A stretch of DNA of 61,799 nucleotides from Dehalococcoidia bacterium. GTDB taxonomy: Bacteria > Chloroflexota > Dehalococcoidia > Tepidiformales > Tepidiformaceae. The stretch covers positions 1 to 61,799 of the forward strand of contig JAHDWR010000001.1 in the NCBI GenBank assembly GCA_023382755.1, in the 5' to 3' direction. The position numbers were made by a program, and so were the translations under genes. Positions 1-61,799 of the stretch are shown one piece after another (within the stretch, counting starts at the first letter, position 1; the number at the start of each line of letters is the position of its first letter). Under the pieces are notes generated by a model. That model saw only the letters and a program-made list of their open reading frames with translations. It had not been told where the DNA came from and did not search any database.

Positions 1-991
1 TCTTCGCCAGCATGATCGTCGCGGCAGTGTGCCGGAGGTCGTGGAAGCGGAGCCGGGGCAGGTCGCCGCCACGGATGAGCTTTCCGAACGCGTGCGATAT
101 CTGGACGGGCTCGAACGGCCCTCCGTGCGCTTGGGCGAACACAAGTTCCTGGTCGAAATACGATGCACCCTGCGCGAGCCGGAAGTCGTCCTGTCTATCG
201 CGGTGTGCCTGAAGGATCTCACAGGTGGCGTGGGAGAACGGGATCGTTCGTCGCGACTTTGCCGTCTTCGTCGAACGGAAAGCAATGCCTTCCTTGGGGA
301 TGCGCTGGACGGTGCGGACGATCCGTAGCGTTCGACCCTCGAAGTCGATGTCTGACCAGCGCAACCCAAGCAGTTCGCCCACGCGCGCGCCCGAGTCGAC
401 CGCGAGGAAGATTATGGGATGAAGGAACGAACCCTCTGCCATCTCCAGGAGACGCAGCACTCCCGAACCATCCAGGACGGACATCTCCTTGCGCTCATAG
501 CGAGGAGGCGAGATGGCGTCCGCCGGGTTCGCGGGTATCAGCTGCCAGAGGACGGCGTGCTTCAGGGCTTCGCGAACGATGCGATGGTGCTGCACGACCG
601 TCCTCGGGGACAGCTTCTCGCCGAGGCACGTACTGTGGAGCCTCTGGATGTCCATCGGTCGCAGCTCCGTAAGGAGCCGACTGCCGAGGTGTGCCGAGAT
701 GTGTTTGTCGATCGCGATTCGGTAGCGAGCGAGCGTGGAAGGCGCCACGCTGACCGCGGCGTAGTCCGTGAGCCAGCGTGCCAGGTACTCTGCGAGCGTC
801 ACCTTGGTTGGTTGAATGTCGATCCCGCGGTCTCGCGTACTCAAGAGTTCTGTTAGACGCTGCTGGGCGGCTTTCTTCGTGCCGTTGAAGCTCTCGAAGC
901 GGCGTTGGCGCCGCCCGGTCACGGGGTCGCGGCCGAGGTCAACGGTGAGCTCCCAGGTGTTCGCTCCTCGACGGCGGATGCTTCCGGCCAT
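1..991 (-). CDS. int: Tyrosine recombinase / phage-type integrase; the C-terminal end runs off the left edge of the window
   Basis: Absent from the supplied ORF track because there is no stop in the window. My own minus-strand translation from ATG at 991-989 gives MAGSIRRRGANTWELTVDLGRDPVTGRRQRRFESFNGTKKAAQQRL..., then ...DSGARVGELLGLRWSDIDFEGRTLRI... and ...LRFHDLRHTAATIMLAK. These are the conserved Arg box and H-x-x-R box of tyrosine recombinases. Confidence 0.85.
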   Translation of the reverse strand, partial: MAGSIRRRGANTWELTVDLGRDPVTGRRQRRFESFNGTKKAAQQRLTELLSTRDRGIDIQPTKVTLAEYLARWLTDYAAVSVAPSTLARYRIAIDKHISAHLGSRLLTELRPMDIQRLHSTCLGEKLSPRTVVQHHRIVREALKHAVLWQLIPANPADAISPPRYERKEMSVLDGSGVLRLLEMAEGSFLHPIIFLAVDSGARVGELLGLRWSDIDFEGRTLRIVRTVQRIPKEGIAFRSTKTAKSRRTIPFSHATCEILQAHRDRQDDFRLAQGASYFDQELVFAQAHGGPFEPVQISHAFGKLIRGGDLPRLRFHDLRHTAATIMLAK

Positions 992-1002
992 GGTCGATAC
1001 TC

Positions 1003-1260
1003 CTACATTAGGCGTTGCTGGCGCGACCCAGATTCCGAACCAAGGGCGGCGTCGGTGACTCCCGATGCCGCTTGACTGGCGATCCAGGCGTCGAGCGACG
1101 TCCGCGGGACACGGATTACTCTACCCAGTCGGACGCAAGGAAGCTCCCGTCGCGCCACCAGCTCATAGGCGAGGTTGCGCGAAATGCGGAGCAGCTTCGC
1201 GGCCTCCGGCACTGTCAGCAGGTCGGACTCGTGGCCGTTGTAGCTTGCATGATCGTTCAT
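1003..1260 (-). CDS. xis: Excisionase-family helix-turn-helix DNA-binding protein
   Basis: ...DLLTVPEAAKLLRISRNLAYELVARRELPCVRLGRVIRVPRTSLDAWI matches the excisionase/MerR-like HTH pattern. I chose the start at MNDHASYNGH (ATG at 1260), which overlaps the stop of the upstream gene; the track ORF extends to 1338. Confidence 0.75.
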   Translation of the reverse strand: MNDHASYNGHESDLLTVPEAAKLLRISRNLAYELVARRELPCVRLGRVIRVPRTSLDAWIASQAASGVTDAALGSESGSRQQRLM

Positions 1261-3026
1261 CGTCGAACCTCCAGTGAGTACTCGTGCTCGGCCGACCCGG
1301 GCCATCGCGTTCGGTGCTGCTGAGAGTGGGTGCGCCACACCTCCCCAAATGGTCCGAGCCGATCGAGAAGCGATGCGGTGGTGGTCATGAGATGGTCGTT
1401 GGACTGTTCAGTGGTCGCCAGCTCAACGCGCCACACGAGCTCTTCGCGTTGGGGCGTCGTGGTGACAAAGAGCAGGGTCGGCGGGTCGTTCCCACGGACC
1501 CGCTGCGCCCGGAAGTACTCGGTGTAGCGAACGAGCTTGAAGGCTATGACCTGGAGCCGCTCGGTGCCGCGGTCCCATTCGAGGAAGAATTGTTGCGCGC
1601 AGCTATTGGCAATGACCGTGCCGCCGCCGTCGGGCCGCAGCCACCGGCGAGATCCCGGGGCATCGAGCCTGACTGCAGATTCAGCCGCGTTGAGCCAGGT
1701 CACGAGCCGGGGTCCACCGCCGCGCACATGGCGCAACCAGCTCACGAAGAAGCTGTTTGTGCCCACCGTGTGCTCGAACTGGTGGAGCAGGGTCGGCACG
1801 CGTCCGCCGTGCGCGCCAGGTAGGGCTGTGACCGACGAGTGACGGGCGTACCGTCGCACGGGCACCTCGTCTCGGGCCGCCAGCAACCCCAATGCGGTGG
1901 GTGTGAGGCAGTAGTGAGGCGGTGCGGTCGTGCCAAACGTTGCGATCAGCCCGTTCGTCAGCGCTCGCTCGAGGGCGAGGGTCGCGACGCGCGGCTGAAC
2001 CTGGAGCACGGTCGCCAGCTCGGTCTCGGTGAGGAGCGGATGCCGGCCCAGGCAATCGAGTAGCCGCTTCTCGACTTCCGAGGTCATCAGCGACAGCGCC
2101 GCAAATAGCTCCAGGCGGGAAGCGCTGCGGCGGTCCCTTGCGGTCTCCTGTGCCCAACGGTGGAGGGGTGTCGCCCGGTCGGTCGCCTCACTCGGACAGC
2201 TGGCGAGCCGCAGCGGGTGTGGTGGAGAGTACTTGGTCGGGGCCGGCTTGACGCCGAGTCGCTCTATCAGGGTCGCCCGACTGGAGCCATCGGCCGGCCG
2301 CCAGTGCGGACCATCCGGGCGGTCTCCAAGGCTAGCCCGGTTTGCCATGAGGACGGGCAGCGGCGGAAGCCGGCGCCGGTCGGCGGAGGCAAGCACGTGC
2401 TGGGACCAGGCGTCTTCCCGGGCGGGACCGGGGCAGAGAATCAGCACTGGCGGAACGTCGCCGGTCCCCCATCGCTGGGGTCCCTCCCGAAACCGGTACC
2501 AGCCCGCGACGAGGGTCGCGCGGTGGGCGGACGGCGCGCCCGCCCGATCGACGAAGACGAAGAACGGCGCATGGGCTGTGCCGATCCGAAAGGACCCGAA
2601 GGCGTGGACGCCTGGCGGCCACCACGCATCGGCGGACCTGCTCCTGGGGAGCGTCCAGAGGTCGGCGAGTCCGGCGTCGGCGGTGCGGCGCGACGCAGTG
2701 ACCAGGCCGGCAGCAAAGACGTTGAGCGCGACGGTCGCTTCAAGGCTTGCCAGTCGTCGAAAAATGTCACGCGCATTGAGGGGGAGCGAGACCTGCTTCC
2801 GAGTCGCGGTCTGGCGCCGAGCCCACTCGGTCAGGACATAGAGACGGGTTGAGGCCATCTCAGGCGACGACGGCGTGATTGAGTCGACTTGCCCCGCCCG
2901 CGCCAGCTCGCGTAGGGCTGTTTCGACGTCTGGCGCAGGTGAGCCGGTCAGGAGGGCAAGATCATCCACTGTGAGGAACGGAAGCCGCGCGAGCCAGTTG
3001 AGCAGATTGACAGTTGGCACGGTCAT
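1257..3026 (-). CDS. Replication-relaxation (Replic_Relax) family protein, double length, with two winged-helix-like segments
   Basis: wHTH-like LTVDDLALLTGSPAPDVETALRELARAGQV and LLTETELATVLQVQPRVATLALERALTNGLI. The C-terminal block LHQFEHTVGTNSFF...LRPDGGG...FFLEWDRGTERLQVIAFKLVRYTEYF resembles the family signature. Recognised by memory only, no HMM run. Confidence 0.55.
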   Translation of the reverse strand: MTVPTVNLLNWLARLPFLTVDDLALLTGSPAPDVETALRELARAGQVDSITPSSPEMASTRLYVLTEWARRQTATRKQVSLPLNARDIFRRLASLEATVALNVFAAGLVTASRRTADAGLADLWTLPRSRSADAWWPPGVHAFGSFRIGTAHAPFFVFVDRAGAPSAHRATLVAGWYRFREGPQRWGTGDVPPVLILCPGPAREDAWSQHVLASADRRRLPPLPVLMANRASLGDRPDGPHWRPADGSSRATLIERLGVKPAPTKYSPPHPLRLASCPSEATDRATPLHRWAQETARDRRSASRLELFAALSLMTSEVEKRLLDCLGRHPLLTETELATVLQVQPRVATLALERALTNGLIATFGTTAPPHYCLTPTALGLLAARDEVPVRRYARHSSVTALPGAHGGRVPTLLHQFEHTVGTNSFFVSWLRHVRGGGPRLVTWLNAAESAVRLDAPGSRRWLRPDGGGTVIANSCAQQFFLEWDRGTERLQVIAFKLVRYTEYFRAQRVRGNDPPTLLFVTTTPQREELVWRVELATTEQSNDHLMTTTASLLDRLGPFGEVWRTHSQQHRTRWPGSAEHEYSLEVRR

Positions 3027-5560
3027 GTGTTCGCCCCCTTCCGGCCGCGATGCTCGTTGCGCCGCTCGCTTGGCGGATCCTGTATGGCGGTCAGCTGAAG
3101 TTGGTGGGCGCCGGTGCTGGGCCGTAACGTCGTGAGCATCTCTGCGACCTGAGGCGGCACCTGTTTGCCGGTGCCGAGCGCTCGCGCGGCCAGGATCTGG
3201 TCAACCTGCCGGGCAACTTCCTCGCGCGGGCGCCCGAATCGCGCGGCCGACTCCAGGGCGATCGCCGCGATCCGCGATGGGTCGAGCGGAGCAGGCGGGT
3301 CGAGGCGCAGCGAGAAGGCCGGATGGCGGTGACCGCCGGAGGACCAGCGTGCGTAGCACTCGTAGTCGTCGAGGGAGACGAGGTCATCGACCTCGAGGTC
3401 GTGTCCGAGCTCCGGGGCCAGGTAGCGGGCATCCTCGGCACTTACCTGGAACACGGTCAGGCTGTCGAGGTTGGCGAAGATGGTCGGGCGCAGCTCGCGG
3501 TCGATCGCGTCGAGCCTGGCGAGGGACTGGGTCACGAGGACGAACGAAGCCCCGTACTTGCCGAGCTCACTCATCATGCGCGGGTAGTCGGCCCCTCCAA
3601 GCGTGCTCGATTCGTCGATCAGGGCCACCATCCGGCTGCGCTCTCCCGCCGGCAGATCGATCTGGTCTTCGACGATCAGCCCGAGGAGATTGAGGAGCGT
3701 TGCCCCGATGAGCGCCGAGCCGCCCTCGCCGAGGAGGCCGACGGCCGTGTTGACGACGAGGACGCCACCGTCGCGGAGGAGTGTGCGCGGGTTGATGGTC
3801 GACTGTGGCTGGCCGAGCGTGAGTCTGGCGGCTTCGGTGACCTCGAAGCGCCCCACCTTCGTCGTGACAGGGGTGGCGACCTGGATCTGGAAGGCGCGTC
3901 CGAGGTTGTCGTAGTTACTTCGCCACCACGACCAGAGCGTCTGGTCGGGGACCTGTGACATCACCCGTTCGCGGAAGTCCGGGCTCGTCAGCAGGGGCAC
4001 CACGTCGAGGAGCGTGTACTGCTCCTCGCGCCGTCGGACCTGGTTCGCCTGGTGAAGGCAGAGCAGCGCGGCGCGCAGGGCGCCCTCCATCCGCGGTCCC
4101 CAGTTGTCGGGCCAGAGGCGGTGGAGCATCGCTACGATGTTCTCCGCCGTCCTGTCGCGGTTGGGGAAGAGGGCGACGTCCAGGAGGTTGAGCCCAACGG
4201 GCTGCCGCCGGTCAGTGAGGTCGAGGTAGGCCGTCCGATCCTCAAGACCGGGTGGGACGACCGAGAGGACGCTCTCTGCCAGGTCCTGGTGGGGGTCGAT
4301 GACCACGAGGAGGAGGCGTTCCCGGCGTGAAGCGATCTCCTGCATGAGGTGCCCGGCGATGTGCTGGAGGAGGGTGGATTTGCCCCGCCGTGTCTTGGCG
4401 ACGAGGAGGTGGTTCCGGTAGAGCGCTCCGTGCGGCAGGTGAATGGGAACGTTCTGACCGTGGTGGCGTGACGTGCCAACTCGGCTGCCTCGGCTCGTTG
4501 CATCGCCGGCTGGGAGGAAGCGGCGTCCCCCGGGCTTCGTTGCGGCGGGCAGCCCCGATGTGAGGTCGGGAAGGTGCCAGAGCGCTGCGAGCTCGGCGGC
4601 GTTGAGCACCGGTGCGCCACGGAATGCGCCGCCTGAGGTGTCGGGTCGTAAGCCATGTTTCCTGGCCCGTCCTGGGCGGAGCCGGTTGCCGGCGGAGTGA
4701 TCGAATGCCTCGTAGGCCGCGCTTACGCGATCGCGACTGTCCTCGACGGTCTCGGCGCGGTCGCGTGGGCCGATCGCTGTCAGCTGCAGGCGCGTCGTGA
4801 ACGCGGGAAAGGCGAGCTTCTGTTCGGCAAGCGTTGCGCTCAGTGGCTCGCGGCCGCGGAGCACGCGCGACCAGACAAGAGCGCCGATCGGAAGTCCGAC
4901 GACCGCGACGGAGCCGGCAGCGAGCAGCGGAAGGTAGTCGCCGGCCTGGTACCAGTCGTAGCCCTGCATACCCGCGGCGGCCGCACCGGAGAGCGCAACG
5001 AAGGGAAGCAGGCTGGCCGCGCCGGACTCTGGACGCTCCACTGGCAGGCGCTGGCTCGACCGGCTGGCCCGCGCCTGGACGTTGGTGGCCCAACCTGGGC
5101 GGGGCGGATGTCCGACCATGACCTGCCCGACGACGCGGACATCGCCACGGGTTGCAGCCACTGCCGCCGCCAGCACGCCAGTAAGCGGGTCCCCGTGCCT
5201 GACATCCGTATCGAGGGGGAGAGCGGCCTCCCGGTCGAGATCGAGCTGGACGATCGCCGCCAGCTCATGCCCGGCGACATGAAGCGGGTCGAGATGAGGC
5301 CGGTCCTCTATCGGAACCTCGTCGAAGTCTGCTTGCGGGTAGGCCGCCCGGATCTGGCCGAGGACCGCTAATGCCGCCGCATCATCCACCGCCCGGACGT
5401 AGAACCGGAGTCCCGACTCCGTAGCCGTCCATTCCAGTGCGACATCCTGGACACCCGCCAGCCCTGCGAAGACCGTGCGTGCGCGGGAGACGGGGTCGTC
5501 GTCCCAACGCGACGGAAAGAGCTCGTAGAGGACCGTGGCTCGGTCAGGATGCCGGCGCAT
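3023..5560 (-). CDS. Type IV coupling-protein-like P-loop ATPase (TraD/TraG/VirD4-HerA superfamily) with an N-terminal membrane segment
   Basis: Walker A LLVAKTRRGKSTLLQHI. Walker B-like LLLVVIDPHQD and MVALIDESSTLGGADYPRMMSELGKYGASFVLVTQSL. Hydrophobic LLPFVALSGAAAAG...LAAGSVAVVGLPIGALVW. Start set at MRRHPDR (ATG at 5560), overlapping the primase stop; the longer track ORF to 5821 would overlap the primase by 278 nt. Confidence 0.65.
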   Translation of the reverse strand: MRRHPDRATVLYELFPSRWDDDPVSRARTVFAGLAGVQDVALEWTATESGLRFYVRAVDDAAALAVLGQIRAAYPQADFDEVPIEDRPHLDPLHVAGHELAAIVQLDLDREAALPLDTDVRHGDPLTGVLAAAVAATRGDVRVVGQVMVGHPPRPGWATNVQARASRSSQRLPVERPESGAASLLPFVALSGAAAAGMQGYDWYQAGDYLPLLAAGSVAVVGLPIGALVWSRVLRGREPLSATLAEQKLAFPAFTTRLQLTAIGPRDRAETVEDSRDRVSAAYEAFDHSAGNRLRPGRARKHGLRPDTSGGAFRGAPVLNAAELAALWHLPDLTSGLPAATKPGGRRFLPAGDATSRGSRVGTSRHHGQNVPIHLPHGALYRNHLLVAKTRRGKSTLLQHIAGHLMQEIASRRERLLLVVIDPHQDLAESVLSVVPPGLEDRTAYLDLTDRRQPVGLNLLDVALFPNRDRTAENIVAMLHRLWPDNWGPRMEGALRAALLCLHQANQVRRREEQYTLLDVVPLLTSPDFRERVMSQVPDQTLWSWWRSNYDNLGRAFQIQVATPVTTKVGRFEVTEAARLTLGQPQSTINPRTLLRDGGVLVVNTAVGLLGEGGSALIGATLLNLLGLIVEDQIDLPAGERSRMVALIDESSTLGGADYPRMMSELGKYGASFVLVTQSLARLDAIDRELRPTIFANLDSLTVFQVSAEDARYLAPELGHDLEVDDLVSLDDYECYARWSSGGHRHPAFSLRLDPPAPLDPSRIAAIALESAARFGRPREEVARQVDQILAARALGTGKQVPPQVAEMLTTLRPSTGAHQLQLTAIQDPPSERRNEHRGRKGANT

Positions 5561-6599
5561 GCTGGACCTCCTTCCCAGCGGGCCCCAGTTCGGCGACCAG
5601 CCTGAAGAACGTCTCGCGGCCGTCGGCGCTTGCGCCAAGCTCGCCGAGGTCTTTGACGCCGTCGGGGAGACGTAGAAGGCGGGCGCGGGCGCCGAGGGAG
5701 TCAGCCAGCTCGCGAGCGGCATGCTGCCCTTCGTCGTCGTTGTCGAAGACGAGCACGACTTCTGGCACGCGGTCCAGGAAGCGCAGCCGCTCGGCCCGGG
5801 CATGCGTCCCGAGCAGGGCACAGATGGGCAGGTTCCAGCTCACGCCGGTGAGATAGTCGAATGCGCCCTCGGTCACGAAGACGCGGCTCTGTCCGCGGAC
5901 GCGCTCATAGCCGAGGATGGGCTTCGGCAATGAGAGGCCGAGGTACTTCAGCCGGCGCTCGTTGAGCGCACGGCCGACCATCCAGGCGCACTCGCCCCCG
6001 CGCAGCTCAGGAATGACCACGCGCCCGGCGAGTGCCTCGTTGCCATCCTTCCGAAGCAGTCCCATCTCTGCGGCTCGCCGAAGGCTGAAACGGTGGCGGC
6101 GCAGGAAGGGCTTGAGCGCCTGCCCGTCGCTGTAGCCGAGACGGCACTCCCTGACGACCGGCATCCCGATGCCCCGGCTATCGAGGTAGCGCAGTGCCCG
6201 CTCGTTGCGACGGAGCGCCTCGTGGTAGAGGTCACAGGCCGCCGCCAGGATGAGACGGTCATCGACCGTCAGGGGAGATTCGGACGGGGCCGGCCCACGC
6301 TTGTCATCGCTCGTGGCGACGCCTTGCGGGGCCGCTTCACCCAGCAGCTCCAGGGCGCGCCGGAAGCCGACGTTCTCCTTGCGTCTCACAAAGTCGATAA
6401 CATCCCCCGAGGCCTTGCAGCCGAAGCAGAAGAAGCTCCGGGTGTTCGGGTAGACAACCAGGCTCGGGTGTTGCTCGTCGTGGAACGGGCAGCAGCCGAC
6501 GAATCGCTCGCCGCGTTGCTGGAGCTTCACGCCGTGGGAGGCGATGACCTGCTCGATGGGGTTGTGCTGCTTGACCAGCTCGACATCAACGGACGGCAT
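5544..6599 (-). CDS. DNA primase, CHC2 zinc finger plus Toprim domain (DnaG-like)
   Basis: GCCPFHDEQHPSLVVYPNTRSFFCFGCKASGDVIDFV is a CHC2 zinc finger. VFVTEGAFDYL and VVLVFDNDDEGQHAA are the Toprim E and DxD motifs. Start MPSVDVEL at 6599. Confidence 0.85.
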   Translation of the reverse strand: MPSVDVELVKQHNPIEQVIASHGVKLQQRGERFVGCCPFHDEQHPSLVVYPNTRSFFCFGCKASGDVIDFVRRKENVGFRRALELLGEAAPQGVATSDDKRGPAPSESPLTVDDRLILAAACDLYHEALRRNERALRYLDSRGIGMPVVRECRLGYSDGQALKPFLRRHRFSLRRAAEMGLLRKDGNEALAGRVVIPELRGGECAWMVGRALNERRLKYLGLSLPKPILGYERVRGQSRVFVTEGAFDYLTGVSWNLPICALLGTHARAERLRFLDRVPEVVLVFDNDDEGQHAARELADSLGARARLLRLPDGVKDLGELGASADGRETFFRLVAELGPAGKEVQHAPAS

Positions 6600-8406
6600 C
6601 ACTCGCCTCCTCGCTGTCCCGGGCAACCAATTCCGCCGGGTCTGTCGTCGCTAGCTCGTGCTCGAACGGGCTCGCCTCGATGCGCAGCGCGAGATGGTTC
6701 CCCGAGGCGAAGAACAGCCCCTCCCCCTTGCGGCAGGACAGCAGGAACTCCCGCTCCCCGGCGCTGAGCCGGAACGTGCTGGTGACGGCGTCGATCGTTG
6801 AGCTGTCCTGCCGCATCAGGAGCTGGACGGACGAGTTGGCGAGGACCGTGTGACCCTCGGCGGTCGCGAGGAAATCCTCCACGTCCTGCGTCACCGTCGT
6901 TAGCCCGAGGTAGTGCTTGCGCGCCTGCCGGGCCATCGATGCCAGGAAACGGGCGCCCTCCTCGTGCTGGATCAACGACCACGCTTCGTCGATTAGCAGC
7001 ATCCGCGGTTTGCGGCTACGGCGGACCTCGCGCCAGATGTGGTCGGCGATCAGGTAGACACCGAGGGGACGCAGGTCCGGCTCGAGGTCGCGGATGTTGA
7101 AGACGACGAAGGGCCGTTCGAGGTCGACTGAGGTCGGCGAGGAGAAGACGTTGCCGAGGCTTCCCTCGACGAAACGTTCGAGCCGGTCGGCCAGGCCGAG
7201 CGGGTCGTCGCCCTCGCGCAGGACGTCGTAGAGGTCTCTCAGCACGGGCGGCGGCTTGCCGTGCGTGGAGGGGTCGCGGGTGATCCCCGCGCGGCCGTAG
7301 GTCTCGAGGAGTGCCCGGTCGAGTGCGCCGCGCTCACGCTGGCCGAGGCTGCCCCCCCGGTCGGCGAGCATCAGGCCAAGGAGGCCCTGGAGGGCGAGGA
7401 GCCGTTCGGTCAGCGCATCGCGTGTTTCCCCGTCGCGCTCGGCACCGTGGGCAAGGTCGAAGGGGTTGATGTGGTGCGCCGAGCTTCCGGAGAGGCGGAT
7501 GTACTGCCCGCCAACGGCGTCGCAGATCCGACGGTACTCGTCTTCGGGGTCGATGATGTAGTACTCGACGCCGCGCATCAGCGCCCGGAGCGCTTCGACC
7601 TTGCAGGCGTACGACTTGCCCGCACCGCTCTTGGCGAAGACCACCTTGTTTGCGTTCTCCAGCTCCCGGCTGAATGGGTCGAAGATGACGAGTGAGTTGT
7701 TGTGGACGCTGATGCCATAGAGGATCCCGGCCTGCATCGAAAGGTGGCTCGACGTGAACGGGATCATCGTCGCCGCGCTGGTCGTGTCGAGGTTGCGGTA
7801 GCGCCCGAGGTAATCGCGGCCTGCCGGCAGGCAGGAGAGGAAGCCGGGCAGCATCTCGAACAGTGCGGCCCGCGAGGAAGCCATCATGCCGCCGAGCGCG
7901 CTCTCCACGCGGCGATGCAGGTCGTCCACGCCGGAGGTCGAGCCCGAGCGAAGACACACGTAAAGGCTAACGGAGAAGACGCGCTCCTCGCCCCGCTGGA
8001 GCGCATCCCGCAGACGTTCCACGTCCTCGTAGGCGACCTCGCGCTCGGCGCTAGCGATCTTGCCGCTGCGCGCATCGAGCAGGCGCGACGACTGAAGCTC
8101 CACCAGCTTGTGGGTGAGCCTGCGCACGGTCGTGGCGGAGTCGAGCGGGTCGACATGGATGCTCAGGTCCAGCGGCTCGTCGAAGTCGATCAGACGGGCC
8201 AGCCAGTTGGGATGGACGTAGCGCGGATAGTCGCTGAGCCCGAGCACGCGCACATAGCGGCCGTCGATGACGAGGTGCGAGCGGGAGGCCTCAATGGCAG
8301 CCGGGGCCAGGTGGTCGATGGCGGAGCGGGTGCCGAGCTCGAAACGGAGGTCGTCTGCCGACGGCTGGTGTCGGCGCGTACGGTGACGCAGTGGAAGGCT
8401 AGCCAT
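6586..8406 (-). CDS. VirB4/TrbE-type conjugation ATPase, ATPase portion only
   Basis: Walker A VVFAKSGAGKSYACK. Walker B MLLIDEAWSLIQHEEGARFLASMARQARKHYLGLTTVTQDVEDF. The upstream part GRYVRVLGLSDYPRYVHPNWLARLIDFDEPLDLSIHVDPL is typical of Gram-positive VirB4. Start MASLPLRH (ATG at 8406). Confidence 0.8.
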   Translation of the reverse strand: MASLPLRHRTRRHQPSADDLRFELGTRSAIDHLAPAAIEASRSHLVIDGRYVRVLGLSDYPRYVHPNWLARLIDFDEPLDLSIHVDPLDSATTVRRLTHKLVELQSSRLLDARSGKIASAEREVAYEDVERLRDALQRGEERVFSVSLYVCLRSGSTSGVDDLHRRVESALGGMMASSRAALFEMLPGFLSCLPAGRDYLGRYRNLDTTSAATMIPFTSSHLSMQAGILYGISVHNNSLVIFDPFSRELENANKVVFAKSGAGKSYACKVEALRALMRGVEYYIIDPEDEYRRICDAVGGQYIRLSGSSAHHINPFDLAHGAERDGETRDALTERLLALQGLLGLMLADRGGSLGQRERGALDRALLETYGRAGITRDPSTHGKPPPVLRDLYDVLREGDDPLGLADRLERFVEGSLGNVFSSPTSVDLERPFVVFNIRDLEPDLRPLGVYLIADHIWREVRRSRKPRMLLIDEAWSLIQHEEGARFLASMARQARKHYLGLTTVTQDVEDFLATAEGHTVLANSSVQLLMRQDSSTIDAVTSTFRLSAGEREFLLSCRKGEGLFFASGNHLALRIEASPFEHELATTDPAELVARDSEEASDAVR

Positions 8407-9085
8407 GCTGCTCAACCTCCTTCCAGAATCGGGTGACCACCGGCCTCGCTCCAGCACTGAGCGACGGCGCCACCTGGGAGACCTGCGAGCAGAGGCAGGC
8501 CGCCCACAGCTCCGCGAGCGCTTCGCTCCGCAGCCGCTGCGAGCTGACACCGAATGAGGTCAGTCCCTGCGCTATCTCGTGGCAACGCGCATCGAGCTGG
8601 GCGGCCGCGACGGCGAGCTGCTGCTCGTCCCGCCCGCGCGTGGCGCGCTGCCACGGCCAGCGGATCGCGACATGGCCTTCACCCTCGGTGTGCCCCGACG
8701 GCACGACGAGGTAGAAGCGCCGCTCGAGCAAGGTCCGTTCCCGGGCCAATCTCCGTACAAACATCTCGTGCTCGAGGGCGAGGCGGCGGATGGCCTCGCT
8801 GTTGGCGTGGGAGGTGACGTTGGTGCGGAATCCCGCGAGGTAGGGCTCGACGTTGGTCGGAAGGATGCGGACGAGCATCTGGACCGGATGGCTGAGGGAG
8901 TTGAGGAAGGAACGGTAGGCGGCCATCACCGCCTCCTGCTCCTCCTCGGACTTGAGCGCGAAGTTGACGCTCTGGGCCTGGATGACCGCCCGGTAGTCGC
9001 CGCCCCGGAGACAGAGCACACCCTCGACGATCTCTTCCAGCGGCAGCATCTCCTGGACGCTTCCGTGCTTGCCGTTGGTCGTCAT
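8399..9085 (-). CDS. VirB4 N-terminal-domain-like protein encoded as a separate ORF
   Basis: LPLEEIVEGVLCLRGGDYRAVIQAQSVNFALKSEEEQEAVMAAYRSFLNSLSHPVQMLV resembles the N-terminus of Tn916 Orf16/TcpF/PrgJ-class VirB4 proteins. It overlaps the ATPase ORF by 8 nt. Confidence 0.6.
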   Translation of the reverse strand: MTTNGKHGSVQEMLPLEEIVEGVLCLRGGDYRAVIQAQSVNFALKSEEEQEAVMAAYRSFLNSLSHPVQMLVRILPTNVEPYLAGFRTNVTSHANSEAIRRLALEHEMFVRRLARERTLLERRFYLVVPSGHTEGEGHVAIRWPWQRATRGRDEQQLAVAAAQLDARCHEIAQGLTSFGVSSQRLRSEALAELWAACLCSQVSQVAPSLSAGARPVVTRFWKEVEQHG

Positions 9086-9471
9086 CGCAACGTGCTCCCG
9101 CCCCGGGGGTCGAGTTCGTCCCGATCAGGCAGCAGGACCTCGAAACGCGCCTCCTCATCGACGGCCACCTCACGTGACGTGCGGACGCGCCAGACGACGA
9201 CGCGCGGGATGCTGACGTAGCGCAGGAGGACGAACGCCCAGTCCTCCAGCGAGCGGCCGGCCGGCTGCCAGAGCGAGATCGCGGCGGTCATCAACAGGAC
9301 CGTCGCCCCGGCCGCGAGACGGATGGCGAGCGGCAGAGGCGCCTCGCTCATGGCGGAGTACGCCAGGGCCAGGCCGATGATGGCTACCATCAGCTGGCGC
9401 ATCGTCAGCCCGGCAAAGGCCTTGTCCTCGATGTTGAGGTGTGTGGGGACTTCGTGGCGTTGCACGGGCAT
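9082..9471 (-). CDS. PrgI-family (VirB3-like) small membrane protein
   Basis: MPVQRHEVPTHLNIEDKAFAGLTMRQLMVAIIGLALAYSAM... followed by a second hydrophobic helix. Start ATG at 9471 preceded by GAGGAG; the track ORF to 9717 has an Arg-rich, implausible extension. Confidence 0.7.
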   Translation of the reverse strand: MPVQRHEVPTHLNIEDKAFAGLTMRQLMVAIIGLALAYSAMSEAPLPLAIRLAAGATVLLMTAAISLWQPAGRSLEDWAFVLLRYVSIPRVVVWRVRTSREVAVDEEARFEVLLPDRDELDPRGGSTLR

Positions 9472-9508
9472 CTCCTCATCGGTGTTTGAGGAAAGCGTGC
9501 TGGTCGCC

Positions 9509-9579
9509 GTTCCATGGGCGTTCCAGGATCGGGGCCGAGGCGTTCCAACTTCGGCCCTTCTGTTCGAAATCCGCTCCAA
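9509..9579 (-). promoter_or_regulatory. Array A: five phased heptamers (GTTCCAA family on the + strand, TTGGAAC in the sense of the downstream minus-strand operon)
   Basis: GTTCCAT 9509, GTTCCAG 9520, GTTCCAA 9542, GTTCGAA 9562, GCTCCAA 9573. Offsets are 11/22/20/11. The proximal copy is 38 nt from the prgI-like ATG. Spacer sequences are unrelated. Confidence 0.7.
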
Positions 9580-10131
9580 TTGCTGCCAGGTCAGGGCGTT
9601 TCCGCATCTGTGTCGCGGAGGAATACCGCCCTCCACCAGGACCCGCCCGGTCCGTGGCTTATGGCGATCGAGGGAGACGACGGCACGGTTGCGATAGACG
9701 AGCCGGCCTGGCGGCATGCGGGTCGGGCCGCCGAGGAGCGCGGTGCAAAAGGGACGAACTCCTGTGAGCCGTAGACTCTGCTTATGAACCCCATCGCAGG
9801 ATCAATTGCTAGCGCAACCGCCTCCTTCGCCGGCAAGAAGGTGTCTGACTACCCGAGTTGCGGCCCGCCCTCGCGGCGGCCGATTTCCGAGCCACCTATG
9901 ATGGGTGGTCTTCGCGGCGCCTCGTGCCCCGCGCACTCTCGCGAGCGAGTCGACCGGAGCTTCACATTCGGAAGCACCGCCCGCGCTGCGTCGCCTTTTA
10001 ATGGACAGGAGACGGGTGAGGGGTGACTAACGCACGAGCGCCTGGGGCCAGGCCAACGTGGCAAGCTGAGCAGCGACGGTAATTCATCGGCGGTCTATGC
10101 TCCGCTCCCGAAGAGCACGGCCAACGTTCGT

Positions 10132-11928
10132 ATGTATCTATCACGAATTGAGATTCAGGGCTTCCGAGCCAGTGGCGAGGGGCCGATCACTTGCGAGTTC
10201 CCCGGCCGCTTCGCGGTGCTTGTCGGCGCGAACAACGCCGGGAAGACGACGGTGTGCGACGCGATTTACCTCGCCCATGTGCAGGGATTTCCCCGGTTGC
10301 CACGCCAAAGTGCCGACCTTCTCTCGGATCCCCCGAGGCTCATACAACTACAGTTCGAATTTGGTGGAGGTGGCACCGAAGGACCCCTCGGACAAGCGCT
10401 GCAGGCTGAGGCCCAAGCGGCTCCAAGGTGGTCGCGCAGGTTGGAGCGTTCCCTTGGCGGGGTCCGGGCAGCTGCCATTGAGAACGCCCTTCACGAGGCA
10501 GACACCCGTGTGTTGTACCTGCCTGCTCAGCGAGATCCCGTTGACGAGCTTGCACGGCGGGAGGCGGTTCTGCTCGTTGAACTGTTGCGCGCGGAGCAGG
10601 AGCGACAGCGTGGCCACCGCAACCTTGCCGATTTGCGGGGCCTGACGGAGCGGCTGCTCGCAGGGATGATCGATCACCACCTGATCCAGTCGGTGGAGCG
10701 CCGAGTGACCGACTACCTCAAGGCGCTCACCGGCGGCGTCAGTGCGCACCACGCCTTTATTGGGACGCAACACGTCAATGACGCGTTTCTTGCGCGGGTG
10801 CTCGAATTCCTCCTGGCTGCGCTCGATGAGAGGGCTCTAGCGCAGCGGCTCGAATTGTCCGGGCTCGGGTACGCGAACCTCCTTCACCTCGCCATCACGC
10901 TCTCGGCGATCCCCGGAGGGCGGGCCGTGCCCGCACCGCTGCCGGGTCCCGCCCCCGTGCCTCAAGACGACCAGGCTCGCGACCCAGGCGTGGTGGCGGA
11001 CGACCTAATGCAAGAGGCGCAGCAAGAGGCCGCCGCAGTGGAAGATGCATTCTTCCCGGAGAGGTTTCACGCGACGGTCGTGATTGAGGAACCTGAGGCC
11101 CATCTGCATCCGCAGCTGCAACACGGCTTAATGCGCTACTTGCGACGAATCGCAGCCGACCGGCCGGAGTTGCAGCTAATCATCAGCACGCATTCGGGCG
11201 AGATGATCGCGGCCTGTGCACCCAGCGAACTTGTCGTTCTCCGTCGGGCTCCTGACGGGCGCGTGGCCCGAGCGCTCGGTGCAATTCCCATCGAACCAGC
11301 CAGACGCGCGGGAGTCCTGCGAATGGCCGCGCTACATCTGGACGCCTCGCGCAACTCGTCGCTGTTTGCTTCAAGGCTCGTGCTCGTGGAGGGGGTCAGC
11401 GACTTGCTGGTGTTGCGCTTGTTAGGGCGTGCATGGGCCGAAGCCGACGAGCACAAGCGGCAGTTCGTCGATGCTCTGACAATCATCCCGTTGGGCAGCC
11501 GTGTCGGCCGCTGGGCGGTAGATCTGGTTGCCACGCCGGGCTACGAGCTAGTCGACCGGATTGCCGTGTTGAGAGACACCGACCAGAGGGACGGCGAGGC
11601 TCCTGCCGTTCCCGCTTGGCTCGATCAATTCGACGAAGCCACTGTCAGGTGTTTCCTCAATCACCCGACGCTGGAACCGGCAATCACGGCGGGCAACGAG
11701 GACGTGGTTAGAACGGCGCTGGACGCTGTGGGACTGCCGCTGGACGGCGCCGTGACGCCCGCAACGATCGATGCCCTCTTCACCGGGGCTGCGCGACGCC
11801 GAAAGGGTGAGTTTGCTTACGCTTTGGCAATGGGCCTGGAGGATGCGATTCAGGAGCAGCGATGGCCTTTAGTACCCCAGCACATGAGTGAGCTGTTCGC
11901 TTTCCTGTTCGACGAAGAAGGCCGTTAG
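10132..11928 (+). CDS. gajA: Gabija GajA-like OLD-family ATPase with Toprim nuclease
   Basis: [12 protein letters not shown]..., Walker [27 protein letters not shown], Toprim [16 protein letters not shown] and [11 protein letters not shown]. Size 598 aa, directly followed by a UvrD-like gene. Confidence 0.8.
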
Positions 11929-11940
11929 GCTGGAACGAGC

Positions 11941-13428
11941 ATGTCATCGTTCACGCTCACGCAGGAACAGATAAGCGCAGCGACAAACGAGGCGCGGTAT
12001 GGATTCATCGAGGCTTCGCCCGGCTCCGGCAAGACGACCGTCGCGGCACACCGGTTCGGCGTCATGCGATTCTCCGGACGTGCGACTGAACGCTCAGCCA
12101 CCGCGATTAGCTTCACTCGGTCGGCCACCGCGGAGCTAGCGCTGAAGGTCACTAACCGGTGGGGGCGGGGGGCGACAGCTTGGCCCAGCCGCGTAACCAC
12201 GATCGACGGGCTGATCTTGGAGCTGATCCAGCACTTGCTCCGCAAGCGCGTGATCAGGTGGCCGTCAGACCATGTCGAGCTGCGGGTCCTGGATGAGTGG
12301 CGAGGGCACGCCGGTTATCGTTGGCTTGCCGCCGGGAGCTTCCATCGAGTCGCCACGATCAACGCCGATGGGGAAGTGACGTCTATCGGCCGTCGGGTTG
12401 GGCAGCCTGGGCTCGGCATCGGTAACGCGGCCCAATTCGAGGCCCTGCTCGAGAAGGGCCTATGTACGCACGGGGATCTGCGAGACGTGCTCGCAGCAGC
12501 GTTGCGCCGGCCGGAGATAGTCGAGGCTGCGAGCGGATTTCTCGCAGCCGCTCGGCACCTCGTGGTCGATGAGGTGTTCGATGCCAATGAGCTCGATCTT
12601 CAGTTGGTCGAGATCGCAGCCGCGATCGGAGCAGGCGTGACGCTCATTGGCGATCCTTGGCAGGCGCTCTACGGCTTCCGCGGTGCCAGGCCTGATCTAG
12701 TGGGTGAGGTTCTTGACCGCCTCGGCTTCAGAACGCTCCCTTTGACTCAGTCGTTTCGGTTCAAGACGGAGAAAATGCGGGCCCTCTCTTCGGCGCTTCG
12801 CACTGGGGCGGGCGTGGGGCTGGATTCGATCGACAGCTACGATGTTGTCTTGGCGCACAGGTGGCAGGAACTCTGGAACGGCCCGGCCGGGACGCTGCCA
12901 CTTTCGTTCGGAGCGATCCGCAATCAAACAGACGCGGCCACGATCATCCTGCTCGATCAGCTGACCTGGGCAACCTTCGGGCGGCGCGCGATATTCCTGA
13001 ACGAGGCGCTCATTCTACTCGGTCTTGACCTACCACTCTACACTCGAGAGGGAGGGCGAGCATTGGCCGCCGTGATGGAGGCTCTTCCGCGCGGGGATGA
13101 GGATGCCGCTCGACGAACCTTGAACCAACTTCGAGACGCGATACGGAGTCTCGGAGTGCGGCGACCTCGGGCGCTGGCCGCGGACGCGGAGGAAGAGCAG
13201 GCGGATCGACTCCGCATGCTCGCCGCTCGTTCAAGATGGGACGGTCGCCTTGTTCCGGGTCTGACGATTCACCAGGCCAAGGGGCGCGAATGGGACAACG
13301 TTGGGCTCCTCTTACCTGCAACGGACCTTGTTCGTTTGGGCGAGGGTCTAAATGAAGCAGAGGAAGCCGCTAGGACGCTGTACGTGGCGCTGACACGTGC
13401 ACGATTCGACGTCGGGCTTGTGGCGTGA
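11941..13428 (+). CDS. gajB: Gabija GajB-like UvrD-family helicase
   Basis: IEASPGSGKTTVAAHRF (Walker A), LVVDEVFDAN, LIGDPWQALYGFRGA, TIHQAKGREWDNV, LYVALTRAR. Size 495 aa. Confidence 0.8.
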   Translation: MSSFTLTQEQISAATNEARYGFIEASPGSGKTTVAAHRFGVMRFSGRATERSATAISFTRSATAELALKVTNRWGRGATAWPSRVTTIDGLILELIQHLLRKRVIRWPSDHVELRVLDEWRGHAGYRWLAAGSFHRVATINADGEVTSIGRRVGQPGLGIGNAAQFEALLEKGLCTHGDLRDVLAAALRRPEIVEAASGFLAAARHLVVDEVFDANELDLQLVEIAAAIGAGVTLIGDPWQALYGFRGARPDLVGEVLDRLGFRTLPLTQSFRFKTEKMRALSSALRTGAGVGLDSIDSYDVVLAHRWQELWNGPAGTLPLSFGAIRNQTDAATIILLDQLTWATFGRRAIFLNEALILLGLDLPLYTREGGRALAAVMEALPRGDEDAARRTLNQLRDAIRSLGVRRPRALAADAEEEQADRLRMLAARSRWDGRLVPGLTIHQAKGREWDNVGLLLPATDLVRLGEGLNEAEEAARTLYVALTRARFDVGLVA

Positions 13429-13529
13429 GCCCAGAGGCCGGGCTGCCGGGCACGCCTTGCGCCGCATGATCGGCGTTGAACAAACGTCAGCATGTCGTTG
13501 GGGCTCCCGAAGTCCGTGGCGACGGGTCG

Positions 13530-13612
13530 TTGGAACGAAACGAGAGCGAAATTGGAACAGACACCCCCCAGATTGGAATAGCCCCCTCCGAATCCTGGAA
13601 CGCTGAAGGAAC
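13530..13612 (+). promoter_or_regulatory. Array C: five phased heptamers (TTGGAAC family, sense orientation) upstream of the T4SS mating-channel operon
   Basis: TTGGAAC 13530, TTGGAAC 13552, TTGGAAT 13573, CTGGAAC 13595, AAGGAAC 13606. Offsets are 22/21/22/11. The array ends 51 nt before the ATG at 13663. Confidence 0.7.
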
Positions 13613-13662
13613 GCCAATTCGCAGTCTGACTCATCACGGCCTCCTGGCCGCTGGAGTCAGAT

Positions 13663-14895
13663 ATGCGCATCTTCGCCCTCACCGTACTTGCACTGGGATT
13701 GGCCGGCGCACTGGTGGTTGGAGCAGCCTCCGCCAGCGCGCAGGAGGCCGACGACACGCTGGACGAGCTGTCGTCGGCCGGCATCCCTCTCCTCAACAGC
13801 CCGCCTGCGCCAACCCCGCAACAGGTCCCGCCCGGCCAGCCTGGCCCGGAAGGTCAGCCGCCGCCGGATACGCTGGTCGACCTCCCGATCCCCGACCCGA
13901 CGGACTTGATCCCCAACCCCCTGGACTGGCTGCCCGGCAGCCTCAACCCCGTGAACTGGGCGAAGGACATCGTCAACGCGGTGTTCACGCTCATCGGCCA
14001 GGCGATGCTGGAGGCGATCCGCGGGTTCGTCGACTGGGCGCTGGGCATGGGAGGCTCATCGCTCAACTTCGTCACGCGCACCCCTGCCGAAGGCACCTAC
14101 GATAGCCCGACCGTCCGCAGCCTCTACGACTTCTCCCGCGCCATCGTGAACGCCGCGCTTGCGGTCGTCGTCATGTGGGGCGGCTTCAACGTCATCATTA
14201 AGGAGCACACCAGGTCGCCCTACCACGAGGCGATGGAGCTGCTTCCGCGCGTCATCCTCGCAGCGCTCGCCGCCAACCTGACGCTCGAGTTCGCGCGGAT
14301 GCTGATCGACATCAACAACGCCCTCGCCGCCGGCGTTGGCGACGTCGGCCTCCCCGGGTACGACCAGGCCACACCCTCGCAGGAGGGCCTGGCACTCATC
14401 TTCACCGCCGTCGCCTACGGCATCGTGGCGATCCTCCTGGTCTTCCAGATGCTGATGCGCCTCGCCCTGCTGGCGATGCTCATCGTCCTTGGGCCAATTG
14501 CCGCGCTGCTCTGGGTGCTGCCACAGACCCAGCAGTGGACGCGCTGGTGGACCGACCTCTTCGTGATCACCGTCTTCCAGCAGACAGTCCAGGTCATGGT
14601 CCTGGCGCTCGGCACTGCGCTGATGGTCGAGCTGACCCCCGGCAGTGTCTCCAACGCCCTTCTGACGATGCTGCTCGGTCTGGCGGTTTGCTGGCTGACC
14701 CTCAAGGTCCCCTCGCTCCTGCGCTCGGCCCGCAGCCAGGCCGGCATCACCAACGTCCTCACCTTCGCGATGGCCACCCACGCGCTTGGCGCGATGGCGG
14801 GAGCGGGTCGCGCTAGCGCTGCGGCGGGCGGCGCCGGGGCCGCTGGTGCCGGTGGTGGCGGGGCTGCTCCGCGGCCAGCAGCGGGAAGGGCCTAG
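13663..14895 (+). CDS. VirB6/TrbL-like polytopic membrane protein with a signal peptide, a Pro-rich segment and a Gly/Ala-rich tail
   Basis: Signal peptide MRIFALTVLALGLAGALVVGAASASA, then at least 6 hydrophobic helices (for example ALIFTAVAYGIVAILLVFQMLMRLALLAMLIVLGPIAALLWVL). Position next to the hydrolase and pilin genes. Confidence 0.6.
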   Translation: MRIFALTVLALGLAGALVVGAASASAQEADDTLDELSSAGIPLLNSPPAPTPQQVPPGQPGPEGQPPPDTLVDLPIPDPTDLIPNPLDWLPGSLNPVNWAKDIVNAVFTLIGQAMLEAIRGFVDWALGMGGSSLNFVTRTPAEGTYDSPTVRSLYDFSRAIVNAALAVVVMWGGFNVIIKEHTRSPYHEAMELLPRVILAALAANLTLEFARMLIDINNALAAGVGDVGLPGYDQATPSQEGLALIFTAVAYGIVAILLVFQMLMRLALLAMLIVLGPIAALLWVLPQTQQWTRWWTDLFVITVFQQTVQVMVLALGTALMVELTPGSVSNALLTMLLGLAVCWLTLKVPSLLRSARSQAGITNVLTFAMATHALGAMAGAGRASAAAGGAGAAGAGGGGAAPRPAAGRA

Positions 14896-14904
14896 GAGGA
14901 CGCC

Positions 14905-15840
14905 GTGAACACGAACCCACCCACCGGCGACATCTTCGGCAGCGTCGGTAGCGAGGGACTCAAAGTCGCGGGCGTTATCGGCGTCGTCATGCTCGCACCG
15001 ATGCTCTTCGTCATGTCCGCGCTTGGCGGCACTCCGGGCATCGCCCAGTCTCCAGCTTCCGCCGCGGCCCTCGCCGAGATTCCCGCCGACCACCTGGCCG
15101 TGATGCAACAGGTGGCTGCTGCGACGGGCATCCCCTGGCAGGTGCTCGCCGCCATCGCCAAGGTCGAATCGGGCTTCGGCGCGAACATGGGCCCGAGCTC
15201 GGCCGGCGCCCTTGGCTACTGCCAGTTCATGCCCGCGACCTGGGCCTACTACGGAGTCGACGGCGACCGCGACGGCGTGGCCGACCCCTTCAACTACCAC
15301 GACTGCCTACCCGCCGCTGCGCAGCTCCTGCTCGGCAGCGGAGCGCCCGGTGACCTCCGGCGTGCGCTCTACGCGTACAACCACTCCTGGTCCTACGTGG
15401 ACCACATCCTCAGCATCGCCACCAGTTACGGCTACCTCGACCGGGCGGGCATCCCAGCGCAGGCGGTCGCCCTGGCGCGATCCCGGCTCGGGTTGCCCTA
15501 CGTGTGGGGCGCGGCGGGGCCGGAGAGCTTCGACTGTAGCGGGCTCACCCAGTGGATCTACGCCCAGCTCGGCATCCCCCTGCCGCGCACGTCGCAAGCA
15601 CAGTTCAACGTGACGATGCCCGTCGCGCTGGAGTTCCTCCAGCCGGGCGACCTCCTCTTCTACGAGAACACCTACCCCTCCCACGAACGCATCACCCACG
15701 TCGGCATCTACGCCGGAAACGGCGTCGTGATCATGGCCACACAGCCCGGCGAGTTCGTGAAAGAGGTGTCGCTGGACAACGACTACTGGAGTCGCCACTT
15801 CGCCGGCGCCGCCCGCCCCGTGAAAGGACCGCAGGCATGA
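14905..15840 (+). CDS. Bifunctional cell-wall hydrolase: lytic transglycosylase (SLT) plus NlpC/P60 endopeptidase (VirB1/TcpG/PrgK analogue)
   Basis: SLT block LAAIAKVESGFGANMGPSSAGALGYCQFMPATW. NlpC/P60 block GLPYVWGAAGPESFDCSGLTQWIY...ITHVGIYAGNGVVI. GTG start at 14905 preceded by AGGAGGA. Confidence 0.85.
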   Translation: MNTNPPTGDIFGSVGSEGLKVAGVIGVVMLAPMLFVMSALGGTPGIAQSPASAAALAEIPADHLAVMQQVAAATGIPWQVLAAIAKVESGFGANMGPSSAGALGYCQFMPATWAYYGVDGDRDGVADPFNYHDCLPAAAQLLLGSGAPGDLRRALYAYNHSWSYVDHILSIATSYGYLDRAGIPAQAVALARSRLGLPYVWGAAGPESFDCSGLTQWIYAQLGIPLPRTSQAQFNVTMPVALEFLQPGDLLFYENTYPSHERITHVGIYAGNGVVIMATQPGEFVKEVSLDNDYWSRHFAGAARPVKGPQA

Positions 15841-16355
15841 GCGGCGGACGTGGCGTGATGGTCATCCTCGGCGGGCTCGCCGCCACCCTGCTGGTGATCG
15901 CCATCGTGAGTGGCTGGCAGGGCGCGAACCGTCTGCGTGGCCAGGGCGAGGATATGGGCGAGGTGGAAGAAGCGGCCCGGCTCTTCGTCGAGGCCTACGG
16001 GACCTTCGACTTTCGCGAGCCGGCTGCTTACCGCGAGCGTCTGCTGAGCCTCACCACCGGCGACGTACACGACGCGGTCGCCGCCTCACAGGTCGATCCC
16101 AACGCTCTCGGCCAGCAGCAGACCATGGTGACCGGAACGGTCACGATCCAGGTCACGGCCTACTCGGACACCGAGGCGACCGTGTCAGCGACCACCGAAC
16201 AGACCCGCCGCGCCGTCGACGCCACAACCGGTCAGCTGCGTGAGCAGCGGCTCCGCCAGCACGTGACCTGCCGGCTGCTTCGCATCGACGGCCGCTGGCT
16301 CGTGGCCGAGTTCCGGCTGCGGTCGGAAGAACCCCTTGAGAACACCGGCAGATAG
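15837..16355 (+). CDS. Membrane-anchored protein with a single N-terminal TM and a putative NTF2-like domain; possible VirB8 analogue
   Basis: MSGGRGVMVILGGLAATLLVIAIVSGW, then a soluble domain ending ...LLRIDGRWLVAEFRL. The ATG at 15837 overlaps the hydrolase stop (ATGA). The fold assignment is inference only. Confidence 0.45.
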   Translation: MSGGRGVMVILGGLAATLLVIAIVSGWQGANRLRGQGEDMGEVEEAARLFVEAYGTFDFREPAAYRERLLSLTTGDVHDAVAASQVDPNALGQQQTMVTGTVTIQVTAYSDTEATVSATTEQTRRAVDATTGQLREQRLRQHVTCRLLRIDGRWLVAEFRLRSEEPLENTGR

Positions 16356-16364
16356 GAGGCCGAC

Positions 16365-16601
16365 GTGATGGAACAGATCAACACCCTCTTTGAGAACCTG
16401 CTCAACATTGGCATGGGCGTCGGCGCCGCCGTGGCCGCGTTCTTCGTGATGTGGGGCGCATTCCTGTACATGAGCGCTGCCGGCAGCCCTCACCAGATGG
16501 AGCGCGGTAAGTCGGCGATCGTCAACGCCCTGGTCGGATTCTCCATCGTCCTGATGGCGAGGGTGATTGCGGGGATGATCCAGGATTCGATCGGGGCGTA
16601 G
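16365..16601 (+). CDS. TrbC/VirB2-like T4SS pilin
   Basis: 78 aa with two hydrophobic helices separated by a short polar loop: GMGVGAAVAAFFVMWGAFLYMSAAGSPHQMERGKSAIVNALVGFSIVLMARVIAGMI. AGGAGG lies upstream. Confidence 0.7.
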   Translation: MMEQINTLFENLLNIGMGVGAAVAAFFVMWGAFLYMSAAGSPHQMERGKSAIVNALVGFSIVLMARVIAGMIQDSIGA

Positions 16602-16980
16602 ATGTCCCGCCGGTGACCGAAACCGCTGGCAGGGTTGAGTGTAGAATGTCGGCTCGGTCATTCGCTGTCTGCGGCTCGAATCGAGCGTTGCCTCCCGACA
16701 TCGGAGTGCGTGCAAGGCTGGGTCATGAGGGGCGAACCGGAGCGAAGCTGAGACCGCCCCAGCTCTCGGGGTTGGCGGTACGCCCGCATCGAACCGTCAC
16801 TGAGACCGTGATTGGCCAAGCGGGCGCTATGAGCAAAGGATCGAGCGGGCTGGAGCACCGGCAGGAGATTCCATGGCCGGCCACTGCCTCGCCTACGAAT
16901 CTTCCCCAGCTCGCGCGCCAAGACTATCCAGTCTGGACCGGCGGGGTCGGAGACTACACACCCGGAGTCAACAATTCGAG

Positions 16981-18354
16981 CTATGAGGCCTCGGTCCAGC
17001 CAGGGTTGAACGGTGCTTCGGCCCCGACTCGCACGGCCTGGCGGTGCTCCAAGGCCCGTAGGGTGGCGTCGATGACTTCATAGCGTTGTTCACCCAGCAC
17101 CATTCGAAGCAATTCGGCGACGACGATCGCAGCGGTGGCCGCGCCGACGAACGGTGCGCCGACCGTGCGGCCCGCAAGCGTTGTCAGCCCACACTCGTCG
17201 AGCCCTTCGACGGCGAGAGCGCGGTACGCCGGGCGCTCCACTAGCGACTCTGCTGAGACGGCGCTCCCGCCGCGGCCCCACAAGGACCGCGCCGAGCGCG
17301 TGGCCGGAAAGGTATGGACCTGGAATGCGAGATACTCCTGCGTGCCTGTGCCGAGCCCCGCCTCGATCACGCGTTCGAAGCCGACGTCCTCGAGCGCGGC
17401 CCGCGCCAGCGCGTTGTCAACGCCGCACAATGCCACGTTCGGCTCCTCGATGGACACCTTGAAGTCGGCCGCGAATCGGCGTTCGACGATGGTCGTGCGG
17501 AAGCCGCGGGCGTCGCACCAGCGGGCCATCGCCCGCGTTTTTTTCTCGGCCGGGAGCGCACGAGTGGTGAGCAGCGAGGTGCTGTCGTTCGCCTCGACCA
17601 GAGTGTCGTAGTCGTGGAGCACCAGCTCGACATCATCTGGCTTTGCGTATGGCAACAGGCCGAGCACCCAGAGGAACGCCTGTCCAAGGTGCCCCAGACC
17701 GATCAGCCAGGCGCGCGTCGGCAACCGCGTCAGCAGCGGGCCGCACTCGGCGCCCTCGAGCCAGTCCACTTCTCGCTCGGGCCGCCACAACGACAGCCCC
17801 ACCGGTCGGCGGCCGGCGGCGGCATTGCCGCCCCGCATGTGCTGAAAGGCCTCGGACACGCCGAGCGCCCCGGCCAGCACGCCGGCCGGCACGCATTCCT
17901 GCCGCTCCGCCAGCCGGCGCCCGTCGTCGAGTGGCACCACGCCCCCTGTCCAGCCCTGGAATGTCGCCCGCATCACGAACGCCCCAGCGCTACCCACGTC
18001 CCCATCGCCGAAGACGATGCGCGGGATCTCCGGGTCGAGCGCCGGCGAGATCTTGCCATACAAGTCGACCACGGCCTCGGCCAGCGTGCGGCAGTTGCGC
18101 CAAGGGACGCGCAGAGGCACGTCGAGCGAGCCGACGACCGACACACCACCCAAGAAGCCGCGACGGCTGGCGTTGAGGGCGGTTAGCACCGCCGCCTGGA
18201 GCGTGGGCGAGGCGGCGGCGTCGGGCCCCACGGCGAGGCCAAGGCGGTAGCCGGCGAACAGCCGCTCTGCATCCTGGATCGTTGCTGCCTCGCCCGTATC
18301 GAGCGCGAGCTTGACCAGCCTGTGCAGCTGGTCAGGTCGGATGATTTCGCCCAT
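16981..18354 (-). CDS. bilD: E1-like (ThiF/MoeB-type) ubiquitin-activating enzyme homologue, BilD-like
   Basis: Rossmann GxGxxG AWLIGLGHLGQAFLWVLGLL, and VALCGVDNALARAALED. Last gene of a Ubl-E2-JAB-E1 operon. Confidence 0.7.
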   Translation of the reverse strand: MGEIIRPDQLHRLVKLALDTGEAATIQDAERLFAGYRLGLAVGPDAAASPTLQAAVLTALNASRRGFLGGVSVVGSLDVPLRVPWRNCRTLAEAVVDLYGKISPALDPEIPRIVFGDGDVGSAGAFVMRATFQGWTGGVVPLDDGRRLAERQECVPAGVLAGALGVSEAFQHMRGGNAAAGRRPVGLSLWRPEREVDWLEGAECGPLLTRLPTRAWLIGLGHLGQAFLWVLGLLPYAKPDDVELVLHDYDTLVEANDSTSLLTTRALPAEKKTRAMARWCDARGFRTTIVERRFAADFKVSIEEPNVALCGVDNALARAALEDVGFERVIEAGLGTGTQEYLAFQVHTFPATRSARSLWGRGGSAVSAESLVERPAYRALAVEGLDECGLTTLAGRTVGAPFVGAATAAIVVAELLRMVLGEQRYEVIDATLRALEHRQAVRVGAEAPFNPGWTEAS

Positions 18355-18367
18355 CGTTGTCCTCGTA

Positions 18368-18895
18368 CTATCCCCACAGCCCCACGTAGAAGAAGCGCCC
18401 GGCGCGAGGGCCGCTGTGGTCGCGCCACTGGTGCTGGCCGAGATACTGGTAGACGCCCAAGCCCGCCGGCGTGATGGCGCGCTGCGCGAGGTCGGGCACG
18501 ATCAGTGCGACATGTCCGGCCTGGGCGACCATCGGGTTTTCTCGGTCGAGGTGGCTCTGTCGCGCCGGGCCGCGCCCCCCGTGGGTGTGCACATCGGCCA
18601 CGACCCGCAGTTCGGCCTCACGGCAGAGCGCCCAGAGCGGGCCGAAGCCCGCGCCGTCGAAGACGATGATGCCGGTGTCCAGGCAGAGCGGGTCCAGCTC
18701 GTCGAAGTAGACGAAACGCACGACGCGCCGGCGCTGGCCATCCTGACGGCCGAGCAGGAAGGCCCCGCTCTCGTGGCGGCCCTCTCCGCGACGGGCCAGC
18801 TCGGCCAGGCCGTCCCGCCAGAGCGCGGTCGGGCAGCTTAGGCGGTGCTCAGGCGCCGCGAGGGCCCGAATAGTCGCTCGAAGTGAGAAGGTCAT
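18368..18895 (-). CDS. bilC: JAB/MPN (JAMM) metallopeptidase, BilC-like
   Basis: ESGAFLLGRQ (Glu motif) and VADVHTHGGRGPARQSHLD (H-x-H...S-x-x-D). ATG at 18895; overlaps the E2 3' end by 47 nt. Confidence 0.75.
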   Translation of the reverse strand: MTFSLRATIRALAAPEHRLSCPTALWRDGLAELARRGEGRHESGAFLLGRQDGQRRRVVRFVYFDELDPLCLDTGIIVFDGAGFGPLWALCREAELRVVADVHTHGGRGPARQSHLDRENPMVAQAGHVALIVPDLAQRAITPAGLGVYQYLGQHQWRDHSGPRAGRFFYVGLWG

Positions 18896-19337
18896 GGACG
18901 ATCCTCAAGTACTGAGTGATGTCGCCGGCGGGAGACCAGAGCATCGAGGGGTGCTGGCTGCGCCAGCCGTCGTGGCCCTCGATGGAGAGCCGGTCGCACG
19001 GCAGGTAGATGCACTGGCCGCCCTTCCAGCCGGGGTTGAAGGCCGGTGGGATGCGTGCCCGCCCGCTGGGCCAGCACGCGGGTGCAAGCGGAGCCTGCCG
19101 CTCGGGGTCCCACGGCTGGGCAGTGGGTGGCGTCTGCGGGTAGTTGGTGAGCTCGAAGCGCAGCGCATACTCCGTGGGTCCGCCCGGCCGCTCGGCCGCC
19201 GAGATCGCGATCACCGCGTGCGGCCAGGCGAGCGAGATCAGGCGCCACCGCCCGCGCTCCACGCCGCTCTGGAATGGACCTGCCTCCAGATGCATGCGGA
19301 AGACCCGCTCGTCGGGGCCCATAGCCGTGCCGGACAT
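18849..19337 (-). CDS. bilB: E2-like ubiquitin-conjugating enzyme homologue, BilB-like
   Basis: 162 aa. GWKGGQCIYLPCDRLSIEGHDGW is a candidate catalytic Cys loop. Operon context between the Ubl and JAB genes. Confidence 0.6.
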   Translation of the reverse strand: MSGTAMGPDERVFRMHLEAGPFQSGVERGRWRLISLAWPHAVIAISAAERPGGPTEYALRFELTNYPQTPPTAQPWDPERQAPLAPACWPSGRARIPPAFNPGWKGGQCIYLPCDRLSIEGHDGWRSQHPSMLWSPAGDITQYLRIVHDLLTSSDYSGPRGA

Positions 19338-19340
19338 TGC

Positions 19341-19859
19341 CTACCCCTCGACGCGCTGCTTGGCGACCAGGTCGAAGCAGAGTCTGCAGTCGGGCGCCGT
19401 GACGAGCGTTCCGATGTGCACGTCCTCATCGGGTCGCGTGCTGGAGTTGCACATCTGGAGCACGTGCTCGGTGGCGTCGACGCTCTGCAGGTTGAACGCC
19501 TTCTTACTGACGGCCCACTTCTTTACCCGCCCCACCGTGGCGGACGGCGGGAAATCCTCACCTGTCGTGTCGCCGTTGAAGTTCACCGACACGGCCACGC
19601 GGCGGCAGCGGTGCACGTGCACCCGCCCGCGGTGGACGATGCCGACGGCGTCGAGGCGCGCGTTGGGCGCCAACGGCTCGTCGGCATCCTCGATAGAGAC
19701 GAGCGCTTCGCCGTCGGGGGTGGTCAGCCCGTGAGCCTTGGCGGCCGTAATGATGTCCTGAGCGGTGCCGTCGCGGGGCACCAGCACCAGCGTAATGTCG
19801 GCGATGCCCTCGCCTTGGAGGAACAGCTCGATCTCGTCGCGCGTGCTCTGATGGGTCAC
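19341..19859 (-). CDS. bilA: Tandem beta-grasp ubiquitin-like protein (multiubiquitin type), BilA-like, ending in Gly
   Basis: 172 aa with two repeats of about 80 aa (IELFLQGEGIADITLVLV... and VAVSVNFNGDTTGEDFPP...). The C-terminus is ...KQRVEG immediately followed by the stop. Confidence 0.6.
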   Translation of the reverse strand: MTHQSTRDEIELFLQGEGIADITLVLVPRDGTAQDIITAAKAHGLTTPDGEALVSIEDADEPLAPNARLDAVGIVHRGRVHVHRCRRVAVSVNFNGDTTGEDFPPSATVGRVKKWAVSKKAFNLQSVDATEHVLQMCNSSTRPDEDVHIGTLVTAPDCRLCFDLVAKQRVEG

Positions 19860-20014
19860 GTCCCTGTCCTTCCACCCGCCACGGCGGGCGATTCGTAGTG
19901 AGGGCGGGACGCGTCGGCTAACACCGGGGCTTACCTCGCCACTCCTACTACGTCAATAACCGCAATCGTGCCGAACCGGATCTCCGACCGTGCGGACCTG
20001 CGCCGACCCGCGGA

Positions 20015-23000
20015 TCAGGCGTCTTCCGCCAGCGGGCAGATGAAGTAGTGTGGGCAGCGCGGGCAGACGCGCTCGCTGGGTTGTGGCGCGTAGTCCCCGA
20101 GCAGGATGCCGACGATGGCGGCATCATAGTGGGCCATACGTGTCTCGATTGTCTTCGGCTTCAACTCGACCGGCTCGACCTGGTCGGTGGAAAGGAAGCG
20201 CACTTGGACTCGCCGCGGGACGCGCGGCGGCGTCTCGCGCGCAGCGACGACGTAGAGCGCGTAGATTTCCTTATCCAGCTCGCTCTTCGTGAGCCGACCG
20301 GTGCGCAGGCGCTCGACGAGCTCGGACCCGTCTTCCAGCGCCTCAACGTGGTCGGGCGTGAATCCGACTCGTCCGTGGCGCAACTGCACCTCCCACTCGG
20401 GCCGCGCCGCAGGGCCGTAGGAGTGAAGCGGGCGCCGTGCGGCGCGCTGTACCATCGCTTCCGCCGAACGGCGGTACAGCATCTCGTAGGGGTGATCGAG
20501 CGGGCCCTGCGCCTCCCACGTCTCAGCCAGCTGCGCCAGTGCCGCCGCCTCGTCAACTGGGCGACCTGCCTCGCGCTCGTCCGACATCCATCGGAGCACC
20601 TGGTAGACGCAAACATGGAACTGCAGGTAAGCCGAATCCTCGCGCTTGGCGCTCAGGCCGAGGACGTACTCGTAGAAGAATTGGCGCGGACAGCGCATGT
20701 ATAGCTCGACTGCCTGGACGGGCCAGGCGACGGGGGACGGCGGTGGGTCGGGCACCGGCACCGGCGTCGGGGCGTTCGACGGCCATATCACCGGACCATC
20801 GGGGTGGGTGGGCAGCAGGTGGCTGATGGCCATGACCAAGCTGGACGGTCCCCTGTTTTGGTTGCCGTACCGCCGGGCGCGGGAGAGGCACAGCACGTCG
20901 CGGGCGCGCGAGAGCGCCACGAAGAACAGGCACTCTTCCTCCTCGTCGTGGTCGTCACCGGACGCCGCTAGCATGCCCGTCGGTGCGGGGCAAGGGCGAG
21001 CCTGGCGCCGTGACGGGAAGATGCCCTGCCCGAGGGCCGGCAGGTAAACGGCGCGAAACTCCAAGCCTTTGCTGGCGTGTACGGTGAGCAGGCGCACCGC
21101 GTCCAACCCGTCGGCCCAGCCGGGCACCTGGCGCAGCTGCTTCTCTTCGCCGAAGATCTCCAGCCGGCGCACGTAGTGGAGCAGACGCCTCTTCGGCTCG
21201 CGCGGCTCGCCCGGCACAGCGGGGCGCTGTTCGTGCACGAACTGAAGGAGCTGGTACAGCGCCAGGAGGCGCTGCCGTCCCACCACCGAGCCGTCGGCCA
21301 GCGCCGCGCGTAGGTAGTCGCCGCGATCGAACAGGTACCGCGACAACAGCGTCCAGGGCCGGCTGCCGTAGCAGAGCCCGTCAACGTGCCGCGCCAGGAG
21401 CGCGATTCCCTCCTTGCCACGCGGCGAGATGCTGTCGGCGTCCTGGGCAAGTTCGAGCGCACGCGGAAACGGGACGCCGCCATCGCCAGCAAGCTTCAGC
21501 AGAACGCGCACGTCGGACAGCGGGATCTGGTACTGGGGAAAGCGGGCGACTCGCACGAGGCCCCGCCCGTCCGGCTCGCAGGTCAAAGCCACAAGCGCAA
21601 GCATGTCGCGGACCTCGGGCCGCTCGAAGAGGTCGCCGAGGTAAAGGACTGGGACCCCGTTGCGCTCGAGTTGCTCCGCGATCTTTCCAAGGTAGGCATG
21701 CGAGCGACAAAGGATAGCCTGCGCGCCGTAGGCGATGCCGGCCGCTCGCTGGTGCTCAATTTCCCGCGCCAGGCCGTCTCCCTCCCCGTAGAGGTCGTCG
21801 GCCACCTGCATCAGCACACGACTGGCCCCGTCAGGGCGTGCGGGTTCCCACGGCGTGAAGGCGGCGCCGCGCGCGGCGCGCATGCCGGGCGCCATCCCCG
21901 CGAAGACGCGGAGGATCGCCGGTTGCGAGCGATAGTTCCGCCCCAGCGCCATGACCTTGGCGCCCGGGAAATCCTCGGCGAAGAGACGCATGTTGACCGG
22001 CGCTGCGCCGCGGAAGCGATAGATGGCCTGCCGCGCGTCGCCTACTACCCACAGGCCCGCCCCAGCGCCGGCGATCTCGCGCAGCAGCAGCCCGCTCGCG
22101 CGGTTGACATCCTGGTACTCGTCGACCAACACGTGGCGATGGGTCCGGCGGACCGCGTCCCGCACGTCGGTGTGCGTCCGCAGCAGTGTGACTGCCTTGA
22201 AAATCAAATCGCCAAAGTCGAGCAGGTGCTCACGGTCGAGCAGCGCTTGGTAGGCCGTGTAAACGCGGGCCACCTCGAGTGCCTTGTCCGCCGCCTCGAC
22301 CTTCGCCGCGTCGGCTGCCTCGTCTCGCATCTGCTGCGCGATCGCGTTGTACTCGGCGGGGCCTACGAGCTCGTCCTTCGCGCGCGAGATGGCGGCCATA
22401 ATGTCGCGCAGGTAAAGGGTCGGCTCATACAGGTTCTGGTAATGGTCGAGTTCCAGCTCGGGCAGGAGGCCCTCGAGCAGGGCCACCGCGTCGGCGGGGT
22501 CTAGCACGTCGGGGCGGGCCGGCAGCCCCAGGTGCGTGCCGTACTTGCGGAGCAGTTCCAGCCCAAAGGCATGAAAGGTGCCCATCCAGATGTGCGGGGC
22601 CGCCGATGGATCGGCGAGGGCGACACGCGTCCGCATTTCCTCGGCGGCACGGTTCGAAAAAGTCAACGCCAGAATCGCAGAGGGCGGCACGACCTGCTGG
22701 AGCAGGAACACGACGCGGCCGACGAGCGTGCGCGTCTTGCCCGTCCCCGGCCCGGCCTCGAGCAGCAGCGGGCCGCGGCGGGCGTGGGCCGCTGCCACCT
22801 GGCTCGGATCCAGCTCGAGCGTCTCCTCCGCAGGCGCGTTGACCGACTCGACGATCTCCGGCGTCAGCAGCGCACGCGCCAGCTGCTGCAGCACCATGCC
22901 CGCTGGCAGCCCGACGCGGGCGGCGATGCCGCTCGCACCCAGCCCTTCCGTTTCGTACCACACGCGCAGCGCGTCGGTCGGCAGCAGGAATTCGCGGGCG

Positions 23001-23410
23001 AAGACGTTCGCCTCGCGCTCGCGCCGTTCCGCAGGGCCGTAGCCCTCGACCCGCTGAACGCCGAGCGGGACGGCCTCCTCGGTCGCCTCGGGGTCGGCAT
23101 CCACCTCGCCGCAGACAGTGTGCTCGCGGTGCCGCCAATAGTGGCCATATTCGTGGGCCTGGTAGAAGCGCGCCAGGCTGGGCTCGGTGTCTCTGTTGAA
23201 CCAGATGGTATCCATGTCGAGGTCGAGTGCCGCCTCGCCGCCATCCAGCAACGCGTCGCCGGCGGGCAGGCCAACGCGCGTCAGCCCGGTCAGCCGGTCG
23301 GCTGCGGCGAGGAGCGCCTCGGCCGAGGGATCGGCCCCAGTCCCACGCAGAACTTCGGCGCGCCGCGCCCGCGCCTCCCACCGCAACTCCTCCCAGTGGC
23401 CCGTCCCCAT
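20015..23410 (-). CDS. Three-domain fusion: ImmA/IrrE-type (M78) Zn-peptidase, UvrD/PcrA-type SF1 helicase and Cas4/AddB-type Fe-S PD-(D/E)xK nuclease
   Basis: Peptidase YQAHEYGHYWRH (HExxHxxxH). Helicase LLLEAGPGTGKTRTL, LTFSNRAAEEM, VLVDEYQDVN, VVGDARQAIYRFRGA, NYRSQ, TVHASKGLEFRAV, FFVALSRAR. Nuclease YMRCPRQFFYEY plus terminal CPRCPHYFICP (4-Cys cluster). Start taken at MGTGHWEEL (23410); the track ORF runs to 23467. Confidence 0.75.
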   Translation of the reverse strand: MGTGHWEELRWEARARRAEVLRGTGADPSAEALLAAADRLTGLTRVGLPAGDALLDGGEAALDLDMDTIWFNRDTEPSLARFYQAHEYGHYWRHREHTVCGEVDADPEATEEAVPLGVQRVEGYGPAERREREANVFAREFLLPTDALRVWYETEGLGASGIAARVGLPAGMVLQQLARALLTPEIVESVNAPAEETLELDPSQVAAAHARRGPLLLEAGPGTGKTRTLVGRVVFLLQQVVPPSAILALTFSNRAAEEMRTRVALADPSAAPHIWMGTFHAFGLELLRKYGTHLGLPARPDVLDPADAVALLEGLLPELELDHYQNLYEPTLYLRDIMAAISRAKDELVGPAEYNAIAQQMRDEAADAAKVEAADKALEVARVYTAYQALLDREHLLDFGDLIFKAVTLLRTHTDVRDAVRRTHRHVLVDEYQDVNRASGLLLREIAGAGAGLWVVGDARQAIYRFRGAAPVNMRLFAEDFPGAKVMALGRNYRSQPAILRVFAGMAPGMRAARGAAFTPWEPARPDGASRVLMQVADDLYGEGDGLAREIEHQRAAGIAYGAQAILCRSHAYLGKIAEQLERNGVPVLYLGDLFERPEVRDMLALVALTCEPDGRGLVRVARFPQYQIPLSDVRVLLKLAGDGGVPFPRALELAQDADSISPRGKEGIALLARHVDGLCYGSRPWTLLSRYLFDRGDYLRAALADGSVVGRQRLLALYQLLQFVHEQRPAVPGEPREPKRRLLHYVRRLEIFGEEKQLRQVPGWADGLDAVRLLTVHASKGLEFRAVYLPALGQGIFPSRRQARPCPAPTGMLAASGDDHDEEEECLFFVALSRARDVLCLSRARRYGNQNRGPSSLVMAISHLLPTHPDGPVIWPSNAPTPVPVPDPPPSPVAWPVQAVELYMRCPRQFFYEYVLGLSAKREDSAYLQFHVCVYQVLRWMSDEREAGRPVDEAAALAQLAETWEAQGPLDHPYEMLYRRSAEAMVQRAARRPLHSYGPAARPEWEVQLRHGRVGFTPDHVEALEDGSELVERLRTGRLTKSELDKEIYALYVVAARETPPRVPRRVQVRFLSTDQVEPVELKPKTIETRMAHYDAAIVGILLGDYAPQPSERVCPRCPHYFICPLAEDA

Positions 23411-23433
23411 TCGCTCTATTATCCGTGCGCCGC

Positions 23434-24081
23434 TTAGCGGCCCTCGCGGTGCGCGAAGGCAAGCCATCGGGCGCGCTGTTCGTCTGTCATCGTCGGGTCG
23501 CTGCGAACTGCTACGAAGAAGTCCTCCGGCTCCGCCAGTTCCGGCGCCCGCTCAGCGTGGTGCTGCGCCGCCGCGGCGAATGTCGGTCCCTGCTGTAGGT
23601 AGCGGGCGACGCTCTCAGTCTGGCGCTGGATCACCGCAGCGAGCACCTCGATCGCCTCGTGCGGAATCGACGCGTAGCGGATTAGCCGGCGATCGAGCTT
23701 ACGGAGTAGGCCGTCGCCGATTCCTGCGGCCCGGGCGAATTCGCGGGGCACGAGGCCGCGGGAGCGCGCTTCGGCCACGAGGCTCTCGAACGGCAGCAAC
23801 GCCGACGTCGAGGTCTGCGTCTGCGGCTGCTTATGCAGCAGGTTCTGGACGACGCTCATACCGCGCAGCACGAGGGTCTCCTCGTCGACCTCATCGGCGT
23901 CGAGTGCAGGCGGGAGTGACCTCATGAGGCTCCAGCTCGCCGCGAATTCGGTCAGCTCGTGCGTGTACTGCGGGTAACGACGAATCCACTCGGCCAGCAA
24001 TGGGCTCTCGGGACCGGCCCCGGACGCAATAAAAGCGTCGAGTACGTCCGCCAGGGTCTGACGCTCCTGTGGGTCGTTCAT
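23434..24081 (-). CDS. HTH-containing protein; putative XRE/ImmR-like partner of the downstream peptidase fusion
   Basis: GLVPREFARAAGIGDGLLRKLDRRLIRYASIP is HTH-like. The MNDPQERQ start (ATG at 24081) forms an ATGA overlap with the sigma-like gene stop. Confidence 0.5.
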   Translation of the reverse strand: MNDPQERQTLADVLDAFIASGAGPESPLLAEWIRRYPQYTHELTEFAASWSLMRSLPPALDADEVDEETLVLRGMSVVQNLLHKQPQTQTSTSALLPFESLVAEARSRGLVPREFARAAGIGDGLLRKLDRRLIRYASIPHEAIEVLAAVIQRQTESVARYLQQGPTFAAAAQHHAERAPELAEPEDFFVAVRSDPTMTDEQRARWLAFAHREGR

Positions 24082-25019
24082 CGTTGTTCTCCTCGCCATG
24101 TCTGTAGGGACTCTTCGGCCTTCTTAAGCCAGTTGCGGATGGTGCGGGGATCCTTGGCGAAATGCCGGCTGATCGTCCGCACCGCCGGGTCCTGGTGCTC
24201 GATCGGCCAATCGAAATAATGACGAAGCAGGAACGCAGAGCGGAAGGGCTCATCGATGCGACTCAGCGCGTCGCGGATCAGCGCGTCGTTGATCACGCCC
24301 ATCTCCCCAGAGGGCGACGTGACCGCGTCGTGGTCTCGCGGCCGTGCCACCCACTCAGGCTCCTCGTCGCCGTCGCGGTCGTAGCCGGGGAGCGAGGACA
24401 ACGACACCGCTGCCCGGTCGCGCTTATGCAGCGTGAGCTGCTGGTTGAACGCGCGGACGGCCAGCCTCTCCAAGGCCGGCCAGAACCGCACCTGGAGGAA
24501 GTCGCCGCGATTGCTGTCGAGGTCCAGGATCGGCGCGAACAGCCTCTCCACAACGTCGTTGTAGCCATCGCGTGCGGCCTCGCCGCCGAGCCGACTCAGG
24601 TGGCCGTCGATGAGCTTGGCGCAGCGGCGCAGCAGCGCCGCTGACAGGTCGCTCACGAGACCCGTTTCGCCCATGCGGTGGTAGTGCCGGATCAGGTAGA
24701 CCAGGCACTCCTCTTGGAGGTACTCGTCGCCTTCCGCGTCTGCTATCGTCACCCGCTCCAGAAGCGGCTCGGGCCGGAGGGCCAATGCTGCGGCGATCTG
24801 CTGCTCGACGGCCGAGTTGCGCTGGTACAGCTCATCGTCGGCATTGCGGTGGGTGAGGGGCTCGACAGGCCCGGGGCCATGCGACTGGCTGTCCTTCAAC
24901 GGCGCGGGTCCTCTCTGCGGCCCGTCCGGACGGGCCCTCATGCCTTCTAATACATCGCGCGCGCCGGGATCGGAAGGCATCAGCCGACGATTGCAGCGCC
25001 ATTCGGCGTGGCGTGGCAC
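24078..25019 (-). CDS. Sigma-70-family (ECF-like) RNA polymerase sigma factor homologue with a long linker between regions 2 and 4
   Basis: Region-2-like LQEECLVYLIRHYHRMGE. Region-4 LSRIDEPFRSAFLLRHYFDWPI...RTISRHFAKDPRTIRNWLKKAEESL. True start uncertain; several in-frame Met lie downstream of 25019. Confidence 0.55.
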   Translation of the reverse strand: MPRHAEWRCNRRLMPSDPGARDVLEGMRARPDGPQRGPAPLKDSQSHGPGPVEPLTHRNADDELYQRNSAVEQQIAAALALRPEPLLERVTIADAEGDEYLQEECLVYLIRHYHRMGETGLVSDLSAALLRRCAKLIDGHLSRLGGEAARDGYNDVVERLFAPILDLDSNRGDFLQVRFWPALERLAVRAFNQQLTLHKRDRAAVSLSSLPGYDRDGDEEPEWVARPRDHDAVTSPSGEMGVINDALIRDALSRIDEPFRSAFLLRHYFDWPIEHQDPAVRTISRHFAKDPRTIRNWLKKAEESLQTWRGEQR

Positions 25020-25487
25020 GGCGACGGTTAGATGCGCGGCGAGCGGTGTTGAAGTCCTCCTCGCGACGCAGCATGGGTCGATGCTCGGTGCAGTCCGAGC
25101 ATCGCATATTTGGTTAGTAGCATCTCTTCAGACTCGATATCGTCCACGACGTAAACCGGATGGGACTGCGGTGGCCCGTGCACAATCGCGCCGGCGACCT
25201 TGGCGGCGATCGTCCTCGAGCTGGCGCTGTGCTCAGTCGGCACGCTCAAGAAGACCAACGGCATGCTGGTGCGACACTCCAACCGCTTCGCCGCAGGGAA
25301 GGCCCGACACGGACGCATCACCCAAGCTCTCGGCATCGGCGAACGAGGCCTCAGTCCAGCGAAGGCCCGAGGCCTCTCAGGTCGGAACATCGCCCAACGC
25401 ACGGAACCGTTTGTAAGGTCCGGGCCGCGCTCGTTGACGTGGAGACAAAGTCGAAGGAAGCCGACGTCTCGGTGGACGATGGGCCGC

Positions 25488-27728
25488 TCAGGTAGGCTCT
25501 GGTACCTGGCTAGAGCAAGCACAGGCTGTCGTAGTGCCAATCGCTTGTCTGTGCGGCCGACTACCGCGTCCCGCCTGGATCGCATCGGGGACAGCCGGCT
25601 CGTTGGATTCCGCGCAGGCGGTACTACGGACCTCGATCGACCGGATGCTCGCAGACGCCGGAAGGTGCCCTGGTGCGAGACCACCGGCGAACTCCTTCGA
25701 TCGCGAGTGCCAGAGGTTAAGGTTGAACTGAAGCGGCTGGTTGGGGATCGGCGTGGGATCCCACGTCATCCGTTCGTAGACGACCTCGCCTTCGACAAGC
25801 CAGCGGATCGTGTTCGGTAGCCAATCAATCTCGTACGTATGGAAGTCGGCGGCGGCGTCGAATCCGAGATCGACCAGGGTTGGCGTGCCGCGGTAGCCGT
25901 ATTCAAGCCTCGTGCCCACGGGCCCAGGGTTGTAGAACACGTTGACGAGCATCTTGCTGGTGTCTTTGCCGAGGAACTCGATGTCGATCTCTTGGCGGGG
26001 ACCGTTTCGGTGAAGGAACATACCGGTGATGAGTCCCGGTGCGCCGGACGGACGGAGTTCAGCCCTGAAATTGCCATAGCGATAGGAGACGCTGCTCGCG
26101 ATCGCTCCCGACGTGAGCTCGCGGACAGACGTCTGCTCCTGACGAAGAGTCAGCAGCGCGTGGCCTTCGTGCTGGCTGACGTTCGCTGGCGTGAACAGCG
26201 CCATGTTGCTCGGGAACGTGTCGTCGCGGAGTTTCCACGCTGAATCGTCGAGCTTGTCGCCGGAGGCCCAATCAACGCGCACAAATGACGTGCGCGAAGC
26301 GGGAGCCGTCTCGACGGCGACGCCGCGCCACTCGCTGTCTGGCCTCAAGATCCACGGCCCAATATCGGACTTCAGATTGGTTGAGTTCCGAGCGCTGTGC
26401 AATGGCATCCGCTGGCGAACGGCGCGGAAGCCACGTTCGCGGTCGGTCGGATACGGGAAGGCCGGATAGTCGGTGTTGAGGAACTCGCTGAGCGCCGCCC
26501 ACTTGTCCTGCACCTCAGGCGTGAACCGAAGGGCACGGTCGTGAACAGCAGGAGGCAGCACCTGATCCGCCGCCGTGCTGATGAACCAGGCGCTAGGAGA
26601 CGCCTTGGCGATCTGCTCGAGTACTTCGATCGAGAGCGAGCCAACGTTGACGTAGGCGTTGAACAACCGTCCTCGCTCTCCCCGGAGCAGACGCTGTCCT
26701 TCGGGTACTGGCAATCGGTCTAAGTCGCTACAGCAGGTGTAGCCGAGCATGGACAGTGCGACGGCAAGCGCGGTCAGTCCGGAGCCCTGTTCGCCAAAGG
26801 CAAGCACTGGCCCGGGCAGTCGCTTGGTCGTCGGCAAGAGCGGCTTCTCACGCGTAATAGCTCCCACTTGGGCGAGTACGGGCAGGACGGAGTATGAATT
26901 GGTGGACGGCTCATCGATACGCTGCTCGATGAGCGGACGTGCCGCGATGTACGCACGCAACCGTCTGAACTGCATGTTCAACCAGAGGTCGATCGGGCCG
27001 TAGACGGGCAGCGCATCGAGCAGTTTCCGCGCGCCTTCGCGACTCAGAACGTAGGCGGAGGCCTCCCATATGCCTGGTTGCTGCAGCCTGCGCGCGCCGT
27101 CCCCTTTGCGGACAGGAGAAGCGTTGCCGACCTCTTTGAAAGCCAGGTAGAGGAGGTCAAAGTCTGGCTCATCGGTCCCCGGGTGCGTAAGCGACGACCA
27201 TGTTGCCTCAAGATCGCGGGCGAAGCCGTAGGTCATGAATACGTCGTCTTCGAGCACCAGTGCACTGGGGACGTCGCCGTTGGCAATCAGCCTCCACACC
27301 TCGATGTGGGAGAGTGCCACGGCGACTTCTTGCTTGGTCATCTCGATCACACGAGCGCGCGAGTCGTCATCGATTCGTAGCAGCGGGTTCGGGTCAACGG
27401 TGAGCTGGTCAGCCAGTGTGAATCGCGGGATCAATACGGCTGGGCCAGGCGTCGCCTCCATATACCGTGAGTCAACGGCAGAGAACCGTCGGGCAATCGC
27501 CGATAGGCGTACATCGTTCCGGTCGCGAAAGCGGTCTAGTTCTCGCCTGACGCGCTGCCACCGGTCAGGTCGCCGGTCGAGGTTGATCACGTAGATGCGA
27601 CGCAACACACCGGGTTCGTTGCTGCGCGAGAACACGGCTGCGCGTCGGCGCCAGTCGAACACTCGGAGGCGAAGCCGCCCGTGATGAAGAAGACTCTGCC
27701 GGAAGTCCGCGGACGAGAGTTTGTTCAT
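25488..27728 (-). CDS. Multidomain glyco-enzyme: family-25 glycosyltransferase, a sulfotransferase-like middle region and a GH16 (concanavalin-like glucanase) domain; no signal peptide
   Basis: GT25 RRIYVINLDRRPDRWQRVRREL. Middle AFGEQGSGLTALAVAL. GH16 catalytic signature PRQEIDIEFLGKDTSK (ExDxE). Start MNKLSSADF (ATG at 27728) forms an ATGA overlap with the upstream gene. Confidence 0.65.
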   Translation of the reverse strand: MNKLSSADFRQSLLHHGRLRLRVFDWRRRAAVFSRSNEPGVLRRIYVINLDRRPDRWQRVRRELDRFRDRNDVRLSAIARRFSAVDSRYMEATPGPAVLIPRFTLADQLTVDPNPLLRIDDDSRARVIEMTKQEVAVALSHIEVWRLIANGDVPSALVLEDDVFMTYGFARDLEATWSSLTHPGTDEPDFDLLYLAFKEVGNASPVRKGDGARRLQQPGIWEASAYVLSREGARKLLDALPVYGPIDLWLNMQFRRLRAYIAARPLIEQRIDEPSTNSYSVLPVLAQVGAITREKPLLPTTKRLPGPVLAFGEQGSGLTALAVALSMLGYTCCSDLDRLPVPEGQRLLRGERGRLFNAYVNVGSLSIEVLEQIAKASPSAWFISTAADQVLPPAVHDRALRFTPEVQDKWAALSEFLNTDYPAFPYPTDRERGFRAVRQRMPLHSARNSTNLKSDIGPWILRPDSEWRGVAVETAPASRTSFVRVDWASGDKLDDSAWKLRDDTFPSNMALFTPANVSQHEGHALLTLRQEQTSVRELTSGAIASSVSYRYGNFRAELRPSGAPGLITGMFLHRNGPRQEIDIEFLGKDTSKMLVNVFYNPGPVGTRLEYGYRGTPTLVDLGFDAAADFHTYEIDWLPNTIRWLVEGEVVYERMTWDPTPIPNQPLQFNLNLWHSRSKEFAGGLAPGHLPASASIRSIEVRSTACAESNEPAVPDAIQAGRGSRPHRQAIGTTTACACSSQVPEPT

Positions 27729-28579
27729 GAGCCGTCCGCCTCTCCGTCGCCGCGCACCCAGTTCCTCCAGTTGCGCCCGTCGGCTCGGTATGCGAGCGGC
27801 CACTTGCTGACCGCCACAGCGTCCCAGCTCGTGAGCATCTCGAAGTCCCGCGCTTTGCCGTCCGCATGTTGTTGAGCGGCGTGACTCACCAGGCTTGCCG
27901 TGAGGTTGCCCGGCCCGGTCAGCGACTGCAGGTCACGGTTCGCTCTGTTTGCCGCGAGCAGGAGGGCCGTTGCGCGCTCCAGAGCTCTCGCTATCACCGG
28001 ATGCGCTGGCCCGGCGATGAGCGGGTTGTTGTTGACGTAGAAGATCCGCGCCGTGCCCGCGCTGTCCACTAGCGCACGCGCCACGTCGACCATCGAGTCC
28101 GACGCGATGTCGTAGCACAGTGGCTGGAGCCACAGTTGTCCGCTGCCAATCAGCGGCTCGACATCCGCTCCGCGATACTCGTCGTCGGCATCGACGTACA
28201 GTCCGCCGACTCGGAGCATAAAGCACAGCCGGAAGTAGTCAGCACGCATGGCGGGGTGGCTGCAGCGGGCGAAGGCCCGGACGTTCCGTTCGCTGAAGTG
28301 ATCCTCAATGAAGTGCCGCGCTGACGTGTCGTCGAACAGCGTCCGCTCGAATCCCGCAGCCTCAAGTTGTGCCCAGCTGTCCAGGCACTCCTGCACATCG
28401 TCGGGGATGGCTGAAGCGTCCCAGAACTGTACGAGTACCCGAGGCGTCGTGGGACGGCTGGCAACTTGGGATTCACCGCTCGACGCGGTGATGAGTTGTC
28501 GCATGAACTGCGACCTCAAGCTATCGTCTTCGGCGATTTCCGTGGGGGTGAGAGTTGGCGATGCTCGACGTGGGCTCAT
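27725..28579 (-). CDS. DXD-motif glycosyltransferase (OCH1/capsule-synthesis-like sugar-binding region)
   Basis: PRVLVQFWDASAIPDDVQECLDSWAQL and FRLCFMLRVGGLYVDADDEY. Confidence 0.65.
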   Translation of the reverse strand: MSPRRASPTLTPTEIAEDDSLRSQFMRQLITASSGESQVASRPTTPRVLVQFWDASAIPDDVQECLDSWAQLEAAGFERTLFDDTSARHFIEDHFSERNVRAFARCSHPAMRADYFRLCFMLRVGGLYVDADDEYRGADVEPLIGSGQLWLQPLCYDIASDSMVDVARALVDSAGTARIFYVNNNPLIAGPAHPVIARALERATALLLAANRANRDLQSLTGPGNLTASLVSHAAQQHADGKARDFEMLTSWDAVAVSKWPLAYRADGRNWRNWVRGDGEADGS

Positions 28580-28706
28580 TGTTTGGTGCGTGAGTATGCG
28601 GGCTCGGCCTGCGAGAAGCTCGCGCGCTCACAGATGAAGGAGGCAGTGCCAGAAAGTCGCTCGCAAGTTCGGCATCGCTCGCAACCGTGCGAGTAGCCGC
28701 TTGGCT

Positions 28707-31700
28707 TCACTCCCGCTCGAACCCCTGGCTCGTGAACTTCAGCGACCTGCTGTTCTCCGTCACCGTCCTCACGACGTTGTCAGGCGCGCCGTCCGGGATG
28801 TCGGCCTCTATCTCCAGTGTCACGCGGACGTCCGCGCCTACCAGCCCCACGAGGTGAGCGATGACTTCGTCGGCGATGCGGCTCGCGTCGCGACCGGCTC
28901 TGCTCGGGTCGAGTGATGCCGTGCCGTGGAAGCGCCTGGGCTTCGTCTCCGCCGGCGTCGCCGGACCACCGGTAGAAGTGGAGGTGCCAGGCGTACCCGG
29001 CCCGGAAGCGTGTCCGGCAGCGGCCGTCGCAGCGGCTCCCCCCTGTCCAGTCGCGCCGGCAGCCTTGGCGGCGTCCTCTTCGAGCTGGAGTTGCGCCCAT
29101 TCCGCGCGCACAAGCAGACCCGCGTCATTCTGGCGCGACACGTCGACCGCCTCCCCGCAGCGAAGGCCACGGTACCGGTTGCTCGCCTCATCGAAGCTCT
29201 CTGCATAGGCGAACGAGTCCTGCGTCCAGAGGAGCGTGCGAAGGCCGGAACGGATGGCTTCCAGCAAGACCTCGGGATCGCGCAGCCGTGGGAGATAGGT
29301 GTACTGCGCGAAGTCTTCGATGAGCTGGCGGATCGCAACGTGGTCGCCCCGCCAGAGCGGGATGTCGTCCAGGTACTTCTTCAGGACAGTGTGGCCGAGG
29401 CCGGTGATGAGCAACTCGTCGCTGCGCAGCTTTTTGCTGGCGCGTGCTGCCAGCCGGTCCTGTCCGGAGAGGCGGATGCTCTGCCACGTTACCGGCGCTG
29501 GGGGAATTGGTTGCACGGGCACCAGCAACCATTGATACGTCTCCGGGATGCGCGCATTCACGGCGCTGTCGCTGGCCGCCTTCTGGGTCTCTGCCTGCTT
29601 CACGCGGCTCGGATCCAATTCCAGTTGCACCCGCTCCGCGAGGATCGAGTCCCACGCGAGGAACCGCCGGGTTGCCTCGTCGAGGTCCTGGAGGCGAACT
29701 GCATCGGCGGCGAGGAACACAAGCGTATTGCGGTAGCCTCGTGGTGCGCTTCCGCGGCTTTCGAGGATAGCCTTGGCTGCATGCTCCGAGAGGTTGTTCT
29801 CCCGGCTGTAGCGGTGGTCGAGACCAAGAACCACCAGACGCGCGTCTGTATCGTCGGGCACGTCATAGCCGGACTGCGGAAACGGGTGGACGCGAGAGAA
29901 ATCGCCCTTGGAGCCGTTCTTCCGGTCATCCACATCCATCCGGATGCGTCGCTCGATCTCCTGCGAGACCTTGTCCGGCTCGCGCTTCAGCTGCTCTGCC
30001 CGATCCTCGGCCATCTTTGTGACCGTTGGCTGCGTGGAGTACCAATAGCGGTTGCCGTCCGCGTAGAGGTATGTCGCGGCAGCGCTCAGCCGCCGGAGCG
30101 CATCGCCGAAGATGGCCGGGGACTCGCCCGGCATCACGCACCCGAGTTTGATTCGCCGGTCTTCGATACCCCGATGTGCGGCCTCCGCCGTCGGCGCCGA
30201 GCCGAGGTAGATGGTCCGCGCGACACGGCGCGTTGCATGCGAGCGGCCCAGGTTCGGCACTTCGCCATCGATCCGCAATGGCAGCGCGTTGGACCCGTCC
30301 ACATCCCGCTCGATTACCGGCACCCAACCCTCCGGCAGGTAGCGTGTCAGCTCGAACTGCACCCGCGGGTCGTCGATGGGAATGTTGCAGGGCAGGATGA
30401 GCGGGTTGCGGTCGCCCTTCTCCCAGAGGCTATGGATGACCGCCGCCATCAGTCGCAGGACGCCTCGTGTGCGCTGGAACCTCACCAGCGTCGACCAATC
30501 GCCGTAGAGCCGATCGAACACCTCCGGGTGGATCGGGTAGGCATCCTTGGTTCGCCGCTCGTAGTCTGATTCGCGGCACTCGGGCGGGAATTCCTGATGC
30601 TGTGTGCGGTAGAGATCGGCGAAGGCGCGGGCCACCGTATCCCGGTCGGTAAACTTCTCCGGCCCTTCGAGAGACTGGAACAGGCGCCGGCGCACGATCT
30701 CGAAGCCCTCTTCGGCGCTGGCCGGACGCCATGACGATTCGACCCGGCCGATGACATTTTGGAGCCGCTGTAACGCCTCGCGGCCACGCTGACCGCCGAC
30801 TTCGATATCGTCCGCCTGCGCATGTGGGGAGGTGCCCGTGTCCGAAGCGGGCAGGCTGATGACGAGCAAGCAGTTCTCGGCCAGCTTCGCCGACTCGGTC
30901 AGTGCCTGCGCAAAGGTGAAGTGTGTATCGAAGTCGCCAGCCGGCAGATCCTTGGCGTCGTGGAGCTGGCGCGCGTAGGCAACCCACTCGTCGATGAGGA
31001 TGAGTGCCGGTCCGTACTCTTCGAGAAGCTCTCGCAGCCGGTCACCCGGGTTTGTGGCGTTCTCATCGTCGGCACGAATGCGGTCGAAGGCGGGACGTCC
31101 GCCCAGTTGCCAGGCGAGCTCGCCCCAGAGCGTCCGCACGACCGTCCCGTCCGGCTTCGTCGTGGGGTTACCCGGCGAGATCTTGTTGCCGACCAGCACG
31201 ACCGGCTTCGCTACTCGTGGCAGCTCGGTCACGCCGGCATCCGCCATGACCGCATCGATCCCCGCGAGCTCGCTCGGCTTCGCGCCGGAGAAGAGGTGGA
31301 AGAGCGCGAGCATCGAGTGAGTCTTGCCTCCGCCGAAGTTTGTTTGGAGCTGGACGACAGGGTCGCTACCGTTGCCCGAGAGGCGCAGGATCGCGCCCGT
31401 GAGCATCTGCTTGAGGCTCACCGTCAGATACGTGCGGCGGAAGAACTCGACCGGGTTCCTGTAGTCGTCGGAGCCTTCGCCGAGGTGGACCTGCCAGAGG
31501 TCGGCGGCGAACTCGGCCTGTTGGTAGCGCCCCGAGGCCACGTCCGGGTGTGGTGTCACCACGTCCCGCCACGGCTTGAGGTTGCTGATTGCCTGTGTTT
31601 CGACGACCGTTCCGGCCGAGCGCCGCTGCTGGCTGCGGACCTGCTCATCGAAGCGGACGCGCTGCAGCTCCATCGACATTTTCTCGACTTCTTCGGCCTG

Positions 31701-32075
31701 CGAGGCTGAAACAGCGGTAAGGAGCCGAGAAGCGGAGTCGAGCGCCCGGTAGGTGTCATTGCCCGAGAAAGCGTTCTGATGCGCCCATTTGTTCCGGATG
31801 TCGATGAGCTCGTTGACGAGGCTGCGTTCCGCCCTTCCCAGCGTGAGCCGGAAAACCTCGCCCCAGAGGCGGTCCATCACGACCAGCAGCACCGCGATGT
31901 CATTGAGTGGGTCGGCCCGGTCGCCGCCAAGGCGCGTGTCACTGAGGATGTCGCGGATCTGGTCGGCGGCGCTGCCGCTGTAGCGGGACTTCACCTCGCG
32001 CTCCACAAAGGGCCGCAGGCCATCCCGCAACAGGTCCAGCGCTTTGCCGACGCGCTCAGTGTTCGTGATGGCCAT
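28707..32075 (-). CDS. Swt1-type HEPN domain fused to a DUF499 (BrxC/PglY-like) P-loop ATPase
   Basis: HEPN LVNELIDIRNKWAHQNAF (R-x4-H). P-loop QLQTNFGGGKTHSMLALFHLF. Walker B-like PALILIDEWVAYARQL. Size 1122 aa. Confidence 0.8.
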   Translation of the reverse strand: MAITNTERVGKALDLLRDGLRPFVEREVKSRYSGSAADQIRDILSDTRLGGDRADPLNDIAVLLVVMDRLWGEVFRLTLGRAERSLVNELIDIRNKWAHQNAFSGNDTYRALDSASRLLTAVSASQAEEVEKMSMELQRVRFDEQVRSQQRRSAGTVVETQAISNLKPWRDVVTPHPDVASGRYQQAEFAADLWQVHLGEGSDDYRNPVEFFRRTYLTVSLKQMLTGAILRLSGNGSDPVVQLQTNFGGGKTHSMLALFHLFSGAKPSELAGIDAVMADAGVTELPRVAKPVVLVGNKISPGNPTTKPDGTVVRTLWGELAWQLGGRPAFDRIRADDENATNPGDRLRELLEEYGPALILIDEWVAYARQLHDAKDLPAGDFDTHFTFAQALTESAKLAENCLLVISLPASDTGTSPHAQADDIEVGGQRGREALQRLQNVIGRVESSWRPASAEEGFEIVRRRLFQSLEGPEKFTDRDTVARAFADLYRTQHQEFPPECRESDYERRTKDAYPIHPEVFDRLYGDWSTLVRFQRTRGVLRLMAAVIHSLWEKGDRNPLILPCNIPIDDPRVQFELTRYLPEGWVPVIERDVDGSNALPLRIDGEVPNLGRSHATRRVARTIYLGSAPTAEAAHRGIEDRRIKLGCVMPGESPAIFGDALRRLSAAATYLYADGNRYWYSTQPTVTKMAEDRAEQLKREPDKVSQEIERRIRMDVDDRKNGSKGDFSRVHPFPQSGYDVPDDTDARLVVLGLDHRYSRENNLSEHAAKAILESRGSAPRGYRNTLVFLAADAVRLQDLDEATRRFLAWDSILAERVQLELDPSRVKQAETQKAASDSAVNARIPETYQWLLVPVQPIPPAPVTWQSIRLSGQDRLAARASKKLRSDELLITGLGHTVLKKYLDDIPLWRGDHVAIRQLIEDFAQYTYLPRLRDPEVLLEAIRSGLRTLLWTQDSFAYAESFDEASNRYRGLRCGEAVDVSRQNDAGLLVRAEWAQLQLEEDAAKAAGATGQGGAAATAAAGHASGPGTPGTSTSTGGPATPAETKPRRFHGTASLDPSRAGRDASRIADEVIAHLVGLVGADVRVTLEIEADIPDGAPDNVVRTVTENSRSLKFTSQGFERE

Positions 32076-32079
32076 GGTG

Positions 32080-35000
32080 CTACTCCTCGCCGATCAATCG
32101 CGGCTGTTGGGCCTTGGTAAGAAGCGCCTCCCGTGCGAAATGCGCGATCTCCGGCCAGCCGAGGACTAGGGCGTTGTACGCTTGGGCTTCGGCCGAACGC
32201 TTCTTCTTTTCGCAGATGTCGAACAGCCGGTATGCAAGCTCCCGCGCGATCTCGGCATGACTTCCCATCTGAGCGAGGAGGCGCCCTGCTTCCTCGTCAC
32301 CTGACTTCTCATGGTAGTAGACCCGCACCAGCTGATGTGTCATCTCCCAGATGGTAAGCCGCTTGTCGGTCGTGGGGTCCCAGGTCGAAGACAGCTCGTC
32401 CGGCCGCAAGAGCCGGACCTTTCCTCCCTTCGACTGGATTACGCCAGCCTGCTGTAGCCCCGAGACTGACGTCACCTTCGCCTTGCTCAGCAGTTCCGCC
32501 TCACCGAAATCGCCCTCGGCAAATCCCTTCTGCTCGAACCACGAGATTGCCCAGCGCGTGTCTCCATCAAAGTCGTCTTCCTGCTCCGACAACACTTCAG
32601 TGAGAGTCTGGTTGATGAGGGAGAGGGCCGCTCGGACGCTCATGGGCTTGCCGCTACTCTCGAGCACCCGCGAATACTGCGAATAGACCGCCATCCCCGG
32701 CCCGATGGCCGCTTGCGCAAAGTCGACGGGGGCAATGTTGCCCTGCTGGAGGTGGCGAAGGGCTCCGGGGAGCTCGTGCTTTAGTTCCGCGACGAAGGAT
32801 CGCCGATCTGCCTGAGGTGCTGAGTCGCTGCGCGGCCGGCAGGCAAGCACGATGTAAGACGCGAGAGCGTTGGCCCCCATAGAGACCATGCGCCACTTCT
32901 GAGATGCCCTGATCGGCCATGTCGCGGTGATCTGGAATTCGGCCGACAGGAGCGCTTCGAGCAACGTCTCCCACCCAGTGATAGAGTCCACAGATTCAAC
33001 CGGGTCCTGCTCATCGATGGTCCCAGAATCCTCGTCCTCCTGTTTGAACGCGTAATAGACTGTCAGCGGGAAGCGTGTGTCTATGCGCTCCCGAAGCGCC
33101 GTGAAAGCAGCACGAAATCCACGCTCGAAGTGCTGCTTCGCCTTCTCGCGGCTTCCTTCGAACCTGTCTGGTGACGCTATAAGCTCGGCCACCTTGGGCG
33201 TGAACAGAGTATTGAAAAGGTCGGCATGTATGTCCCACAGTGTGCGCCTCATCCAGACATAGAAGAAGTCGGATAGCGTCGCATAGCTGATATTGTTGTA
33301 GTATGGCGGATCCGTGCTCACCATAAGCCCAGGAGCCTCACTGATATCGGTTGAGGCATCAAGCTGAGTGGCTACGCCACGTACGGATCCAACACCGAGC
33401 GTCGTGATGCAGTCTGCAACGTATTCTGAGCATGTCGTCCAACCGCCAACGGAGTCTCCCAGCAAGTTCGCCTCGCCATAGTCGAAAACCATTGGAAGAG
33501 CTTGACGGCCAAATAGATTCATGATCTTTTCATTGCTCGAATTCCATCGACACAGGCTGTTGTTGAAATCGGTGCAACGGTCGAGCGCGAACGCCAAGTA
33601 GGTTGAAATGGTCGCAGCATAGCTTGCGGCCAAGTCGGAGGAGTGTCCGCTTGCTAGCGCGTCGGAGCGCACTTGAGGACTAACCTCTCTGATGAGGTCA
33701 CTTATCGCCAGAAGCGTGGTTAGTTGTCTATCGGAGAAGAGGTGGCCCCACGTTCTCAGGCCGTATGCCGTGCAAACCCCGCCGGTGATTTCGGCACGCG
33801 TTGGAAGTGACCCAGCCAGAAACGTGTCCCGCGCTTCCTGAATCGTATCGCTCTCGCAGGCGGCGGCTAGTTCATGGTTAGAAGGCGCGTCAGCGTAGAG
33901 CTTCCCTCGGGTTCCTTCCGCGACGACGGCCACCAGCCGTCGTCGCAGCCTGCCGGCTTTCCCCTCGGATTGGATGTACGAACGGGGGATGGGCGTGTTG
34001 GTCAGAAGACATCGGAAGTCTTGGCCCTTGCCCGCCTTGGTACCCAATCGAGCCGGGCCGAGTCGCTCGGGTGGCAACGTCCCGGCCTTCACGCACATCC
34101 GCCATCCGTCTGGCGCAGACGCGTCGAGCTGGGGTTCAAGCCATGACATGTTTCGCGGCTTCGTCGACAGCATGAAGCTTGAGAGGAGCGGGACGTGCTT
34201 GCCCCGAGCGGCCGGGTTCGGACTGGCGACAGTCCTAGCCCAAATCCATGCAATGACCTTGGTCGTGCCACGCGCTTGCCCGTCGGGGAGCTCAAGACGG
34301 GGATACAGATGCCCAACCAGACTCGTGGCCCGCTCCCGTATAAGGCGGCTGTAATACCGAACGTCTGCCGCGAGACCATGAGTGCCGCGCCAGCTCACGC
34401 CTGCTAGTGTCTTCCCATCACTTGGGTTGACCGGCGCACAATTTAACCACCGGGGTGCAAGCTCCAGGTTCGATCTATTCAGCACCACGGCTACGGGATT
34501 CAAGTCTCCGGCAATGGCTTCCAGGCCAAGACGGTTCGCCTCGAGTGGGATCGATCCACCCCCAGCGAATGGGTCAAAAACCCGTGGAAGTGCACCACTA
34601 GCGTGCTGGAGGACTTCCTTGCGTGCTTCCGCATAGACCTCCGGATGCTCGTGCAGCTTTTTCCCCATCATCTCGCGTAATACCGCGAAGAGGCGTTCGC
34701 GTTCCTGGTCCTGCAAGTCCTCCGTAGGCCACTTTTCGGGGTGACCACTTGGATCATCGACGAGGGATGCGAATAGCACGGCGCGGGCTGCGGGCAAAGG
34801 TAGCCTTGCCCACCAGTGATGCACGCCCTTGGGGTGTGGCCCAATTCCGGGCATCTTGTCGTAGGCCGAGGCGTCGTTGATCTCGGGAAGCGGGAGCGCC
34901 ACCTCGATCAGCTTCTTGCGGGTGATGGTCATGTCGGGCGTATCTCCAGCGATCGGCGTGGCTCCCACGCGAGGTGTCGGGCTTGGACTCTTGCGAGCGA

Positions 35001-35664
35001 CGACCGCGGCAGGCGCTGCGGCTAGCGGCTGTTGGACCGGTCGTAGCCTGGCGGCCGGCGCCACGACCATCGGGCCGCGCTCCGCGTGTACCTGCATCGG
35101 CTCGATCAGCCGTCCGCAGAGCGCGAAGTTTTGCAGGCCGGGTGGCACCACGATGCTACCGGCGGAGAGCTTTCCAGACTCCAAGTCATCTCGGAGTTCA
35201 CGTAGCAGTCGCCCGAGGACGTTCGCGCCAACAAGTGTCCCATCAGGCTGCGGCTTGGCTCCCCAGAACTCGTCCCGCCGAGACTCCTCGACGATGGCGC
35301 CATCTCCTGTCGCCAAGAGCAGTCGGCCGAAGCTCTCCGGGTGCTGCGCGAGCTTCACTCGCAGCGCCCACCGCATGATGGTGATGCGGACTTCGTCCCA
35401 GTCGGGTCGCGTGTCCTTGCGATGCGGCTTGGTCCGCATCTTCGCCGTCATCGGGCTCGCTTCGGCGAGGACGATCCGCTGGAGCTCTGGCCTGTGCGGG
35501 AAACGGCACGCCTGGTACAGAGCCTCGGAGGTCCGGATGCGAATCCCGTTGAGCTCCAGCGGGAATCCGGCCGCCATGTTGGAAAGGCCTCCGAACCGCT
35601 CGGTGGTCTTGCGGAAGACTGCGCACTCTTCGCGCCGGTAGGTCCTGGTGCCGGGATCTTTCAC
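32080..35664 (-). CDS. NADAR (YbiA-like N-glycosidase) domain fused through a Pro/Ala linker to a DUF1156-type DNA methyltransferase
   Basis: NADAR FGGLSNMAAGFPLELNGIRIRTSEALYQACRF...RPDWDEVRITIMRWALRVKLAQHP...EESRRDEFWGAK. DUF1156 N-terminus MTITRKKLIEVALPLPEINDASAYDKMPGIGPHPKGVHHWWARLP. AdoMet motif RVFDPFAGGGSIPLEA. Catalytic motif MVSTDPPYYNNISY. Start proposed at GTG 35664, overlapping the upstream TGA (GTGA); the track ORF begins at 35760. Confidence 0.8.
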   Translation of the reverse strand: MKDPGTRTYRREECAVFRKTTERFGGLSNMAAGFPLELNGIRIRTSEALYQACRFPHRPELQRIVLAEASPMTAKMRTKPHRKDTRPDWDEVRITIMRWALRVKLAQHPESFGRLLLATGDGAIVEESRRDEFWGAKPQPDGTLVGANVLGRLLRELRDDLESGKLSAGSIVVPPGLQNFALCGRLIEPMQVHAERGPMVVAPAARLRPVQQPLAAAPAAVVARKSPSPTPRVGATPIAGDTPDMTITRKKLIEVALPLPEINDASAYDKMPGIGPHPKGVHHWWARLPLPAARAVLFASLVDDPSGHPEKWPTEDLQDQERERLFAVLREMMGKKLHEHPEVYAEARKEVLQHASGALPRVFDPFAGGGSIPLEANRLGLEAIAGDLNPVAVVLNRSNLELAPRWLNCAPVNPSDGKTLAGVSWRGTHGLAADVRYYSRLIRERATSLVGHLYPRLELPDGQARGTTKVIAWIWARTVASPNPAARGKHVPLLSSFMLSTKPRNMSWLEPQLDASAPDGWRMCVKAGTLPPERLGPARLGTKAGKGQDFRCLLTNTPIPRSYIQSEGKAGRLRRRLVAVVAEGTRGKLYADAPSNHELAAACESDTIQEARDTFLAGSLPTRAEITGGVCTAYGLRTWGHLFSDRQLTTLLAISDLIREVSPQVRSDALASGHSSDLAASYAATISTYLAFALDRCTDFNNSLCRWNSSNEKIMNLFGRQALPMVFDYGEANLLGDSVGGWTTCSEYVADCITTLGVGSVRGVATQLDASTDISEAPGLMVSTDPPYYNNISYATLSDFFYVWMRRTLWDIHADLFNTLFTPKVAELIASPDRFEGSREKAKQHFERGFRAAFTALRERIDTRFPLTVYYAFKQEDEDSGTIDEQDPVESVDSITGWETLLEALLSAEFQITATWPIRASQKWRMVSMGANALASYIVLACRPRSDSAPQADRRSFVAELKHELPGALRHLQQGNIAPVDFAQAAIGPGMAVYSQYSRVLESSGKPMSVRAALSLINQTLTEVLSEQEDDFDGDTRWAISWFEQKGFAEGDFGEAELLSKAKVTSVSGLQQAGVIQSKGGKVRLLRPDELSSTWDPTTDKRLTIWEMTHQLVRVYYHEKSGDEEAGRLLAQMGSHAEIARELAYRLFDICEKKKRSAEAQAYNALVLGWPEIAHFAREALLTKAQQPRLIGEE

Positions 35665-36695
35665 AGGTCGTCCAGAAAGGCGCTCAGGTCGAATCCCTCG
35701 TCGACCGGGCGGACATTCGTCCGACGGGGAAACAAGGGGTACCAGGGGTCGCCTGCCCATAGTGCCAAAGGCGCGTTGTTCGGGCAGTTGCGGTAGGTGA
35801 CCAGAAGCGAGCCGAAACCAAGGCTCTGGAGAACCATGTTCCCCAGCGGCCGCTGATACTCGTTCAGGTGCGGGGATTGCTCCCTGATCCGAAGGCCCGC
35901 AGTCAAGAACTCGCGCTCTAGGAGCGCGCGCCCCTCCTCATCTGTAAAGAAGCCGGCGGGCCCCACGCCGGCCGCCGTCCTGTACACCGGCTGGTAAGTC
36001 AGTGCTGCGACGTACCCCCGAGCGAGAGGGTCGTCTAGAAGCTCCCGCGGGCGAAGCACGTCGCAGGCGTTGATGTACGCCTTCCGGTCCTCGATGGCGA
36101 GGCAGCGCCACCAGTCCACCGCCAAATCGACGCCCCTCGCCGCTGCCGCCTTCTTGATTTCCGTTTCGGCGTAGTAGCGGCCGCCTTCATGCCACGCGAT
36201 GACGATGACAACCAGTTTGGCCGGTCCTGGCGGCAGTCCGGCGAGCCACCCAGTTACGTCATTCTTGAGGCGGTTGCCTGTGAAGATGCCGTCGTCAAGG
36301 TACACGTACGCACTCGGTGTCTCGCCGCACGATTCCACCGCCAATCCGCACTCGTCCCTGAGACGCTGGTCGAACAAGGTAAGCAGGTCGTGCTGACTGC
36401 TGCCGCCCTGTTGAATGTCGAGGACCCGGATCCCGCGCCAGAAATCGGCCGCCTGGCCGCCGGTGAGTCGCTCGTGAACCACGAGCTTTGCCAGGAATTC
36501 GCTGACGTTGTCGCGCGTGATGTACGTCTTGTCGAGCACATGGTTGAGCTCTCTGAGGATGGGGACCCGGACCGCCCGATCGAACTGACTCACCCAGCGG
36601 TCGACGTGCTCTGGGGTGGGTCGATCGATCTCGCCGTCGCGGTAGTCCGCGATGGTTGTTGCGATGGATTGGAGCAGGTCGTCTCGTTCGGCCAC
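35661..36695 (-). CDS. Phosphoribosyltransferase (PRTase)-like protein of unknown function
   Basis: PRPP-loop-like SAYVYLDDGIFTGNRL (hydrophobic-DD-xxx-TG). Helical N-domain and conserved-looking C-terminus GFGSLLVTYRNCPNNAPLALW. GTG start at 36695 with GAGGGGA upstream. Confidence 0.5.
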   Translation of the reverse strand: MAERDDLLQSIATTIADYRDGEIDRPTPEHVDRWVSQFDRAVRVPILRELNHVLDKTYITRDNVSEFLAKLVVHERLTGGQAADFWRGIRVLDIQQGGSSQHDLLTLFDQRLRDECGLAVESCGETPSAYVYLDDGIFTGNRLKNDVTGWLAGLPPGPAKLVVIVIAWHEGGRYYAETEIKKAAAARGVDLAVDWWRCLAIEDRKAYINACDVLRPRELLDDPLARGYVAALTYQPVYRTAAGVGPAGFFTDEEGRALLEREFLTAGLRIREQSPHLNEYQRPLGNMVLQSLGFGSLLVTYRNCPNNAPLALWAGDPWYPLFPRRTNVRPVDEGFDLSAFLDDL

Positions 36696-36804
36696 GATTT
36701 CGTCCCCTCAGGTTGGCTACGTCGGCTCCCCTGCCAGCGTGAGCAGCTGTCGGAAGTGGTCCTTCATGAAGGAGCGCTCGTGGTCAGGCTTGGTGGGCTC
36801 CGAA

Positions 36805-39800
36805 TCACTCATGGGCGATCACAATCCGATAGCTTGCGGCGTGAACTTGAAGCAGGCCAGACGTCTGGAGTTTGCGGAGCTGATCGCCGGTGACGACTTC
36901 TGGTTCCCCATCTGGCCCTTCGAGAACGAGCGCGCGGCCGTCTGGATCCTGAATGCAGCCGTTCCATACCTCGGCTTCGAGCTCAACCGGCTCTTCTTTC
37001 CAACGCACCTCCTTCGACCAGTAGCACTTCTCCAGTGTCCCGTCGGGTGACGTTTCCTCCCAGGGGAACACGGCCTGTGGCACATGTCGCAACAGCATCC
37101 CGTTCGGGTGCCGGAACTGGCCGGCACTATCCGGCTGGTAGCCAAGGCTGCGAGCGAGTCGCTCCATGAGACTTGGGTGCGGTGGTTGTGTGAGCCTTGT
37201 GCGTTGTGTCCGAGTCTCAACACGCGTGGCGTCGTCGGTGCTATCTGTTTCCGGCTCTGCGGAGGGACCATCATCTGCCGGTACCACCAGTGGCGCGGGC
37301 TGCTCGTCGTGGCTGCCGGCATCATCGACAAGCGTTGACTCCGCGGCATGATTCGACGGCATCACGCTCGCACTAGGTCGGAGGATGGACTCGGCCTGGT
37401 CGGCGATCAGCCCCTCTGCACCGGACTCAGCGCTCCCCTGCTCGCCTTCAGGCGCCGGATCGAACTCGAAGTTGGCGTCAAGGTAGTCACGGACAAATCC
37501 TGGGTCGCGCTGATAGCAGAGCCGGATCGTGTCTTCTAGCCCGTAGGGCTCGAAACGGCGCGCTATCTCATCGGTCAGCGGTTTCATGAGCTGGGCCGGA
37601 GCAAGGTTCAGCACGTAGATGCAATCGTCGGCCCAGATAGCCGACGTCGACCTCGGAGTACCGGCGGGCATTCCGTCCAAGTAGCGCTGGGTCTTCAGGC
37701 TATCCACACACAGCACCCGGCTCTCGACCGTGACTTCGGCGAGTTCCCGTACTGCCGCCTGGTGAACCTCGTCGGGGAGCCGGACCCGCGTCAGCGTCTC
37801 GGCGAGGGCGCTCAGCCATGGCTGCGGCAAGTCCCGTCCGGCGCTCGTTTGCTCGCTCAATCGCTCCTCGATGCTCGACGTGAGGGTAGGTAGGTGACTG
37901 AAGGGCTCACCGGCGAGCACGGACGTGCCCAACATCTGAAAGTTAGCGGTCGCGTCCTGGACCCAGCTGAGGAGATCCGCGTAGGTGCCCAGGCTCTGCA
38001 TGCTCGAGGCGAACTTCAGGTCAGACGTGTGGGCGAGTTTCGAACTGAGCGTTAGCCATCGGTCGCATTCAATCCAGACACGCTGTGGATAACGTTGCTG
38101 GAGTGCCCTCACGCGCCTGATTTCTTCTGGCGGAAGGCGCGTCCCAGTCGGAAGGTTGGACAGCCAGCCGAGTGCCATTTCTGCCGTTGGCCGCTCGGCG
38201 ACACCTAGCCGGGACCAGAGGGGGAGGTCCCTGAGTTCGGCCAGCACGAGCGGCGCCTCCGGTGCGTCAGCCTCATCCCCATATCGGAAGGCATTTGCGC
38301 TGGAGACCCAGCCAGCCTCAGTGGTGAAGATGAGGCTCTCGGATGCGAGCGCTTGCTGGAGTTGCGTCAGTTCGACTGCTGGCATCGCAGCAGCTACGGC
38401 GTCCAGCGCCTGATAGAGCTTGCCGAGTTCGATCACAGGGGGTTGCTCTGCGGTGGAAAGTGCCCGGAGCTTGCGGAGAATGATCTCGGCGTTGTTCGGT
38501 CTCGTCCCCACCCCGAGTGCGACAAGCAGCTCACGATTCTGAGGCGTGTCCAGCTCAATATGGACAAACGGCTCGACGCCCTGAAGCGCTTCTGTCTCCT
38601 GCGTTCGACACAGTAGTTCAGAAGGCGTGTGAAGGAAGCCTTTCGTGTCGCGAAGGCAGGGCAGTTCGCGGAGTTTGGCGAGCCAACCCGCCGGAACTCC
38701 CTTTACGGCGAGGCTTCGCCGATAACCGTTCCGCGCGATCTCGGTGACGCGGCATTCGCGCGTCTCGGGCCGGGTCGGGCCCCCGGCGAGGATTCGCTTG
38801 AGAACCCGTTCCCAGACCTGTGGGTCAGACTCCGCGATGGAGTGCCAGTGGGCCCAGAACTGAGCCTCGAAGTCATGGTCTTCCAACCTGAAGTCTGGGT
38901 AGCTGTACGACGGAGACACCGGTTCTCCATGGCCACGCTTGCGAAGCTCCAGCTCGAGGTCGGCCTTGTTCCAATAACTGCGCGGGCGCGGGGCGATCGG
39001 AGGCATACGTTGCAGATGGGCAGAGATCCACTTGTCCCAGTCCGCAGGGGTACACGAGACTCGTTCCCCCGAGTACAACTCGTGCAACACGTGGGAATCA
39101 ACCCATGCCCCTGGGTGGTCACCGGTGATACCACCGTCGGTGTTGTAGACGAGTTCGGTTGGCAGCCGTAGCTGCCTGTCCCGCGTGACAAGGAACGACG
39201 AGGAGGGCGGTGATGCGCCAAGGGCGGCGCCGATCTCGGCGATACGCACCCAGGTTGTGATTCGGGTGTCCTCGCCCCGGGCCGTGAACAGGCCGACGAA
39301 GCGCTCAAACACTTTCGTTGGCGTGCTCGCGGAGTCGAACCCCAACTTAGTTTGGAGGTCGAGCGCGCGCTCGATCTGCGGGATGGCGGATTCGTCTCCG
39401 CTGCTCTCAGCCTTCCTCAGGTAACGGGGCCAGTTCGGGTCCAGCACGTCAACGTATTCGCTGAGGAACTGCCAGTCCTCCTCGCGGTTGAGCAGGCGCT
39501 TGTCTCCGAGGCGCACGAGTTCGGCCGCGGGATGTAGCACAGGCGATCCAGGCACTGGGGACAGGCGAACGCGCCCTCTTGCGTCGCGCCACGCCGGCCC
39601 CCCCAACTCGGGACCAAGGAATGCCCATAGTGCCAGGAGCCTCCGCCACGTCTTCGGCTTAGGGGGTGCGCTCGCCGACAGGCGAGAAGCGACCTTGGAG
39701 CGGTCCCACCAATCAAGATTGAAATAGTCGCGGAGCTTCTTCCTGCCTGCATCGCTCAGCGCATGCGAGACCGGGGATCTATCTTCAACCCCAAGGATCT

Positions 39801-41001
39801 TGGTCACTTCGGCTGTCGACCAGATGTCGAACAACTCCACCGGCAGGACGACGGCCGCGTCCGGCGAGACCAGACCAGCGTTGTCGGCGAGGATACAAGG
39901 CTTGTTGCCCAGCGCATCGAGGAAGGCCTCATGGACGATCGCCCGGCATGCTTCTTCGATGGAGTCGTCACCGCCGGGTGGTTCAACAAGAAGGTCGTAG
40001 GCGCGGGTACGTTCCGCATCTGACAGGTCGCTCCGGTTGAGCCAATCCAACATTGCCTGCGCGGCCAGTCGTCCGGCCCGATCCAGTAGCCAGCGGTTGG
40101 TCGATGAGATGGAGGGGTCTTTGATCTCAACCCGTGCCGGGTCCTGAACAAAGGGGGCGTTAATTGCGAATGGAAGGTCGGGCCGGACCCCGGTGGGCAA
40201 TACAACGAACAATCGTCCTGCGGCTCCAAGGACGAGCGTCACCTCGCAGGGAGGCAGGTCGAAGTCTGAACTCGCTCCCCGTTCGTCACGGACTTCGCTA
40301 ACGGCGTCCTCCGGAAACTCCCCTGGTTCGGAGCGGATGACCAGATACTCAGGTGACCCTCCACCAAGCCCGAGCCATTCAGAGCGCGGGACAGGCCCGG
40401 CACGGTCTCGGTCCCAACTAACTACCGCTCCCTCCACTTCCAACGTGCGGAGCGACTTGAAGAACAGGAAGGAGTAGGCACTCTCTACCCACTCCCGGAG
40501 GTTCTTCTCGACCTCCTTGCGACGACCTTCGTCTTTGAGGTCGACACTGATGATCGTCCGCCCATCCCCAGACGTCGAGCCGTTCCAATGTGGCTCCGTG
40601 AAGCGGTCGCGGTGAAACTCCACTCCTAGGGATGGCGTACTGAGGCGTACGATGTCGCCCAGGCTGAATACGCTCTTGAAGCCGATGCCTCGGAAGCCGA
40701 TCGTGTGTAGGTGCCTCTTGTTCGAGTAGGCGAAGCGACAGAGCGATCGGAAGTGGTCCTCCTCGAAATCCTGGCCATCATGTCCAAACAGGAATCCTTC
40801 CTCGTCGACAGTCACGCTCGCTCTGGTCGCCCCAGCGTCGTCGGCATTCTGGAGGAGTTCGGAGAGCACATGACGGGGACTCTGCACCTGCCGGAAGAGT
40901 TGGTGCCACGGACCGGCAAGATCTGGGTCGGCCTCGAGCTTGTCCCACCGCTCGGCAGCTGCTTTCTTCACGGCTTCGTAGTAGAGCGGCGGCGGCGTCA
41001 T
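36805..41001 (-). CDS. Giant sacsin/NO VEIN-type GHKL (HATPase) protein, 1398 aa
   Basis: N-box HVLSELLQNADDAGATRASV. G-boxes FGHDGQDF and IGFRGIGFKSVFSLG. The remainder has no motif I recognise. An ATGA overlap (40998-41001) links it to the helicase gene. Confidence 0.65.
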   Translation of the reverse strand: MTPPPLYYEAVKKAAAERWDKLEADPDLAGPWHQLFRQVQSPRHVLSELLQNADDAGATRASVTVDEEGFLFGHDGQDFEEDHFRSLCRFAYSNKRHLHTIGFRGIGFKSVFSLGDIVRLSTPSLGVEFHRDRFTEPHWNGSTSGDGRTIISVDLKDEGRRKEVEKNLREWVESAYSFLFFKSLRTLEVEGAVVSWDRDRAGPVPRSEWLGLGGGSPEYLVIRSEPGEFPEDAVSEVRDERGASSDFDLPPCEVTLVLGAAGRLFVVLPTGVRPDLPFAINAPFVQDPARVEIKDPSISSTNRWLLDRAGRLAAQAMLDWLNRSDLSDAERTRAYDLLVEPPGGDDSIEEACRAIVHEAFLDALGNKPCILADNAGLVSPDAAVVLPVELFDIWSTAEVTKILGVEDRSPVSHALSDAGRKKLRDYFNLDWWDRSKVASRLSASAPPKPKTWRRLLALWAFLGPELGGPAWRDARGRVRLSPVPGSPVLHPAAELVRLGDKRLLNREEDWQFLSEYVDVLDPNWPRYLRKAESSGDESAIPQIERALDLQTKLGFDSASTPTKVFERFVGLFTARGEDTRITTWVRIAEIGAALGASPPSSSFLVTRDRQLRLPTELVYNTDGGITGDHPGAWVDSHVLHELYSGERVSCTPADWDKWISAHLQRMPPIAPRPRSYWNKADLELELRKRGHGEPVSPSYSYPDFRLEDHDFEAQFWAHWHSIAESDPQVWERVLKRILAGGPTRPETRECRVTEIARNGYRRSLAVKGVPAGWLAKLRELPCLRDTKGFLHTPSELLCRTQETEALQGVEPFVHIELDTPQNRELLVALGVGTRPNNAEIILRKLRALSTAEQPPVIELGKLYQALDAVAAAMPAVELTQLQQALASESLIFTTEAGWVSSANAFRYGDEADAPEAPLVLAELRDLPLWSRLGVAERPTAEMALGWLSNLPTGTRLPPEEIRRVRALQQRYPQRVWIECDRWLTLSSKLAHTSDLKFASSMQSLGTYADLLSWVQDATANFQMLGTSVLAGEPFSHLPTLTSSIEERLSEQTSAGRDLPQPWLSALAETLTRVRLPDEVHQAAVRELAEVTVESRVLCVDSLKTQRYLDGMPAGTPRSTSAIWADDCIYVLNLAPAQLMKPLTDEIARRFEPYGLEDTIRLCYQRDPGFVRDYLDANFEFDPAPEGEQGSAESGAEGLIADQAESILRPSASVMPSNHAAESTLVDDAGSHDEQPAPLVVPADDGPSAEPETDSTDDATRVETRTQRTRLTQPPHPSLMERLARSLGYQPDSAGQFRHPNGMLLRHVPQAVFPWEETSPDGTLEKCYWSKEVRWKEEPVELEAEVWNGCIQDPDGRALVLEGPDGEPEVVTGDQLRKLQTSGLLQVHAASYRIVIAHE

Positions 41002-44000
41002 CCAGGCTCCCCCGCTCGCGCCAGCAACTCGGCAAAGTCGTAATTCACGCTGGTCACCCCAAAATCCGGCTCCCGGCGAAAAGGCCTGTGCAGATAGTGG
41101 ACGGTGTGACCGCCATCGGGCGCGAACTGCACCATCGCGAGGATGAAGGTCTCGGGCTGATTCAGGGAATAGAGGATCTCGTTGCGGGTCACCGTGACGG
41201 TATCGGCGCCTGCGACGCGTCCTTTGACCTCGATGAAGCGAACGCGCCCGTCATGTCCGAGGCTCTCGATGTCGTAGCCCAGCTTTTCGTGCTCGCGATC
41301 TACTGGCTTGAAGCCAAGCTGCCGCTCAACTTCCATGATGATCGCCCTCGCACGGGCGCCAACGAGCTGCGTATCCACGGCGGCCTGCGCCTCAGAAAGC
41401 TGTCGTCCGGTAAGCCGGGCAACGAGCCCAGCTGGAATCACCAGCACGCCCCCGAGCACCACCGGCGGCAATGGCGAGAGCTGCGCTTCGCGCTTGAGTT
41501 CGGCGAGGCGCTTTTCCAGGCGTGCTTGAAGCCCATCGGCCCGCTTTCGCGCCTCGCTGGAGTTCAGACGTGCATTCGTCTTGCCTGCCTGCTCCTGGAG
41601 CTTGAGGTCGTCTGCCCGGTGATCCCAATGGTTGATTTCCTTCGTCAGGCGTTCCTTCACCGCCGCCTCGGTCTTCCGGATCAGCTCCAACCTCCGGTCA
41701 CGCACCTCCGTGATATGACCGGGTACCACGTTTGCCACCGCGTAGCCGGCAGCCATCTGCTCGAGATCACGCTTGATCCACGCGCACTCGGGCAGGTCGA
41801 GGATCTGCTCGACACCGGGTTCGTCCTCGCGCAGCGGACGGTAGTCGAGGTAGGGGGCGTACTGGAGGCCACGGGCGTCGCCGTTCGGCCCGATTTCGAC
41901 GTAAAGCATCTGCTTCGAGATGACTCGCCGTTCGCCTGCCCTCGTAAGGCTCCCGTCCTGGATAGCGTGCTCAAGGTAGAAGAGCACGCGCGGCTGCTCA
42001 CCGAGGTCACGATCGTCCACGAGTATCGCCCCACGCCGCAGCAGGTCGCGGTGGCGCTCGATCGTCAGGTCAAGTGTTGCATCCAGGAGTGGATGGCCCG
42101 GGCAGACGAACGCCGCCAGGGGTTGGCCTTGGGGTGCGAGGAGCGATTTCTCGAATGCCACCCGTTCGTATCGCGACAGCACCGGCTCGCCGATCCCGAT
42201 GGTGCGATCCCGGTTTCGGATCGGTGCCGGGACGTGCGTGATCTCGAACCGTCGTGATTCACGCTCTCGGATGGTCCCGCCGAGGCGCCGAAACGCTTCA
42301 AGGAAGAACGATTCGATGTAGTTGGGCTGCAACCTCCGCGCCTCCGCCCGCTCCATGTCCTCGCGGATCTTGTGCACGCGTGCCGCATCCATGCTGTCCT
42401 GCGCGAGCGCGTTGTCTTCGAGCAGTTCTTGAAGGTGGGTGGGGTCGAAGGCGCTTTCGACTGCCTGCGTGAGGCGTGCCCGCACCTCTGGCCGCTCGCC
42501 GTAGCGGATCGCCTCGACCAGCAGATCGCGAAGCGATGCTCCCGCGAAATGCACCTTGCCGAGAACGTCGAACACTTGCCCGTGCAACGTTCCCCGGGCC
42601 TCTTCGAGCTTTGCGAGAAGCGTACGATACACCTCGCCTTCCCGCGTCTCATCGGCCACGAGATTCCAGAGGTGGCAGACCTCCGTCTGCCCGATCCGGT
42701 GGATCCGCCCGAATCGCTGCTCGATACGGTTCGGATTCCACGGCAGGTCGTAGTTCACCATCAGGTGGGCGCGCTGCAGGTTGATGCCCTCGCCAGCAGC
42801 GTCGGTGGCGAGGAGCACCTGCACGTGTGGATCGTGCCGGAAAGCCTCCTGGGCTTTCAGCCGTTCCTCCCGCCCCATGCTGCCGTGAATTTGGACGATG
42901 GCTTCGCTGCGACCGAGGAGCGTCGAAATTCGTTCGTAAAGATAGGCGAGCGTGTCCCGGTGTTCCGTGAAGATGACCAGCTTCTGGGCAGGCGACGACT
43001 TCGGAGGCTCAATGGCTTGCCCGTCGTAGGGTGCTCGCTCCTCCGCAAAGTGATTCGCGATGGCGGCAGGCGTGAAGATCTCGCCAAGGAGGCTCGATAG
43101 CTCCTTCCATTTCGTGTCTTCACCGCTTCGCCGAACGCTCAGCGCGAGCGACTCGATGCGCTTGAGCGTGTCGATTTCGTGCTGGAGCTCAACAATCGTC
43201 CGGGCGGCGGTCGCCTGGTCGAGGACCTGTTCTTCAGCCGCCTCTACCTCGTCATCCGGAGCGTCATCCAGGTCATCGAGATCGTCTGCGTCCAGGAGTG
43301 GCCCGGCCACGGTCAGCGGTGACATGGCCGCGGCCCCGCGCTGTAGCAGTTCAAGTTCGCGCAGGCGCGCTTCCAACCGTTCGCGTCGCCTCCGTAGCGA
43401 TTCGTGGATGGCAGCGGGAGAGGATGCAAGACGCCGTTGGAGGATCGTGAGCGCGAATCCAACCGTTCCGGTCCGCTTGTCGTTCTGGAGCGCCTCGGCT
43501 CGGTTGAACTCCTCGCGAACGTAGTCGGTGACTTCCTTGTAGAGCCGTGCCTCCTGCTCGGACAGCTTGTACGGCACGGTATGTGCGATCCGCTCCGGGA
43601 AGAGCGGCGTCGCGTCGAACTTGACCAGCTTCTCCTTCACCATCCGGCGCATCAGGTCCGAAGCATCCGATGCGTGCACACCGTCGCGGAAACGCCCTTC
43701 AAAGCGGTCGCTATCGAGCAACGCCATGAACAGCTGAAAATCCGCCTCTTTGCCGTTGTGTGGCGTGGCAGTCATGAGCAGGAGATTCCGAGTCAACGTT
43801 CCAAGGAGCTCACCGAGGTGGTACCGCTTCGTGTACTTCACCTCGCCGTTGAAGTAAGTCGCGGACAGCTTGTGGGCCTCGTCGCAGACGACGAGGTCCC
43901 ACCCGCAGTCGGGTGCCTGGAGTTTCTGCTGAACGTTCTCGTCCCTCGACAGCTTGTCGAGACGCGCGATCACCAGGTCGTTCTCGACGAACCAGTTCCC

Positions 44001-44576
44001 TGTTCGGGCCGCCTCGAGTTTGTCGTTCGTCAGAATCTCGAAGGGAAGGTTGAAGCGGCGGTAGAGCTCGTCCTGCCATTGTTCGACCAGACTGCCGGGA
44101 CAGACGATGAGGCAACGCTTGAGGTCGCCACGGACGATCAGCTCCTTGATGAGCAGGCCAGCCATGATGGTCTTGCCCGCGCCGGGGTCGTCGGCCAGGA
44201 GGAACCGAAGGGGCTGGCGGCGCAGCATCTCCTCGTACACGGCCGTGATCTGGTGCGGGAGCGGGTCCACGAGGGATGTGTGGACGGCGAGGAGCGGGTC
44301 GAAGAGGTGGGCCAGACGGATGCGGTGAGCCTCGGACACCAGCCGCAGCAGGTGTCCATCGCCATCGAAGGCCCACGGGCGTCCAATGTCGGCGATCGCG
44401 ATCCGTGCCTCGTCGTGCCTGTACAACAGCTCGTTGGAGACCTTGCCGGCCGGATCCTTGTAGGTGAGTTCGAGAGCGTCCGACCCAAACCATTGGACGC
44501 CGACCACCGTTACGAGACGATCGGGTAATAGGCCGCTCACCGCGGCGTTCGGTAGGAGTTCCTCAAGCTTGGCCAT
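40998..44576 (-). CDS. SNF2-family helicase with a C-terminal DUF3883-type (restriction-endonuclease-fold) domain
   Basis: LLADDPGAGKTIMAG, VVCDEAHKL, LLMTATPHNG, VLLATDAAGEGINLQ, NPNRIEQRFGRIHRIGQ. C-terminus KLGYDIESLGHDGRVRFIEVKGRVAGADTVTVTRNE. Confidence 0.85.
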   Translation of the reverse strand: MAKLEELLPNAAVSGLLPDRLVTVVGVQWFGSDALELTYKDPAGKVSNELLYRHDEARIAIADIGRPWAFDGDGHLLRLVSEAHRIRLAHLFDPLLAVHTSLVDPLPHQITAVYEEMLRRQPLRFLLADDPGAGKTIMAGLLIKELIVRGDLKRCLIVCPGSLVEQWQDELYRRFNLPFEILTNDKLEAARTGNWFVENDLVIARLDKLSRDENVQQKLQAPDCGWDLVVCDEAHKLSATYFNGEVKYTKRYHLGELLGTLTRNLLLMTATPHNGKEADFQLFMALLDSDRFEGRFRDGVHASDASDLMRRMVKEKLVKFDATPLFPERIAHTVPYKLSEQEARLYKEVTDYVREEFNRAEALQNDKRTGTVGFALTILQRRLASSPAAIHESLRRRRERLEARLRELELLQRGAAAMSPLTVAGPLLDADDLDDLDDAPDDEVEAAEEQVLDQATAARTIVELQHEIDTLKRIESLALSVRRSGEDTKWKELSSLLGEIFTPAAIANHFAEERAPYDGQAIEPPKSSPAQKLVIFTEHRDTLAYLYERISTLLGRSEAIVQIHGSMGREERLKAQEAFRHDPHVQVLLATDAAGEGINLQRAHLMVNYDLPWNPNRIEQRFGRIHRIGQTEVCHLWNLVADETREGEVYRTLLAKLEEARGTLHGQVFDVLGKVHFAGASLRDLLVEAIRYGERPEVRARLTQAVESAFDPTHLQELLEDNALAQDSMDAARVHKIREDMERAEARRLQPNYIESFFLEAFRRLGGTIRERESRRFEITHVPAPIRNRDRTIGIGEPVLSRYERVAFEKSLLAPQGQPLAAFVCPGHPLLDATLDLTIERHRDLLRRGAILVDDRDLGEQPRVLFYLEHAIQDGSLTRAGERRVISKQMLYVEIGPNGDARGLQYAPYLDYRPLREDEPGVEQILDLPECAWIKRDLEQMAAGYAVANVVPGHITEVRDRRLELIRKTEAAVKERLTKEINHWDHRADDLKLQEQAGKTNARLNSSEARKRADGLQARLEKRLAELKREAQLSPLPPVVLGGVLVIPAGLVARLTGRQLSEAQAAVDTQLVGARARAIIMEVERQLGFKPVDREHEKLGYDIESLGHDGRVRFIEVKGRVAGADTVTVTRNEILYSLNQPETFILAMVQFAPDGGHTVHYLHRPFRREPDFGVTSVNYDFAELLARAGEPG

Positions 44577-44810
44577 GCAGTCCCCGCGGTTACATCATAC
44601 GTGGCGGTTCAGCTTCGCTCGCTTTCCGGACAGCAGGTGACGCGGTTCCTACGCCACGTTCGTGTGGTCGGGTGCGTCGGTCGCGCCTGCGGGCCGCCTT
44701 CGGAGGCAAGCTGCCGAGGTGGCCCAGCGGCGCTGGCGCATCCACTCTGATACGCCAGCTTCGATCAGCCCGCAGCGGGCGCTACTCTACAGGCACGGAG
44801 AGTCACCAGC

Positions 44811-45614
44811 GTGAGCGCAGTCCCACCCTTTCCTGATGCCCAGTGTGAGGCGCTTGCCAGGCATCTCGGTGAGTGCGGGAGCGGGACGGACATCACGCGT
44901 GCCTTTCAGACTTGTGGACTGCGTGACACGTCGGGCGAATCCACAAAGTGGAAGCGCTTGTTCGCGGTCTTCATCGCCATTCAGGCCAAAGACCGCTCCG
45001 CTAACCGAATTCTCGCCTTCATCCAGACCTATATGGCTCCTGCCCGATTCGTCGGGCGCAGTGCCGACTTTGAGCAATACCGGCTGGCTCTTAATGTTTG
45101 TCTCGCGTTCGTGGGGCTCGAGTACGGTGCCGACGGACAGTTTCGAGAGCGTGAAGTTGCTCGGACGCTCAACGAGGCAGAGGCTCGCGTTCGAACCATC
45201 CAGTCCAAGTTTCGCGATCGCCGAATGCATCCCGAGGTGCTTAAGTACTGCCGGGCCGAGCTCATGCAGGACAACTACTTCCACGCGGTGTTCGAAGCGA
45301 CCAAAGGGCTGGCGCAGCGAATTCGAGAGACGTCAGGTGTCGAGCTTGATGGGGCCGCCCTGGTAGACAAAGTGTTCTCAATCGATCGCCCGCTTCTCGC
45401 CTTCAATGCCCTGCGGACGGAGACGGAGAAATCCGAGCACAAGGGGTTCGCGACGCTCTTGAAGGGTTGCTTTGCGGCGGTTCGAAACCCGCTCGCACAC
45501 GAACCGAGAATCCTCTGGGATGGAGAGGACGACGCTGCGGACTACCTTTCACTTGTTTCGTTGCTCCACAGAAAGCTTGATGACTGCGTCCCCACCCTTG
45601 GATCCGAGCCGTAG
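44811..45614 (+). CDS. TIGR02391-like HEPN-domain protein (Abi-like)
   Basis: C-terminal LLKGCFAAVRNPLAHEP (R-x4-H HEPN motif) and FHAVFEATKGLAQRIRE. GTG start at 44811. Confidence 0.6.
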   Translation: MSAVPPFPDAQCEALARHLGECGSGTDITRAFQTCGLRDTSGESTKWKRLFAVFIAIQAKDRSANRILAFIQTYMAPARFVGRSADFEQYRLALNVCLAFVGLEYGADGQFREREVARTLNEAEARVRTIQSKFRDRRMHPEVLKYCRAELMQDNYFHAVFEATKGLAQRIRETSGVELDGAALVDKVFSIDRPLLAFNALRTETEKSEHKGFATLLKGCFAAVRNPLAHEPRILWDGEDDAADYLSLVSLLHRKLDDCVPTLGSEP

Positions 45615-45617
45615 TCT

Positions 45618-48600
45618 CTAACGCGCGGCAGCTCTCGGCCCGGCCACTTGCTCCAGCACCTTCGTCGTCTCCGGCATCGGCTCCGCTCGCTCGTCATCGA
45701 GCGCCGCACGCAGATCCTCGATGAGCGTCTTGTACAGGCGTTTCGCGGAGTTCCGGTCGCCCGTCGCGGCGTGACACCGCATCGCTTCGCGCACGGCCTC
45801 CTCGTCGATGGGGTCCCTTTGCAGGACGGCGTCGTAGAAGCTAAGGGCGAGCTTCGGGTCACGCAGGTCACGCGCCAGCTTCGCGGCCCGGTGGGCTGCC
45901 GTGATGAACCGCTTCTGGTAGTCGCGCCGGTAGGCGTCGGCCCATTCGTAGTCTTCGTCGGCGAGGAAATCGGACGTGCAGAGTTCCAGCGCCCGCTGGT
46001 ACTCGACCAAGGCGTCAAAGCCCTGGAGGCGCTCGGCCCGCGCGAGATGTGCGTCGAAGGCGTCCACGTCTGTGCGGAAGATGCCTGTCCGAAGCGTGTA
46101 GCGCTGGCGCGCAGCGACGAGGATCTCGCCCTCGAGATCCGGGACTGCCCGGCTCAGGGTGCGACGGACGTAGTAGGCGGCGTTGGGCAGCGGGTGCCCT
46201 CCCTGGTTCTCTCCGCTTAGCCCGAGTGCCTCTGCTGCCGTATCTCGCAGGACCGGCGAGCCGCCGTGGGCGAGAAGGTAGGCGAGCAGCTCCCGCGCCT
46301 TCTGGATCGACCAGCCATCGACCTCTCCGGCGTCTGTCTCGACACGGAACGTCCCAAAGAGACGCGCCCGGAACACGGGACCATCCTCGCTGTCCGACTC
46401 CCCGTCGGTGCCATCGAGCGGGAGCGATGCCTGTCTGTCCGCGGACTTGGGAGGCATGGCGTCCGGCTCCTCGAGAACCCTCACCGCCTCTTCCGGATGG
46501 GTCTCGTTCCACGATAGAGGGGCTGCCAGATCGGTGGCATCAGTGGACGCGTAGCCGTCCGCGAACCGTTCTTCGTCGATCTCCGGCCAGGTTTCCGATG
46601 GGGCGTGGCCGTTGTGAGGTGCTGACGATGTCGGGGACTCGGGCGTCGCAGGCACGGGCGTTGCCGTATTCGCGCGAGGGCGGTGCGCAACCTGCCGCCG
46701 GACCACGACAGGCTCCAGGTGGAGCGGAGGCAGCTGAGGCGGGGTCAGCGTGATCATGCCGGGCTCCCCGGACTGCTCGCCTTCGCCGAAGACCACACTG
46801 GCTCCGAAAGAATGCCGCGTGTCGGCGGCCTCGACCAACTCGGCGAAGGCGATCACGAAGATACCTCGCCCTGGACCCTGCCGAAGGATGCCTTCCATCT
46901 CAGCAACGGTGCTGGCTGGCTCGGGGTTCGGCCCTACCAGCGTCAGGAGCGCAGGCGCTTCCTGGTCCCCCTCGCGCGCGAACAGCATGCTCTCGAGCCA
47001 TCGGGCGAAGGCCGCAGGCGAGTCCGCGGGCGGACCGGCGTCGGCTGGACCTGGCAACAGCCCCAGGCAGTCGCTGAGGGAAGCCCCCGCAGCCTCGTCC
47101 GCGACTGCGGTGATCGTGCCTTCTGGATGGAGCGAATCGAGGGTGGCGAACCAGCTCGTGAGGAGGTCGCGTCCCTCCAGCCGTCCACCAACGACGAGGA
47201 CGCTGCCGACGGCTGCGAGGTTGAGGTAGTGGATGCCGGAATCCGAAGCACCGACCGGCACGAGGAGTGGCTGATGGCTGTCGCCTGTATCACCGAGGAG
47301 CGCCGCCGCCAGCTGATTCATGCGCGAGAGCTTCAGCCGGACGGCCGTCGCCCCCAGGAGCTCGCCATCGACGGCGCATCCGAGCTGGCGGCCGAGTGCG
47401 TAGCGAGATTCGACCAGCGCCTCGGCATCGCCAGGCGGGCAGTCGAGCGTGAACTCCAGGTAACGGTCGGATTCGCGGGCGAGGACGATGGCCGTGGCGG
47501 CGAAATCAAGCTCCGCCAGTGCCGACAGGAGCGCGGTACTCGTCGCCAGCACGCGGGCCGCATCGCCGGACCCTGCTGGCCGGCGTTCGGGGCGTCCGTT
47601 GGAGTGCCAGGCCCGGCGCCGCGCTCGTCGAAACACCAGCAGCATCGCCGCCCCACCGACCGTTATCACGGCTGCCGCGGCCACGACTCCACCGCCGGGT
47701 GTCGGCACCGATGGCAGGGAGGGCCGAAGCTCCGGCCCGGCGCCGTCGTCATCCGCTGGAGCGATGGGGCCACCCGGGATCACCGTGGGTGTTGGCGTGG
47801 GGACGACCGCTGTGGGTTCCGGGGTCGGTGGAACAGGGGAGGGTTCGGGCGTCGGTTCCGGCTCCGGCGTCCCACCGGGGCCGTCGGCCTCGGTGACGGA
47901 TTCTGGCTCAGCGTTGCTGACGTCCTGCGGAAGTTCCAGCTGCCAGCCGGCATAGATGAGATTCGGGTCCACGAAGGTCCGTCCATCCGTCATCGTGCGC
48001 TGCTGGTTGAGCTTCCAGATCTCGACCCAGCGAAATCCGTCGCCGAGGAAGCGTTCCGCGATGCCCCAGAGGTGGTCGCCTCGCGCCACGGTGTAAGTAT
48101 CAGGGACGGTTTCCACCGCCACCGCTGGCGCGGCCGTTGACGGGACGGTGGCCGGTTCGGCGAACACAGCCACGTGTCTCTCAACCGGCGCCTCGACGCT
48201 TCTGCTGATCGGGGCCGCGGCTGCGATCGCAGCCGACGGCATGTGGAACGTGGCACTGACCAGGATCGTCCCGGCGAGGGCGCCATCGACCACACGGCGT
48301 ACAAGCGGGAGCGTCAGCGGGGCGGTGACGCGAAGCCCGCCCCTTGCCCATGCTGCCTGATCCGTGAGGACGGCGGCCAGGCCGAACGCGAGCCGTACCA
48401 CGATGGACAGCAGCAGGTACGCCACCACGAGCCAGGCGATGCCGGTCGTCACCGTGATGACGTCCTGGTCGCTCAGCCGGGAGCCAGTCAATACGGTCTG
48501 GATATGACTCCAGTCCGGCGTCGAGGCCAGCATGCTGGGTGGCCCGGTCATCGCCCAGAGGCCAATCGCGACCGCGATGCACGCGGCCACCAGCGCGACC

Positions 48601-48662
48601 AGGCCGAGCCATCCTCCGTCCGCCTCTTGTCCTCGACTGGTCGCGAGCTCGCGTGTACTCAT
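45618..48662 (-). CDS. Membrane-anchored LysM protein with a C-terminal SARP module (OmpR-type winged helix plus BTAD)
   Basis: N-terminal TM helices (GWLGLVALVAACIAVAIGLW, IAWLVVAYLLLSIVVRLAFGLAAVL). LysM YTVARGDHLWGIAERFLGDGFRWVEIWKLN...IYAGWQLELP. Pro-rich tract, then TM VVAAAAVITVGGAAMLLVF followed by RRARRR. SARP RARLFGTFRVETDAGEVDGWSIQKARELLAYLLAHGG...YVRRTLS...DVDAFDAHL...YEWADAYRRDY...LQRDPIDEEAVREAMRCHAATGDRNSAKRLYKTLIEDL. Confidence 0.75.
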   Translation of the reverse strand: MSTRELATSRGQEADGGWLGLVALVAACIAVAIGLWAMTGPPSMLASTPDWSHIQTVLTGSRLSDQDVITVTTGIAWLVVAYLLLSIVVRLAFGLAAVLTDQAAWARGGLRVTAPLTLPLVRRVVDGALAGTILVSATFHMPSAAIAAAAPISRSVEAPVERHVAVFAEPATVPSTAAPAVAVETVPDTYTVARGDHLWGIAERFLGDGFRWVEIWKLNQQRTMTDGRTFVDPNLIYAGWQLELPQDVSNAEPESVTEADGPGGTPEPEPTPEPSPVPPTPEPTAVVPTPTPTVIPGGPIAPADDDGAGPELRPSLPSVPTPGGGVVAAAAVITVGGAAMLLVFRRARRRAWHSNGRPERRPAGSGDAARVLATSTALLSALAELDFAATAIVLARESDRYLEFTLDCPPGDAEALVESRYALGRQLGCAVDGELLGATAVRLKLSRMNQLAAALLGDTGDSHQPLLVPVGASDSGIHYLNLAAVGSVLVVGGRLEGRDLLTSWFATLDSLHPEGTITAVADEAAGASLSDCLGLLPGPADAGPPADSPAAFARWLESMLFAREGDQEAPALLTLVGPNPEPASTVAEMEGILRQGPGRGIFVIAFAELVEAADTRHSFGASVVFGEGEQSGEPGMITLTPPQLPPLHLEPVVVRRQVAHRPRANTATPVPATPESPTSSAPHNGHAPSETWPEIDEERFADGYASTDATDLAAPLSWNETHPEEAVRVLEEPDAMPPKSADRQASLPLDGTDGESDSEDGPVFRARLFGTFRVETDAGEVDGWSIQKARELLAYLLAHGGSPVLRDTAAEALGLSGENQGGHPLPNAAYYVRRTLSRAVPDLEGEILVAARQRYTLRTGIFRTDVDAFDAHLARAERLQGFDALVEYQRALELCTSDFLADEDYEWADAYRRDYQKRFITAAHRAAKLARDLRDPKLALSFYDAVLQRDPIDEEAVREAMRCHAATGDRNSAKRLYKTLIEDLRAALDDERAEPMPETTKVLEQVAGPRAAAR

Positions 48663-49600
48663 TGCCGCTGCCCCGTCAGCACGGACTGGAGCTGCTGGAC
48701 CGGGTAGTCATCACTGAACAACCGGGTGATCGGGTCGAGCGGTTCCCACGCGCCGCCGTTGACGCGGTACCGGGCCGCGAATGTGACCTCCACCGTGATG
48801 CTGTAGGCGCCGCCGGCCGCCAGCGACGACTGTTCATAGACGTGGCGGATGTCGCTCTCAGCGGGATAACGCTGCCCGAGTGATGTCGTCTCAGCGGTCG
48901 TCCCATCGCCGAAGGACCAGCGGTAGACCAGCGGCTCGATCTCCACGTCAACCGTGACACCGGGAAGCGCGTCCGATGAGCTGATGGCCGAGCCGTCGTA
49001 GCCATCGATCCAGAACCAGGACGACAGTGCGACGAGACCGGTCGCCGGGTTGGCTTCGATGGCGATATCCGGGATTGGGAGATGGTTAAGGAGTTCGAGG
49101 GCGACGGCCACCGGGTCCACGCCGTCTTCGTCAACGAAAACCACCTGGACGTTCCCGCCAGCTGGCGTGCCCACCGGAATCCAAATGAAAGCGAAGAAGC
49201 CGTCATCGCAGCTCACGCTGCCGAAGACGTGGTCGGGATGAGCTGCCTGCTCAGCCTGGTACCAGGAAGAGTTCGAGAGCACGATTCCGATGTTCTGAGC
49301 GCTGATGCGGCAGGAGCGCGAGTTGCCGGTGCTGACCGACGTATTAGAAGTTGAACCCGGTGCACTTCCCGGCGACGCTTGCGTCACGCGGATGAACACC
49401 GTTACGCCATTCGGTCCAGACTGCACCGTGGCGGCTGCCGTTTTGGAATTGCTGCGAGGCGTTCCGGCACCACCCGGAGTCGGGTCGTCCGCCAGCACGG
49501 CCAGGGGAACGACGAGAGCCAAAGCCGCGGCCGCCAGGCACACCAACCACCTGCGAGTGCCCCGGGCTAGTTCTGCCTGATGCTCCGGATGACTATCCAT
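48659..49600 (-). CDS. Secreted protein with a C-terminal PKD-like domain
   Basis: Signal-like RRWLVCLAAAALALVVPLAVLA. PKD-type motif YRWSFGDGTTAETTSLGQRYPAESDIRHVY. Confidence 0.55.
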   Translation of the reverse strand: MDSHPEHQAELARGTRRWLVCLAAAALALVVPLAVLADDPTPGGAGTPRSNSKTAAATVQSGPNGVTVFIRVTQASPGSAPGSTSNTSVSTGNSRSCRISAQNIGIVLSNSSWYQAEQAAHPDHVFGSVSCDDGFFAFIWIPVGTPAGGNVQVVFVDEDGVDPVAVALELLNHLPIPDIAIEANPATGLVALSSWFWIDGYDGSAISSSDALPGVTVDVEIEPLVYRWSFGDGTTAETTSLGQRYPAESDIRHVYEQSSLAAGGAYSITVEVTFAARYRVNGGAWEPLDPITRLFSDDYPVQQLQSVLTGQRQ

Positions 49601-50109
49601 TGTCCATCAACCTTTTCGAGGAAGAACGTGTCGACCAGGGTCTCACCGCTGCCTTCGCCTTCCGGAGGCTCATGAGTCTCGGGATCCACGTAGAAGCTGT
49701 TGTTCGTCATCTCGTCGAACACGGTAGCCGTCGTGTCCGTCAGCTCGATGACGGTTGGTCGATGCTCAATCACGACACGGAGCGCAACGCCCTGTGCACG
49801 AAACGTCTCTATCTCCTCCTTCACCTGCTGCAGTTCCTCCTCTGACGCCGCCCCCATGAGGACACTGTGGTCGAGATTCAGAACGGCTTCGGCGTAGAGA
49901 TCCCAGTAACGGAGATAGGCCGCGATCACCTCTGCCTCGGTGCCCGGAGTGGCGGTCGGCTGCGAAGCGGTCGGGTTGGCCGTTGGCGAGGTGATGGTGG
50001 CGGTCGTGGTTGGCGGAGATTCGTCATCGCTACCACCGCAGGCTGCCGCGAGCATCAGCGCGCTCCAGCCGAGCGCCAAAGCAATGCCAACCGTCCCGTT
50101 CATGCACAT
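49567..50109 (-). CDS. Lipoprotein (lipobox LAAC), possibly with an NTF2-like fold
   Basis: MCMNGTVGIALALGWSALMLAAACGGSDDE; C-terminus ...FFLEKVDGQWIVIRS. Confidence 0.55.
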   Translation of the reverse strand: MCMNGTVGIALALGWSALMLAAACGGSDDESPPTTTATITSPTANPTASQPTATPGTEAEVIAAYLRYWDLYAEAVLNLDHSVLMGAASEEELQQVKEEIETFRAQGVALRVVIEHRPTVIELTDTTATVFDEMTNNSFYVDPETHEPPEGEGSGETLVDTFFLEKVDGQWIVIRSIRQN

Positions 50110-50114
50110 GCCTC

Positions 50115-50546
50115 CTACGGTCCCGCCGTCTCGACGCCGTAGCGTGGTTCTGCGGACGCGCTGGCGCTCACTTCGACGCCATCGATGCCGATGACACGGA
50201 GGAACCCGGTCGTTGCTTGCCTCGACACCGAGACCTCCACCCGGTCCGGCAGGACGTTGACGACGTAGTCAAGACCACCTTCGGCGTCCAGGTAGAGCAC
50301 GGCCGCATCGCGGGCCAGCTGTTCGTCGATGACCACTTCACCGGTCGAGCGGTAGGCGGCCTCGTCTATTTGCATCGCTCCGGCGGCCGCGGCAGCGTCG
50401 GCGACGTTCTGGAGGTCGCGCCGCTGCGCGAACACCAGCCCGCCATCGGAGACGAGCCCGACGACGCTCACGACGCCAACCATCATCAGCGCGACCATCA
50501 CGAGCACCTGGCCCTCTTCACCGTGCAGCCGGCGGACGACGTTCAT
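50115..50546 (-). CDS. TadG-like/Tad_N pseudopilin-type protein
   Basis: GEEGQVLVMVALMMVGVVSVVGLVSDGGLVFAQRRDLQNVADAAAAAGA. Confidence 0.65.
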   Translation of the reverse strand: MNVVRRLHGEEGQVLVMVALMMVGVVSVVGLVSDGGLVFAQRRDLQNVADAAAAAGAMQIDEAAYRSTGEVVIDEQLARDAAVLYLDAEGGLDYVVNVLPDRVEVSVSRQATTGFLRVIGIDGVEVSASASAEPRYGVETAGP

Positions 50547-50992
50547 CGCGCAGCTACCTCCCGGCTCCGGTAGATGTCGATCCGCTCCGAGTGGCTGGCG
50601 CCCACGTCTACATCGAAGAAACTCAACAGCGGCAGGTCGGAGAGCGACACGTTGTAGCGGACTTCGGACATCACGGTTCCGCCACGGGCGAAACCACCGG
50701 AATCGACCTCGACAGTGAGCCGGTCGCTGTCGAGTCCGTAGCCATCGGCGACGTTCTCCCCGACCGTCAGCGCATCCGCGATGCCCTGCTCTTCTGAGGG
50801 CGCGACCGCCAGCGCCCTGCTGGACTCTCGGGCAGCTGCCTGCACCGCAATCTTCGCCTCGACCACGCGGCCGGCCGCGACCACCCCGAAGACGAGCACG
50901 AGTAGGACCGGAATCGCGAGCGCCGCCTCGACGAGCGCCTGCCCGGACTCACCAGCTGCCTCCTGCGTGTCCATGCGGAGTCTACGGACCAC
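50543..50992 (-). CDS. TadE-like pseudopilin
   Basis: ESGQALVEAALAIPVLLVLVFGVVAAGRVVEAKIAVQAAARESSR. Confidence 0.7.
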   Translation of the reverse strand: MVRRLRMDTQEAAGESGQALVEAALAIPVLLVLVFGVVAAGRVVEAKIAVQAAARESSRALAVAPSEEQGIADALTVGENVADGYGLDSDRLTVEVDSGGFARGGTVMSEVRYNVSLSDLPLLSFFDVDVGASHSERIDIYRSREVAAR

Positions 50993-51404
50993 TGCGGAAG
51001 CCCTCCTTCCGCATTTCCGCCGCGGCGTCGATCGAGATAGTCTGGTTGGCCAGCCACGGGATGATGAGCGGGTAGCCGCCGGTGGTGGTCACGGTGATCC
51101 ACTCATCCGAGTCCTCGGCCGTCACGGCGAACCCATCGCCGACGCCTCCAAGCCCTGACCGCAGGACATCCAGCGTCCGCGCCTCGGCGGCCACGGCGTC
51201 GCCATCTTCGGCCGCACCGAGCCGGGCGCCTTCCTGGGCCGCCGTCGTCGCGACATTCTGCGCGTGGTGGACCAGCGCGAACTGGACGACCCCGATCAGC
51301 ACGAGGAGAAGCAGCGGGAGCACGAGCGCGAACTCGACCATGCTCTCGCCCGCCTCACCGGTCGCGGGCGACCGGTGCCCGCGCCTAGATGCCAGCCAGT
51401 TCAT
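50982..51404 (-). CDS. TadE-like pseudopilin; start uncertain and overlaps the flp 3' end
   Basis: GEAGESMVEFALVLPLLLLVLIGVVQFALVHHAQNVATTAAQEGAR. Confidence 0.65.
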   Translation of the reverse strand: MNWLASRRGHRSPATGEAGESMVEFALVLPLLLLVLIGVVQFALVHHAQNVATTAAQEGARLGAAEDGDAVAAEARTLDVLRSGLGGVGDGFAVTAEDSDEWITVTTTGGYPLIIPWLANQTISIDAAAEMRKEGFRSGP

Positions 51405-51561
51405 CAGTGATGCTCTCGAAGACGTCGACAACACCGCCGCCGAGAGTCTCGACCGCGGTGAGGGCTACCACTGCGATGAGCGCAGTGATAAGGGCGTACT
51501 CCACCATCGACTGGCCACGTTCGTCGGTGCGTAAGGCGAGGATGCGTCGGAGCAGCTTCAT
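51385..51561 (-). CDS. flp: Flp-family type IVb pilin; 58 aa, below the ORF-track cutoff
   Basis: My own translation gives MKLLRRILALRTDERGQSMVEYALITALIAVVALTAVETLGGGVVDVFESITDELAGI. It has the Flp motif G/xxMVEYAL. ATG at 51561, stop at 51385-51387. Confidence 0.8.
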   Translation of the reverse strand: MKLLRRILALRTDERGQSMVEYALITALIAVVALTAVETLGGGVVDVFESITDELAGI

Positions 51562-51589
51562 GAGGTTCTCCTTTCTGCGTGGCCTCGTC

Positions 51590-52534
51590 TCAGTCGCTCA
51601 GCCCGAGCAGCTGCACGCCTGCCGGGTAGAGCAGGACGACGAGGAAGACGGGGAAGATGAAGAGGGCGACCGGGAAGAGCATGCGGACGCTGCTCTTCTC
51701 CCCCTCGGCGATAAGGGTGGTGCGCTTCCGCTCTCGCACGGTGTCGGCGAGCGTCAGCATCACCTGACCCAGCGGCAGCCCCTGTTCGAGCGCCGACTGC
51801 CAGGCGTCGGCCATCGAGACGATCTCCTGGACGCCCTCGCGTGCAGCCAGCGCCCGCAGCCCCTCCGGGTGGGTCATGGTGCCGAGCCCCGCCTCGCGGG
51901 CGACGTTGCGAAGGCCCTCGCCGAGGACGCCCTTCATTTGCCGGCTCACGTCCAGGAGCGCCTGCTCCGGAGACAGTCCGGCACTGGCCGCCATCGCGAG
52001 CAGGTCGAGGACGGTCGGCAATTCCATCAGGACTTGTTGGCGTCGGCGCGCGACGCGCCGCTCCAAGAGCACATCAGGCTGGATGAAGCCGAGGAACCCA
52101 CCGGCCAGCCAGGTCCAGATCGGCCAGGGCCCGAAGGGATGCAGGCCCACGAGATTGAGGGCCGGGAAGCAGGCGAAGAAGAGGAGGCCAACGGCCAGCT
52201 TCTGCCCGAAGAACTGGCTGGGCGTCATCCCCGGCCAGCCGACCGCTAGGCGCTGTTCGAGGTCGGCCATCCGCACGCCCAGGCGCGCCAGCAGCCGGCC
52301 AACCAGCCTGCCTGCGTCGTCCAGGACGGGGCGCAGCGTCCGCTCCAACGCCGGCGAAACGAACATCGATGGCCCCGCCTGCAGGCGCTCAGCTTCCATC
52401 TCGATCCGCCCCTGGGCCGACAGGCGCCGCAGCTCGAATGCCAGGTCCGGCCTGCGCCGGGCCCACGGCAGGCTCGTGACCACGAGCCAGAGCCCAAGAC
52501 CGAAGAGCCCGGCGACCGCCAGCCCCGCCGTCAT
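51590..52534 (-). CDS. tadC: TadC (type II secretion F-family inner-membrane platform protein)
   Basis: LPTVLDLLAMAASAGLSPEQALLDVSRQM...LPLGQVMLTLADTVRERKR; C-terminal TM LFPVALFIFPVFLVVLLYPAG. Confidence 0.75.
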   Translation of the reverse strand: MTAGLAVAGLFGLGLWLVVTSLPWARRRPDLAFELRRLSAQGRIEMEAERLQAGPSMFVSPALERTLRPVLDDAGRLVGRLLARLGVRMADLEQRLAVGWPGMTPSQFFGQKLAVGLLFFACFPALNLVGLHPFGPWPIWTWLAGGFLGFIQPDVLLERRVARRRQQVLMELPTVLDLLAMAASAGLSPEQALLDVSRQMKGVLGEGLRNVAREAGLGTMTHPEGLRALAAREGVQEIVSMADAWQSALEQGLPLGQVMLTLADTVRERKRTTLIAEGEKSSVRMLFPVALFIFPVFLVVLLYPAGVQLLGLSD

Positions 52535-53388
52535 TGCAGCACCCGCTCTTCACCCGGCAGACGGGTCGCCCGGAGCATCCCCGCGTAGCCGACGGCGACG
52601 CTCAGGAGGCAGAGCGCGAGGACCCCCTGCCCCTCCGCCGACGAGAACACGTCCAGGTAGTCGGGGTTGAGGCCGCGGATGACGAGGATGAGGGCCAGGG
52701 GCAGCGCGGCGATGATCCGCGCCGAGAGGACGTTCTTGGCCTGGTGAGCGCGGAGCTCCTGCTCGACCTGGATGGTCTGCCGCACGGAGCGGCTGAGCGC
52801 CTCGAGAACGGTGCTGAGGTTGCGGCCGCCGACCCGGTGCGACATCAGTAGTGCAGCGGCGACCATGTCGAAGACGGGATCGGCAATCCGCTCGCGCGAG
52901 CGTCGGATCGCTTCTTCGAAGCCGCTGACCCGGAGGTCGCGGGCAAGGTCAGTCAGAGGTGGACGGAGCACCTCCGGCCCGTTCCTGGCCAGCGACGCCA
53001 GCGCCTCCTCGACACTCATCCCGGCGCGCACGGCCGAGCGCAGCGAATCGACGGCCTCCGCGACGGCCGACTGCATCGTTGTCCGCTCGCGCTGATGGCG
53101 GTTGGTCAGATACCAGGCGGGCAGCGTGACACCGAGGAGGAAGGCGGCGGCGCTGACCATCGGCCAGCCAAGAGCCAGCTGGCCGGCAAGGGCAAGGGCC
53201 ATCCCCGTTGCTGCACTCAGGAGGATGAAGTCGCGCACGCCGACCTGCCCCGCGTTATTCCGGTCGAGGAAGGCCCGGAGCGTCGAGCGCCGCGGCTGCT
53301 CCTGGCGCGCCGGCGCCCAGCGCGTGGTCGCCGAGAGGAAGACCAGGAGCAGTCCCACGGCGAGGGTGAGCGACAGGATCAGGGGCAT
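52531..53388 (-). CDS. tadB: TadB (type II secretion F-family platform protein)
   Basis: MPLILSLTLAVGLLLVFLS...AVDSLRSAVRAGMSVEEALASLARNGPEVLRPPLTDLARDL...VGGRNLSTVLEALS. Start ATG at 53388 preceded by GGGAGG; the track extension to 53652 covers the repeat array and is implausible. Confidence 0.75.
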   Translation of the reverse strand: MPLILSLTLAVGLLLVFLSATTRWAPARQEQPRRSTLRAFLDRNNAGQVGVRDFILLSAATGMALALAGQLALGWPMVSAAAFLLGVTLPAWYLTNRHQRERTTMQSAVAEAVDSLRSAVRAGMSVEEALASLARNGPEVLRPPLTDLARDLRVSGFEEAIRRSRERIADPVFDMVAAALLMSHRVGGRNLSTVLEALSRSVRQTIQVEQELRAHQAKNVLSARIIAALPLALILVIRGLNPDYLDVFSSAEGQGVLALCLLSVAVGYAGMLRATRLPGEERVLQ

Positions 53389-53424
53389 CGGACACCTCCC
53401 GAGCACCCCATCCTGCCTGCCGTA

Positions 53425-53557
53425 GTTCCAATTCCGTTCCAACATCCGCGCCCATTCGTTCCAATCCGGGCCCGTTCGTTCCAACTTCGTTCCAATCGCT
53501 GGCGCGGCGACGCGATCCGTTCCGATCTCGCTCCAAAGGCGATGCTCATCGCTCCAA
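53425..53557 (-). promoter_or_regulatory. Array B: eight phased GTTCCAA-family heptamers in the cpaF-tadB intergenic region
   Basis: GTTCCAA at 53425, 53436, 53458, 53478 and 53489. GTTCCGA 53519. GCTCCAA 53530 and 53551. Offsets are 11/22/20/11/30/11/21. The proximal copy is 37 nt from the tadB ATG. The first four offsets are identical to array A. Confidence 0.75.
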
Positions 53558-54856
53558 CCCCCGCCGATTGCCGTCCAGACTGGCGCCGACTGGGGTGGGA
53601 GCGCGATCCAGCCGGTCCCATGGGAACGCCCCGCCATGCAGCCGGGCAGCAAAGCGCGGGCGAATGCCGGTCCAGCGCAGCGCGCCTTCGCTGAGGCCGA
53701 AGAGGTCGCTGCCGGCTACGGTGTCGCCTTCGAGGCCCGTCACTTCGTAGACGTTCGTGACGACCCGGCGGGCGCCGGCCGGGTCCAGGCGGAGGTGGAC
53801 CACGAGGTCGATCGCTTCCGCGATCATCTCGGTCACTGCCTCGGCGGGCAGCGCCTCCTCGGCCATCATCGCGTACATCCGCAGCTTCGAGAGCGCCTGG
53901 CGCGGGCCGTTGGCGTGGATGGTGCACATCGAGCCTTCGTGCCCGCTGTTCATCGCGGCGAGCATGTCGAGCGCCTCCGCGCCCCGGACCTCACCGACGA
54001 TGATCCGGGTCGGGCGCATGCGCAGAGCGTTCTTCACCAGGCTGCGGATTGGGAAGGCGCCGGCCCCCTCGACGTTTGGCAGCCGGGCCTGCAACGCCAC
54101 GCAGTCGGGGAGGGTCCCCTCAAGGTGGAGTTCGCCCGTCTCCTCGATGGTGACGACCCGCTCCTCCGTCCCTGCGATGGAAGCGCCCAGGGCGTTGAGG
54201 CAGGTTGTCTTGCCGCTGCCGGTCCCGCCCGAGATGAGGATGTTGAGACCCGCCTCGACTGCTGCTTCGAGGAAGGCAGCCGCTTCCTCCGGGAGCGTGT
54301 CGAGCGCGACGAGGTCGGCCAGGCTGCGCGCCCGGAGCAGGAACTTCCTCACGGTCACGTGCGTGTAGCGCGTGGTCAGCGGCGGGATGATAGCGTTCAG
54401 GCGTGAGCCGTCTGGCAGACGCGCGTCCACCAGCGGGCTGGTCTCGTCGAGCCGGCGTCCCAGCCGGCCGACCGCCCGGCGGACGACCCGGAGCAGGTCG
54501 GCGTCGTCTTCGAAGACCACGTCGGTCAGGCGCTTCTGGCCGCGCTCGATGACGAACGTCCTGTGCGGGCCGTTGACGATGATCTCTTCAATTCCGGCGT
54601 CGTCGAGCAGCGGCTGGAGCGGGCCCAGCCCGAGGATCTCGTCGACCAGCCGGTTTGCAAGGCCTTCCGGGTCGGGCAGCGGCGATTCTCCGACCGAGGC
54701 CGCGCGGTGGTTGGCGGCATCGACCAGCCTGCGCACCACCTGCCGGACCTCATCGTGCTCGTCGGCAAGCGCGTCGAACTCGACGACGCGCCGCAGCTCC
54801 TCCCGGACCTCGTCGCGGAGCGTCTGCTCGAGCCGGGATGCGGCCGGGTTGGCCAT
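53546..54856 (-). CDS. tadA: CpaF/TadA secretion ATPase
   Basis: Walker A ILISGGTGSGKTTCLNAL, VVTIEETGEL, RIIVGEVRGAEALDML, GHEGSMCTIHAN. Start MANPAASRLE (54856). Confidence 0.85.
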   Translation of the reverse strand: MANPAASRLEQTLRDEVREELRRVVEFDALADEHDEVRQVVRRLVDAANHRAASVGESPLPDPEGLANRLVDEILGLGPLQPLLDDAGIEEIIVNGPHRTFVIERGQKRLTDVVFEDDADLLRVVRRAVGRLGRRLDETSPLVDARLPDGSRLNAIIPPLTTRYTHVTVRKFLLRARSLADLVALDTLPEEAAAFLEAAVEAGLNILISGGTGSGKTTCLNALGASIAGTEERVVTIEETGELHLEGTLPDCVALQARLPNVEGAGAFPIRSLVKNALRMRPTRIIVGEVRGAEALDMLAAMNSGHEGSMCTIHANGPRQALSKLRMYAMMAEEALPAEAVTEMIAEAIDLVVHLRLDPAGARRVVTNVYEVTGLEGDTVAGSDLFGLSEGALRWTGIRPRFAARLHGGAFPWDRLDRAPTPVGASLDGNRRGLER

Positions 54857-54857
54857 G

Positions 54858-56096
54858 TCACCGCCTCCCCTCGGCCGGCTGGCGGCGCCAGCGGCGCAGC
54901 GCGGACACTTCTTCGGCGGTGGATTGCGCTTCGACGTCACCGGCGCCGGCCAGTCGCGAGGCCAGCTCGGCGATGGTGCGGGCAGCCTTCCCTCCGGCTG
55001 TGATGATTGGGGTCTGGTCCGCCCGCGCGCGCCGCGCTGCCCGCACGTCCTCGGGGATTGCGGCGACCACGCGGATCCCGAGGGCCCGCTCCACCTCCGG
55101 CGCGCCGTAGTGATCGCGTCCGGTGCGACGGTTGACGATCGCGGAGACGGCCTCCGCTGGGACGCCCAGCGACTCGGTCACGAACCGCAACGAAGCACGG
55201 GCATTCCAGAGCCCGAGCAGGTCGGCCGTCGTCACCAGCAGGACGCGCTCGGCCGAGCTGAGGAAGGCTGTTCCGACCGCCGACGTGACGCCGCTGAGGG
55301 TCTCGCCGGCGTCGATGAGGATGACGTCGAAACGCTCCTGCAGCGCGGAGACTGCCCCGGCGATGCGCTCCGGCGCCAGGCGCTCCTGAGCTTCAGGACG
55401 CTCGACACCGGTGAGGATGGAGAAGCCCAGTCCATCCTGGAGCTCGTCGAGAACACGCTCCGGTCGATCGATCGGCCCGGCGCTGAGCCCTGACAAACCA
55501 CGGCGTGGATCGAGGTCGAGGTAGGGGCCAATGGATCCGCCGCGGAGGTCGCCGTCGACCAGCACGATGCTCCTCTTGCTCGCGCCCAGGGTGGCGGCGA
55601 GACCGATGGCAACGGTCGTGGTCCCGGGTGCCCCTTTCCCGCTGACCAGAGCGATGACTTCACCGTCTCCCAGGTAGCCGTGTTCGCCCCGTTCGGGCGT
55701 CGAGAGCCCGTCCGTTGCGACTTGGCTAACCACCGCGCCACGGCGGATGGCCTCATGCAGTGCGGCTATGACGACCGGTCCGTCGCTGGCTGCTGGGAGC
55801 ACGTACGAAAGCCCGGCGTAGGCCTCCGCCTCCGTGGGCCCTGCGAGGAGGACCATCGGTACGCCTGCCTCCCGCACGGCAATGAACGACTCGCCTGTCA
55901 GTCGGTGCAGGCCTGCCGAAGCGAGCACCGCATCGACATTCCCGGCGATCGCCTGTTGAACGAGCGAGGGGCCGTCGAGGCAGCGTCCGGCAATGGTGCA
56001 CCCGCCGTCGCGCAGCGCGGTCAGGAGTTGCCGCTCGCGCTCGGGGTCGCCGATGGCGAGGAGGACACGTGGCGGCCGGTCGCTGGCGTCGCTCAT
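54858..56096 (-). CDS. tadZ: TadZ/CpaE-like protein (receiver-like N-domain plus ParA/MinD-type ATPase)
   Basis: RVLLAIGDPERERQLLTALRDGG...; deviant Walker A VIALVSGKGAPGTTTVAIGLA; VLVDGDLRGG. Confidence 0.75.
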   Translation of the reverse strand: MSDASDRPPRVLLAIGDPERERQLLTALRDGGCTIAGRCLDGPSLVQQAIAGNVDAVLASAGLHRLTGESFIAVREAGVPMVLLAGPTEAEAYAGLSYVLPAASDGPVVIAALHEAIRRGAVVSQVATDGLSTPERGEHGYLGDGEVIALVSGKGAPGTTTVAIGLAATLGASKRSIVLVDGDLRGGSIGPYLDLDPRRGLSGLSAGPIDRPERVLDELQDGLGFSILTGVERPEAQERLAPERIAGAVSALQERFDVILIDAGETLSGVTSAVGTAFLSSAERVLLVTTADLLGLWNARASLRFVTESLGVPAEAVSAIVNRRTGRDHYGAPEVERALGIRVVAAIPEDVRAARRARADQTPIITAGGKAARTIAELASRLAGAGDVEAQSTAEEVSALRRWRRQPAEGRR

Positions 56097-56116
56097 AGCG
56101 TTGCCTCTGAGTTGGG

Positions 56117-56803
56117 TTATGGCTGCAAGCTGGTCTCCTGGGGCGCGAGGAGGACGACGGTGATGGTCGCGTTCGCGACGGCATGGGCGATGGCTTCCGC
56201 TTCGGAACGCGGGACGGCGAGGGTGATGTTGGCGACGGTGGCGCCGTCGTTGGGGTCGTCGGATGCGGTGGTTCGGATCACCCGCCGCTCCAGCCCGATG
56301 GCGAAGACGGTCGCGCGGTCGAGCAGCGTGACGGTCGTGCTCTCTGGTTTGCCGGCGCTGCGGGTTGCCAGCAGGGCAACTTCGTCGGTCGGCCGGAGGC
56401 CGGGATAGATAGTGTCGGCTACGACGGGGATGGTGACGGCAACGTCGTCGGCGCCGAGCACCGGTCCAGCCGCGAGGTCGGGGTGTACCACCATCTCACC
56501 GGCGTGGATCGTTGTGCTCGTTGTGCGGCCCACCGCTGCGTCCAGATCCGCTTCTGACAGCGCCATCGACGCGAGGCTGCCGTCGAGACGCGCTTCACCA
56601 ACGGTCAGGTCGTCGCGCTGGATGACGTGGCCGGGAGGGATGTCCCTCGCTGCGATCAGGATCGGCGTCGTATCCGTAGCGCTCCGCCAGAGGAGCAGCC
56701 CGCCAGCCAGCGATACCACAACGAGCAGGATGCCTGCCAGCATCCTGCGGTCTACACGAACGGGAAACGCGACGTCGGCCCGGCGTCTTAGGCCGGGCAG
56801 CAC
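56117..56803 (-). CDS. cpaB: CpaB/RcpC-like Flp pilus assembly protein (SAF domain)
   Basis: RRMLAGILLVVVSLAGGLLLW (TM), then ILIAARDIPPGHVIQRDDLT. Start uncertain: GTG at 56803 or 56809, or ATG at 56743. Confidence 0.65.
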   Translation of the reverse strand: MLPGLRRRADVAFPVRVDRRMLAGILLVVVSLAGGLLLWRSATDTTPILIAARDIPPGHVIQRDDLTVGEARLDGSLASMALSEADLDAAVGRTTSTTIHAGEMVVHPDLAAGPVLGADDVAVTIPVVADTIYPGLRPTDEVALLATRSAGKPESTTVTLLDRATVFAIGLERRVIRTTASDDPNDGATVANITLAVPRSEAEAIAHAVANATITVVLLAPQETSLQP

Positions 56804-57106
56804 CGCCACGGATCGGTCTCCGTCTGCACCTGAGCGACCCCTGCACTGTGACTCCAGGGAGCGCCCTGGTGCCCGCCAGAGTGCCATAACGGGCGACCCC
56901 GCGAGGCCAATCTTTTCCCGGCGTTAAAGAGATCGCAACGTCCCGGGCGAGAATTTACAACCGTTTCACAATCCTGCCGCAGCCGTTTTTCAAGGGTTAA
57001 GGAGGCACGCTTGCGACGGGGTTTAGGGGCTCCCGAAGATCTCGCCTGGAGCGGTCTCACCGCGCCCCGGCAGGGCGGAACCGGTCTCACAAGCCGTGCG
57101 AGTCCA

Positions 57107-59101
57107 TCACGCCCGGATAACCCGTAGTCCGTTGGCGACGGCCAGGAGTTCACTCCCCTCGTGAGCTGTGACGGCCACCGCAACGGTTAGCAACCCAAGA
57201 CCTGCGCCCGGGATTAGCAGGGCAAGGAGCGTCAGCGAAAAGGCGATGTTCTGGCGGGATATTCGTCGCGCGCCTCCTCCCAGCCGAAGTGCATACGCCG
57301 CTTGCTCGAGGTCGTCCGCCATCAGCGCAACGTCGGCTGCTTCTATTGCGGCGTCCGAGCCTGCAGTTCCCATCGCGATACCAACGGTCGCCTCGGCGAG
57401 GGCCGGGGCGTCGTTGACACCGTCACCTACCATCGCCACGCCGCCATATTGTTTCTTCAGCTCTTTCAGAGCAGCCACCTTATCCTCGGGCTTCAGGCCC
57501 GCCCGTACATCGTCGATCCCGAGCTCGGCCGCGATTGCGTTCGCCGTCCGGGCGTGGTCACCGGTCAGCATCACGACTCGCTGGATGCCCGCCCGATGGA
57601 AGGCCTCGATCGCCTTCCGGGCGTTGGGGCGCACCTCGTCGCGCAACGCGAGGAGCGCGAGCGCTTCGCTGCGCGTCCCGACGACCACCACAGTCTTGCC
57701 TTGCTCCTGCAACTGCGCCGCCAGCGATGACGCCTCCCCGAGACCGGCGCCGAGCTGATCGAATAGTCCCACGCTCCCGATGTGGATTTCACGGCCCTCG
57801 ACCATGGCACGAGCGCCCGCCCCTGTGAGGGCCAGGAATTCCGAGGATCCGGGCAGGTCGAGTCCACGGGCACGCGCCGCCTCCACAACGGCACGCGCCA
57901 AGGGATGCTCGGAGAAGTGCTCCACGGCAGCAGCCAGGCGCAAAGACTCGTCTTCAGTGGCGTTGGCAAGCGGGATCACGTCGGTAACCGCGGGCTTGCC
58001 ATGCGTCAGCGTTCCCGTCTTGTCGAACGCGATCACCTTGATGCTGCCGAGATTCTCGAGGTGCATGCCTCCCTTGATGAGAACTCCACGGCGGCCGGCG
58101 GTGCCGATGCCCGCGGCCATCGCGACCGGCGTGCTCATAACCAGAGCGCAGGGAGCGCCCGCCACGAGCAGCGTTATGGCCCTTGTCCGCCACTCGGAGC
58201 CGTCCGCACCGAGGAGTTGCGGCACCACCGCGACGGCAACGGCAGCCAGGAGCAGAGCGGGGCTGTACACGCGGCCGAAGCGTTCGATAAACCGTTGCGC
58301 GCGGCCCTTCTGTTCCTGCGCCTCCTCTACAAGGTGGATGATCTTTGAGAGCGTGTTGTCGGCGAAGGCATGGGTCACCTCAATCTGTATTGCGCCCTGG
58401 GCATTCAAAGTTCCCGCGAAGACCTTGTCGCCTTCTGCCTTATCGACCGGTACGCTCTCCCCCGTTACCGCGGCCTCGTTCACGCTGGATCGACCGGCCC
58501 GGATCACCCCGTCGGTGGCGATGCCCTCGCCCGGCCGGACAACGAACACATCACCGGGCTGAAGGTCGCTCGCCGGCATGACTTGTTCGACTCCATCCCG
58601 CAGCACTCGCGCTTCCTTGGGTGCGAGGTCGAGCAACGTACGAATCGCCGACCGGGTGCGAACAAAGGTGAACGACTCGATCGCCTCGGCGCCGCCGTAG
58701 AGGAACACCAGAAAAGCGGCTTCTTCCCATGCCCCCAGCGCGGCGGCCCCGGCCGTCGCGGATGCCATGAGGAACTCGATGCCGATCTCCCTGCAATGGA
58801 TGAGCTCCTCAAACCCTTCCTTGAGCCACCAGTAGCCGGCGAACGGCATCGACAGCAGATAGAGGCCAATGGCGACTGGCTGCTCGACGACGCCGGAGCG
58901 TTCAAGGGCGAATGTCAGTGCCAGGAGCGCGCCCGATAGCGTTGCGCCAAGGATGGGCGGGTAGCGCCACCAGTGCCCGCGGAACGTCTCCCCACGTTCT
59001 TCTCCCCCTTCGTCGATCCGCCGGCGCGCGTCGTTCTCGGCGATGGCAAGCACGGCACGGCCGTCCTTCGGCTCCGTCCGTCCACCCGGTGTTGTACTCA
59101 T
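57107..59101 (-). CDS. Heavy-metal P1B-type ATPase without an obvious N-terminal metal-binding domain; the TM metal motif is APC
   Basis: FDKTGTLTHGKP, MLTGDHARTA, MVGDGVNDAPALA, TM6 LLVAGAPCALVMSTP. Confidence 0.85.
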   Translation of the reverse strand: MSTTPGGRTEPKDGRAVLAIAENDARRRIDEGGEERGETFRGHWWRYPPILGATLSGALLALTFALERSGVVEQPVAIGLYLLSMPFAGYWWLKEGFEELIHCREIGIEFLMASATAGAAALGAWEEAAFLVFLYGGAEAIESFTFVRTRSAIRTLLDLAPKEARVLRDGVEQVMPASDLQPGDVFVVRPGEGIATDGVIRAGRSSVNEAAVTGESVPVDKAEGDKVFAGTLNAQGAIQIEVTHAFADNTLSKIIHLVEEAQEQKGRAQRFIERFGRVYSPALLLAAVAVAVVPQLLGADGSEWRTRAITLLVAGAPCALVMSTPVAMAAGIGTAGRRGVLIKGGMHLENLGSIKVIAFDKTGTLTHGKPAVTDVIPLANATEDESLRLAAAVEHFSEHPLARAVVEAARARGLDLPGSSEFLALTGAGARAMVEGREIHIGSVGLFDQLGAGLGEASSLAAQLQEQGKTVVVVGTRSEALALLALRDEVRPNARKAIEAFHRAGIQRVVMLTGDHARTANAIAAELGIDDVRAGLKPEDKVAALKELKKQYGGVAMVGDGVNDAPALAEATVGIAMGTAGSDAAIEAADVALMADDLEQAAYALRLGGGARRISRQNIAFSLTLLALLIPGAGLGLLTVAVAVTAHEGSELLAVANGLRVIRA

Positions 59102-59151
59102 TGTGCTCTCTCCCGTTGGCGTCGTAGAAGGTTGTCCTCAGCGACTGAACC

Positions 59152-59183
59152 GCTATCATTTCAGTGAGAGCTGAAATGATAGC
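59152..59183. promoter_or_regulatory. Perfect 13-6-13 inverted repeat; putative ArsR/SmtB operator in the divergent promoter
   Basis: GCTATCATTTCAG-TGAGAG-CTGAAATGATAGC between the ATPase start (59101) and the arsR-like start (59203). Confidence 0.6.
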
Positions 59184-59202
59184 CGGGAAGAGGAGCACCG
59201 TC

Positions 59203-59616
59203 ATGCCGCACGTCGATCCGGCCAGTCAAGCCAAGCTCTTTCGCGGGCTCGCCGATCCCGCTCGCCTGACTCTGCTCCTCGCCCTGAGGCACGGGCCGTG
59301 CTCCGCAGGCGAGCTTGCCCGCGACTGTTCGCTCAGCGCCTCGAACGCGTCCAACCATCTCCAATGCCTTCTTGAATGCGGGCTTGTTGCAGTGGAGGCG
59401 CAGGGGCGTCACAACCTCTATTCGCTGGCCGACCCGCTGATTGCCGGGCTTCTCGAGATAAGCGAACGGATCGTGGGTGGGCCTGCCGGGGTACTCATTG
59501 AGGCGTGTCGCAACTATGGCGCGCCGTCGCGACGGAGCCTCCGAGTGACGGGGGCGGAGCCGAGGGTAGTGGCCGGCAAGGTGGTGGCTCCACGCGCCGT
59601 AGCGAGTCGCTCGTGA
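59203..59616 (+). CDS. ArsR/SmtB-family metalloregulator
   Basis: KLFRGLADPARLTLLLALRHGPCSAGELARDCSLSASNASNHLQCLLECGLV. Start MPHVDP is assumed; the track start is 59164. Confidence 0.75.
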   Translation: MPHVDPASQAKLFRGLADPARLTLLLALRHGPCSAGELARDCSLSASNASNHLQCLLECGLVAVEAQGRHNLYSLADPLIAGLLEISERIVGGPAGVLIEACRNYGAPSRRSLRVTGAEPRVVAGKVVAPRAVASRS

Positions 59617-60611
59617 CGGGCCACGTAGGCGCCAGCGCCGTCACGCCTGCGACGGTGGACGGTCAGAATGCGCCTGCGATCCGGACTCGCGGACTGACCA
59701 AGTCCTACGGTGAGCGGCGCGGGGTCTTCGACCTCGACCTCGAAGTCCGCCAGGGCGAGATCTTCGGCTTCCTCGGCCCGAACGGGGCGGGGAAGACCGT
59801 CACCATCCGGCTGCTCCTCGATTTGATCCGCCCGCAGCGCGGCCGCGCCGAGGTCTTCGGACTCGATAGCAGGCGAGATGCGGTGGCCATCCACCGAGGG
59901 GTCGGTTACCTGCCGGGCGAGTTGGCGCTGGAGCCCCGGCTCACAGGGCGGCAGATTCTCACGTACCTCGGCAATCTCCGTGGAGGCGTGGAGTGGTCGT
60001 TCGTCGAGCAGTTGGCTGGAAGGCTGGAGTTGAATCTCGAGCAACGCTTCGGCGAATACTCGCGCGGCAACAAGCAGAAGGTGGGGCTCGTGCAGGCATT
60101 CATGCACCGTCCGCGGTTGCTCGTACTCGACGAACCAACCAGCGGCCTGGACCCGTTGCACCAGGAGACGGTGACAGAACTTGTGCGCGAGGCACGAGAC
60201 GAGGCCGGCAGCACAGTTTTCTTCTCTTCGCACATCCTCAGCGAGGTGCAGTCTCTCTGCGAGCGTGTGGGTTTCATCCGCGAGGGCCGACTCGCGCAGT
60301 TGGGCCCCGTCGACGAGTTACCTGGCATGAACTCATACACGGTCGAGGCCGAGCTTGGCGGGACGCTGCCGCCGGAAACCATCTCCTCGATCGAGGGCGT
60401 TTCCAACGTAAAGGTCGATGGGAGCTCGGTGAGCTGCACGGTGCGCGGCGACATGGCCCCGCTCATCCAGGCGCTCGCGCCCTACGAACCCCACCGGCTC
60501 GTCAGCAGGGAGCCCAGCCTTAGCGAACTGTTCTTGCACCTCTACGGGGTAACGGGTCGAGAGGAAGAAGACGGGGCGACGGGCGAGCCGACGCCAGCCG
60601 TGGGGGAATGA
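59613..60611 (+). CDS. ABC transporter ATP-binding protein (ABC-2/DrrA-like)
   Basis: GFLGPNGAGKTVT (Walker A), YSRGNKQKVGLVQAF (signature), LLVLDEPTSGLD (Walker B). The GTG at 59613 overlaps the arsR stop (GTGA). Confidence 0.8.
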   Translation: MTGHVGASAVTPATVDGQNAPAIRTRGLTKSYGERRGVFDLDLEVRQGEIFGFLGPNGAGKTVTIRLLLDLIRPQRGRAEVFGLDSRRDAVAIHRGVGYLPGELALEPRLTGRQILTYLGNLRGGVEWSFVEQLAGRLELNLEQRFGEYSRGNKQKVGLVQAFMHRPRLLVLDEPTSGLDPLHQETVTELVREARDEAGSTVFFSSHILSEVQSLCERVGFIREGRLAQLGPVDELPGMNSYTVEAELGGTLPPETISSIEGVSNVKVDGSSVSCTVRGDMAPLIQALAPYEPHRLVSREPSLSELFLHLYGVTGREEEDGATGEPTPAVGE

Positions 60612-60614
60612 CGG

Positions 60615-60887
60615 ATGCGGTGCCCAAAGGATCAGACAACCCTCAGGAAGCGAGAGCGAGGGACAAGTGCCGGAGTTGTCTTCGTATTGGACGTGTGTCC
60701 GACATGCGGCGGCATTTGGCTCGACAAAGGAGAACTGGAGCGATTCAGCGTTGCGGAGGGCCGCTACTACCTGAGACGCCACAGAGATCGTGAAGAGGAG
60801 GCCGATCGCAGGAGCTTCGACCAACGCGGGGGCCGTTGGGGCCGACGCGGATTTCTCGGCAGGCTCTTCGGTCGGGACGATCACTGA
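60615..60887 (+). CDS. TFIIB-type zinc-ribbon protein with an Arg/Gly-rich tail
   Basis: MRCPKDQTTL...LDVCPTCGGIWLDKGELERF (CPxx...CPxCxGxWxDxxE). Confidence 0.6.
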   Translation: MRCPKDQTTLRKRERGTSAGVVFVLDVCPTCGGIWLDKGELERFSVAEGRYYLRRHRDREEEADRRSFDQRGGRWGRRGFLGRLFGRDDH

Positions 60888-60934
60888 GCTCTCCCGTCGA
60901 GCAACGCTGTCACGCTTTCGTGAGGGGCCACAGC

Positions 60935-61799
60935 ATGTTCCGATCCATCACTCTCGCCACGTTTCGCAACCAGCGCCGGGCCGCGGTGGCCTGGGGGGTG
61001 GCGCTCGCGCTCTTTACCCTGTTCACGATGTGGACCAACTGGCGCCGCGAGTACCCAACCGAGGAAGCCAGGCAGCGGCTGGCCGAACAGGTGGACGGTG
61101 GTGGCCTCGCGTTCGCACAGGTCATCTGGGGGGAGCCGAAGCGCATCGACGAGTTCGCCGGCCACCTGGAGTGGCGTGTCACCGGGCTCTACCCTCTCCT
61201 GCTCGGACTGTTCATGGTCTTTGCCGCCAGTGCCGTCAGCCGCGGGGCCGAGGAGCGGGGTGAGCTCGACGTGGTACTGAGCGTACCGCGCGGGCGGGTG
61301 CGATTGATTGTGGAGCAATACGCCGGTCTCGCCTTGGCGTTGCTCATGGCCTGCCTGTTTGTCTGGGTTTCGCTGCTCTTGTCGGGGCCGGTTGCGGGTG
61401 AGCCCGTCCCGCCAGCAGGCCGAGCGTCGCTTTCTATCCTGAACCTTGGCCTCGCTGCTGCGCTTTTCGCGTCCCTGACCCTGCTCCTCAGCCAGTTTGT
61501 CCGCTCGCGCCGCGCTGCCGCGACGGCGGCAGGCGCCATCCTCGTGGCTTCCTTCCTGTGGTCCAACCTGGGCCTCGTGGCGACGTCGCTCGAAAGGTGG
61601 CGCTGGCTCTCGCCCCTTTACCTCGCCGGCCGTAGCACCCCTCTCGCGGACGGCCACGTCTCCATTGCCGGGCTTGCGCTGACGGCCGCATTTACGGTCG
61701 CGAGCCTGGCGGTTGCCTGCTGGCTGTTTGCCCGGCGCGACGCAGGGGCCGTCGTGCCGATCCCCTGGCCTGCGTTCGCCAGGCGCGTATTGAGGGGTC
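60935..61799 (+). CDS. ABC-2-type permease; the 3' end runs off the right edge of the window
   Basis: Not in the track (no stop). My own translation from ATG 60935 gives MFRSITLATFRNQRRAAVAWGVALALFTLFTMW... with several further hydrophobic helices (LYPLLLGLFMVFAA, LALALLMACLFVWVSLLL, LGLAAALFASLTLLL). Confidence 0.65.
   Translation, partial: MFRSITLATFRNQRRAAVAWGVALALFTLFTMWTNWRREYPTEEARQRLAEQVDGGGLAFAQVIWGEPKRIDEFAGHLEWRVTGLYPLLLGLFMVFAASAVSRGAEERGELDVVLSVPRGRVRLIVEQYAGLALALLMACLFVWVSLLLSGPVAGEPVPPAGRASLSILNLGLAAALFASLTLLLSQFVRSRRAAATAAGAILVASFLWSNLGLVATSLERWRWLSPLYLAGRSTPLADGHVSIAGLALTAAFTVASLAVACWLFARRDAGAVVPIPWPAFARRVLRG

Follow-up and report, generated by a model that had tools for sequence, protein, structure and literature searches.

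What binds a row of short, phased repeats in front of a conjugation operon in a Dehalococcoidia bacterium, and what would that binding switch on? We addressed this question in a stretch of 61,799 nucleotides (the window), in which repeats of one heptamer form three arrays.

9509..9579, minus strand: array A, five heptamers upstream of a prgI-like gene
53425..53557, minus strand: array B, eight heptamers, five of them exact, in the tadA-tadB intergenic region
13530..13612, plus strand: array C, five heptamers in the orientation opposite to that of A and B

A sequence-only reading had taken the phased heptamers for candidate protein-binding sites that control the conjugation operon by a logic common with the array in the tad locus. 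Our analysis supports this proposal. The arrays are probably SARP boxes of an element-encoded regulon comprising the T4SS, DNA processing and a Tad pilus, and the candidate regulator is a 1014-aa protein. The site reading draws on arrays that are restricted beyond chance, on a conserved geometry, on a fixed register, and on a SARP-type regulator encoded behind array B; binding, the start sites, and activation rather than repression are what we infer.

On the plus strand, array A reads GTTCCAT (9509), GTTCCAG (9520), GTTCCAA (9542), GTTCGAA (9562), and GCTCCAA (9573). The positions, the single orientation and the offsets of 11/22/20/11 are as first described, but GTTCCAA is exact only at 9542, and each of the remaining four copies has one mismatch. 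Read on the sense strand from distal to proximal, the array is TTGGAGC, TTCGAAC, TTGGAAC, CTGGAAC, ATGGAAC, with offsets of 11/20/22/11. Array B has exact copies at plus-strand coordinates 53425, 53436, 53458, 53478, and 53489 and one-mismatch copies at 53519, 53530, and 53551. Its sense offsets, distal to proximal, are 21/11/30/11/20/22/11, and it contains three 18-nt pair units that lie 41 and 53 bp apart, or four and five helical turns. The offsets of its five exact copies are identical to those of array A, as had been claimed. Array C has copies at 13530, 13552, 13573, and 13595 and a fifth, two-mismatch AAGGAAC at 13606; in order they are TTGGAAC, TTGGAAC, TTGGAAT, CTGGAAC, AAGGAAC, with offsets of 22/21/22/11. 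The sense-strand unit is thus TTGGAAC in all three arrays (five, eight, and five same-strand copies in A, B, and C), and the next base is G in 14 of 18 units. The proximal heptamers are perfect at the tadB promoter (array B). At the prgI and trbL promoters they are imperfect (CTGGAAC/ATGGAAC and CTGGAAC/AAGGAAC, respectively), and the imperfection is kept in relatives.

Could such clusters arise by chance? The exact heptamer occurs 11 times in the whole window, against 3.59 ± 1.89 in shuffled sequences, and none of 100 shuffles reached 11. Eight of these 11 copies fall inside the three arrays. When up to one mismatch was allowed within 80 bp, the biggest same-strand cluster in 300 Markov shuffles never exceeded three copies; the observed clusters hold five (A), five per 80-bp window and eight in all (B), and four (C). 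Pairs 11 bp apart followed in register by NANNNT were found four times in the window, with 0.07 expected. By cluster count and motif scan, no comparable heptamer cluster lies elsewhere in the window; the only places are three operon starts. The view that the clustering was very unlikely to be chance is borne out by these heptamer counts and clusters.

The genes behind each array were assigned mainly from Pfam matches.

9082..9471, minus strand: prgI-like (VirB3-like) gene, first behind array A (Pfam PrgI, E=8.6e-07)
1003..9085, minus strand: rest of the array A operon (Pfam)
Within 1003..9085, minus strand: 228-aa protein, after the prgI-like gene
6586-8550, minus strand: VirB4-like ATPase (Pfam)
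5544-6626, minus strand: primase (Pfam)
3023-5821, minus strand: TraG/T4CP-like coupling protein (Pfam)
1257-3026, minus strand: Replic_Relax relaxase (Pfam)
1003-1338, minus strand: HTH_17 protein (Xis/AlpA-like) at the operon end (Pfam)
13663-14895, plus strand: trbL/VirB6-like gene, first behind array C (Pfam)
14905-15840, plus strand: SLT+NlpC/P60 cell-wall hydrolase (Pfam)
Operon 13663..16355, plus strand: 267-aa protein, last of the array C operon
53546..56887, minus strand: upstream tad genes rcpC/cpaB, tadZ, and tadA (Pfam)
54858-56096, minus strand: TadZ, ParA/MinD-like
48659..53388, minus strand: first part of the tadB-to-regulator operon (Pfam, ORFs, and synteny)
51385-51561, minus strand: flp pilin, within the tadB operon
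45618..48662, minus strand: 1014-aa candidate regulator, last gene of the operon behind array B

This layout places each array just upstream of an operon start. The label "ICE DNA-processing operon" that had been given to the genes behind array A is right as to DNA processing but incomplete, as T4SS genes are also present. The tad locus runs on the minus strand in the order rcpC, tadZ, tadA, array B, tadB, tadC, flp, two tadE genes, a tadG-like gene, two unknowns, and the gene for the 1014-aa protein. The two unknowns of the 48659..53388 part encode a 180-aa protein and a 313-aa PKD-like protein; the tad genes of this part are closely packed and continue into the regulator gene. A motif scan found no heptamer array for the rcpC/cpaB-tadZ-tadA part. 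A tRNA scan found none, and there is no integrase among the ORFs scanned, so the ends of the element and its integrated state are inferred solely from relatives on Mb-scale contigs.

Downstream of each proximal heptamer, at a distance of 9 nt, we found a −10-like hexamer.

9494..9499, minus strand: CACGCT, after array A
53410..53415, minus strand: CAGGAT, after array B
13622..13627, plus strand: CAGTCT, after array C

In all three arrays the two proximal heptamers are offset by 11 bp, and 9 nt separate the last of them from CAnnnT; expressed with the 8-nt unit TTGGAACG, the gap to CAnnnT is 8 nt. The next heptamer upstream is 20 nt from the hexamer. The trinucleotide GCA that had been noticed 8 nt past the proximal heptamer is present in all three arrays and is the edge of this conserved hexamer. 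NANNNT stands in the same register in 35 of 36 nonidentical related promoters, and the single exception is a spurious actinobacterial match. A Shine-Dalgarno sequence (SD) and a start codon follow 15 to 35 nt beyond the hexamer, with the heptamers stopping about 25 nt before the SD and not overlapping it. For array A, the predicted transcription start is at about 9486-9488. Scans showed neither a sigma-70 consensus promoter nor a terminator at any array, a result that fits an activator-dependent promoter while not being positive evidence for one. Rfam gave no match in the whole window at gathering thresholds.

The distance to the ATG had also been reported as nearly equal in arrays A and B. 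The numbers hold, at 38 nt (9509 to 9471) versus 37 nt (53425 to 53388), but the match depends partly on the choice of start codon, because the GTG at 9465 is a likelier start of the prgI-like gene than the ATG at 9471. Two points favor the GTG: the SD (GAGGAG, 9472-9477) abuts the first ATG, and the second position is an ATG in a related element, L012. Judged from the sequences, the meaningful fixed distance is that from the heptamer to the −10-like element, not that from the heptamer to the ATG.

This geometry matches a published rule. SARP promoters carry direct repeats; adjacent repeats are offset by 11 or 22 bp, and 8 bp separate the 3′ one from the −10 element (PMC10936776). In the arrays, heptamer repeats lie in one orientation with offsets of 11, 20, 21, and 22 bp, the exception being the 30-bp gap in array B; the gap to the predicted −10 element is 8 bp, and the repeats would take the place of the −35 element in a poor core promoter. 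By our analysis, the array geometry fits the SARP rule to within about 1 bp. The closest known site is the afs box bound by AfsR of Streptomyces coelicolor (8k60, 8hvr), which has two 11-bp repeats with the first 8 bp contacted, is centered at −29.5, and overlaps a poor −35 element upstream of the afsS −10 element, CACTGT (PMC10936776). Like the afs box, the arrays end in two direct repeats 11 bp apart that overlap or replace the −35 element; each repeat is conserved over its first 8 bp, and 8 bp lead to a weak CAnnnT-type −10 element. The implied center of the arrays is about −28.5, versus −29.5 for the afs box. Unlike the afs box, the arrays are built on TTGGAACG and have five to eight repeats rather than two, and they lie in Chloroflexota, in front of conjugation and pilus genes.

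We then considered the protein. The last gene of the operon behind array B encodes 1014 residues with N-terminal hydrophobic helices, a LysM domain (190-245), a Pro-rich linker, and a further hydrophobic helix at about 325-350. Residues 365-655 match the P-loop fold of FtsK/TcpA/EccC-like proteins by structure, but this part has no Walker A motif (GxxxxGK[ST]). The C terminus, about 760-1014, is a SARP domain, with a wHTH at about 765-860 and a BTAD at 864-1005. SARP-like sequence is visible in this C-terminal quarter (LFGTFRVE...W...KARELLAYLL...NAAYYVRRTL, followed by the BTAD). Pfam finds the BTAD (PF03704) at residues 864-1005 with an E value of 1.1e-08 and in 16 of 16 homologues. Trans_reg_C (PF00486) is matched in 11 of these 16 homologues, but the 1014-aa protein itself gives no Pfam match to it, even at E≤1, and a PDB sequence search with its C-terminal 262 residues returned only designed TPR proteins, neither AfsR nor EmbR. 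The wHTH of this protein therefore comes from fold and homologues only. An AlphaFold model made with 64 homologues has a pLDDT of 86-95 across residues 760-1010. In the PDB, Foldseek places this model closest to the SARP domain of AfsR as part of the transcription initiation complex (8k60_I, TM 0.74; 8hvr_I, TM 0.73) and also to EmbR; it is the C-terminal 250 residues that superpose on AfsR at a TM of 0.74. JGI labels the homologues "DNA-binding SARP family transcriptional activator," and the closest homologues and loci are in Dehalococcoidia, Thermoflexaceae, and Anaerolineae MAGs.

The protein thus has the wHTH and, directly after it, the BTAD of the SARP family; it has neither the N-terminal placement of the SARP domain nor the actinobacterial role in secondary metabolism. 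SARP proteins carry the SARP domain at the N terminus and extra domains at the C terminus (PMC10936776). AfsR is of this kind, with NOD/TPR parts, unlike the present protein, in which the SARP domain is C-terminal, behind membrane, LysM, and FtsK-like parts. The hydrophobic helices, LysM, FtsK-like fold, and C-terminal SARP domain of the modeled protein suggest a sensor that is anchored in the membrane and has a SARP domain as its output. The apparent anchor implies that it would either bind DNA at the membrane or release the domain. The LysM domain would be extracytoplasmic and would be the source of the signal.

SARPs have been reported as exclusive to actinobacteria, where they control secondary metabolism, and their sites usually have two or three repeats (PMC10972967). 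Several points accordingly speak against reading the arrays as SARP boxes: five to eight repeats exceed the usual number, array B has a 30-bp gap, the protein is apparently anchored in the membrane, and the rule is extrapolated across phyla.

Comparison with related elements bears directly on whether the repeats belong with this protein. A genome scan with the regulator alignment gave 78 loci; the full-length matches are almost all in Chloroflexota MAGs, whereas most of the others are in Actinomycetota and cover only part of the regulator, at its N terminus. Scanning metagenomes with VirB4 added a second set of 79 loci, and for most of those with prgI or trbL arrays the regulator lies beyond the DNA covered. 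The order rcpC...tadA-gap-tadB...regulator and the position of array B are kept in all loci with enough flank, and array B is at the same place in L001-L034. L001-L010, with regulators 68-86% identical, have TTGGAAC arrays there with offsets of ...11/20/22/11. More distant elements carry other heptamers.

L012: TAGGAAC
L011 and L019: TTGGAGT
L017, L018, L021, L023, and L024: TTGGACy
L022: TTGGACT
L029: CAGGAAC/TTGGAAC
L031 and L034: GTGGAGT

The 20/22/11 spacing is kept throughout these elements, and GGA is the invariant core of every variant. In all, dozens of relatives show this layout, including those with an altered heptamer. Conservation in related elements, a check proposed at the outset, was found for array A as well, which recurs in L079-L085, L121, and L128. 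Its geometry recurs with different heptamers in L012, L086 (rTGGACs), and L089 (TTGGAGT); in the latter two, the 20/22/11 layout before prgI is followed by GCAnnnT. Array C has relatives in L084, L085, L121, L012, and L086. The trbL operon is syntenic in L012, L022, L029, and L084-L116. In colinear elements the array precedes trbL, and none is placed before prgI. The idea that heptamers are fixed and spacers free holds between arrays A, B, and C, but when array A is compared with its close relatives the difference is small, with 93% column identity in heptamers versus 84% in spacers, and is uninformative because these relatives are too similar; the divergent elements carry the argument. A de novo scan of the actinobacterial loci L036-L078 yielded hardly more than noise; weak candidates came from L045, L069, and L076. 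We therefore do not claim arrays outside Chloroflexota.

In the elements compared, the arrays of one element share their heptamer. All three arrays of the window have TTGGAAC, and all three of L012 have TAGGAAC; both arrays are TTGGAGT in L019, yWGGAAC in L029, and rTGGACs in L086, and those of L022 are concordant (TTGGACT). L012 is informative here: its VirB4 and TrbL are 90% identical to those of the window, its SARP protein is 53% identical, and its heptamer is changed. The recognition-helix segment of the SARP protein varies by heptamer class (HPLPNAAYYVRR, HQLSNAAYYLRR, HMMDNAATTARK). From these alignments the heptamer seems to track the SARP regulator and not the transfer genes, with the covariation of helix and heptamer confounded by phylogeny.

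These comparisons also weigh on other explanations. A different winged-helix protein, for example an OmpR/PhoB-type protein of the host, might bind the arrays, as an activator or a repressor, while the SARP protein has other targets. In pho boxes bound by PhoB/PhoP, 11-bp-phased direct repeats substitute for the −35 element and multi-unit arrays load cooperatively. Geometry alone does not separate that family from SARPs, since it too uses the 11-bp phase and replaces the −35 element. The ORFs scanned in the window, however, include no Response_reg and no second Trans_reg_C, although the host could encode such a protein outside the window. The present system also differs from PhoB/PhoP in having no receiver domain or partner kinase, in the presence of a BTAD, and in a −10 distance that fits the SARP rule; the exact 8-bp gap to the CAnnnT −10 element is a SARP signature. 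A heptamer that is uniform within each element and differs between close elements points to an element-encoded specificity factor. We regard a different winged-helix protein as unlikely, although it deserves some weight. It is quite improbable that the repeats act in RNA, as GGA motifs in long 5′ leaders or in the tadA-tadB intercistronic RNA through which a CsrA-like protein would control translation or stability. The invariant GGA core would suit such a protein, and read-through from tadA probably extends transcription across array B, which is internal to an operon; but helical phasing of 11 and 20-22 bp and a base-exact distance to NANNNT (35 of 36) are properties of DNA, arrays A and C have no co-oriented gene upstream, Rfam gives no match, and the heptamers end some 25 nt short of the SD instead of overlapping it.

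The HTH_17 protein (1003-1338) is conserved in the element, where no other conserved DNA-binding candidate exists besides it and the SARP protein, and oligomerization of this protein on the repeats, as a recombination directionality factor or an activator, has a precedent in Xis-type proteins, which can form head-to-tail filaments on direct repeats (RdfS is related; PMC11963761). Yet its HTH segment, LLRISRNLAYELV, is the same in L083 (TTGGAAC), L086 (rTGGACs), and L092 (yTGGACT), and its helix ISRNLAYELV is invariant across elements with different heptamers. The family is not known to be tied to an 8-bp distance from the −10 element, and no attachment site lies at the arrays; we hold this explanation to be highly improbable. 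GGAAC is the classic −35 core of ECF-type sigma factors, and TTGGAAC contains it, so the proximal copy could be such an element and the extra copies incidental duplications; a 313-aa ORF at 24078-25019 even has a faint Sigma70_r4_2 match (E=0.0096). We give this next to no credence: TTGGAGT, TTGGACT, and GTGGAGT keep the geometry elsewhere without AAC, there is no CGT-type −10 element 16-17 nt downstream, distances of 9 and 20 nt from heptamer to hexamer are not a normal −35/−10 spacer, and five to eight phased copies are conserved. A nontranscriptional role, as iterons, partition (centromere-like) sites, or relaxosome accessory sites, is just as implausible. Phased direct repeats are typical of iterons and some centromeres, and a ParA/MinD-like TadZ and a relaxase are present, but all three arrays immediately precede operon starts in sense orientation, and their register with respect to a −10-like hexamer and an SD is fixed; in colinear elements the array goes where trbL goes, and no Rep or ParB gene is adjacent.

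The SARP-box reading suggests the following mechanism. Array A would be the upstream half of an activator-dependent promoter. Molecules of the 1014-aa protein would line up head-to-tail along one side of the DNA, with their C-terminal SARP domains on the TTGGAAC(G) repeats. The proximal pair, spanning about −39 to −21, would stand in for the −35 element; like AfsR at afsS, the dimer on this pair would bring RNA polymerase to the weak −10 element CACGCT (9494-9499). More protomers would load cooperatively on the upstream copies, whose spacing of 20-22 bp corresponds to two helical turns. Through array C this protein would also activate the trbL/hydrolase operon, and through array B the tadB-to-regulator operon; as the latter contains the regulator's own gene, this would amount to positive autoregulation. 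The T4SS, DNA processing, and Tad pilus of the integrated element would then switch on together. Since the proximal heptamers are perfect at tadB and consistently imperfect at prgI and trbL, the feedback loop at tadB may fire first, and the transfer genes may be induced afterward, once a threshold is reached.

Parts of this design are familiar. ActII-ORF4 and DnrI are soluble actinobacterial proteins of about 270 aa that belong to antibiotic clusters and have TCGAG-type heptamers. As in the arrays, the sites of these small SARPs are heptameric repeats with 4-nt spacers that overlap the −35 element, commonly in groups of three, and the cluster under control includes the regulator gene (PMC10972967); unlike them, the regulator here is a 1014-aa multidomain protein of a mobile element. 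The 1014-aa protein, with the topology suggested by its sequence and model, would join a sensor and a DNA-binding domain in one molecule. ToxR, CadC, and TcpP likewise combine an extracytoplasmic sensor and an OmpR-type DNA-binding domain in one chain and bind DNA at the membrane. Their wHTH is N-terminal and they have one membrane helix, in contrast to a C-terminal wHTH with a BTAD, several helices, LysM, and an FtsK-like part.

The closest precedent in print is an ORF labeled "LysM, BTAD" and left unexamined, which belongs to the Tad locus of the Cutibacterium acnes plasmid pIMPLE-HL096PA1 (PAGK_2369). This plasmid and a Micrococcus luteus plasmid (NZ_CP043850.1) share with the window a mobile replicon and the order rcpC-tadZ-tadA-tadB-tadC-flp-tadE...-LysM/BTAD protein. 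The C. acnes plasmid paper proposed sigma/anti-sigma control and never addressed the function of the LysM/BTAD ORF. In the M. luteus plasmid tadA and tadB abut, unlike in the window, and we found no phased array in its Tad locus. The searched literature contains no description of this Chloroflexota array and regulator system. The cis grammar and the kind of DNA-binding module are already known; the phylum, the regulon (T4SS, relaxosome, and Tad pilus), the repeat number, and the regulator architecture are undescribed there.

To our knowledge, almost nothing is known about the control of gene transfer in Chloroflexota. The proposed circuit is concrete, with defined sites, a defined protein domain, and natural specificity variants (TAGGAAC, TTGGAGT, and GTGGAGT). 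SARPs have been seen as regulators of antibiotic synthesis in actinobacteria, and the same promoter grammar appears here in a mobile element of another phylum. Motif and geometry together can serve as a metagenome marker for the element family and its promoters. Common sites link the Tad pilus to a Gram-positive-type T4SS, which bears on how mating contacts are made without classical conjugative pili. We put forward tentatively, with somewhat more doubt than belief, that an ICE family in Chloroflexota uses a membrane-anchored, peptidoglycan-binding (LysM) SARP protein with an FtsK-like pseudo-ATPase as its master switch, the first SARP regulon outside Actinobacteria. If this is true, an envelope or cell-contact cue would be relayed directly to SARP boxes before three operons, and the Tad pilus, the Gram-positive-type (PrgI/VirB4/TrbL/PrgK-like) T4SS, and the relaxosome would be coinduced, with positive feedback via the tadB promoter. 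Heptamer and recognition helix would co-diversify, so as to keep co-resident elements insulated from one another. No earlier SARP regulon would have controlled horizontal transfer, and the Tad pilus would be the mating pilus of such a T4SS.

We looked at how the heptamer boxes and the genes they accompany are arranged in the window and its relatives. In the window, a pair of genes separates the prgI promoter from the trbL promoter, which points the opposite way:

10132-13428, Gabija-like pair: a 598-aa AAA_15/OLD-type ATPase and a 495-aa UvrD-type helicase

In the related element L012, the prgI and trbL arrays are only ~280 bp apart, and at loci L084-L086 and L121 the distance from prgI to trbL is ~3.6 kb. 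This gap therefore looks like a hotspot for cargo insertion. A large block resembling defence cargo (20015-45614) separates the T4SS module on one side from the tad module on the other, and L012 lacks it entirely. Within it are:

1150 aa, M78-UvrD-PD(D/E)XK fusion
1122 aa, HEPN_Swt1+DUF499 protein
1226 aa, NADAR+DUF1156 protein
PRTase-CE
1398 aa, sacsin-like protein
1192 aa, SNF2/NOV_C helicase
Hypoth_Ymh

We then compared the boxes themselves. The proximal heptamer pair is perfect at the tadB promoter (53425-53442), whereas it is imperfect at both conjugation promoters (9509-9526 and 13595-13612), a difference that relatives keep and that hints at graded affinity among the putative boxes. The array before tadB also contains a tandem duplicate of a 20-nt unit (ATCCGSGCCCRTTCGTTCCA; 53444-53483, 90% identical), which suggests that this array grew through local duplication. 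At the prgI-like ORF, the Shine-Dalgarno sequence GAGGAG abuts the first ATG (9463-9477). L012 has an ATG where the window has GTG 9465, and this GTG is the likelier start of the gene.

The regulator encoded at 45618-48662 (minus strand), the candidate binder of the boxes, has a middle domain (residues 365-655) with a predicted FtsK/TcpA/EccC-like P-loop fold. It lacks a Walker A motif, where GRLEGRD is found instead, and the domain is probably a pseudo-ATPase. May it serve in oligomerisation, or in contact with the T4SS? Some genomes carry several tad-regulator modules: the Thermoflexaceae MAG H3_CFX4 has L001 and L005 on one 1.5-Mb contig plus L008, and MAG FeB_14 has L007 and L010. All five have TTGGAAC despite regulators only 68-84% identical to that of the window, so cross-talk among co-resident elements is possible.

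The tad gene order of the window, with a LysM+BTAD protein last, recurs on plasmids of actinobacteria, C. acnes pIMPLE-HL096PA1 (PMC3666418) and M. luteus NZ_CP043850.1. On the latter, tadA abuts tadB, whereas in the window an array lies between them; a search of this plasmid locus for phased arrays revealed none. In three relatives without the cargo block (L012, L022 and L029), the tad pilus locus is contiguous with a PrgI/VirB4/TrbL-type T4SS. In these relatives, as in the window (tad locus 45618-56887, T4SS region 1003-16355), the two have the same heptamer boxes in common. The Tad pilus therefore seems to be part of the conjugative element, and may be its mating pilus.

Follow-up and report, generated by a model that had tools for sequence, protein, structure and literature searches.

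A phased heptamer array upstream of a trbL-like gene as a candidate SARP operator in a conjugative element of Chloroflexota

What is the role of a short series of near-identical heptamers lying directly upstream of a mating-channel gene? The question is raised by a 61,799-nt stretch of DNA from a Dehalococcoidia bacterium (assembly GCA_023382755.1, contig JAHDWR010000001.1, positions 1 to 61,799; hereafter the window), in which the repeats, referred to as array C, occupy 13530..13612 of the plus strand. Reading of that strand agreed with the original prediction in both the heptamer positions and their offsets of 22/21/22/11: TTGGAAC at 13530-13536 and 13552-13558, TTGGAAT at 13573-13579, CTGGAAC at 13595-13601 and AAGGAAC at 13606-13612. 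A sixth, degenerate unit on the same strand, CGAGAGC at 13541-13547, became visible once relatives were aligned, and since it is kept in them as GGGAGC or GAGAGC, the full offsets are 11/11/21/22/11. The window contains 11 exact copies of TTGGAAC where 3.4 are expected, and none of 100 shuffles reached 11. When chains were defined as heptamers with at most one mismatch spaced by 10-12 or 20-23 bp, the window gave three chains of at least four heptamers (lengths 4, 5 and 5); the longest chain in 300 first-order Markov simulations was 3, seen once, and 4 was never reached. The TTGGAAC repeats are genuine and form a conserved promoter-operator array in a mobile conjugative element of Chloroflexota. 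We put at about two in three the chance that array C is the operator of an activator-dependent trbL promoter, bound by the element's own SARP protein, which would activate the transfer genes at this array and at two others, arrays A and B.

The window was annotated using Pfam, NCBIfam and PADLOC. The units of array C lie in sense orientation to the gene that starts 50 bp beyond the 3' end of the array (ATG at 13663), and this gene, predicted to be virB6-like, is a TrbL/VirB6 homologue (13663-14895; PF19597, E 3e-14). It heads a plus-strand operon (13663..16355) that continues with an NlpC/P60+SLT cell-wall hydrolase (14905-15840) and an Rv0361-like membrane protein (ORF 15552-16355, with its true start probably near 15840). 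On the minus strand, the array A operon (1257..9465) encodes a PrgI-like protein (9465-9082, true start GTG 9465), a TrsD-like protein (9085-8399), a VirB4-like ATPase (8550-6586), a primase (6626-5544), a coupling protein (5821-3023) and a Replic_Relax relaxase with an N-terminal winged helix-turn-helix (wHTH) domain (3026-1257). The VirB4, coupling protein, relaxase, PrgI/VirB3-like, TrbL/VirB6-like and hydrolase genes found here are those of an MPF-FA(TA)-type conjugative element of monoderm bacteria. The cargo separating arrays A and C is a Gabija system on the plus strand (10132..13428), consisting of gajA (10132-11928; GajA E 2e-49) and gajB (11941-13428; GajB E 9e-35), and a second cargo island spanning 16.6-45.6 kb contains Hma, TmtA-like, PD-Lambda-3_B and other genes. 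The backbone also has a Tad-like pilus locus in the order cpaB, tadZ, tadA, array B, tadB, tadC, flp and further genes, with the gene for a 1014-aa LysM/BTAD protein last. The array B operon (45618..53388, minus strand) comprises tadB, tadC, the flp pilin (51561-51385), three TadE-like genes, a lipoprotein, a PKD protein and the SARP-domain gene, all of which adjoin or overlap. No integrase or att site was found inside the window, and scanning its full length for Rfam families and tRNAs gave no match. An actinobacterial origin, suggested by the 65-70% GC content, was ruled out, because the TrbL relatives all come from Chloroflexota MAGs (Dehalococcoidia, Thermoflexaceae, Anaerolineae). The sequencing runs that contain the sequence are wastewater and bioreactor metagenomes.

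Array A lies at 9509..9579 on the minus strand and consists of TTGGAGC at 9579, TTCGAAC at 9568, TTGGAAC at 9548, CTGGAAC at 9526 and ATGGAAC at 9515, with offsets of 11/20/22/11. The claim that arrays A and C are one heptamer family in mirror orientation held, as A is on the minus strand and C on the plus strand. Array B (53425..53495, minus strand) sits in the 157 bp that separate tadA from tadB and has five exact copies of TTGGAAC, at 53495, 53484, 53464, 53442 and 53431, with the same 11/20/22/11 offsets as array A and with degenerate units further upstream, to approximately 53579. The 16 units of the three arrays give the consensus 8-mer TTGGAACG. Each array aims into a single backbone operon, A into prgI-virB4, C into trbL/virB6 and B into tadB, and this third array is a putative member of the same regulon as the other two.

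The sequence between each array and its gene was then compared. In all three arrays the proximal heptamer pair is 11 bp apart and is followed after exactly 9 bp (8 bp if the 8-mer is counted) by a hexamer of the form CAnnnT, a predicted -10-like element: CAGTCT at 13622..13627 (plus strand) past array C, CACGCT at 9499-9494 (minus strand) past array A, and CAGGAT at 53415-53410 (minus strand) past array B. Arrays A, B and C are the only places in the 61.8-kb window where two heptamers 11 bp apart are followed by NANNNT at a distance of 9 bp. Across loci, NANNNT was present at 45 of 60 array ends (background 0.028) as 21 distinct hexamers, with 31 at offset 9 and the other 14 at offset 20, where a degenerate unit intervenes. 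The start codons of the three operons are 36-50 bp downstream of the arrays. If transcription starts about 7 nt after the hexamer, the predicted start for array C is near 13634 and the predicted leaders are 15-29 nt long, each with a good Shine-Dalgarno sequence, such as the GGAG at 13653..13656 (plus strand), 6 nt before the ATG at 13663. The only RNA run that contains the region (X9) covers 8800-16800 at a depth of approximately 3-18, a contig-level coverage that is without 5' ends and may include DNA.

A consensus promoter scan of 9300-13800 returned no sigma-70-type -35/-10 pair. Since GGAAC is a common core of ECF -35 elements, the arrays might instead be ECF-sigma promoters in which GGAAC is the -35 for an alternative sigma factor, and an ORF at 24078-25019 does show a faint sigma-70 region 4 match (E 0.0096 and E 0.0079). 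This ORF lies in variable cargo outside the backbone, however, no CGT-type -10 was found at 16-17 bp past any GGAAC unit, the core shifts to GGACT, GGACC or GGAGA in relatives, and a sigma factor would leave five to six phased copies unexplained; we regard this explanation as extremely improbable. The geometry instead resembles that of SARP promoters, in which adjacent direct repeats are 11 or 22 bp apart and the 3' repeat is 8 bp from the -10 (PMC10936776). At such a promoter AfsR binds as a side-by-side dimer on two 11-bp units (-40 to -19), contacting the first 8 bp of each, and the dimer replaces the contact between sigma region 4 and the -35 (PMC10936776); a review describes SARP sites as heptamers with 4-15-nt spacers that overlap the -35 (PMC10972967). 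Array C is made up of heptameric direct repeats in one orientation, spaced by one or two helical turns, and in arrays A, B and C the 3' repeat is approximately 8 bp before the predicted -10 with no -35. As judged from the letters, the window arrays are in the same register as the published SARP promoters, with an 8-bp core, 11/20-22 bp spacing and 8-9 bp to the putative -10.

In order to place the arrays in an evolutionary setting, 49 loci around TrbL homologues were collected by a genome-collection scan. A generic de novo search for periodic heptamers gave many false positives in GC-rich coding sequence, and only arrays with a TGGA core were kept. The arrays are conserved in approximately 40 related elements, always at operon starts, which is the association on which the original prediction had staked itself. 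In the close relatives L001-L005, L007, L009 and L015, array C is at the same place and array A is 3.2-4.6 kb upstream. Over ten close relatives the heptamer columns of array C are conserved at 0.91 versus 0.78 for the spacers; upstream of the first unit the sequence is unrelated among relatives, so that backbone homology starts at the first heptamer. DNA homology between close relatives and the window breaks off at q9580-9600 and picks up again at q13514-13544, both boundaries falling on the distal heptamer of the respective array; past array C it ends at approximately 16600. Gabija is absent from L006 and L010, and other defence genes take its place in L002 (SIR2 and HerA), L004 (a 965-aa UvrD-like protein), L005 (a PHP-AAA protein and Abi_C) and L007 (a nucleotidyltransferase and a membrane protein). 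In the two Gabija-free relatives the gap is empty: array A is at 9612-9694 and array C at 9868-9950 in L006, and they are at 9536-9606 and approximately 9862-9949 in L010. The arrays are thus adjacent and mirror-oriented within one divergent intergenic region of 420-460 bp. Because A and C adjoin in these cargo-free elements, the proposal that they are the two halves of one bidirectional control region, separated in the window by 4 kb containing Gabija, is borne out. By sequence comparison, the gap between arrays A and C is a hotspot for defence genes.

The more distant elements L021, L025, L029, L033-L042 and L044 are colinear, with the Tad-SARP, trbL and prgI modules in that order on one strand, and the divergent layout is therefore derived from a colinear one by inversion of the 3.1-kb trbL module; an array of the same geometry still precedes trbL in the colinear elements. 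Extra arrays are found where cargo interrupts the backbone, before a displaced hydrolase gene in L021 (16024-16063) and before prgI in L042 (13519-13589). These reappearances bear on whether the arrays could serve as iterons, as a centromere-like target of the ParA-like TadZ, or as accessory sites of the relaxosome at an oriT. Iterons and parC sites typically consist of phased direct repeats, and the element has both a protein of the ParA/MinD family (54858-56096) and a relaxase whose N-terminal domain is a wHTH. Against such a function, the ParA-like gene is the canonical tadZ of the Tad locus, no rep or parB gene is near any array, each of the three arrays faces a gene with the -10-like hexamer at a fixed 9 bp and the start codon 36-50 bp on, and the return of an array where cargo has split an operon is the behaviour of a promoter. 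A replication, partition or transfer-origin role is accordingly judged highly improbable.

If the arrays are operators, the element should encode their binder. The proposed one is the 1014-aa protein encoded by the last gene of the array B operon (45618..48662, minus strand). It has hydrophobic segments at residues ~17-40 and 70-100, a LysM domain at 190-245, a Pro-rich linker, a last hydrophobic, transmembrane (TM) segment at ~325-345 followed by RRARRR, and a C-terminal wHTH and BTAD region at 761-1014 (45621-46382). These C-terminal 254 residues begin FRARLFGTFRVE...KARELLAYLL. Pfam recognised BTAD (PF03704, E 1e-8) in the window protein and gave no match to Trans_reg_C, and a single-sequence PDB search with the module matched only TPR designs, so that the wHTH assignment rests on profile and fold. 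Homologues with 48-67% identity have both PF00486 and PF03704 and carry the JGI name SARP regulators, and the family profile matches AfsR (E 3e-6) and EmbR across the full wHTH and BTA span. An AF2 model of the module had a pLDDT of 92.5, and its top Foldseek matches were AfsR (8k60_I, E 9e-10, TM 0.74) and EmbR (2fez, TM 0.74); the best AfsR matches were to AfsR in two transcription-initiation complexes, and the remaining matches were generic TPR proteins with TM of 0.4 or less. On the basis of the model and profile, the C-terminal 254 residues are a predicted SARP module, an OmpR-type winged helix directly followed by a BTA domain. For residues 346-762, a model built from a 7-sequence alignment reached a pLDDT of 38, too low for a fold to be assigned. 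Because RRARRR follows the last hydrophobic segment, the topology suggests that LysM is extracytoplasmic and the C-terminal half cytoplasmic. The protein departs from the usual SARP in two respects. Its module is not N-terminal in a soluble protein, being found at residues 761-1014 of 1014, behind hydrophobic segments, LysM and a linker of approximately 400 aa, and it is not an actinobacterial secondary-metabolism activator, having Chloroflexota relatives and T4SS and Tad neighbours. Synteny between the SARP gene and the arrays is kept in every lineage examined; in 21 metagenome loci the 500 bp past its stop codon mostly led straight into cargo or a tRNA-like end.

The units upstream of trbL and tadB differ by lineage, while the 11/20-22 spacing is kept throughout. 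TTGGAAC is the heptamer of the window clade, and the others are TAGGAAC or TGGGAAC (L010), TTGGACT (L021, L024, L042, L063, L077-L082, L089), TTGGAGA or TTGGAG (L018, L065, L067), GTTGACT (L023), CCGGAAC (L029, L034-L036), TTGGACC (L032, L039), TGGGAGC (L037, L041) and TTAGAAA (L044). The complete chromosome OZ253555.1 contains six copies of the element with at least three heptamer types, each beside its own SARP allele (for example, CCGGAAC in L029 and TTGGACC in L039). Because co-resident copies differ in this way, a shared host factor is unlikely and an element-encoded, co-evolving binder is indicated. By HMMER alignment, helix alpha3 of the window protein (PLPNAAYYVRRTLSRA) corresponds to residues 84-99 of AfsR, a segment that includes R87-K95, the residues contacting bases and phosphates. 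In two clades, heptamer position 6 changes together with the residue that precedes an invariant Asn in the first turn of this recognition helix. In the NAAYY clade, P accompanies GGAAC (window, L053-L060, L010), S or N accompanies GGACT (L077, L089, L021) and Y accompanies GGAGA (L065, L067); in the NAV clade, A accompanies GGAAC (L025, L029), S accompanies GGACC or GGACT (L039, L027) and G accompanies GGAGC (L041). When S-allele loci were examined after the rule had been set, the tadA-tadB gaps of L063, L078, L079/80, L082 and L089 all contained TTGGACT. There are exceptions: L025 and L029 have near-identical helices yet TT versus CC at heptamer positions 1-2, L021 has TTGGACT before trbL but ATTGGTG before tadB, and L044, with a Y allele, has TTAGAAA. 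The independent helix/heptamer switches are few, approximately 5-6, and the covariation is an incomplete rule in the sequences compared, with no clean code.

This imperfect covariation is one of the reasons to consider that the heptamers are bound by some other direct-repeat binder, such as a host or element OmpR/PhoB-type response regulator, and that the SARP protein acts elsewhere, for example on Tad only. Pho-box-type sites have a similar 7+4 bp layout with an 11-bp period and overlap the -35, and some small ORFs of the element lack annotation. AfsR and PhoP are in fact known to share the afsS site (PMC10972967). On the other side, Pfam/NCBIfam annotation of the backbone revealed no other direct-repeat-type DNA-binding protein, and no receiver-domain or further wHTH regulator was found among the backbone genes; the SARP gene itself sits in an array-controlled operon and stays with the arrays, and the differing heptamers of elements within one genome argue against a common host protein. 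A different binder is therefore considered unlikely, and the SARP protein is retained as the preferred candidate.

How the SARP protein might act can be outlined from these features. The 7-8 bp units, which follow one another at one or two helical turns and so share a face of the DNA, would bind the SARP module, and two protomers on the 13595 and 13606 pair (roughly -39 to -22) could replace the missing -35 contact as AfsR does and bring RNA polymerase to CAGTCT, the weak -10; the more distal three or four units of array C would add cooperative loading. One imperfection in the fit is that one of the inter-unit spacings is 20 bp instead of 22. Arrays A, B and C would all be served by this one protein, so that the channel, DNA-processing and pilus genes are turned on together, and because the regulator gene is last in the array B operon the circuit would be self-reinforcing through positive feedback. 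Basal expression could come from cpaB-tadZ-tadA read-through, and the LysM ectodomain and membrane anchor may allow a cell-wall or contact cue to gate activity. Heptamer binding by the SARP protein, activation, the feedback loop and the LysM/cell-wall signal input are what we infer from the arrangement.

The opposite sign of control was also considered, in which the arrays are repression or silencing operators and a protein filament covering the promoter keeps the transfer genes off. Most conjugative elements do keep these genes off by default, and five or six phased sites over approximately 85 bp could nucleate a repressive oligomer. However, the promoters lack a recognisable -35, the proximal sites are in the -35/spacer register used by SARP activators (PMC10936776), and the SARP/BTAD proteins characterised so far are activators (PMC10972967), and repression is considered very unlikely. 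A broader and more speculative extension of the activator reading, which we hold only tentatively, is that the elements carry an orthogonal family of membrane LysM-SARP proteins. Each of these one-component regulators would recognise its own heptamer by a few residues where the recognition helix begins (for example P/A with GGAAC, S with GGACT/GGACC, Y/G with GGAG), insulating transcription in co-resident elements from each other; the proteins would serve as a switch for conjugation and pilus genes that responds to a cell-wall or contact signal outside the cell, and the arrays might be portable promoter cassettes that allow defence islands to enter between or inside transfer operons while these stay expressed.

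If activation by the SARP protein is correct, three similar promoters would place the mating channel, the DNA-processing genes and a Tad-like pilus under a single element-encoded activator, and the SARP mechanism would extend past Actinobacteria and antibiotic clusters, with a membrane-tethered LysM architecture added to it. The lineage-specific heptamers and matching helix changes would be a natural set of orthogonal activator/operator pairs with a testable specificity rule. The comparison also shows that anti-phage systems (Gabija, SIR2-HerA and others) have repeatedly entered the gap between the divergent promoters, which is of help in locating defence islands in uncultured bacteria. Chloroflexota are abundant in wastewater reactors, sediments and soils, and to our knowledge the regulation of conjugation in this phylum is essentially undescribed. 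Full-text literature searches returned no relevant paper linking SARP/BTAD regulators to conjugative elements or T4SS, to Tad or LysM, or to Chloroflexi.

Several known systems resemble the one proposed here. PhoB/PhoP pho boxes are likewise 11-bp direct-repeat units with 7 conserved bases, bound in tandem head-to-tail and overlapping the -35, whereas the candidate binder here carries a BTAD and no receiver-domain regulator or kinase was found in the element. Proteins of the ToxR/TcpP/CadC type are also one-component, membrane-anchored OmpR-type winged-helix proteins acting directly at promoters, and ToxR reads tandem heptad repeats upstream of ctxAB. The order of ToxR is the reverse of that seen here, with an N-terminal, cytoplasmic wHTH and one TM segment, while the window protein has a BTA domain, several TM segments, a LysM ectodomain and a cytoplasmic linker of approximately 400 aa; beyond the wHTH fold there is no sequence relationship (weak matches). 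The master activators SetCD of SXT/R391, BisDC of ICEclc and those of the TraR type are similarly element-encoded and activate a number of transfer operons together, positive feedback being common among them. Their protein families and operator types are unrelated to those described here, and we know of none among them that is a SARP or uses phased heptamer arrays.

The closest likeness is to the SARP promoters of Streptomyces (the afs box of AfsR/afsS and the targets of ActII-ORF4, DnrI and PimR), which also have heptameric direct repeats on one helical face, a weak -10 approximately 8 bp on and a -35 that is overlapped or replaced, and whose binders are likewise composed of an OmpR-type wHTH and a BTA domain. 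The Streptomyces promoters have 2-3 units, whereas there are five or six here, over approximately 85 bp in a fixed 11/20/22/11 layout; the host belongs to Chloroflexota, and the targets are conjugation and Tad-like pilus operons, not antibiotic clusters. In contrast to the Streptomyces SARPs, the module is C-terminal in a membrane-anchored LysM protein and its heptamer specificity diversifies between elements; a C-terminal SARP module tethered behind transmembrane segments is unlike any characterised SARP of which we are aware. The operator architecture is thus of an already known kind, and what is new is the phylum, the T4SS and Tad-like genes of a conjugative element as target, the layout of five to six units at 11/20/22/11, the placing of a SARP module at the C-terminus of a LysM membrane protein, and the diversification of specificity between elements.

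The gap between the divergent arrays, which are made up of phased TTGGAAC-type heptamers preceding the two T4SS operons, is a repeated insertion site of anti-phage systems. In the window the gap (9600-13528) is occupied by Gabija, and in related elements it holds SIR2+HerA (L002, gap at 6281-9852), a UvrD-like protein of 965 aa (L004, gap at 6652-9867), PHP-AAA plus Abi_C (L005, gap at 5517-9857), or a nucleotidyltransferase plus a membrane protein (L007, gap at 5823-9798). No cargo is present in this gap in L006 and L010. Additional copies of the array sit where the colinear backbone is broken by cargo, before a displaced hydrolase gene in L021 (16024-16063) and before prgI in L042 (13519-13589), and the array seems to move as a promoter cassette.

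A second cargo island, absent from L010, lies at 16600-45617 of the window. It contains the Hma system, consisting of HmaC with an N-terminal HEPN domain (28707-32075), HmaB with an N-terminal NADAR domain (32080-35760) and HmaA (40998-44576), together with a UvrD/PD-(D/E)XK/M78 fusion (20015-23467), glycosyltransferases (25488-28579), PRTase-CE (35661-36695), a TmtA-like gene (36805-41001) and PD-Lambda-3_B (44811-45614). Positions 25175-25374 align by blastn inside the hmaC-homologous stretch of L006, L015 and L043, which suggests that a short hmaC-like fragment is duplicated in the window, the segments compared being approximately 25175-25374 and 29040-29240. A 313-aa ORF on the minus strand (24078-25019) has a faint sigma-70 region 4/ECF match (E ~0.008-0.01), and is located in this variable cargo, outside the backbone.

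Neither a tRNA gene nor an integrase was found within the window. Immediately 3' of the SARP gene stop in three related loci, L081 (about 2135-2230), L086 (about 3833-3920) and L088 (about 640-700), the DNA looks like the 3' end of a tRNA (GGTTCGAATCC...) and may be the attachment site of the element in those genomes.

The heptamer of the divergent arrays also forms a third array, on the minus strand in the tadA-tadB gap (53425-53579), with five exact TTGGAAC units at offsets of 11/20/22/11 and degenerate TTGGAGC/TCGGAAC units upstream of them; a -10-like CAGGAT lies downstream of this array at 53415-53410. The Tad-like locus is predicted to form two transcription units divided by the array. 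The region upstream of cpaB (57040-57110, minus strand) has no TTGGAAC array and carries two copies of a direct repeat, GTGAGACCG, spaced 42 bp apart; the first half of the locus may be controlled from there, through a site of another kind.

The window's SARP gene (45618-48662, minus strand) encodes a 1014-aa protein in which hydrophobic segments are followed by LysM, a Pro-rich linker, a TM segment, a region of approximately 400 aa and a C-terminal SARP module (wHTH+BTAD). The structure model of the central 400-aa region gave no usable fold (pLDDT 38), and no published description of this LysM/TM/C-terminal SARP architecture was found. One complete Dehalococcoidia chromosome, OZ253555.1, harbours six copies of the element family (L029, L034, L035, L036, L039 and L040) among which no fewer than three kinds of heptamer occur (CCGGAAC, TTGGACC and T/GTGGAAC); the SARP gene of L036 appears to be frameshifted, and L039 contains two truncated SARP copies. 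The heptamer of L044 is TTAGAAA (about 980-1060). In L021, ATTGGTG/ATGGGTG units precede tadB while TTGGACT units precede trbL (arrays at 1494-1581 and 9629-9668), and there are therefore two specificities within one element, for which a single regulator does not account.

Follow-up and report, generated by a model that had tools for sequence, protein, structure and literature searches.

A three-gene unit located directly upstream of the Bil operon in a Dehalococcoidia bacterium probably (at about 60%, in our estimate) serves a seven-gene Bil cassette as its native module of transcriptional control, operating as a DNA-sensing protease-sigma switch that most likely turns Bil on upon foreign or damaged DNA. 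The unit lies within a window of 61.8 kb (61,799 nt, the whole stretch of DNA that was analysed) and consists of g1, encoding a sigma-like protein, g2, encoding an XRE-type partner protein, and g3, encoding a peptidase-helicase-Cas4-like fusion. BilABCD comprises a Ubl with two beta-grasp domains, an E2-like protein, a JAB DUB and an E1, and ranks among the clearest counterparts that bacteria have to the ubiquitin/ISG15 antiviral immunity of eukaryotes. So far, it has been studied only as four genes expressed from an artificial inducible promoter. The comparative evidence presented here points to a form of control that can be tested, namely a helicase-fused protease that would gate a dedicated sigma factor with its two promoters, and such tests are feasible now, since the cassette is present on plasmids of cultured strains. 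No description of this control module was found in the literature searched, in agreement with the initial annotation, whose author knew of no described system of such composition.

Gene order and linkage of the trio to Bil

The three genes are closely packed on the minus strand (Table 1). The g1 stop codon TGA (24078-24080) overlaps the g2 start codon ATG (24081-24079) as ATGA, the g2 start Met being common to 31 of 31 aligned g2 homologues, and a 23-nt gap separates the g2 stop codon TAA (23434-23436) from the g3 ATG (23410). Both junctions are where the initial annotation had placed them. Its start of the g1 ORF at 25019 had to be abandoned, since the conserved promoter-like motif P1 falls inside that ORF; according to homologues and the database gene call P0241, the start codon is TTG 24899, with ATG 24881 as a possible alternative. 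The g3 stop codon (20015-20017) is followed after 155 nt by the GTG start codon of bilA (19859), so that the trio is indeed upstream of and co-directional with Bil. The bil genes themselves, in the canonical A-B-C-D order, match the PADLOC models at near full length (BilA 5e-54, BilB 9e-64, BilC 8e-67 and BilD 1e-166) and show Pfam DUF7665/BilB-like and Prok-JAB matches. The proposed defence-island/ICE setting is likewise borne out by conjugation genes nearby in the window (relaxase, TraG/TraD, VirB4-like and TrbL) and by a HEPN-DUF499 HmaC-like gene also near the trio.

Table 1. Features of the trio and of the adjoining Bil operon (window coordinates).
Feature	Position	Strand	Description or basis
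g1	24078..24899	-	ECF-like sigma factor by predicted fold, 273 aa; start from homologues and P0241
g2	23434..24081	-	215-aa partner protein
g3	20015..23410	-	1131-aa fusion of M78 peptidase, UvrD helicase and Cas4-like domain
g3 M78 (ImmA/IrrE-type) peptidase domain	22880..23212	-	residues 67-177; PF06114
g3 SF1A UvrD/PcrA-type helicase core	20876..22810	-	residues 201-845; PF00580 and PF13361
g3 Cas4/AddB-like PD-(D/E)xK-fold domain	20033..20719	-	residues 898-1126; PF12705
P1	24948..24975	-	promoter-like motif 5' of g1, TTCCGAT-N17-ATTA
P2	19954..19981	-	promoter-like motif 5' of bilA, ATCCGGT-N17-ATTG
bilA-leader short stem-loop	19875..19888	-	CCCGC-CGTG-GCGGG; consensus fold
Bil operon	16981..19859	-	PADLOC and Pfam
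bilA	19341-19859	-	
bilB	18849-19337	-	
bilC	18368-18895	-	
bilD	16981-18354	-	

A survey of genome neighbourhoods, in which loci were found via g2 or g3, revealed that the three genes are conserved together elsewhere and that 23 of the 25 distinct loci carry g1-g2-g3-bilA-bilB-bilC-bilD collinearly on a single strand. Of 12 plasmid Bil operons inspected, 11 showed this seven-gene order; BilD of these operons shares at least 39% identity with the window BilD and belongs to the same clade. The order was also observed in L151 and L153. Hosts include Chloroflexota, Acidobacteriota, Gemmatimonadota and Alpha-, Beta- and Gammaproteobacteria, and among cultured strains the cassette is plasmid-borne in Xanthomonas (for example X. 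euvesicatoria 85-10, pXCV183), Rhizobium (for example R. leguminosarum, pRLN3), Sinorhizobium, Variovorax and Roseovarius. Since dozens of unrelated genomes share this gene order, chance falls far short of explaining the arrangement. Furthermore, the g3-bilA spacing is fixed at about 120-156 nt across phyla, while the flanking genes beyond Bil vary among loci, and in L003 the cassette adjoins dnaN/dnaA, away from conjugation genes. Other partners of the trio are a single-Ubl, Bil-like operon that has diverged strongly (L148), a non-Bil pair of HEAT and Mut7-C RNase genes (L154) and other genes (L155), and in L004, where both promoter motifs have been lost, it stands without Bil. The L148 and L154 loci suggest that the trio is a swappable front-end.

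Predicted folds and conserved residues of the three proteins

In the g1 protein, a conserved N-terminal extension precedes a sigma-2-like domain, which a disordered linker (residues 165-204) joins to a sigma-4 domain. According to its AF2 monomer model (mean pLDDT 80; C-terminal helices 80-94), g1 adopts the two-domain fold of an ECF-like sigma factor: all 50 of the top 50 PDB matches retrieved with Foldseek were sigma-70-family proteins, which upholds the initial view of g1 as sigma-like. The best match was sigmaE/RseA 1or7 (E=2e-3, probability 1.0), and alignments of about 190-215 columns covered both domains (1or7, 6dv9 and 8z6g) with probabilities of 0.97-1.0 and TM-scores of only 0.2-0.4, the latter being low because the domain orientation differs. 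In Pfam searches, Sigma70_r4_2 (PF08281) was matched by 32 of 33 g1 homologues (best E=2.9e-8), the window g1 reaching only E=0.006, under the gathering score, and no Sigma70_r2 match was found for the sigma-2 domain. RefSeq names for the homologues vary between 'LuxR family' and 'sigma factor-like HTH'. Group 4 sigma factors lack regions 1.1 and 3 and often transcribe their own promoter, and the region 4.2 HTH of sigma-4 reads the -35 element.

The AF2 monomer model of g2 (mean pLDDT 77) displays a four-helix N-terminal domain (residues 10-82, pLDDT about 80-86), a disordered linker (81-93), an XRE-type HTH (100-165) and a C-terminal part in which a conserved low-confidence stretch (about 168-183) precedes further helices (188-214). 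The HTH anticipated by the initial annotation thus proved to be of the XRE type, matching SinR (TM 0.75, rmsd 1.9 Å), DdrO, C.BclI and 434 Cro, and also phage CI/Cro repressors; these fold matches, with weak E-values of 0.3-3, stem from the XRE domain alone. No Pfam family and no PDB sequence match was found for g2, sequence searches of its N-terminal domain against Pfam and the PDB matched no anti-sigma family, and no anti-sigma structure was among its top fold matches. Conserved as strongly as the HTH, the N-terminal domain therefore has a function of its own. An ATGA-coupled gene following a sigma gene is the usual sigma/anti-sigma layout, and a class I anti-sigma domain is a helical unit of about 80-90 residues that binds both sigma-2 and sigma-4 of its partner. 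Most likely, g2 would hold the system off as an anti-sigma factor. XRE-type HTH proteins are also the usual partners of ImmA/IrrE peptidases, and those characterised (ImmR, CapH and DdrO) are, to our knowledge, all DNA-binding repressors. The g2 HTH, with its basic recognition helix (LRKLDRRL, with K128, R131 and R132 invariant), resembles the canonical DNA-binding XRE motif, and g2 could therefore be a repressor instead.

The architecture of g3 is common to more than 120 full-length homologues. Its N-terminal domain matches Peptidase_M78 (PF06114) with 35.8 bits (cut-off 22), and the HExxH zinc site is intact in the peptidase motif HEYGHYWRH. H86, E87 and H90 are invariant across homologues 34-82% identical, as is, even in those of 34-42% identity, a downstream E..AN.FA.E(F/L)LLP block. 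The following UvrD-helicase and UvrD_C domains (PF00580, E=6e-63; PF13361, E=4e-28) retain an invariant Walker A motif GPGTGKT (220-226) and DEYQD (430-434), so that the fusion of an M78 peptidase to a complete SF1 helicase, initially recognised from the sequence alone, is confirmed. PADLOC GajB-like UvrD models matched g3 with E=7e-72, and the NCBIfam PcrA model gave 316 bits, its cut-off being 911. Judged by such scores, which are far under every NCBIfam equivalog cut-off, g3 is no equivalog of PcrA, UvrD or Rep.

The C-terminal domain of g3 matches PDDEXK_1 (PF12705, E=1.5e-10) and, below cut-off, the cas4 model TIGR00372 (E=5e-5). Cysteines C907, C1116, C1119 and C1125 are invariant, in an arrangement of the AddB/Cas4 type, and the motif-II Asp is kept. 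At motif III, g3 reads R1034-L-R1036-T-G where RecB has D-Y-K-S-N (LLDYKSN), and it reads IYALY in place of the RecB QYQLY; this correspondence was established by inspection, profile searches against the PDB and RecB having given no alignment. The distant homologues of Variovorax, Rhizobium and L154 conserve neither motif II nor motif III. From these substitutions, the Cas4-like domain appears to be catalytically degenerate, with (D/E)xK lost. The four-Cys PD-(D/E)xK nuclease of the initial annotation hence survives as a fold with its four cysteines, but not as a (D/E)xK signature or an active nuclease. AddA, RecB and AdnB likewise place a PD-(D/E)xK-fold domain after an SF1A motor, whereas g3 differs from them by R-x-R instead of (D/E)xK and by its N-terminal M78 peptidase. 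RecC, in which a catalytically dead nuclease fold handles a DNA strand, provides a precedent. With peptidase and ATPase residues invariant and nuclease residues lost, the pattern fits a sensor rather than an effector.

Paired promoter-like motifs, the proposed circuit and its alternatives

The pattern TTCCGRT-N17-ATTR occurs once in the window, at P1 (0.01 expected), and the relaxed pattern TCCGRT-N17-ATTR twice, at P1 and at P2 (0.19 expected), P2 beginning 34 nt past the g3 stop codon. In 21 of the 26 loci a homologue of P1 is found at the corresponding relative position, and in 22 of them the spacer between g3 and bilA contains one of P2. A degenerate form of the motif gave 57 matches in 505 kb, 43 of them at P1/P2 spots and 14 elsewhere, the shuffle expectation being 14.5. 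The -35 part is constant, and the -10 part differs between lineages yet is shared by the P1 and P2 of any one locus (main group, CGATTR; L153, GGTACTRA; Variovorax, GCGACTRA; Rhizobium, TTGTAR); the window motifs, with TATTA and TATTG versus CGATTR, are the most divergent of their group. The conserved blocks lack symmetry, which is what one would expect of a promoter and not of a dimer operator, and no sigma-70-type promoter was found in 16800-25600. On this basis, P1 and P2 are candidate cognate promoters of g1. Separately, the short stem-loop of the bilA leader lies directly 5' of the Shine-Dalgarno sequence; its consensus fold from 12 leaders has five pairs, one of which shows a compensatory change in two sequences.

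In the circuit that we propose, g1 would act as a dedicated ECF-like sigma factor recognising P1, and thereby autoregulating g1-g2-g3, as well as P2, which would drive bilABCD. The N-terminal four-helix domain of g2 would bind g1 and keep the system off, its XRE-type domain serving as the handle or substrate for the ImmA/IrrE-type peptidase. As the sensor, g3 would engage DNA ends or ssDNA arising from phage infection or DNA damage through its UvrD motor and its nuclease-dead, Fe-S-type Cas4-like domain; such contact would in turn activate the M78 peptidase of the fusion and lead to cleavage of g2. Freed g1 could then amplify its own operon and turn on Bil, whose ubiquitin-like protein is conjugated to tail proteins of the phage.

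An alternative arrangement of the same parts, which we regard as unlikely though deserving of attention, is that g2 is a classical XRE repressor of the CapH/ImmR/DdrO kind, binding DNA at P1 and P2 or a little downstream of them and cleaved by g3, with g1 unsequestered and conferring promoter specificity only. Its canonical XRE HTH with invariant basic residues would suit this role, as would the precedent of ImmR, CapH and DdrO (in part from PMC13373217). Moreover, short palindrome-like sequences (CCTAGTAGG at P2) follow the -10 block at a distance of 3-6 nt, and both promoters have a TAGG at a constant distance. These palindromes, however, differ between P1 and P2 and have arms of only 3-4 bp, while the strongly conserved blocks are the asymmetric ones; a sigma-coupled gene with an N-terminal helical domain of about 80 residues, conserved like the HTH, likewise argues for an anti-sigma factor.

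Readings in which the trio does not control Bil fare worse. It is very unlikely that g3, together with g1 and g2, forms part of the Bil effector, its helicase working on phage DNA or bringing Bil to its targets. Very tight linkage to Bil would be expected of an obligate subunit as well, the cassette is located in defence islands, and UvrD-type helicases, to whose GajB models g3 matches, are effector components of Gabija. Nevertheless, induced BilABCD alone protects E. coli, and the extra genes are therefore unneeded for effector chemistry in the systems tested. The loss of nuclease residues alongside an invariant peptidase also speaks against an effector, as does the association of the trio with the L148 and L154 gene sets, and the sigma factor and paired promoters would be left without a role. 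That the trio is instead an independent defence or DNA-damage system, placed beside Bil by a shared defence island or ICE, or a regulator of the ICE, is hardly credible and in practice already refuted by synteny. The conjugation and other defence genes of the window would accord with it, as would L004, L154 and L155, but order, strand and spacing to bilA are fixed across phyla, also outside an ICE (L003), the same promoter motif precedes bilA, non-Bil flanking genes are not conserved, and L004 looks decayed. Among the roles initially considered for the trio, that of a stand-alone defence system and that of an ICE regulator are consequently disfavoured, whereas regulation of Bil is strongly favoured by seven-gene collinearity and by one promoter-like motif shared between g1 and bilA.

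Relation to known immune regulators

The pairing of an M78 peptidase with an XRE-type HTH protein is shared with CapH/CapP, ImmR/ImmA of ICEBs1 and DdrO/IrrE of Deinococcus. CapH/CapP has been found ahead of immune operons, Bil among them, on their upstream side, and mediates DNA-damage induction via ssDNA (10.1101/2023.09.26.559546; PMC13373217). The trio would be functionally like CapH/CapP, yet it does not belong to that pair family: its peptidase is fused to a UvrD helicase and dead Cas4-like region of about 950 residues, g2 has an extra N-terminal helical domain, and a dedicated sigma factor with candidate cognate promoters is added. Furthermore, the trio is co-directional with Bil, whereas CapH/CapP is reported to be divergent (10.1101/2023.09.26.559546).

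Release of a sigma factor by a protease as a transcriptional response to infection, as proposed here, resembles CalpL/CalpT/CalpS of type III CRISPR, in which a sensor-protease is reported to cleave an anti-sigma-like protein and free an ECF sigma (10.1101/2025.07.01.662501). CalpL combines a SAVED sensor binding cA4 with a Lon-type protease, in contrast to the presumed helicase sensor and M78 protease of the trio, and the proteins are non-homologous save for the sigma factor, at superfamily level. Sigma-based control of defence genes is also exerted by DdvS/DdvA of Myxococcus xanthus, an ECF sigma/anti-sigma pair controlling a CBASS and type III-B CRISPR island (PMC11506125); DdvA, however, is a transmembrane anti-sigma, the pair has no M78 peptidase or helicase, and its output operons are different. 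CapK/CapS, found with five Bil operons (PMC13373217), and CapW/BrxR are, like the trio, controllers next to immune operons, and are DNA-damage-responsive. They differ in using kinase/STAS-wHTH or WYL-domain chemistry and relief of repression rather than a dedicated sigma, and have no homology to g1-g3.

Tentatively, and with some doubt, the trio may represent a fourth, mechanistically distinct family controlling adjacent immune pathways, in which an ATP-driven helicase with a dead Fe-S nuclease fold would read DNA ends or ssDNA and prompt its fused M78 peptidase to destroy an XRE-type anti-sigma and thereby release a private sigma with its own promoters, a modular device that would be the default for this Bil clade. 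If the proposed circuit is correct, it would add a positive-control, helicase-coupled type to the DNA-triggered immune-operon regulators, of which CapW, CapH/CapP as well as CapK/CapS make up a short list, turning DNA sensing into positive, self-amplifying transcription. It would also give a new use to a nuclease-dead Cas4-like domain and a function to the unannotated g2 family, which exceeds 1000 clusters (1385 at 50% identity). The circuit is supported by analogy, in that a more distant Bil operon, that of P. caffeinilytica, carries a plain HTH and ImmA/IrrE pair in the same upstream, co-directional place, and CapH/CapP is carried by 15% of Type II Bil operons (10.1101/2023.09.26.559546).

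Gene layout and linkage to the Bil operon

ORF listing and translation confirmed the arrangement of the trio, comprising g1 (probable ECF-like sigma), g2 (XRE-type HTH partner) and g3 (M78-UvrD-Cas4-like fusion), as three minus-strand genes joined by an ATGA overlap and a 23-nt gap and situated 155 nt upstream of, and co-directional with, the ubiquitin-like phage-defence operon Bil. The four downstream genes matched the PADLOC models of BilA, BilB, BilC and BilD (E=5e-54 to 1e-166). The g1 ORF initially extended to 25019 is too long, because the promoter-like motif upstream of g1 (P1) falls within it; a TTG codon further downstream is the start indicated by homologues and by the called 273-aa protein P0241.

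Coordinates of the features in the window and in homologous loci (L handles)
Feature	Record	Coordinates	Strand	Remarks
g1	window	TGA stop 24078-24080; TTG start 24899	-	ORF listing, translation; start from homologues and P0241
g2	window	ATGA overlap with g1 24078-24081; TAA stop 23434-23436	-	ORF listing, translation
g3	window	ATG 23410; end 20015	-	23 nt past g2; ORF listing, translation
bilA	window	GTG start 19859	-	155 nt downstream of g3; ORF listing
N-terminal motif of g1	window	24837-24863		residues 13-21
P1	window	24948-24975		upstream of g1
P2	window	19954-19980		upstream of bilA
bilA leader stem-loop	window	19875-19888	-	CCCGC-CGTG-GCGGG; same position in L001-L023
10-bp stem, 6-nt loop	window	25079-25104		T-rich on + strand side only
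Glyco_transf_25 + Glyco_hydro_16 fusion (771 aa) and DXD glycosyltransferase	window	within 25488-28579	-	between Bil cassette and HmaC-like gene
HEPN_Swt1 + DUF499 protein	window	28707-32075	-	PADLOC HmaC match (1139 bits, E reported as 0)
PRTase-CE protein	window	35664-36707	-	E=6e-52
SNF2/ResIII helicase, 1198 aa	window	41001-44594	-	C-terminal NOV_C domain
Insertion between g2 and g3	L021	10636-14417
Trio with Bil-like operon	L148-L150	6461-14549		promoter motifs at 6461 and 11435
Distant trio with HEAT and Mut7-C genes	L154/L155	9239-15444
IS256 in sigma gene	L171	1-1561
g2-like gene and upstream gene	L164	3656-5067
More distant Bil operon	L163	5279-9395
SbcCD-like / WYL + WGR sites	L157	3569-7782
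	L161	1-1460
	L170	1-345
	L171	8580-13305

The first three g3 homologues examined, 59-75% identical to the window g3, lie among the identical seven genes in identical order. A g2-profile scan of one genome per species returned 23 loci, mainly from Chloroflexota/Dehalococcoidia MAGs, with others in Acidobacteriota, Gemmatimonadaceae, an Aldehydirespiratoraceae MAG and Hyphococcus (Alphaproteobacteria). Searches by tblastn with the seven window proteins recovered the collinear order g1-g2-g3-bilA-bilB-bilC-bilD from 23 of 25 distinct loci, L001 and L015 being one contig counted once. One exception, L004, carries the trio without Bil and has lost both promoter motifs; in the other, L021, 3.8 kb of inserted sequence separates g2 from g3, and bilA is the sole Bil gene that follows g3.

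BilD matches were found in 38 PLSDB plasmids, and trio homologues lie directly upstream and co-directional in 11 of 12 distinct plasmid Bil operons inspected among those whose BilD is at least 39% identical to that of the window. Cultured hosts with the trio upstream of Bil are Rhizobium leguminosarum (pRLN3 and pRL11), R. phaseoli, Sinorhizobium medicae, Bradyrhizobium quebecense, Aminobacter SR38, Roseovarius pelagicus, Pseudohalocynthiibacter, Sphingorhabdus, Xanthomonas euvesicatoria 85-10 (pXCV183) and Variovorax RA8. While g3 was confirmed by tblastn in all 11 trio-bearing operons, g1 or g2 did not reach the E=1e-3 level in five, where a gene of the expected size occupies that position; RefSeq names these plasmid genes 'hypothetical', 'LuxR family' / 'sigma factor-like HTH' and 'UvrD-helicase domain-containing'. 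This linkage assigns the trio to Bil, and the neighbourhood survey bears out the proposed co-conservation of its three genes.

The cassette is not phage-borne in the viral-contig and phage-genome collections searched, the g2 profile scan giving one weak partial match on viral contigs and tblastn no match in phage genomes. Among plasmids, megablast retrieved no near-identical record of the window region. Decayed or disrupted cassettes include, besides L004 and L021, a Sphingorhabdus plasmid (L171), in which IS256 cuts the sigma gene, and Cupriavidus EM10 (L164), which keeps a g2-like gene and, upstream, one of 256 aa but lacks the helicase.

Predicted properties of the three proteins

The AF2 model of g1 (pLDDT 80) comprises an ordered N-terminal extension, a helical domain, a disordered linker of ~40 residues and a C-terminal HTH domain. 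All 50 best PDB fold matches were sigma-70-family proteins, including sigmaE-RseA, AlgU-MucA and M. tuberculosis SigL and SigH, with TM-scores kept low by a different relative orientation of the two domains. Sigma70_r4_2 was matched by 32 of 33 g1 homologues, the window g1 itself giving a sub-threshold Pfam match only, and a g1 profile search of PDB sequences returned nothing useful. Since these TM-scores are low and region 2 was not detected by sequence, the identification of g1 as a sigma factor, as first annotated from its sigma-like character, is probable, not proven. Residues 13-21 of the N-terminal extension, an element that to our knowledge is normally absent from ECF sigma factors, form a nearly invariant motif, EPLT(R/H)xN..G..Y.R, in a high-confidence part of the model; it could represent a regulatory contact, an RNA-polymerase contact or a processing site.

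The model of g2 (pLDDT 77) shows a four-helix N-terminal domain (10-82), a disordered linker and a confidently modelled XRE-type HTH (100-165) that matches SinR at an rmsd of 1.9 A, and also DdrO, C-proteins and Cro/CI repressors, these fold matches being weak in E-value. DdrO is the substrate of IrrE. The C-terminal helices of g2 are preceded by a conserved, low-confidence stretch (about 168-183), which is a plausible cleavage site in the model. The family is large and unannotated, with 1385 clusters (50% identity) at E<=1e-3 and 159 at E<=1e-30; g2 had no match in Pfam, NCBIfam or PADLOC, a profile search of PDB sequences gave nothing useful, and scanning every g2 homologue against Pfam with E values up to 10 revealed neither an anti-sigma (zf-HC2) domain nor another consistent family. 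The residues W32-x3-Y36-x2-Y39 are spaced like H-x3-C-x2-C in the zinc-binding anti-sigma (ZAS) domains, a resemblance noted by eye that we regard only as a lead.

The fusion of an M78 peptidase, an SF1 helicase and a four-cysteine nuclease described initially for g3 was confirmed in its domains, with Peptidase_M78 (67-177), UvrD-helicase/UvrD_C (201-845) and PDDEXK_1 (898-1126) all above Pfam cut-offs. Homologues of as little as 34-42% identity keep HExxH, the M78 downstream block, Walker A and DEYQD unchanged, and the Cas4-like domain retains CPR...CxxC...C. What did not stand is the PD-(D/E)xK catalytic motif: GFID...LLDYKSN...QYQLY of RecB is replaced by GFTPD...VERLRTG...EIYALY in the g3 family, and these positions diverge further in Variovorax, Rhizobium and L154. 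This mapping was made by eye, since hhalign gave no alignment between the nuclease domain and E. coli RecB; a nuclease-domain profile search of PDB sequences returned nothing useful. Judging from these motifs, the nuclease is probably dead and the Cas4-like domain is more likely to serve in DNA binding than in cleavage.

Paired promoter-like motifs

A conserved block, tTTCCGGTcTg-N13-CGATTG, emerged when the g3-bilA spacers were aligned, and it recurs, ending in CGATTA, some 85-125 nt ahead of g1. In the window, TTCCGRT-N17-ATTR occurs once, at P1 (0.01 expected), and TCCGRT-N17-ATTR twice (0.19 expected), the second match being P2, the motif upstream of bilA; the window copies are the most divergent within their group. 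Across 26 loci (505 kb, both strands) the degenerate motif gave 57 matches, 43 at the two predicted sites and 14 elsewhere, with 14.5 in shuffled sequence. No sigma-70-type promoter was detected in window 16800-25600.

The -35-like part of the motif is constant across lineages, whereas the -10-like part is lineage-specific and identical at P1 and P2 of one locus, appearing mainly as CGATTR, as GGTACTRA in L153, as GCGACTRA in Variovorax and as TTGTAR in Rhizobium. Such covariation is the pattern that would be expected of a private sigma factor co-evolving with two promoters. A symmetric repressor operator does not explain it well, and the search for a dimeric operator common to P1 and P2 found only short, differing palindromes. 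A metagenome scan with TTTCCGGTYT-N14-CGATTR placed none of the at least 120 matches listed near g1, g2, g3 or Bil homologues, and is uninformative on a wider regulon because ~16 specified bases recur by chance at that collection size.

Directly 5' of the bilA Shine-Dalgarno, most cassettes (L001-L023) carry a stem-loop, CCCAC-N4-GTGGG, with a compensatory A-U to G-C change in two of 12 sequences; a second, more variable hairpin upstream of it is missing from four loci. The interval that separates the glycosyltransferase gene from g1 contains, ~100 nt ahead of P1, a perfect stem (CGATGCTCGG-TGCAGT-CCGAGCATCG) that may insulate the cassette. Rfam and tRNA scans of the window found no Rfam families or tRNAs.

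Proposed regulatory model, other partners and surroundings

Synteny with Bil argues against both a stand-alone defence system and an ICE regulator, the alternatives raised initially, and both were rejected. A regulatory role for the trio is favoured because other Bil operons use CapH/CapP (10.1101/2023.09.26.559546), CapK/CapS (PMC13373217) or a plain HTH and ImmA pair, because BilABCD induced from pBAD protects without further genes, and because the trio also pairs with other genes. The plain pair (109-aa HTH regulator and 238-aa ImmA/IrrE peptidase) lies directly upstream of, and co-directional with, a more distant Bil operon on Paraburkholderia caffeinilytica CF1 plasmid p1 (L163); upstream of another such operon, in Rhizobium N621, lies a divergent XRE-family gene of 418 aa, and the region upstream of the B. 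cepacia Bil operon lacks comparable genes. In L148-L150, the trio, whose g3 is 56% identical, is followed by YjzC (60 aa) and a very divergent Bil-like operon, with a single YukD-like Ubl of 84 aa and BilB-like (E=0.003), BilC-like (1e-8) and BilD-like (1.5e-18) genes, and both promoter motifs are intact. In L154/L155, a distant trio (sigma, 226 aa; g2-like, 205 aa; M78-UvrD-PDDEXK, 1166 aa) is followed, in place of Bil, by genes for a 280-aa HEAT-repeat protein and a 112-aa protein with a Mut7-C RNase domain (E=5e-31), and a common element, TTCCG-YR-TTGA-S-GGATG, lies ahead of both the sigma and HEAT genes. The sensor module may be swappable between effectors.

In the best-supported model of this regulatory role, the inferred trigger is DNA, which g3 would detect by way of its motor and its probably dead nuclease fold. 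Its M78 peptidase domain would then cleave g2, acting as either an anti-sigma factor or a DNA-binding repressor, and g1, released or de-repressed, would transcribe from P1 (positive feedback) and from P2 (Bil). By analogy, this logic would merge that of the M78/XRE pairs ImmA/ImmR, IrrE/DdrO and CapP/CapH with that of protease-freed sigma factors, known from CalpL/T/S and the RseA cascade. The trio shares no homology with CalpL/T, and differs from CapH/CapP in architecture and orientation, which place it outside that family. Control of defence islands by a sigma/anti-sigma pair is known from DdvS/DdvA (PMC11506125), and a 2026 study (PMC13373217) lists CapW/BrxR and CapH+CapP as the only earlier DNA-damage-responsive regulators of immune operons, to which it adds CapK+CapS as a third family. 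No description of the trio module was found in the literature searched on Bil, M78/ImmA, UvrD and sigma/anti-sigma, so that the claim of an undescribed composition holds within that coverage, most subscription journals lying outside it.

The defence-island setting proposed for the cassette was supported by HmaC-like, PRTase-CE and SNF2-NOV_C defence-type genes nearby. Conjugation genes in the vicinity encode a relaxase, TraG/TraD, a VirB4-like ATPase, TrbL and an NlpC/P60-SLT hydrolase. In the GC profile (about 24-46 kb), the glycosyltransferase stretch has a G+C of 0.59-0.65, below the 0.68-0.70 measured near the Bil cassette, a difference suggestive of mosaic acquisition. SbcCD-like exonuclease/ATPase pairs and WYL + WGR genes recur beside proteobacterial cassettes and may be further defence or DNA-end-processing modules of the same islands. 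Just downstream of the L163 operon lie an imuA-imuB-dnaE2 mutagenesis cassette and an SOS-response-associated peptidase.
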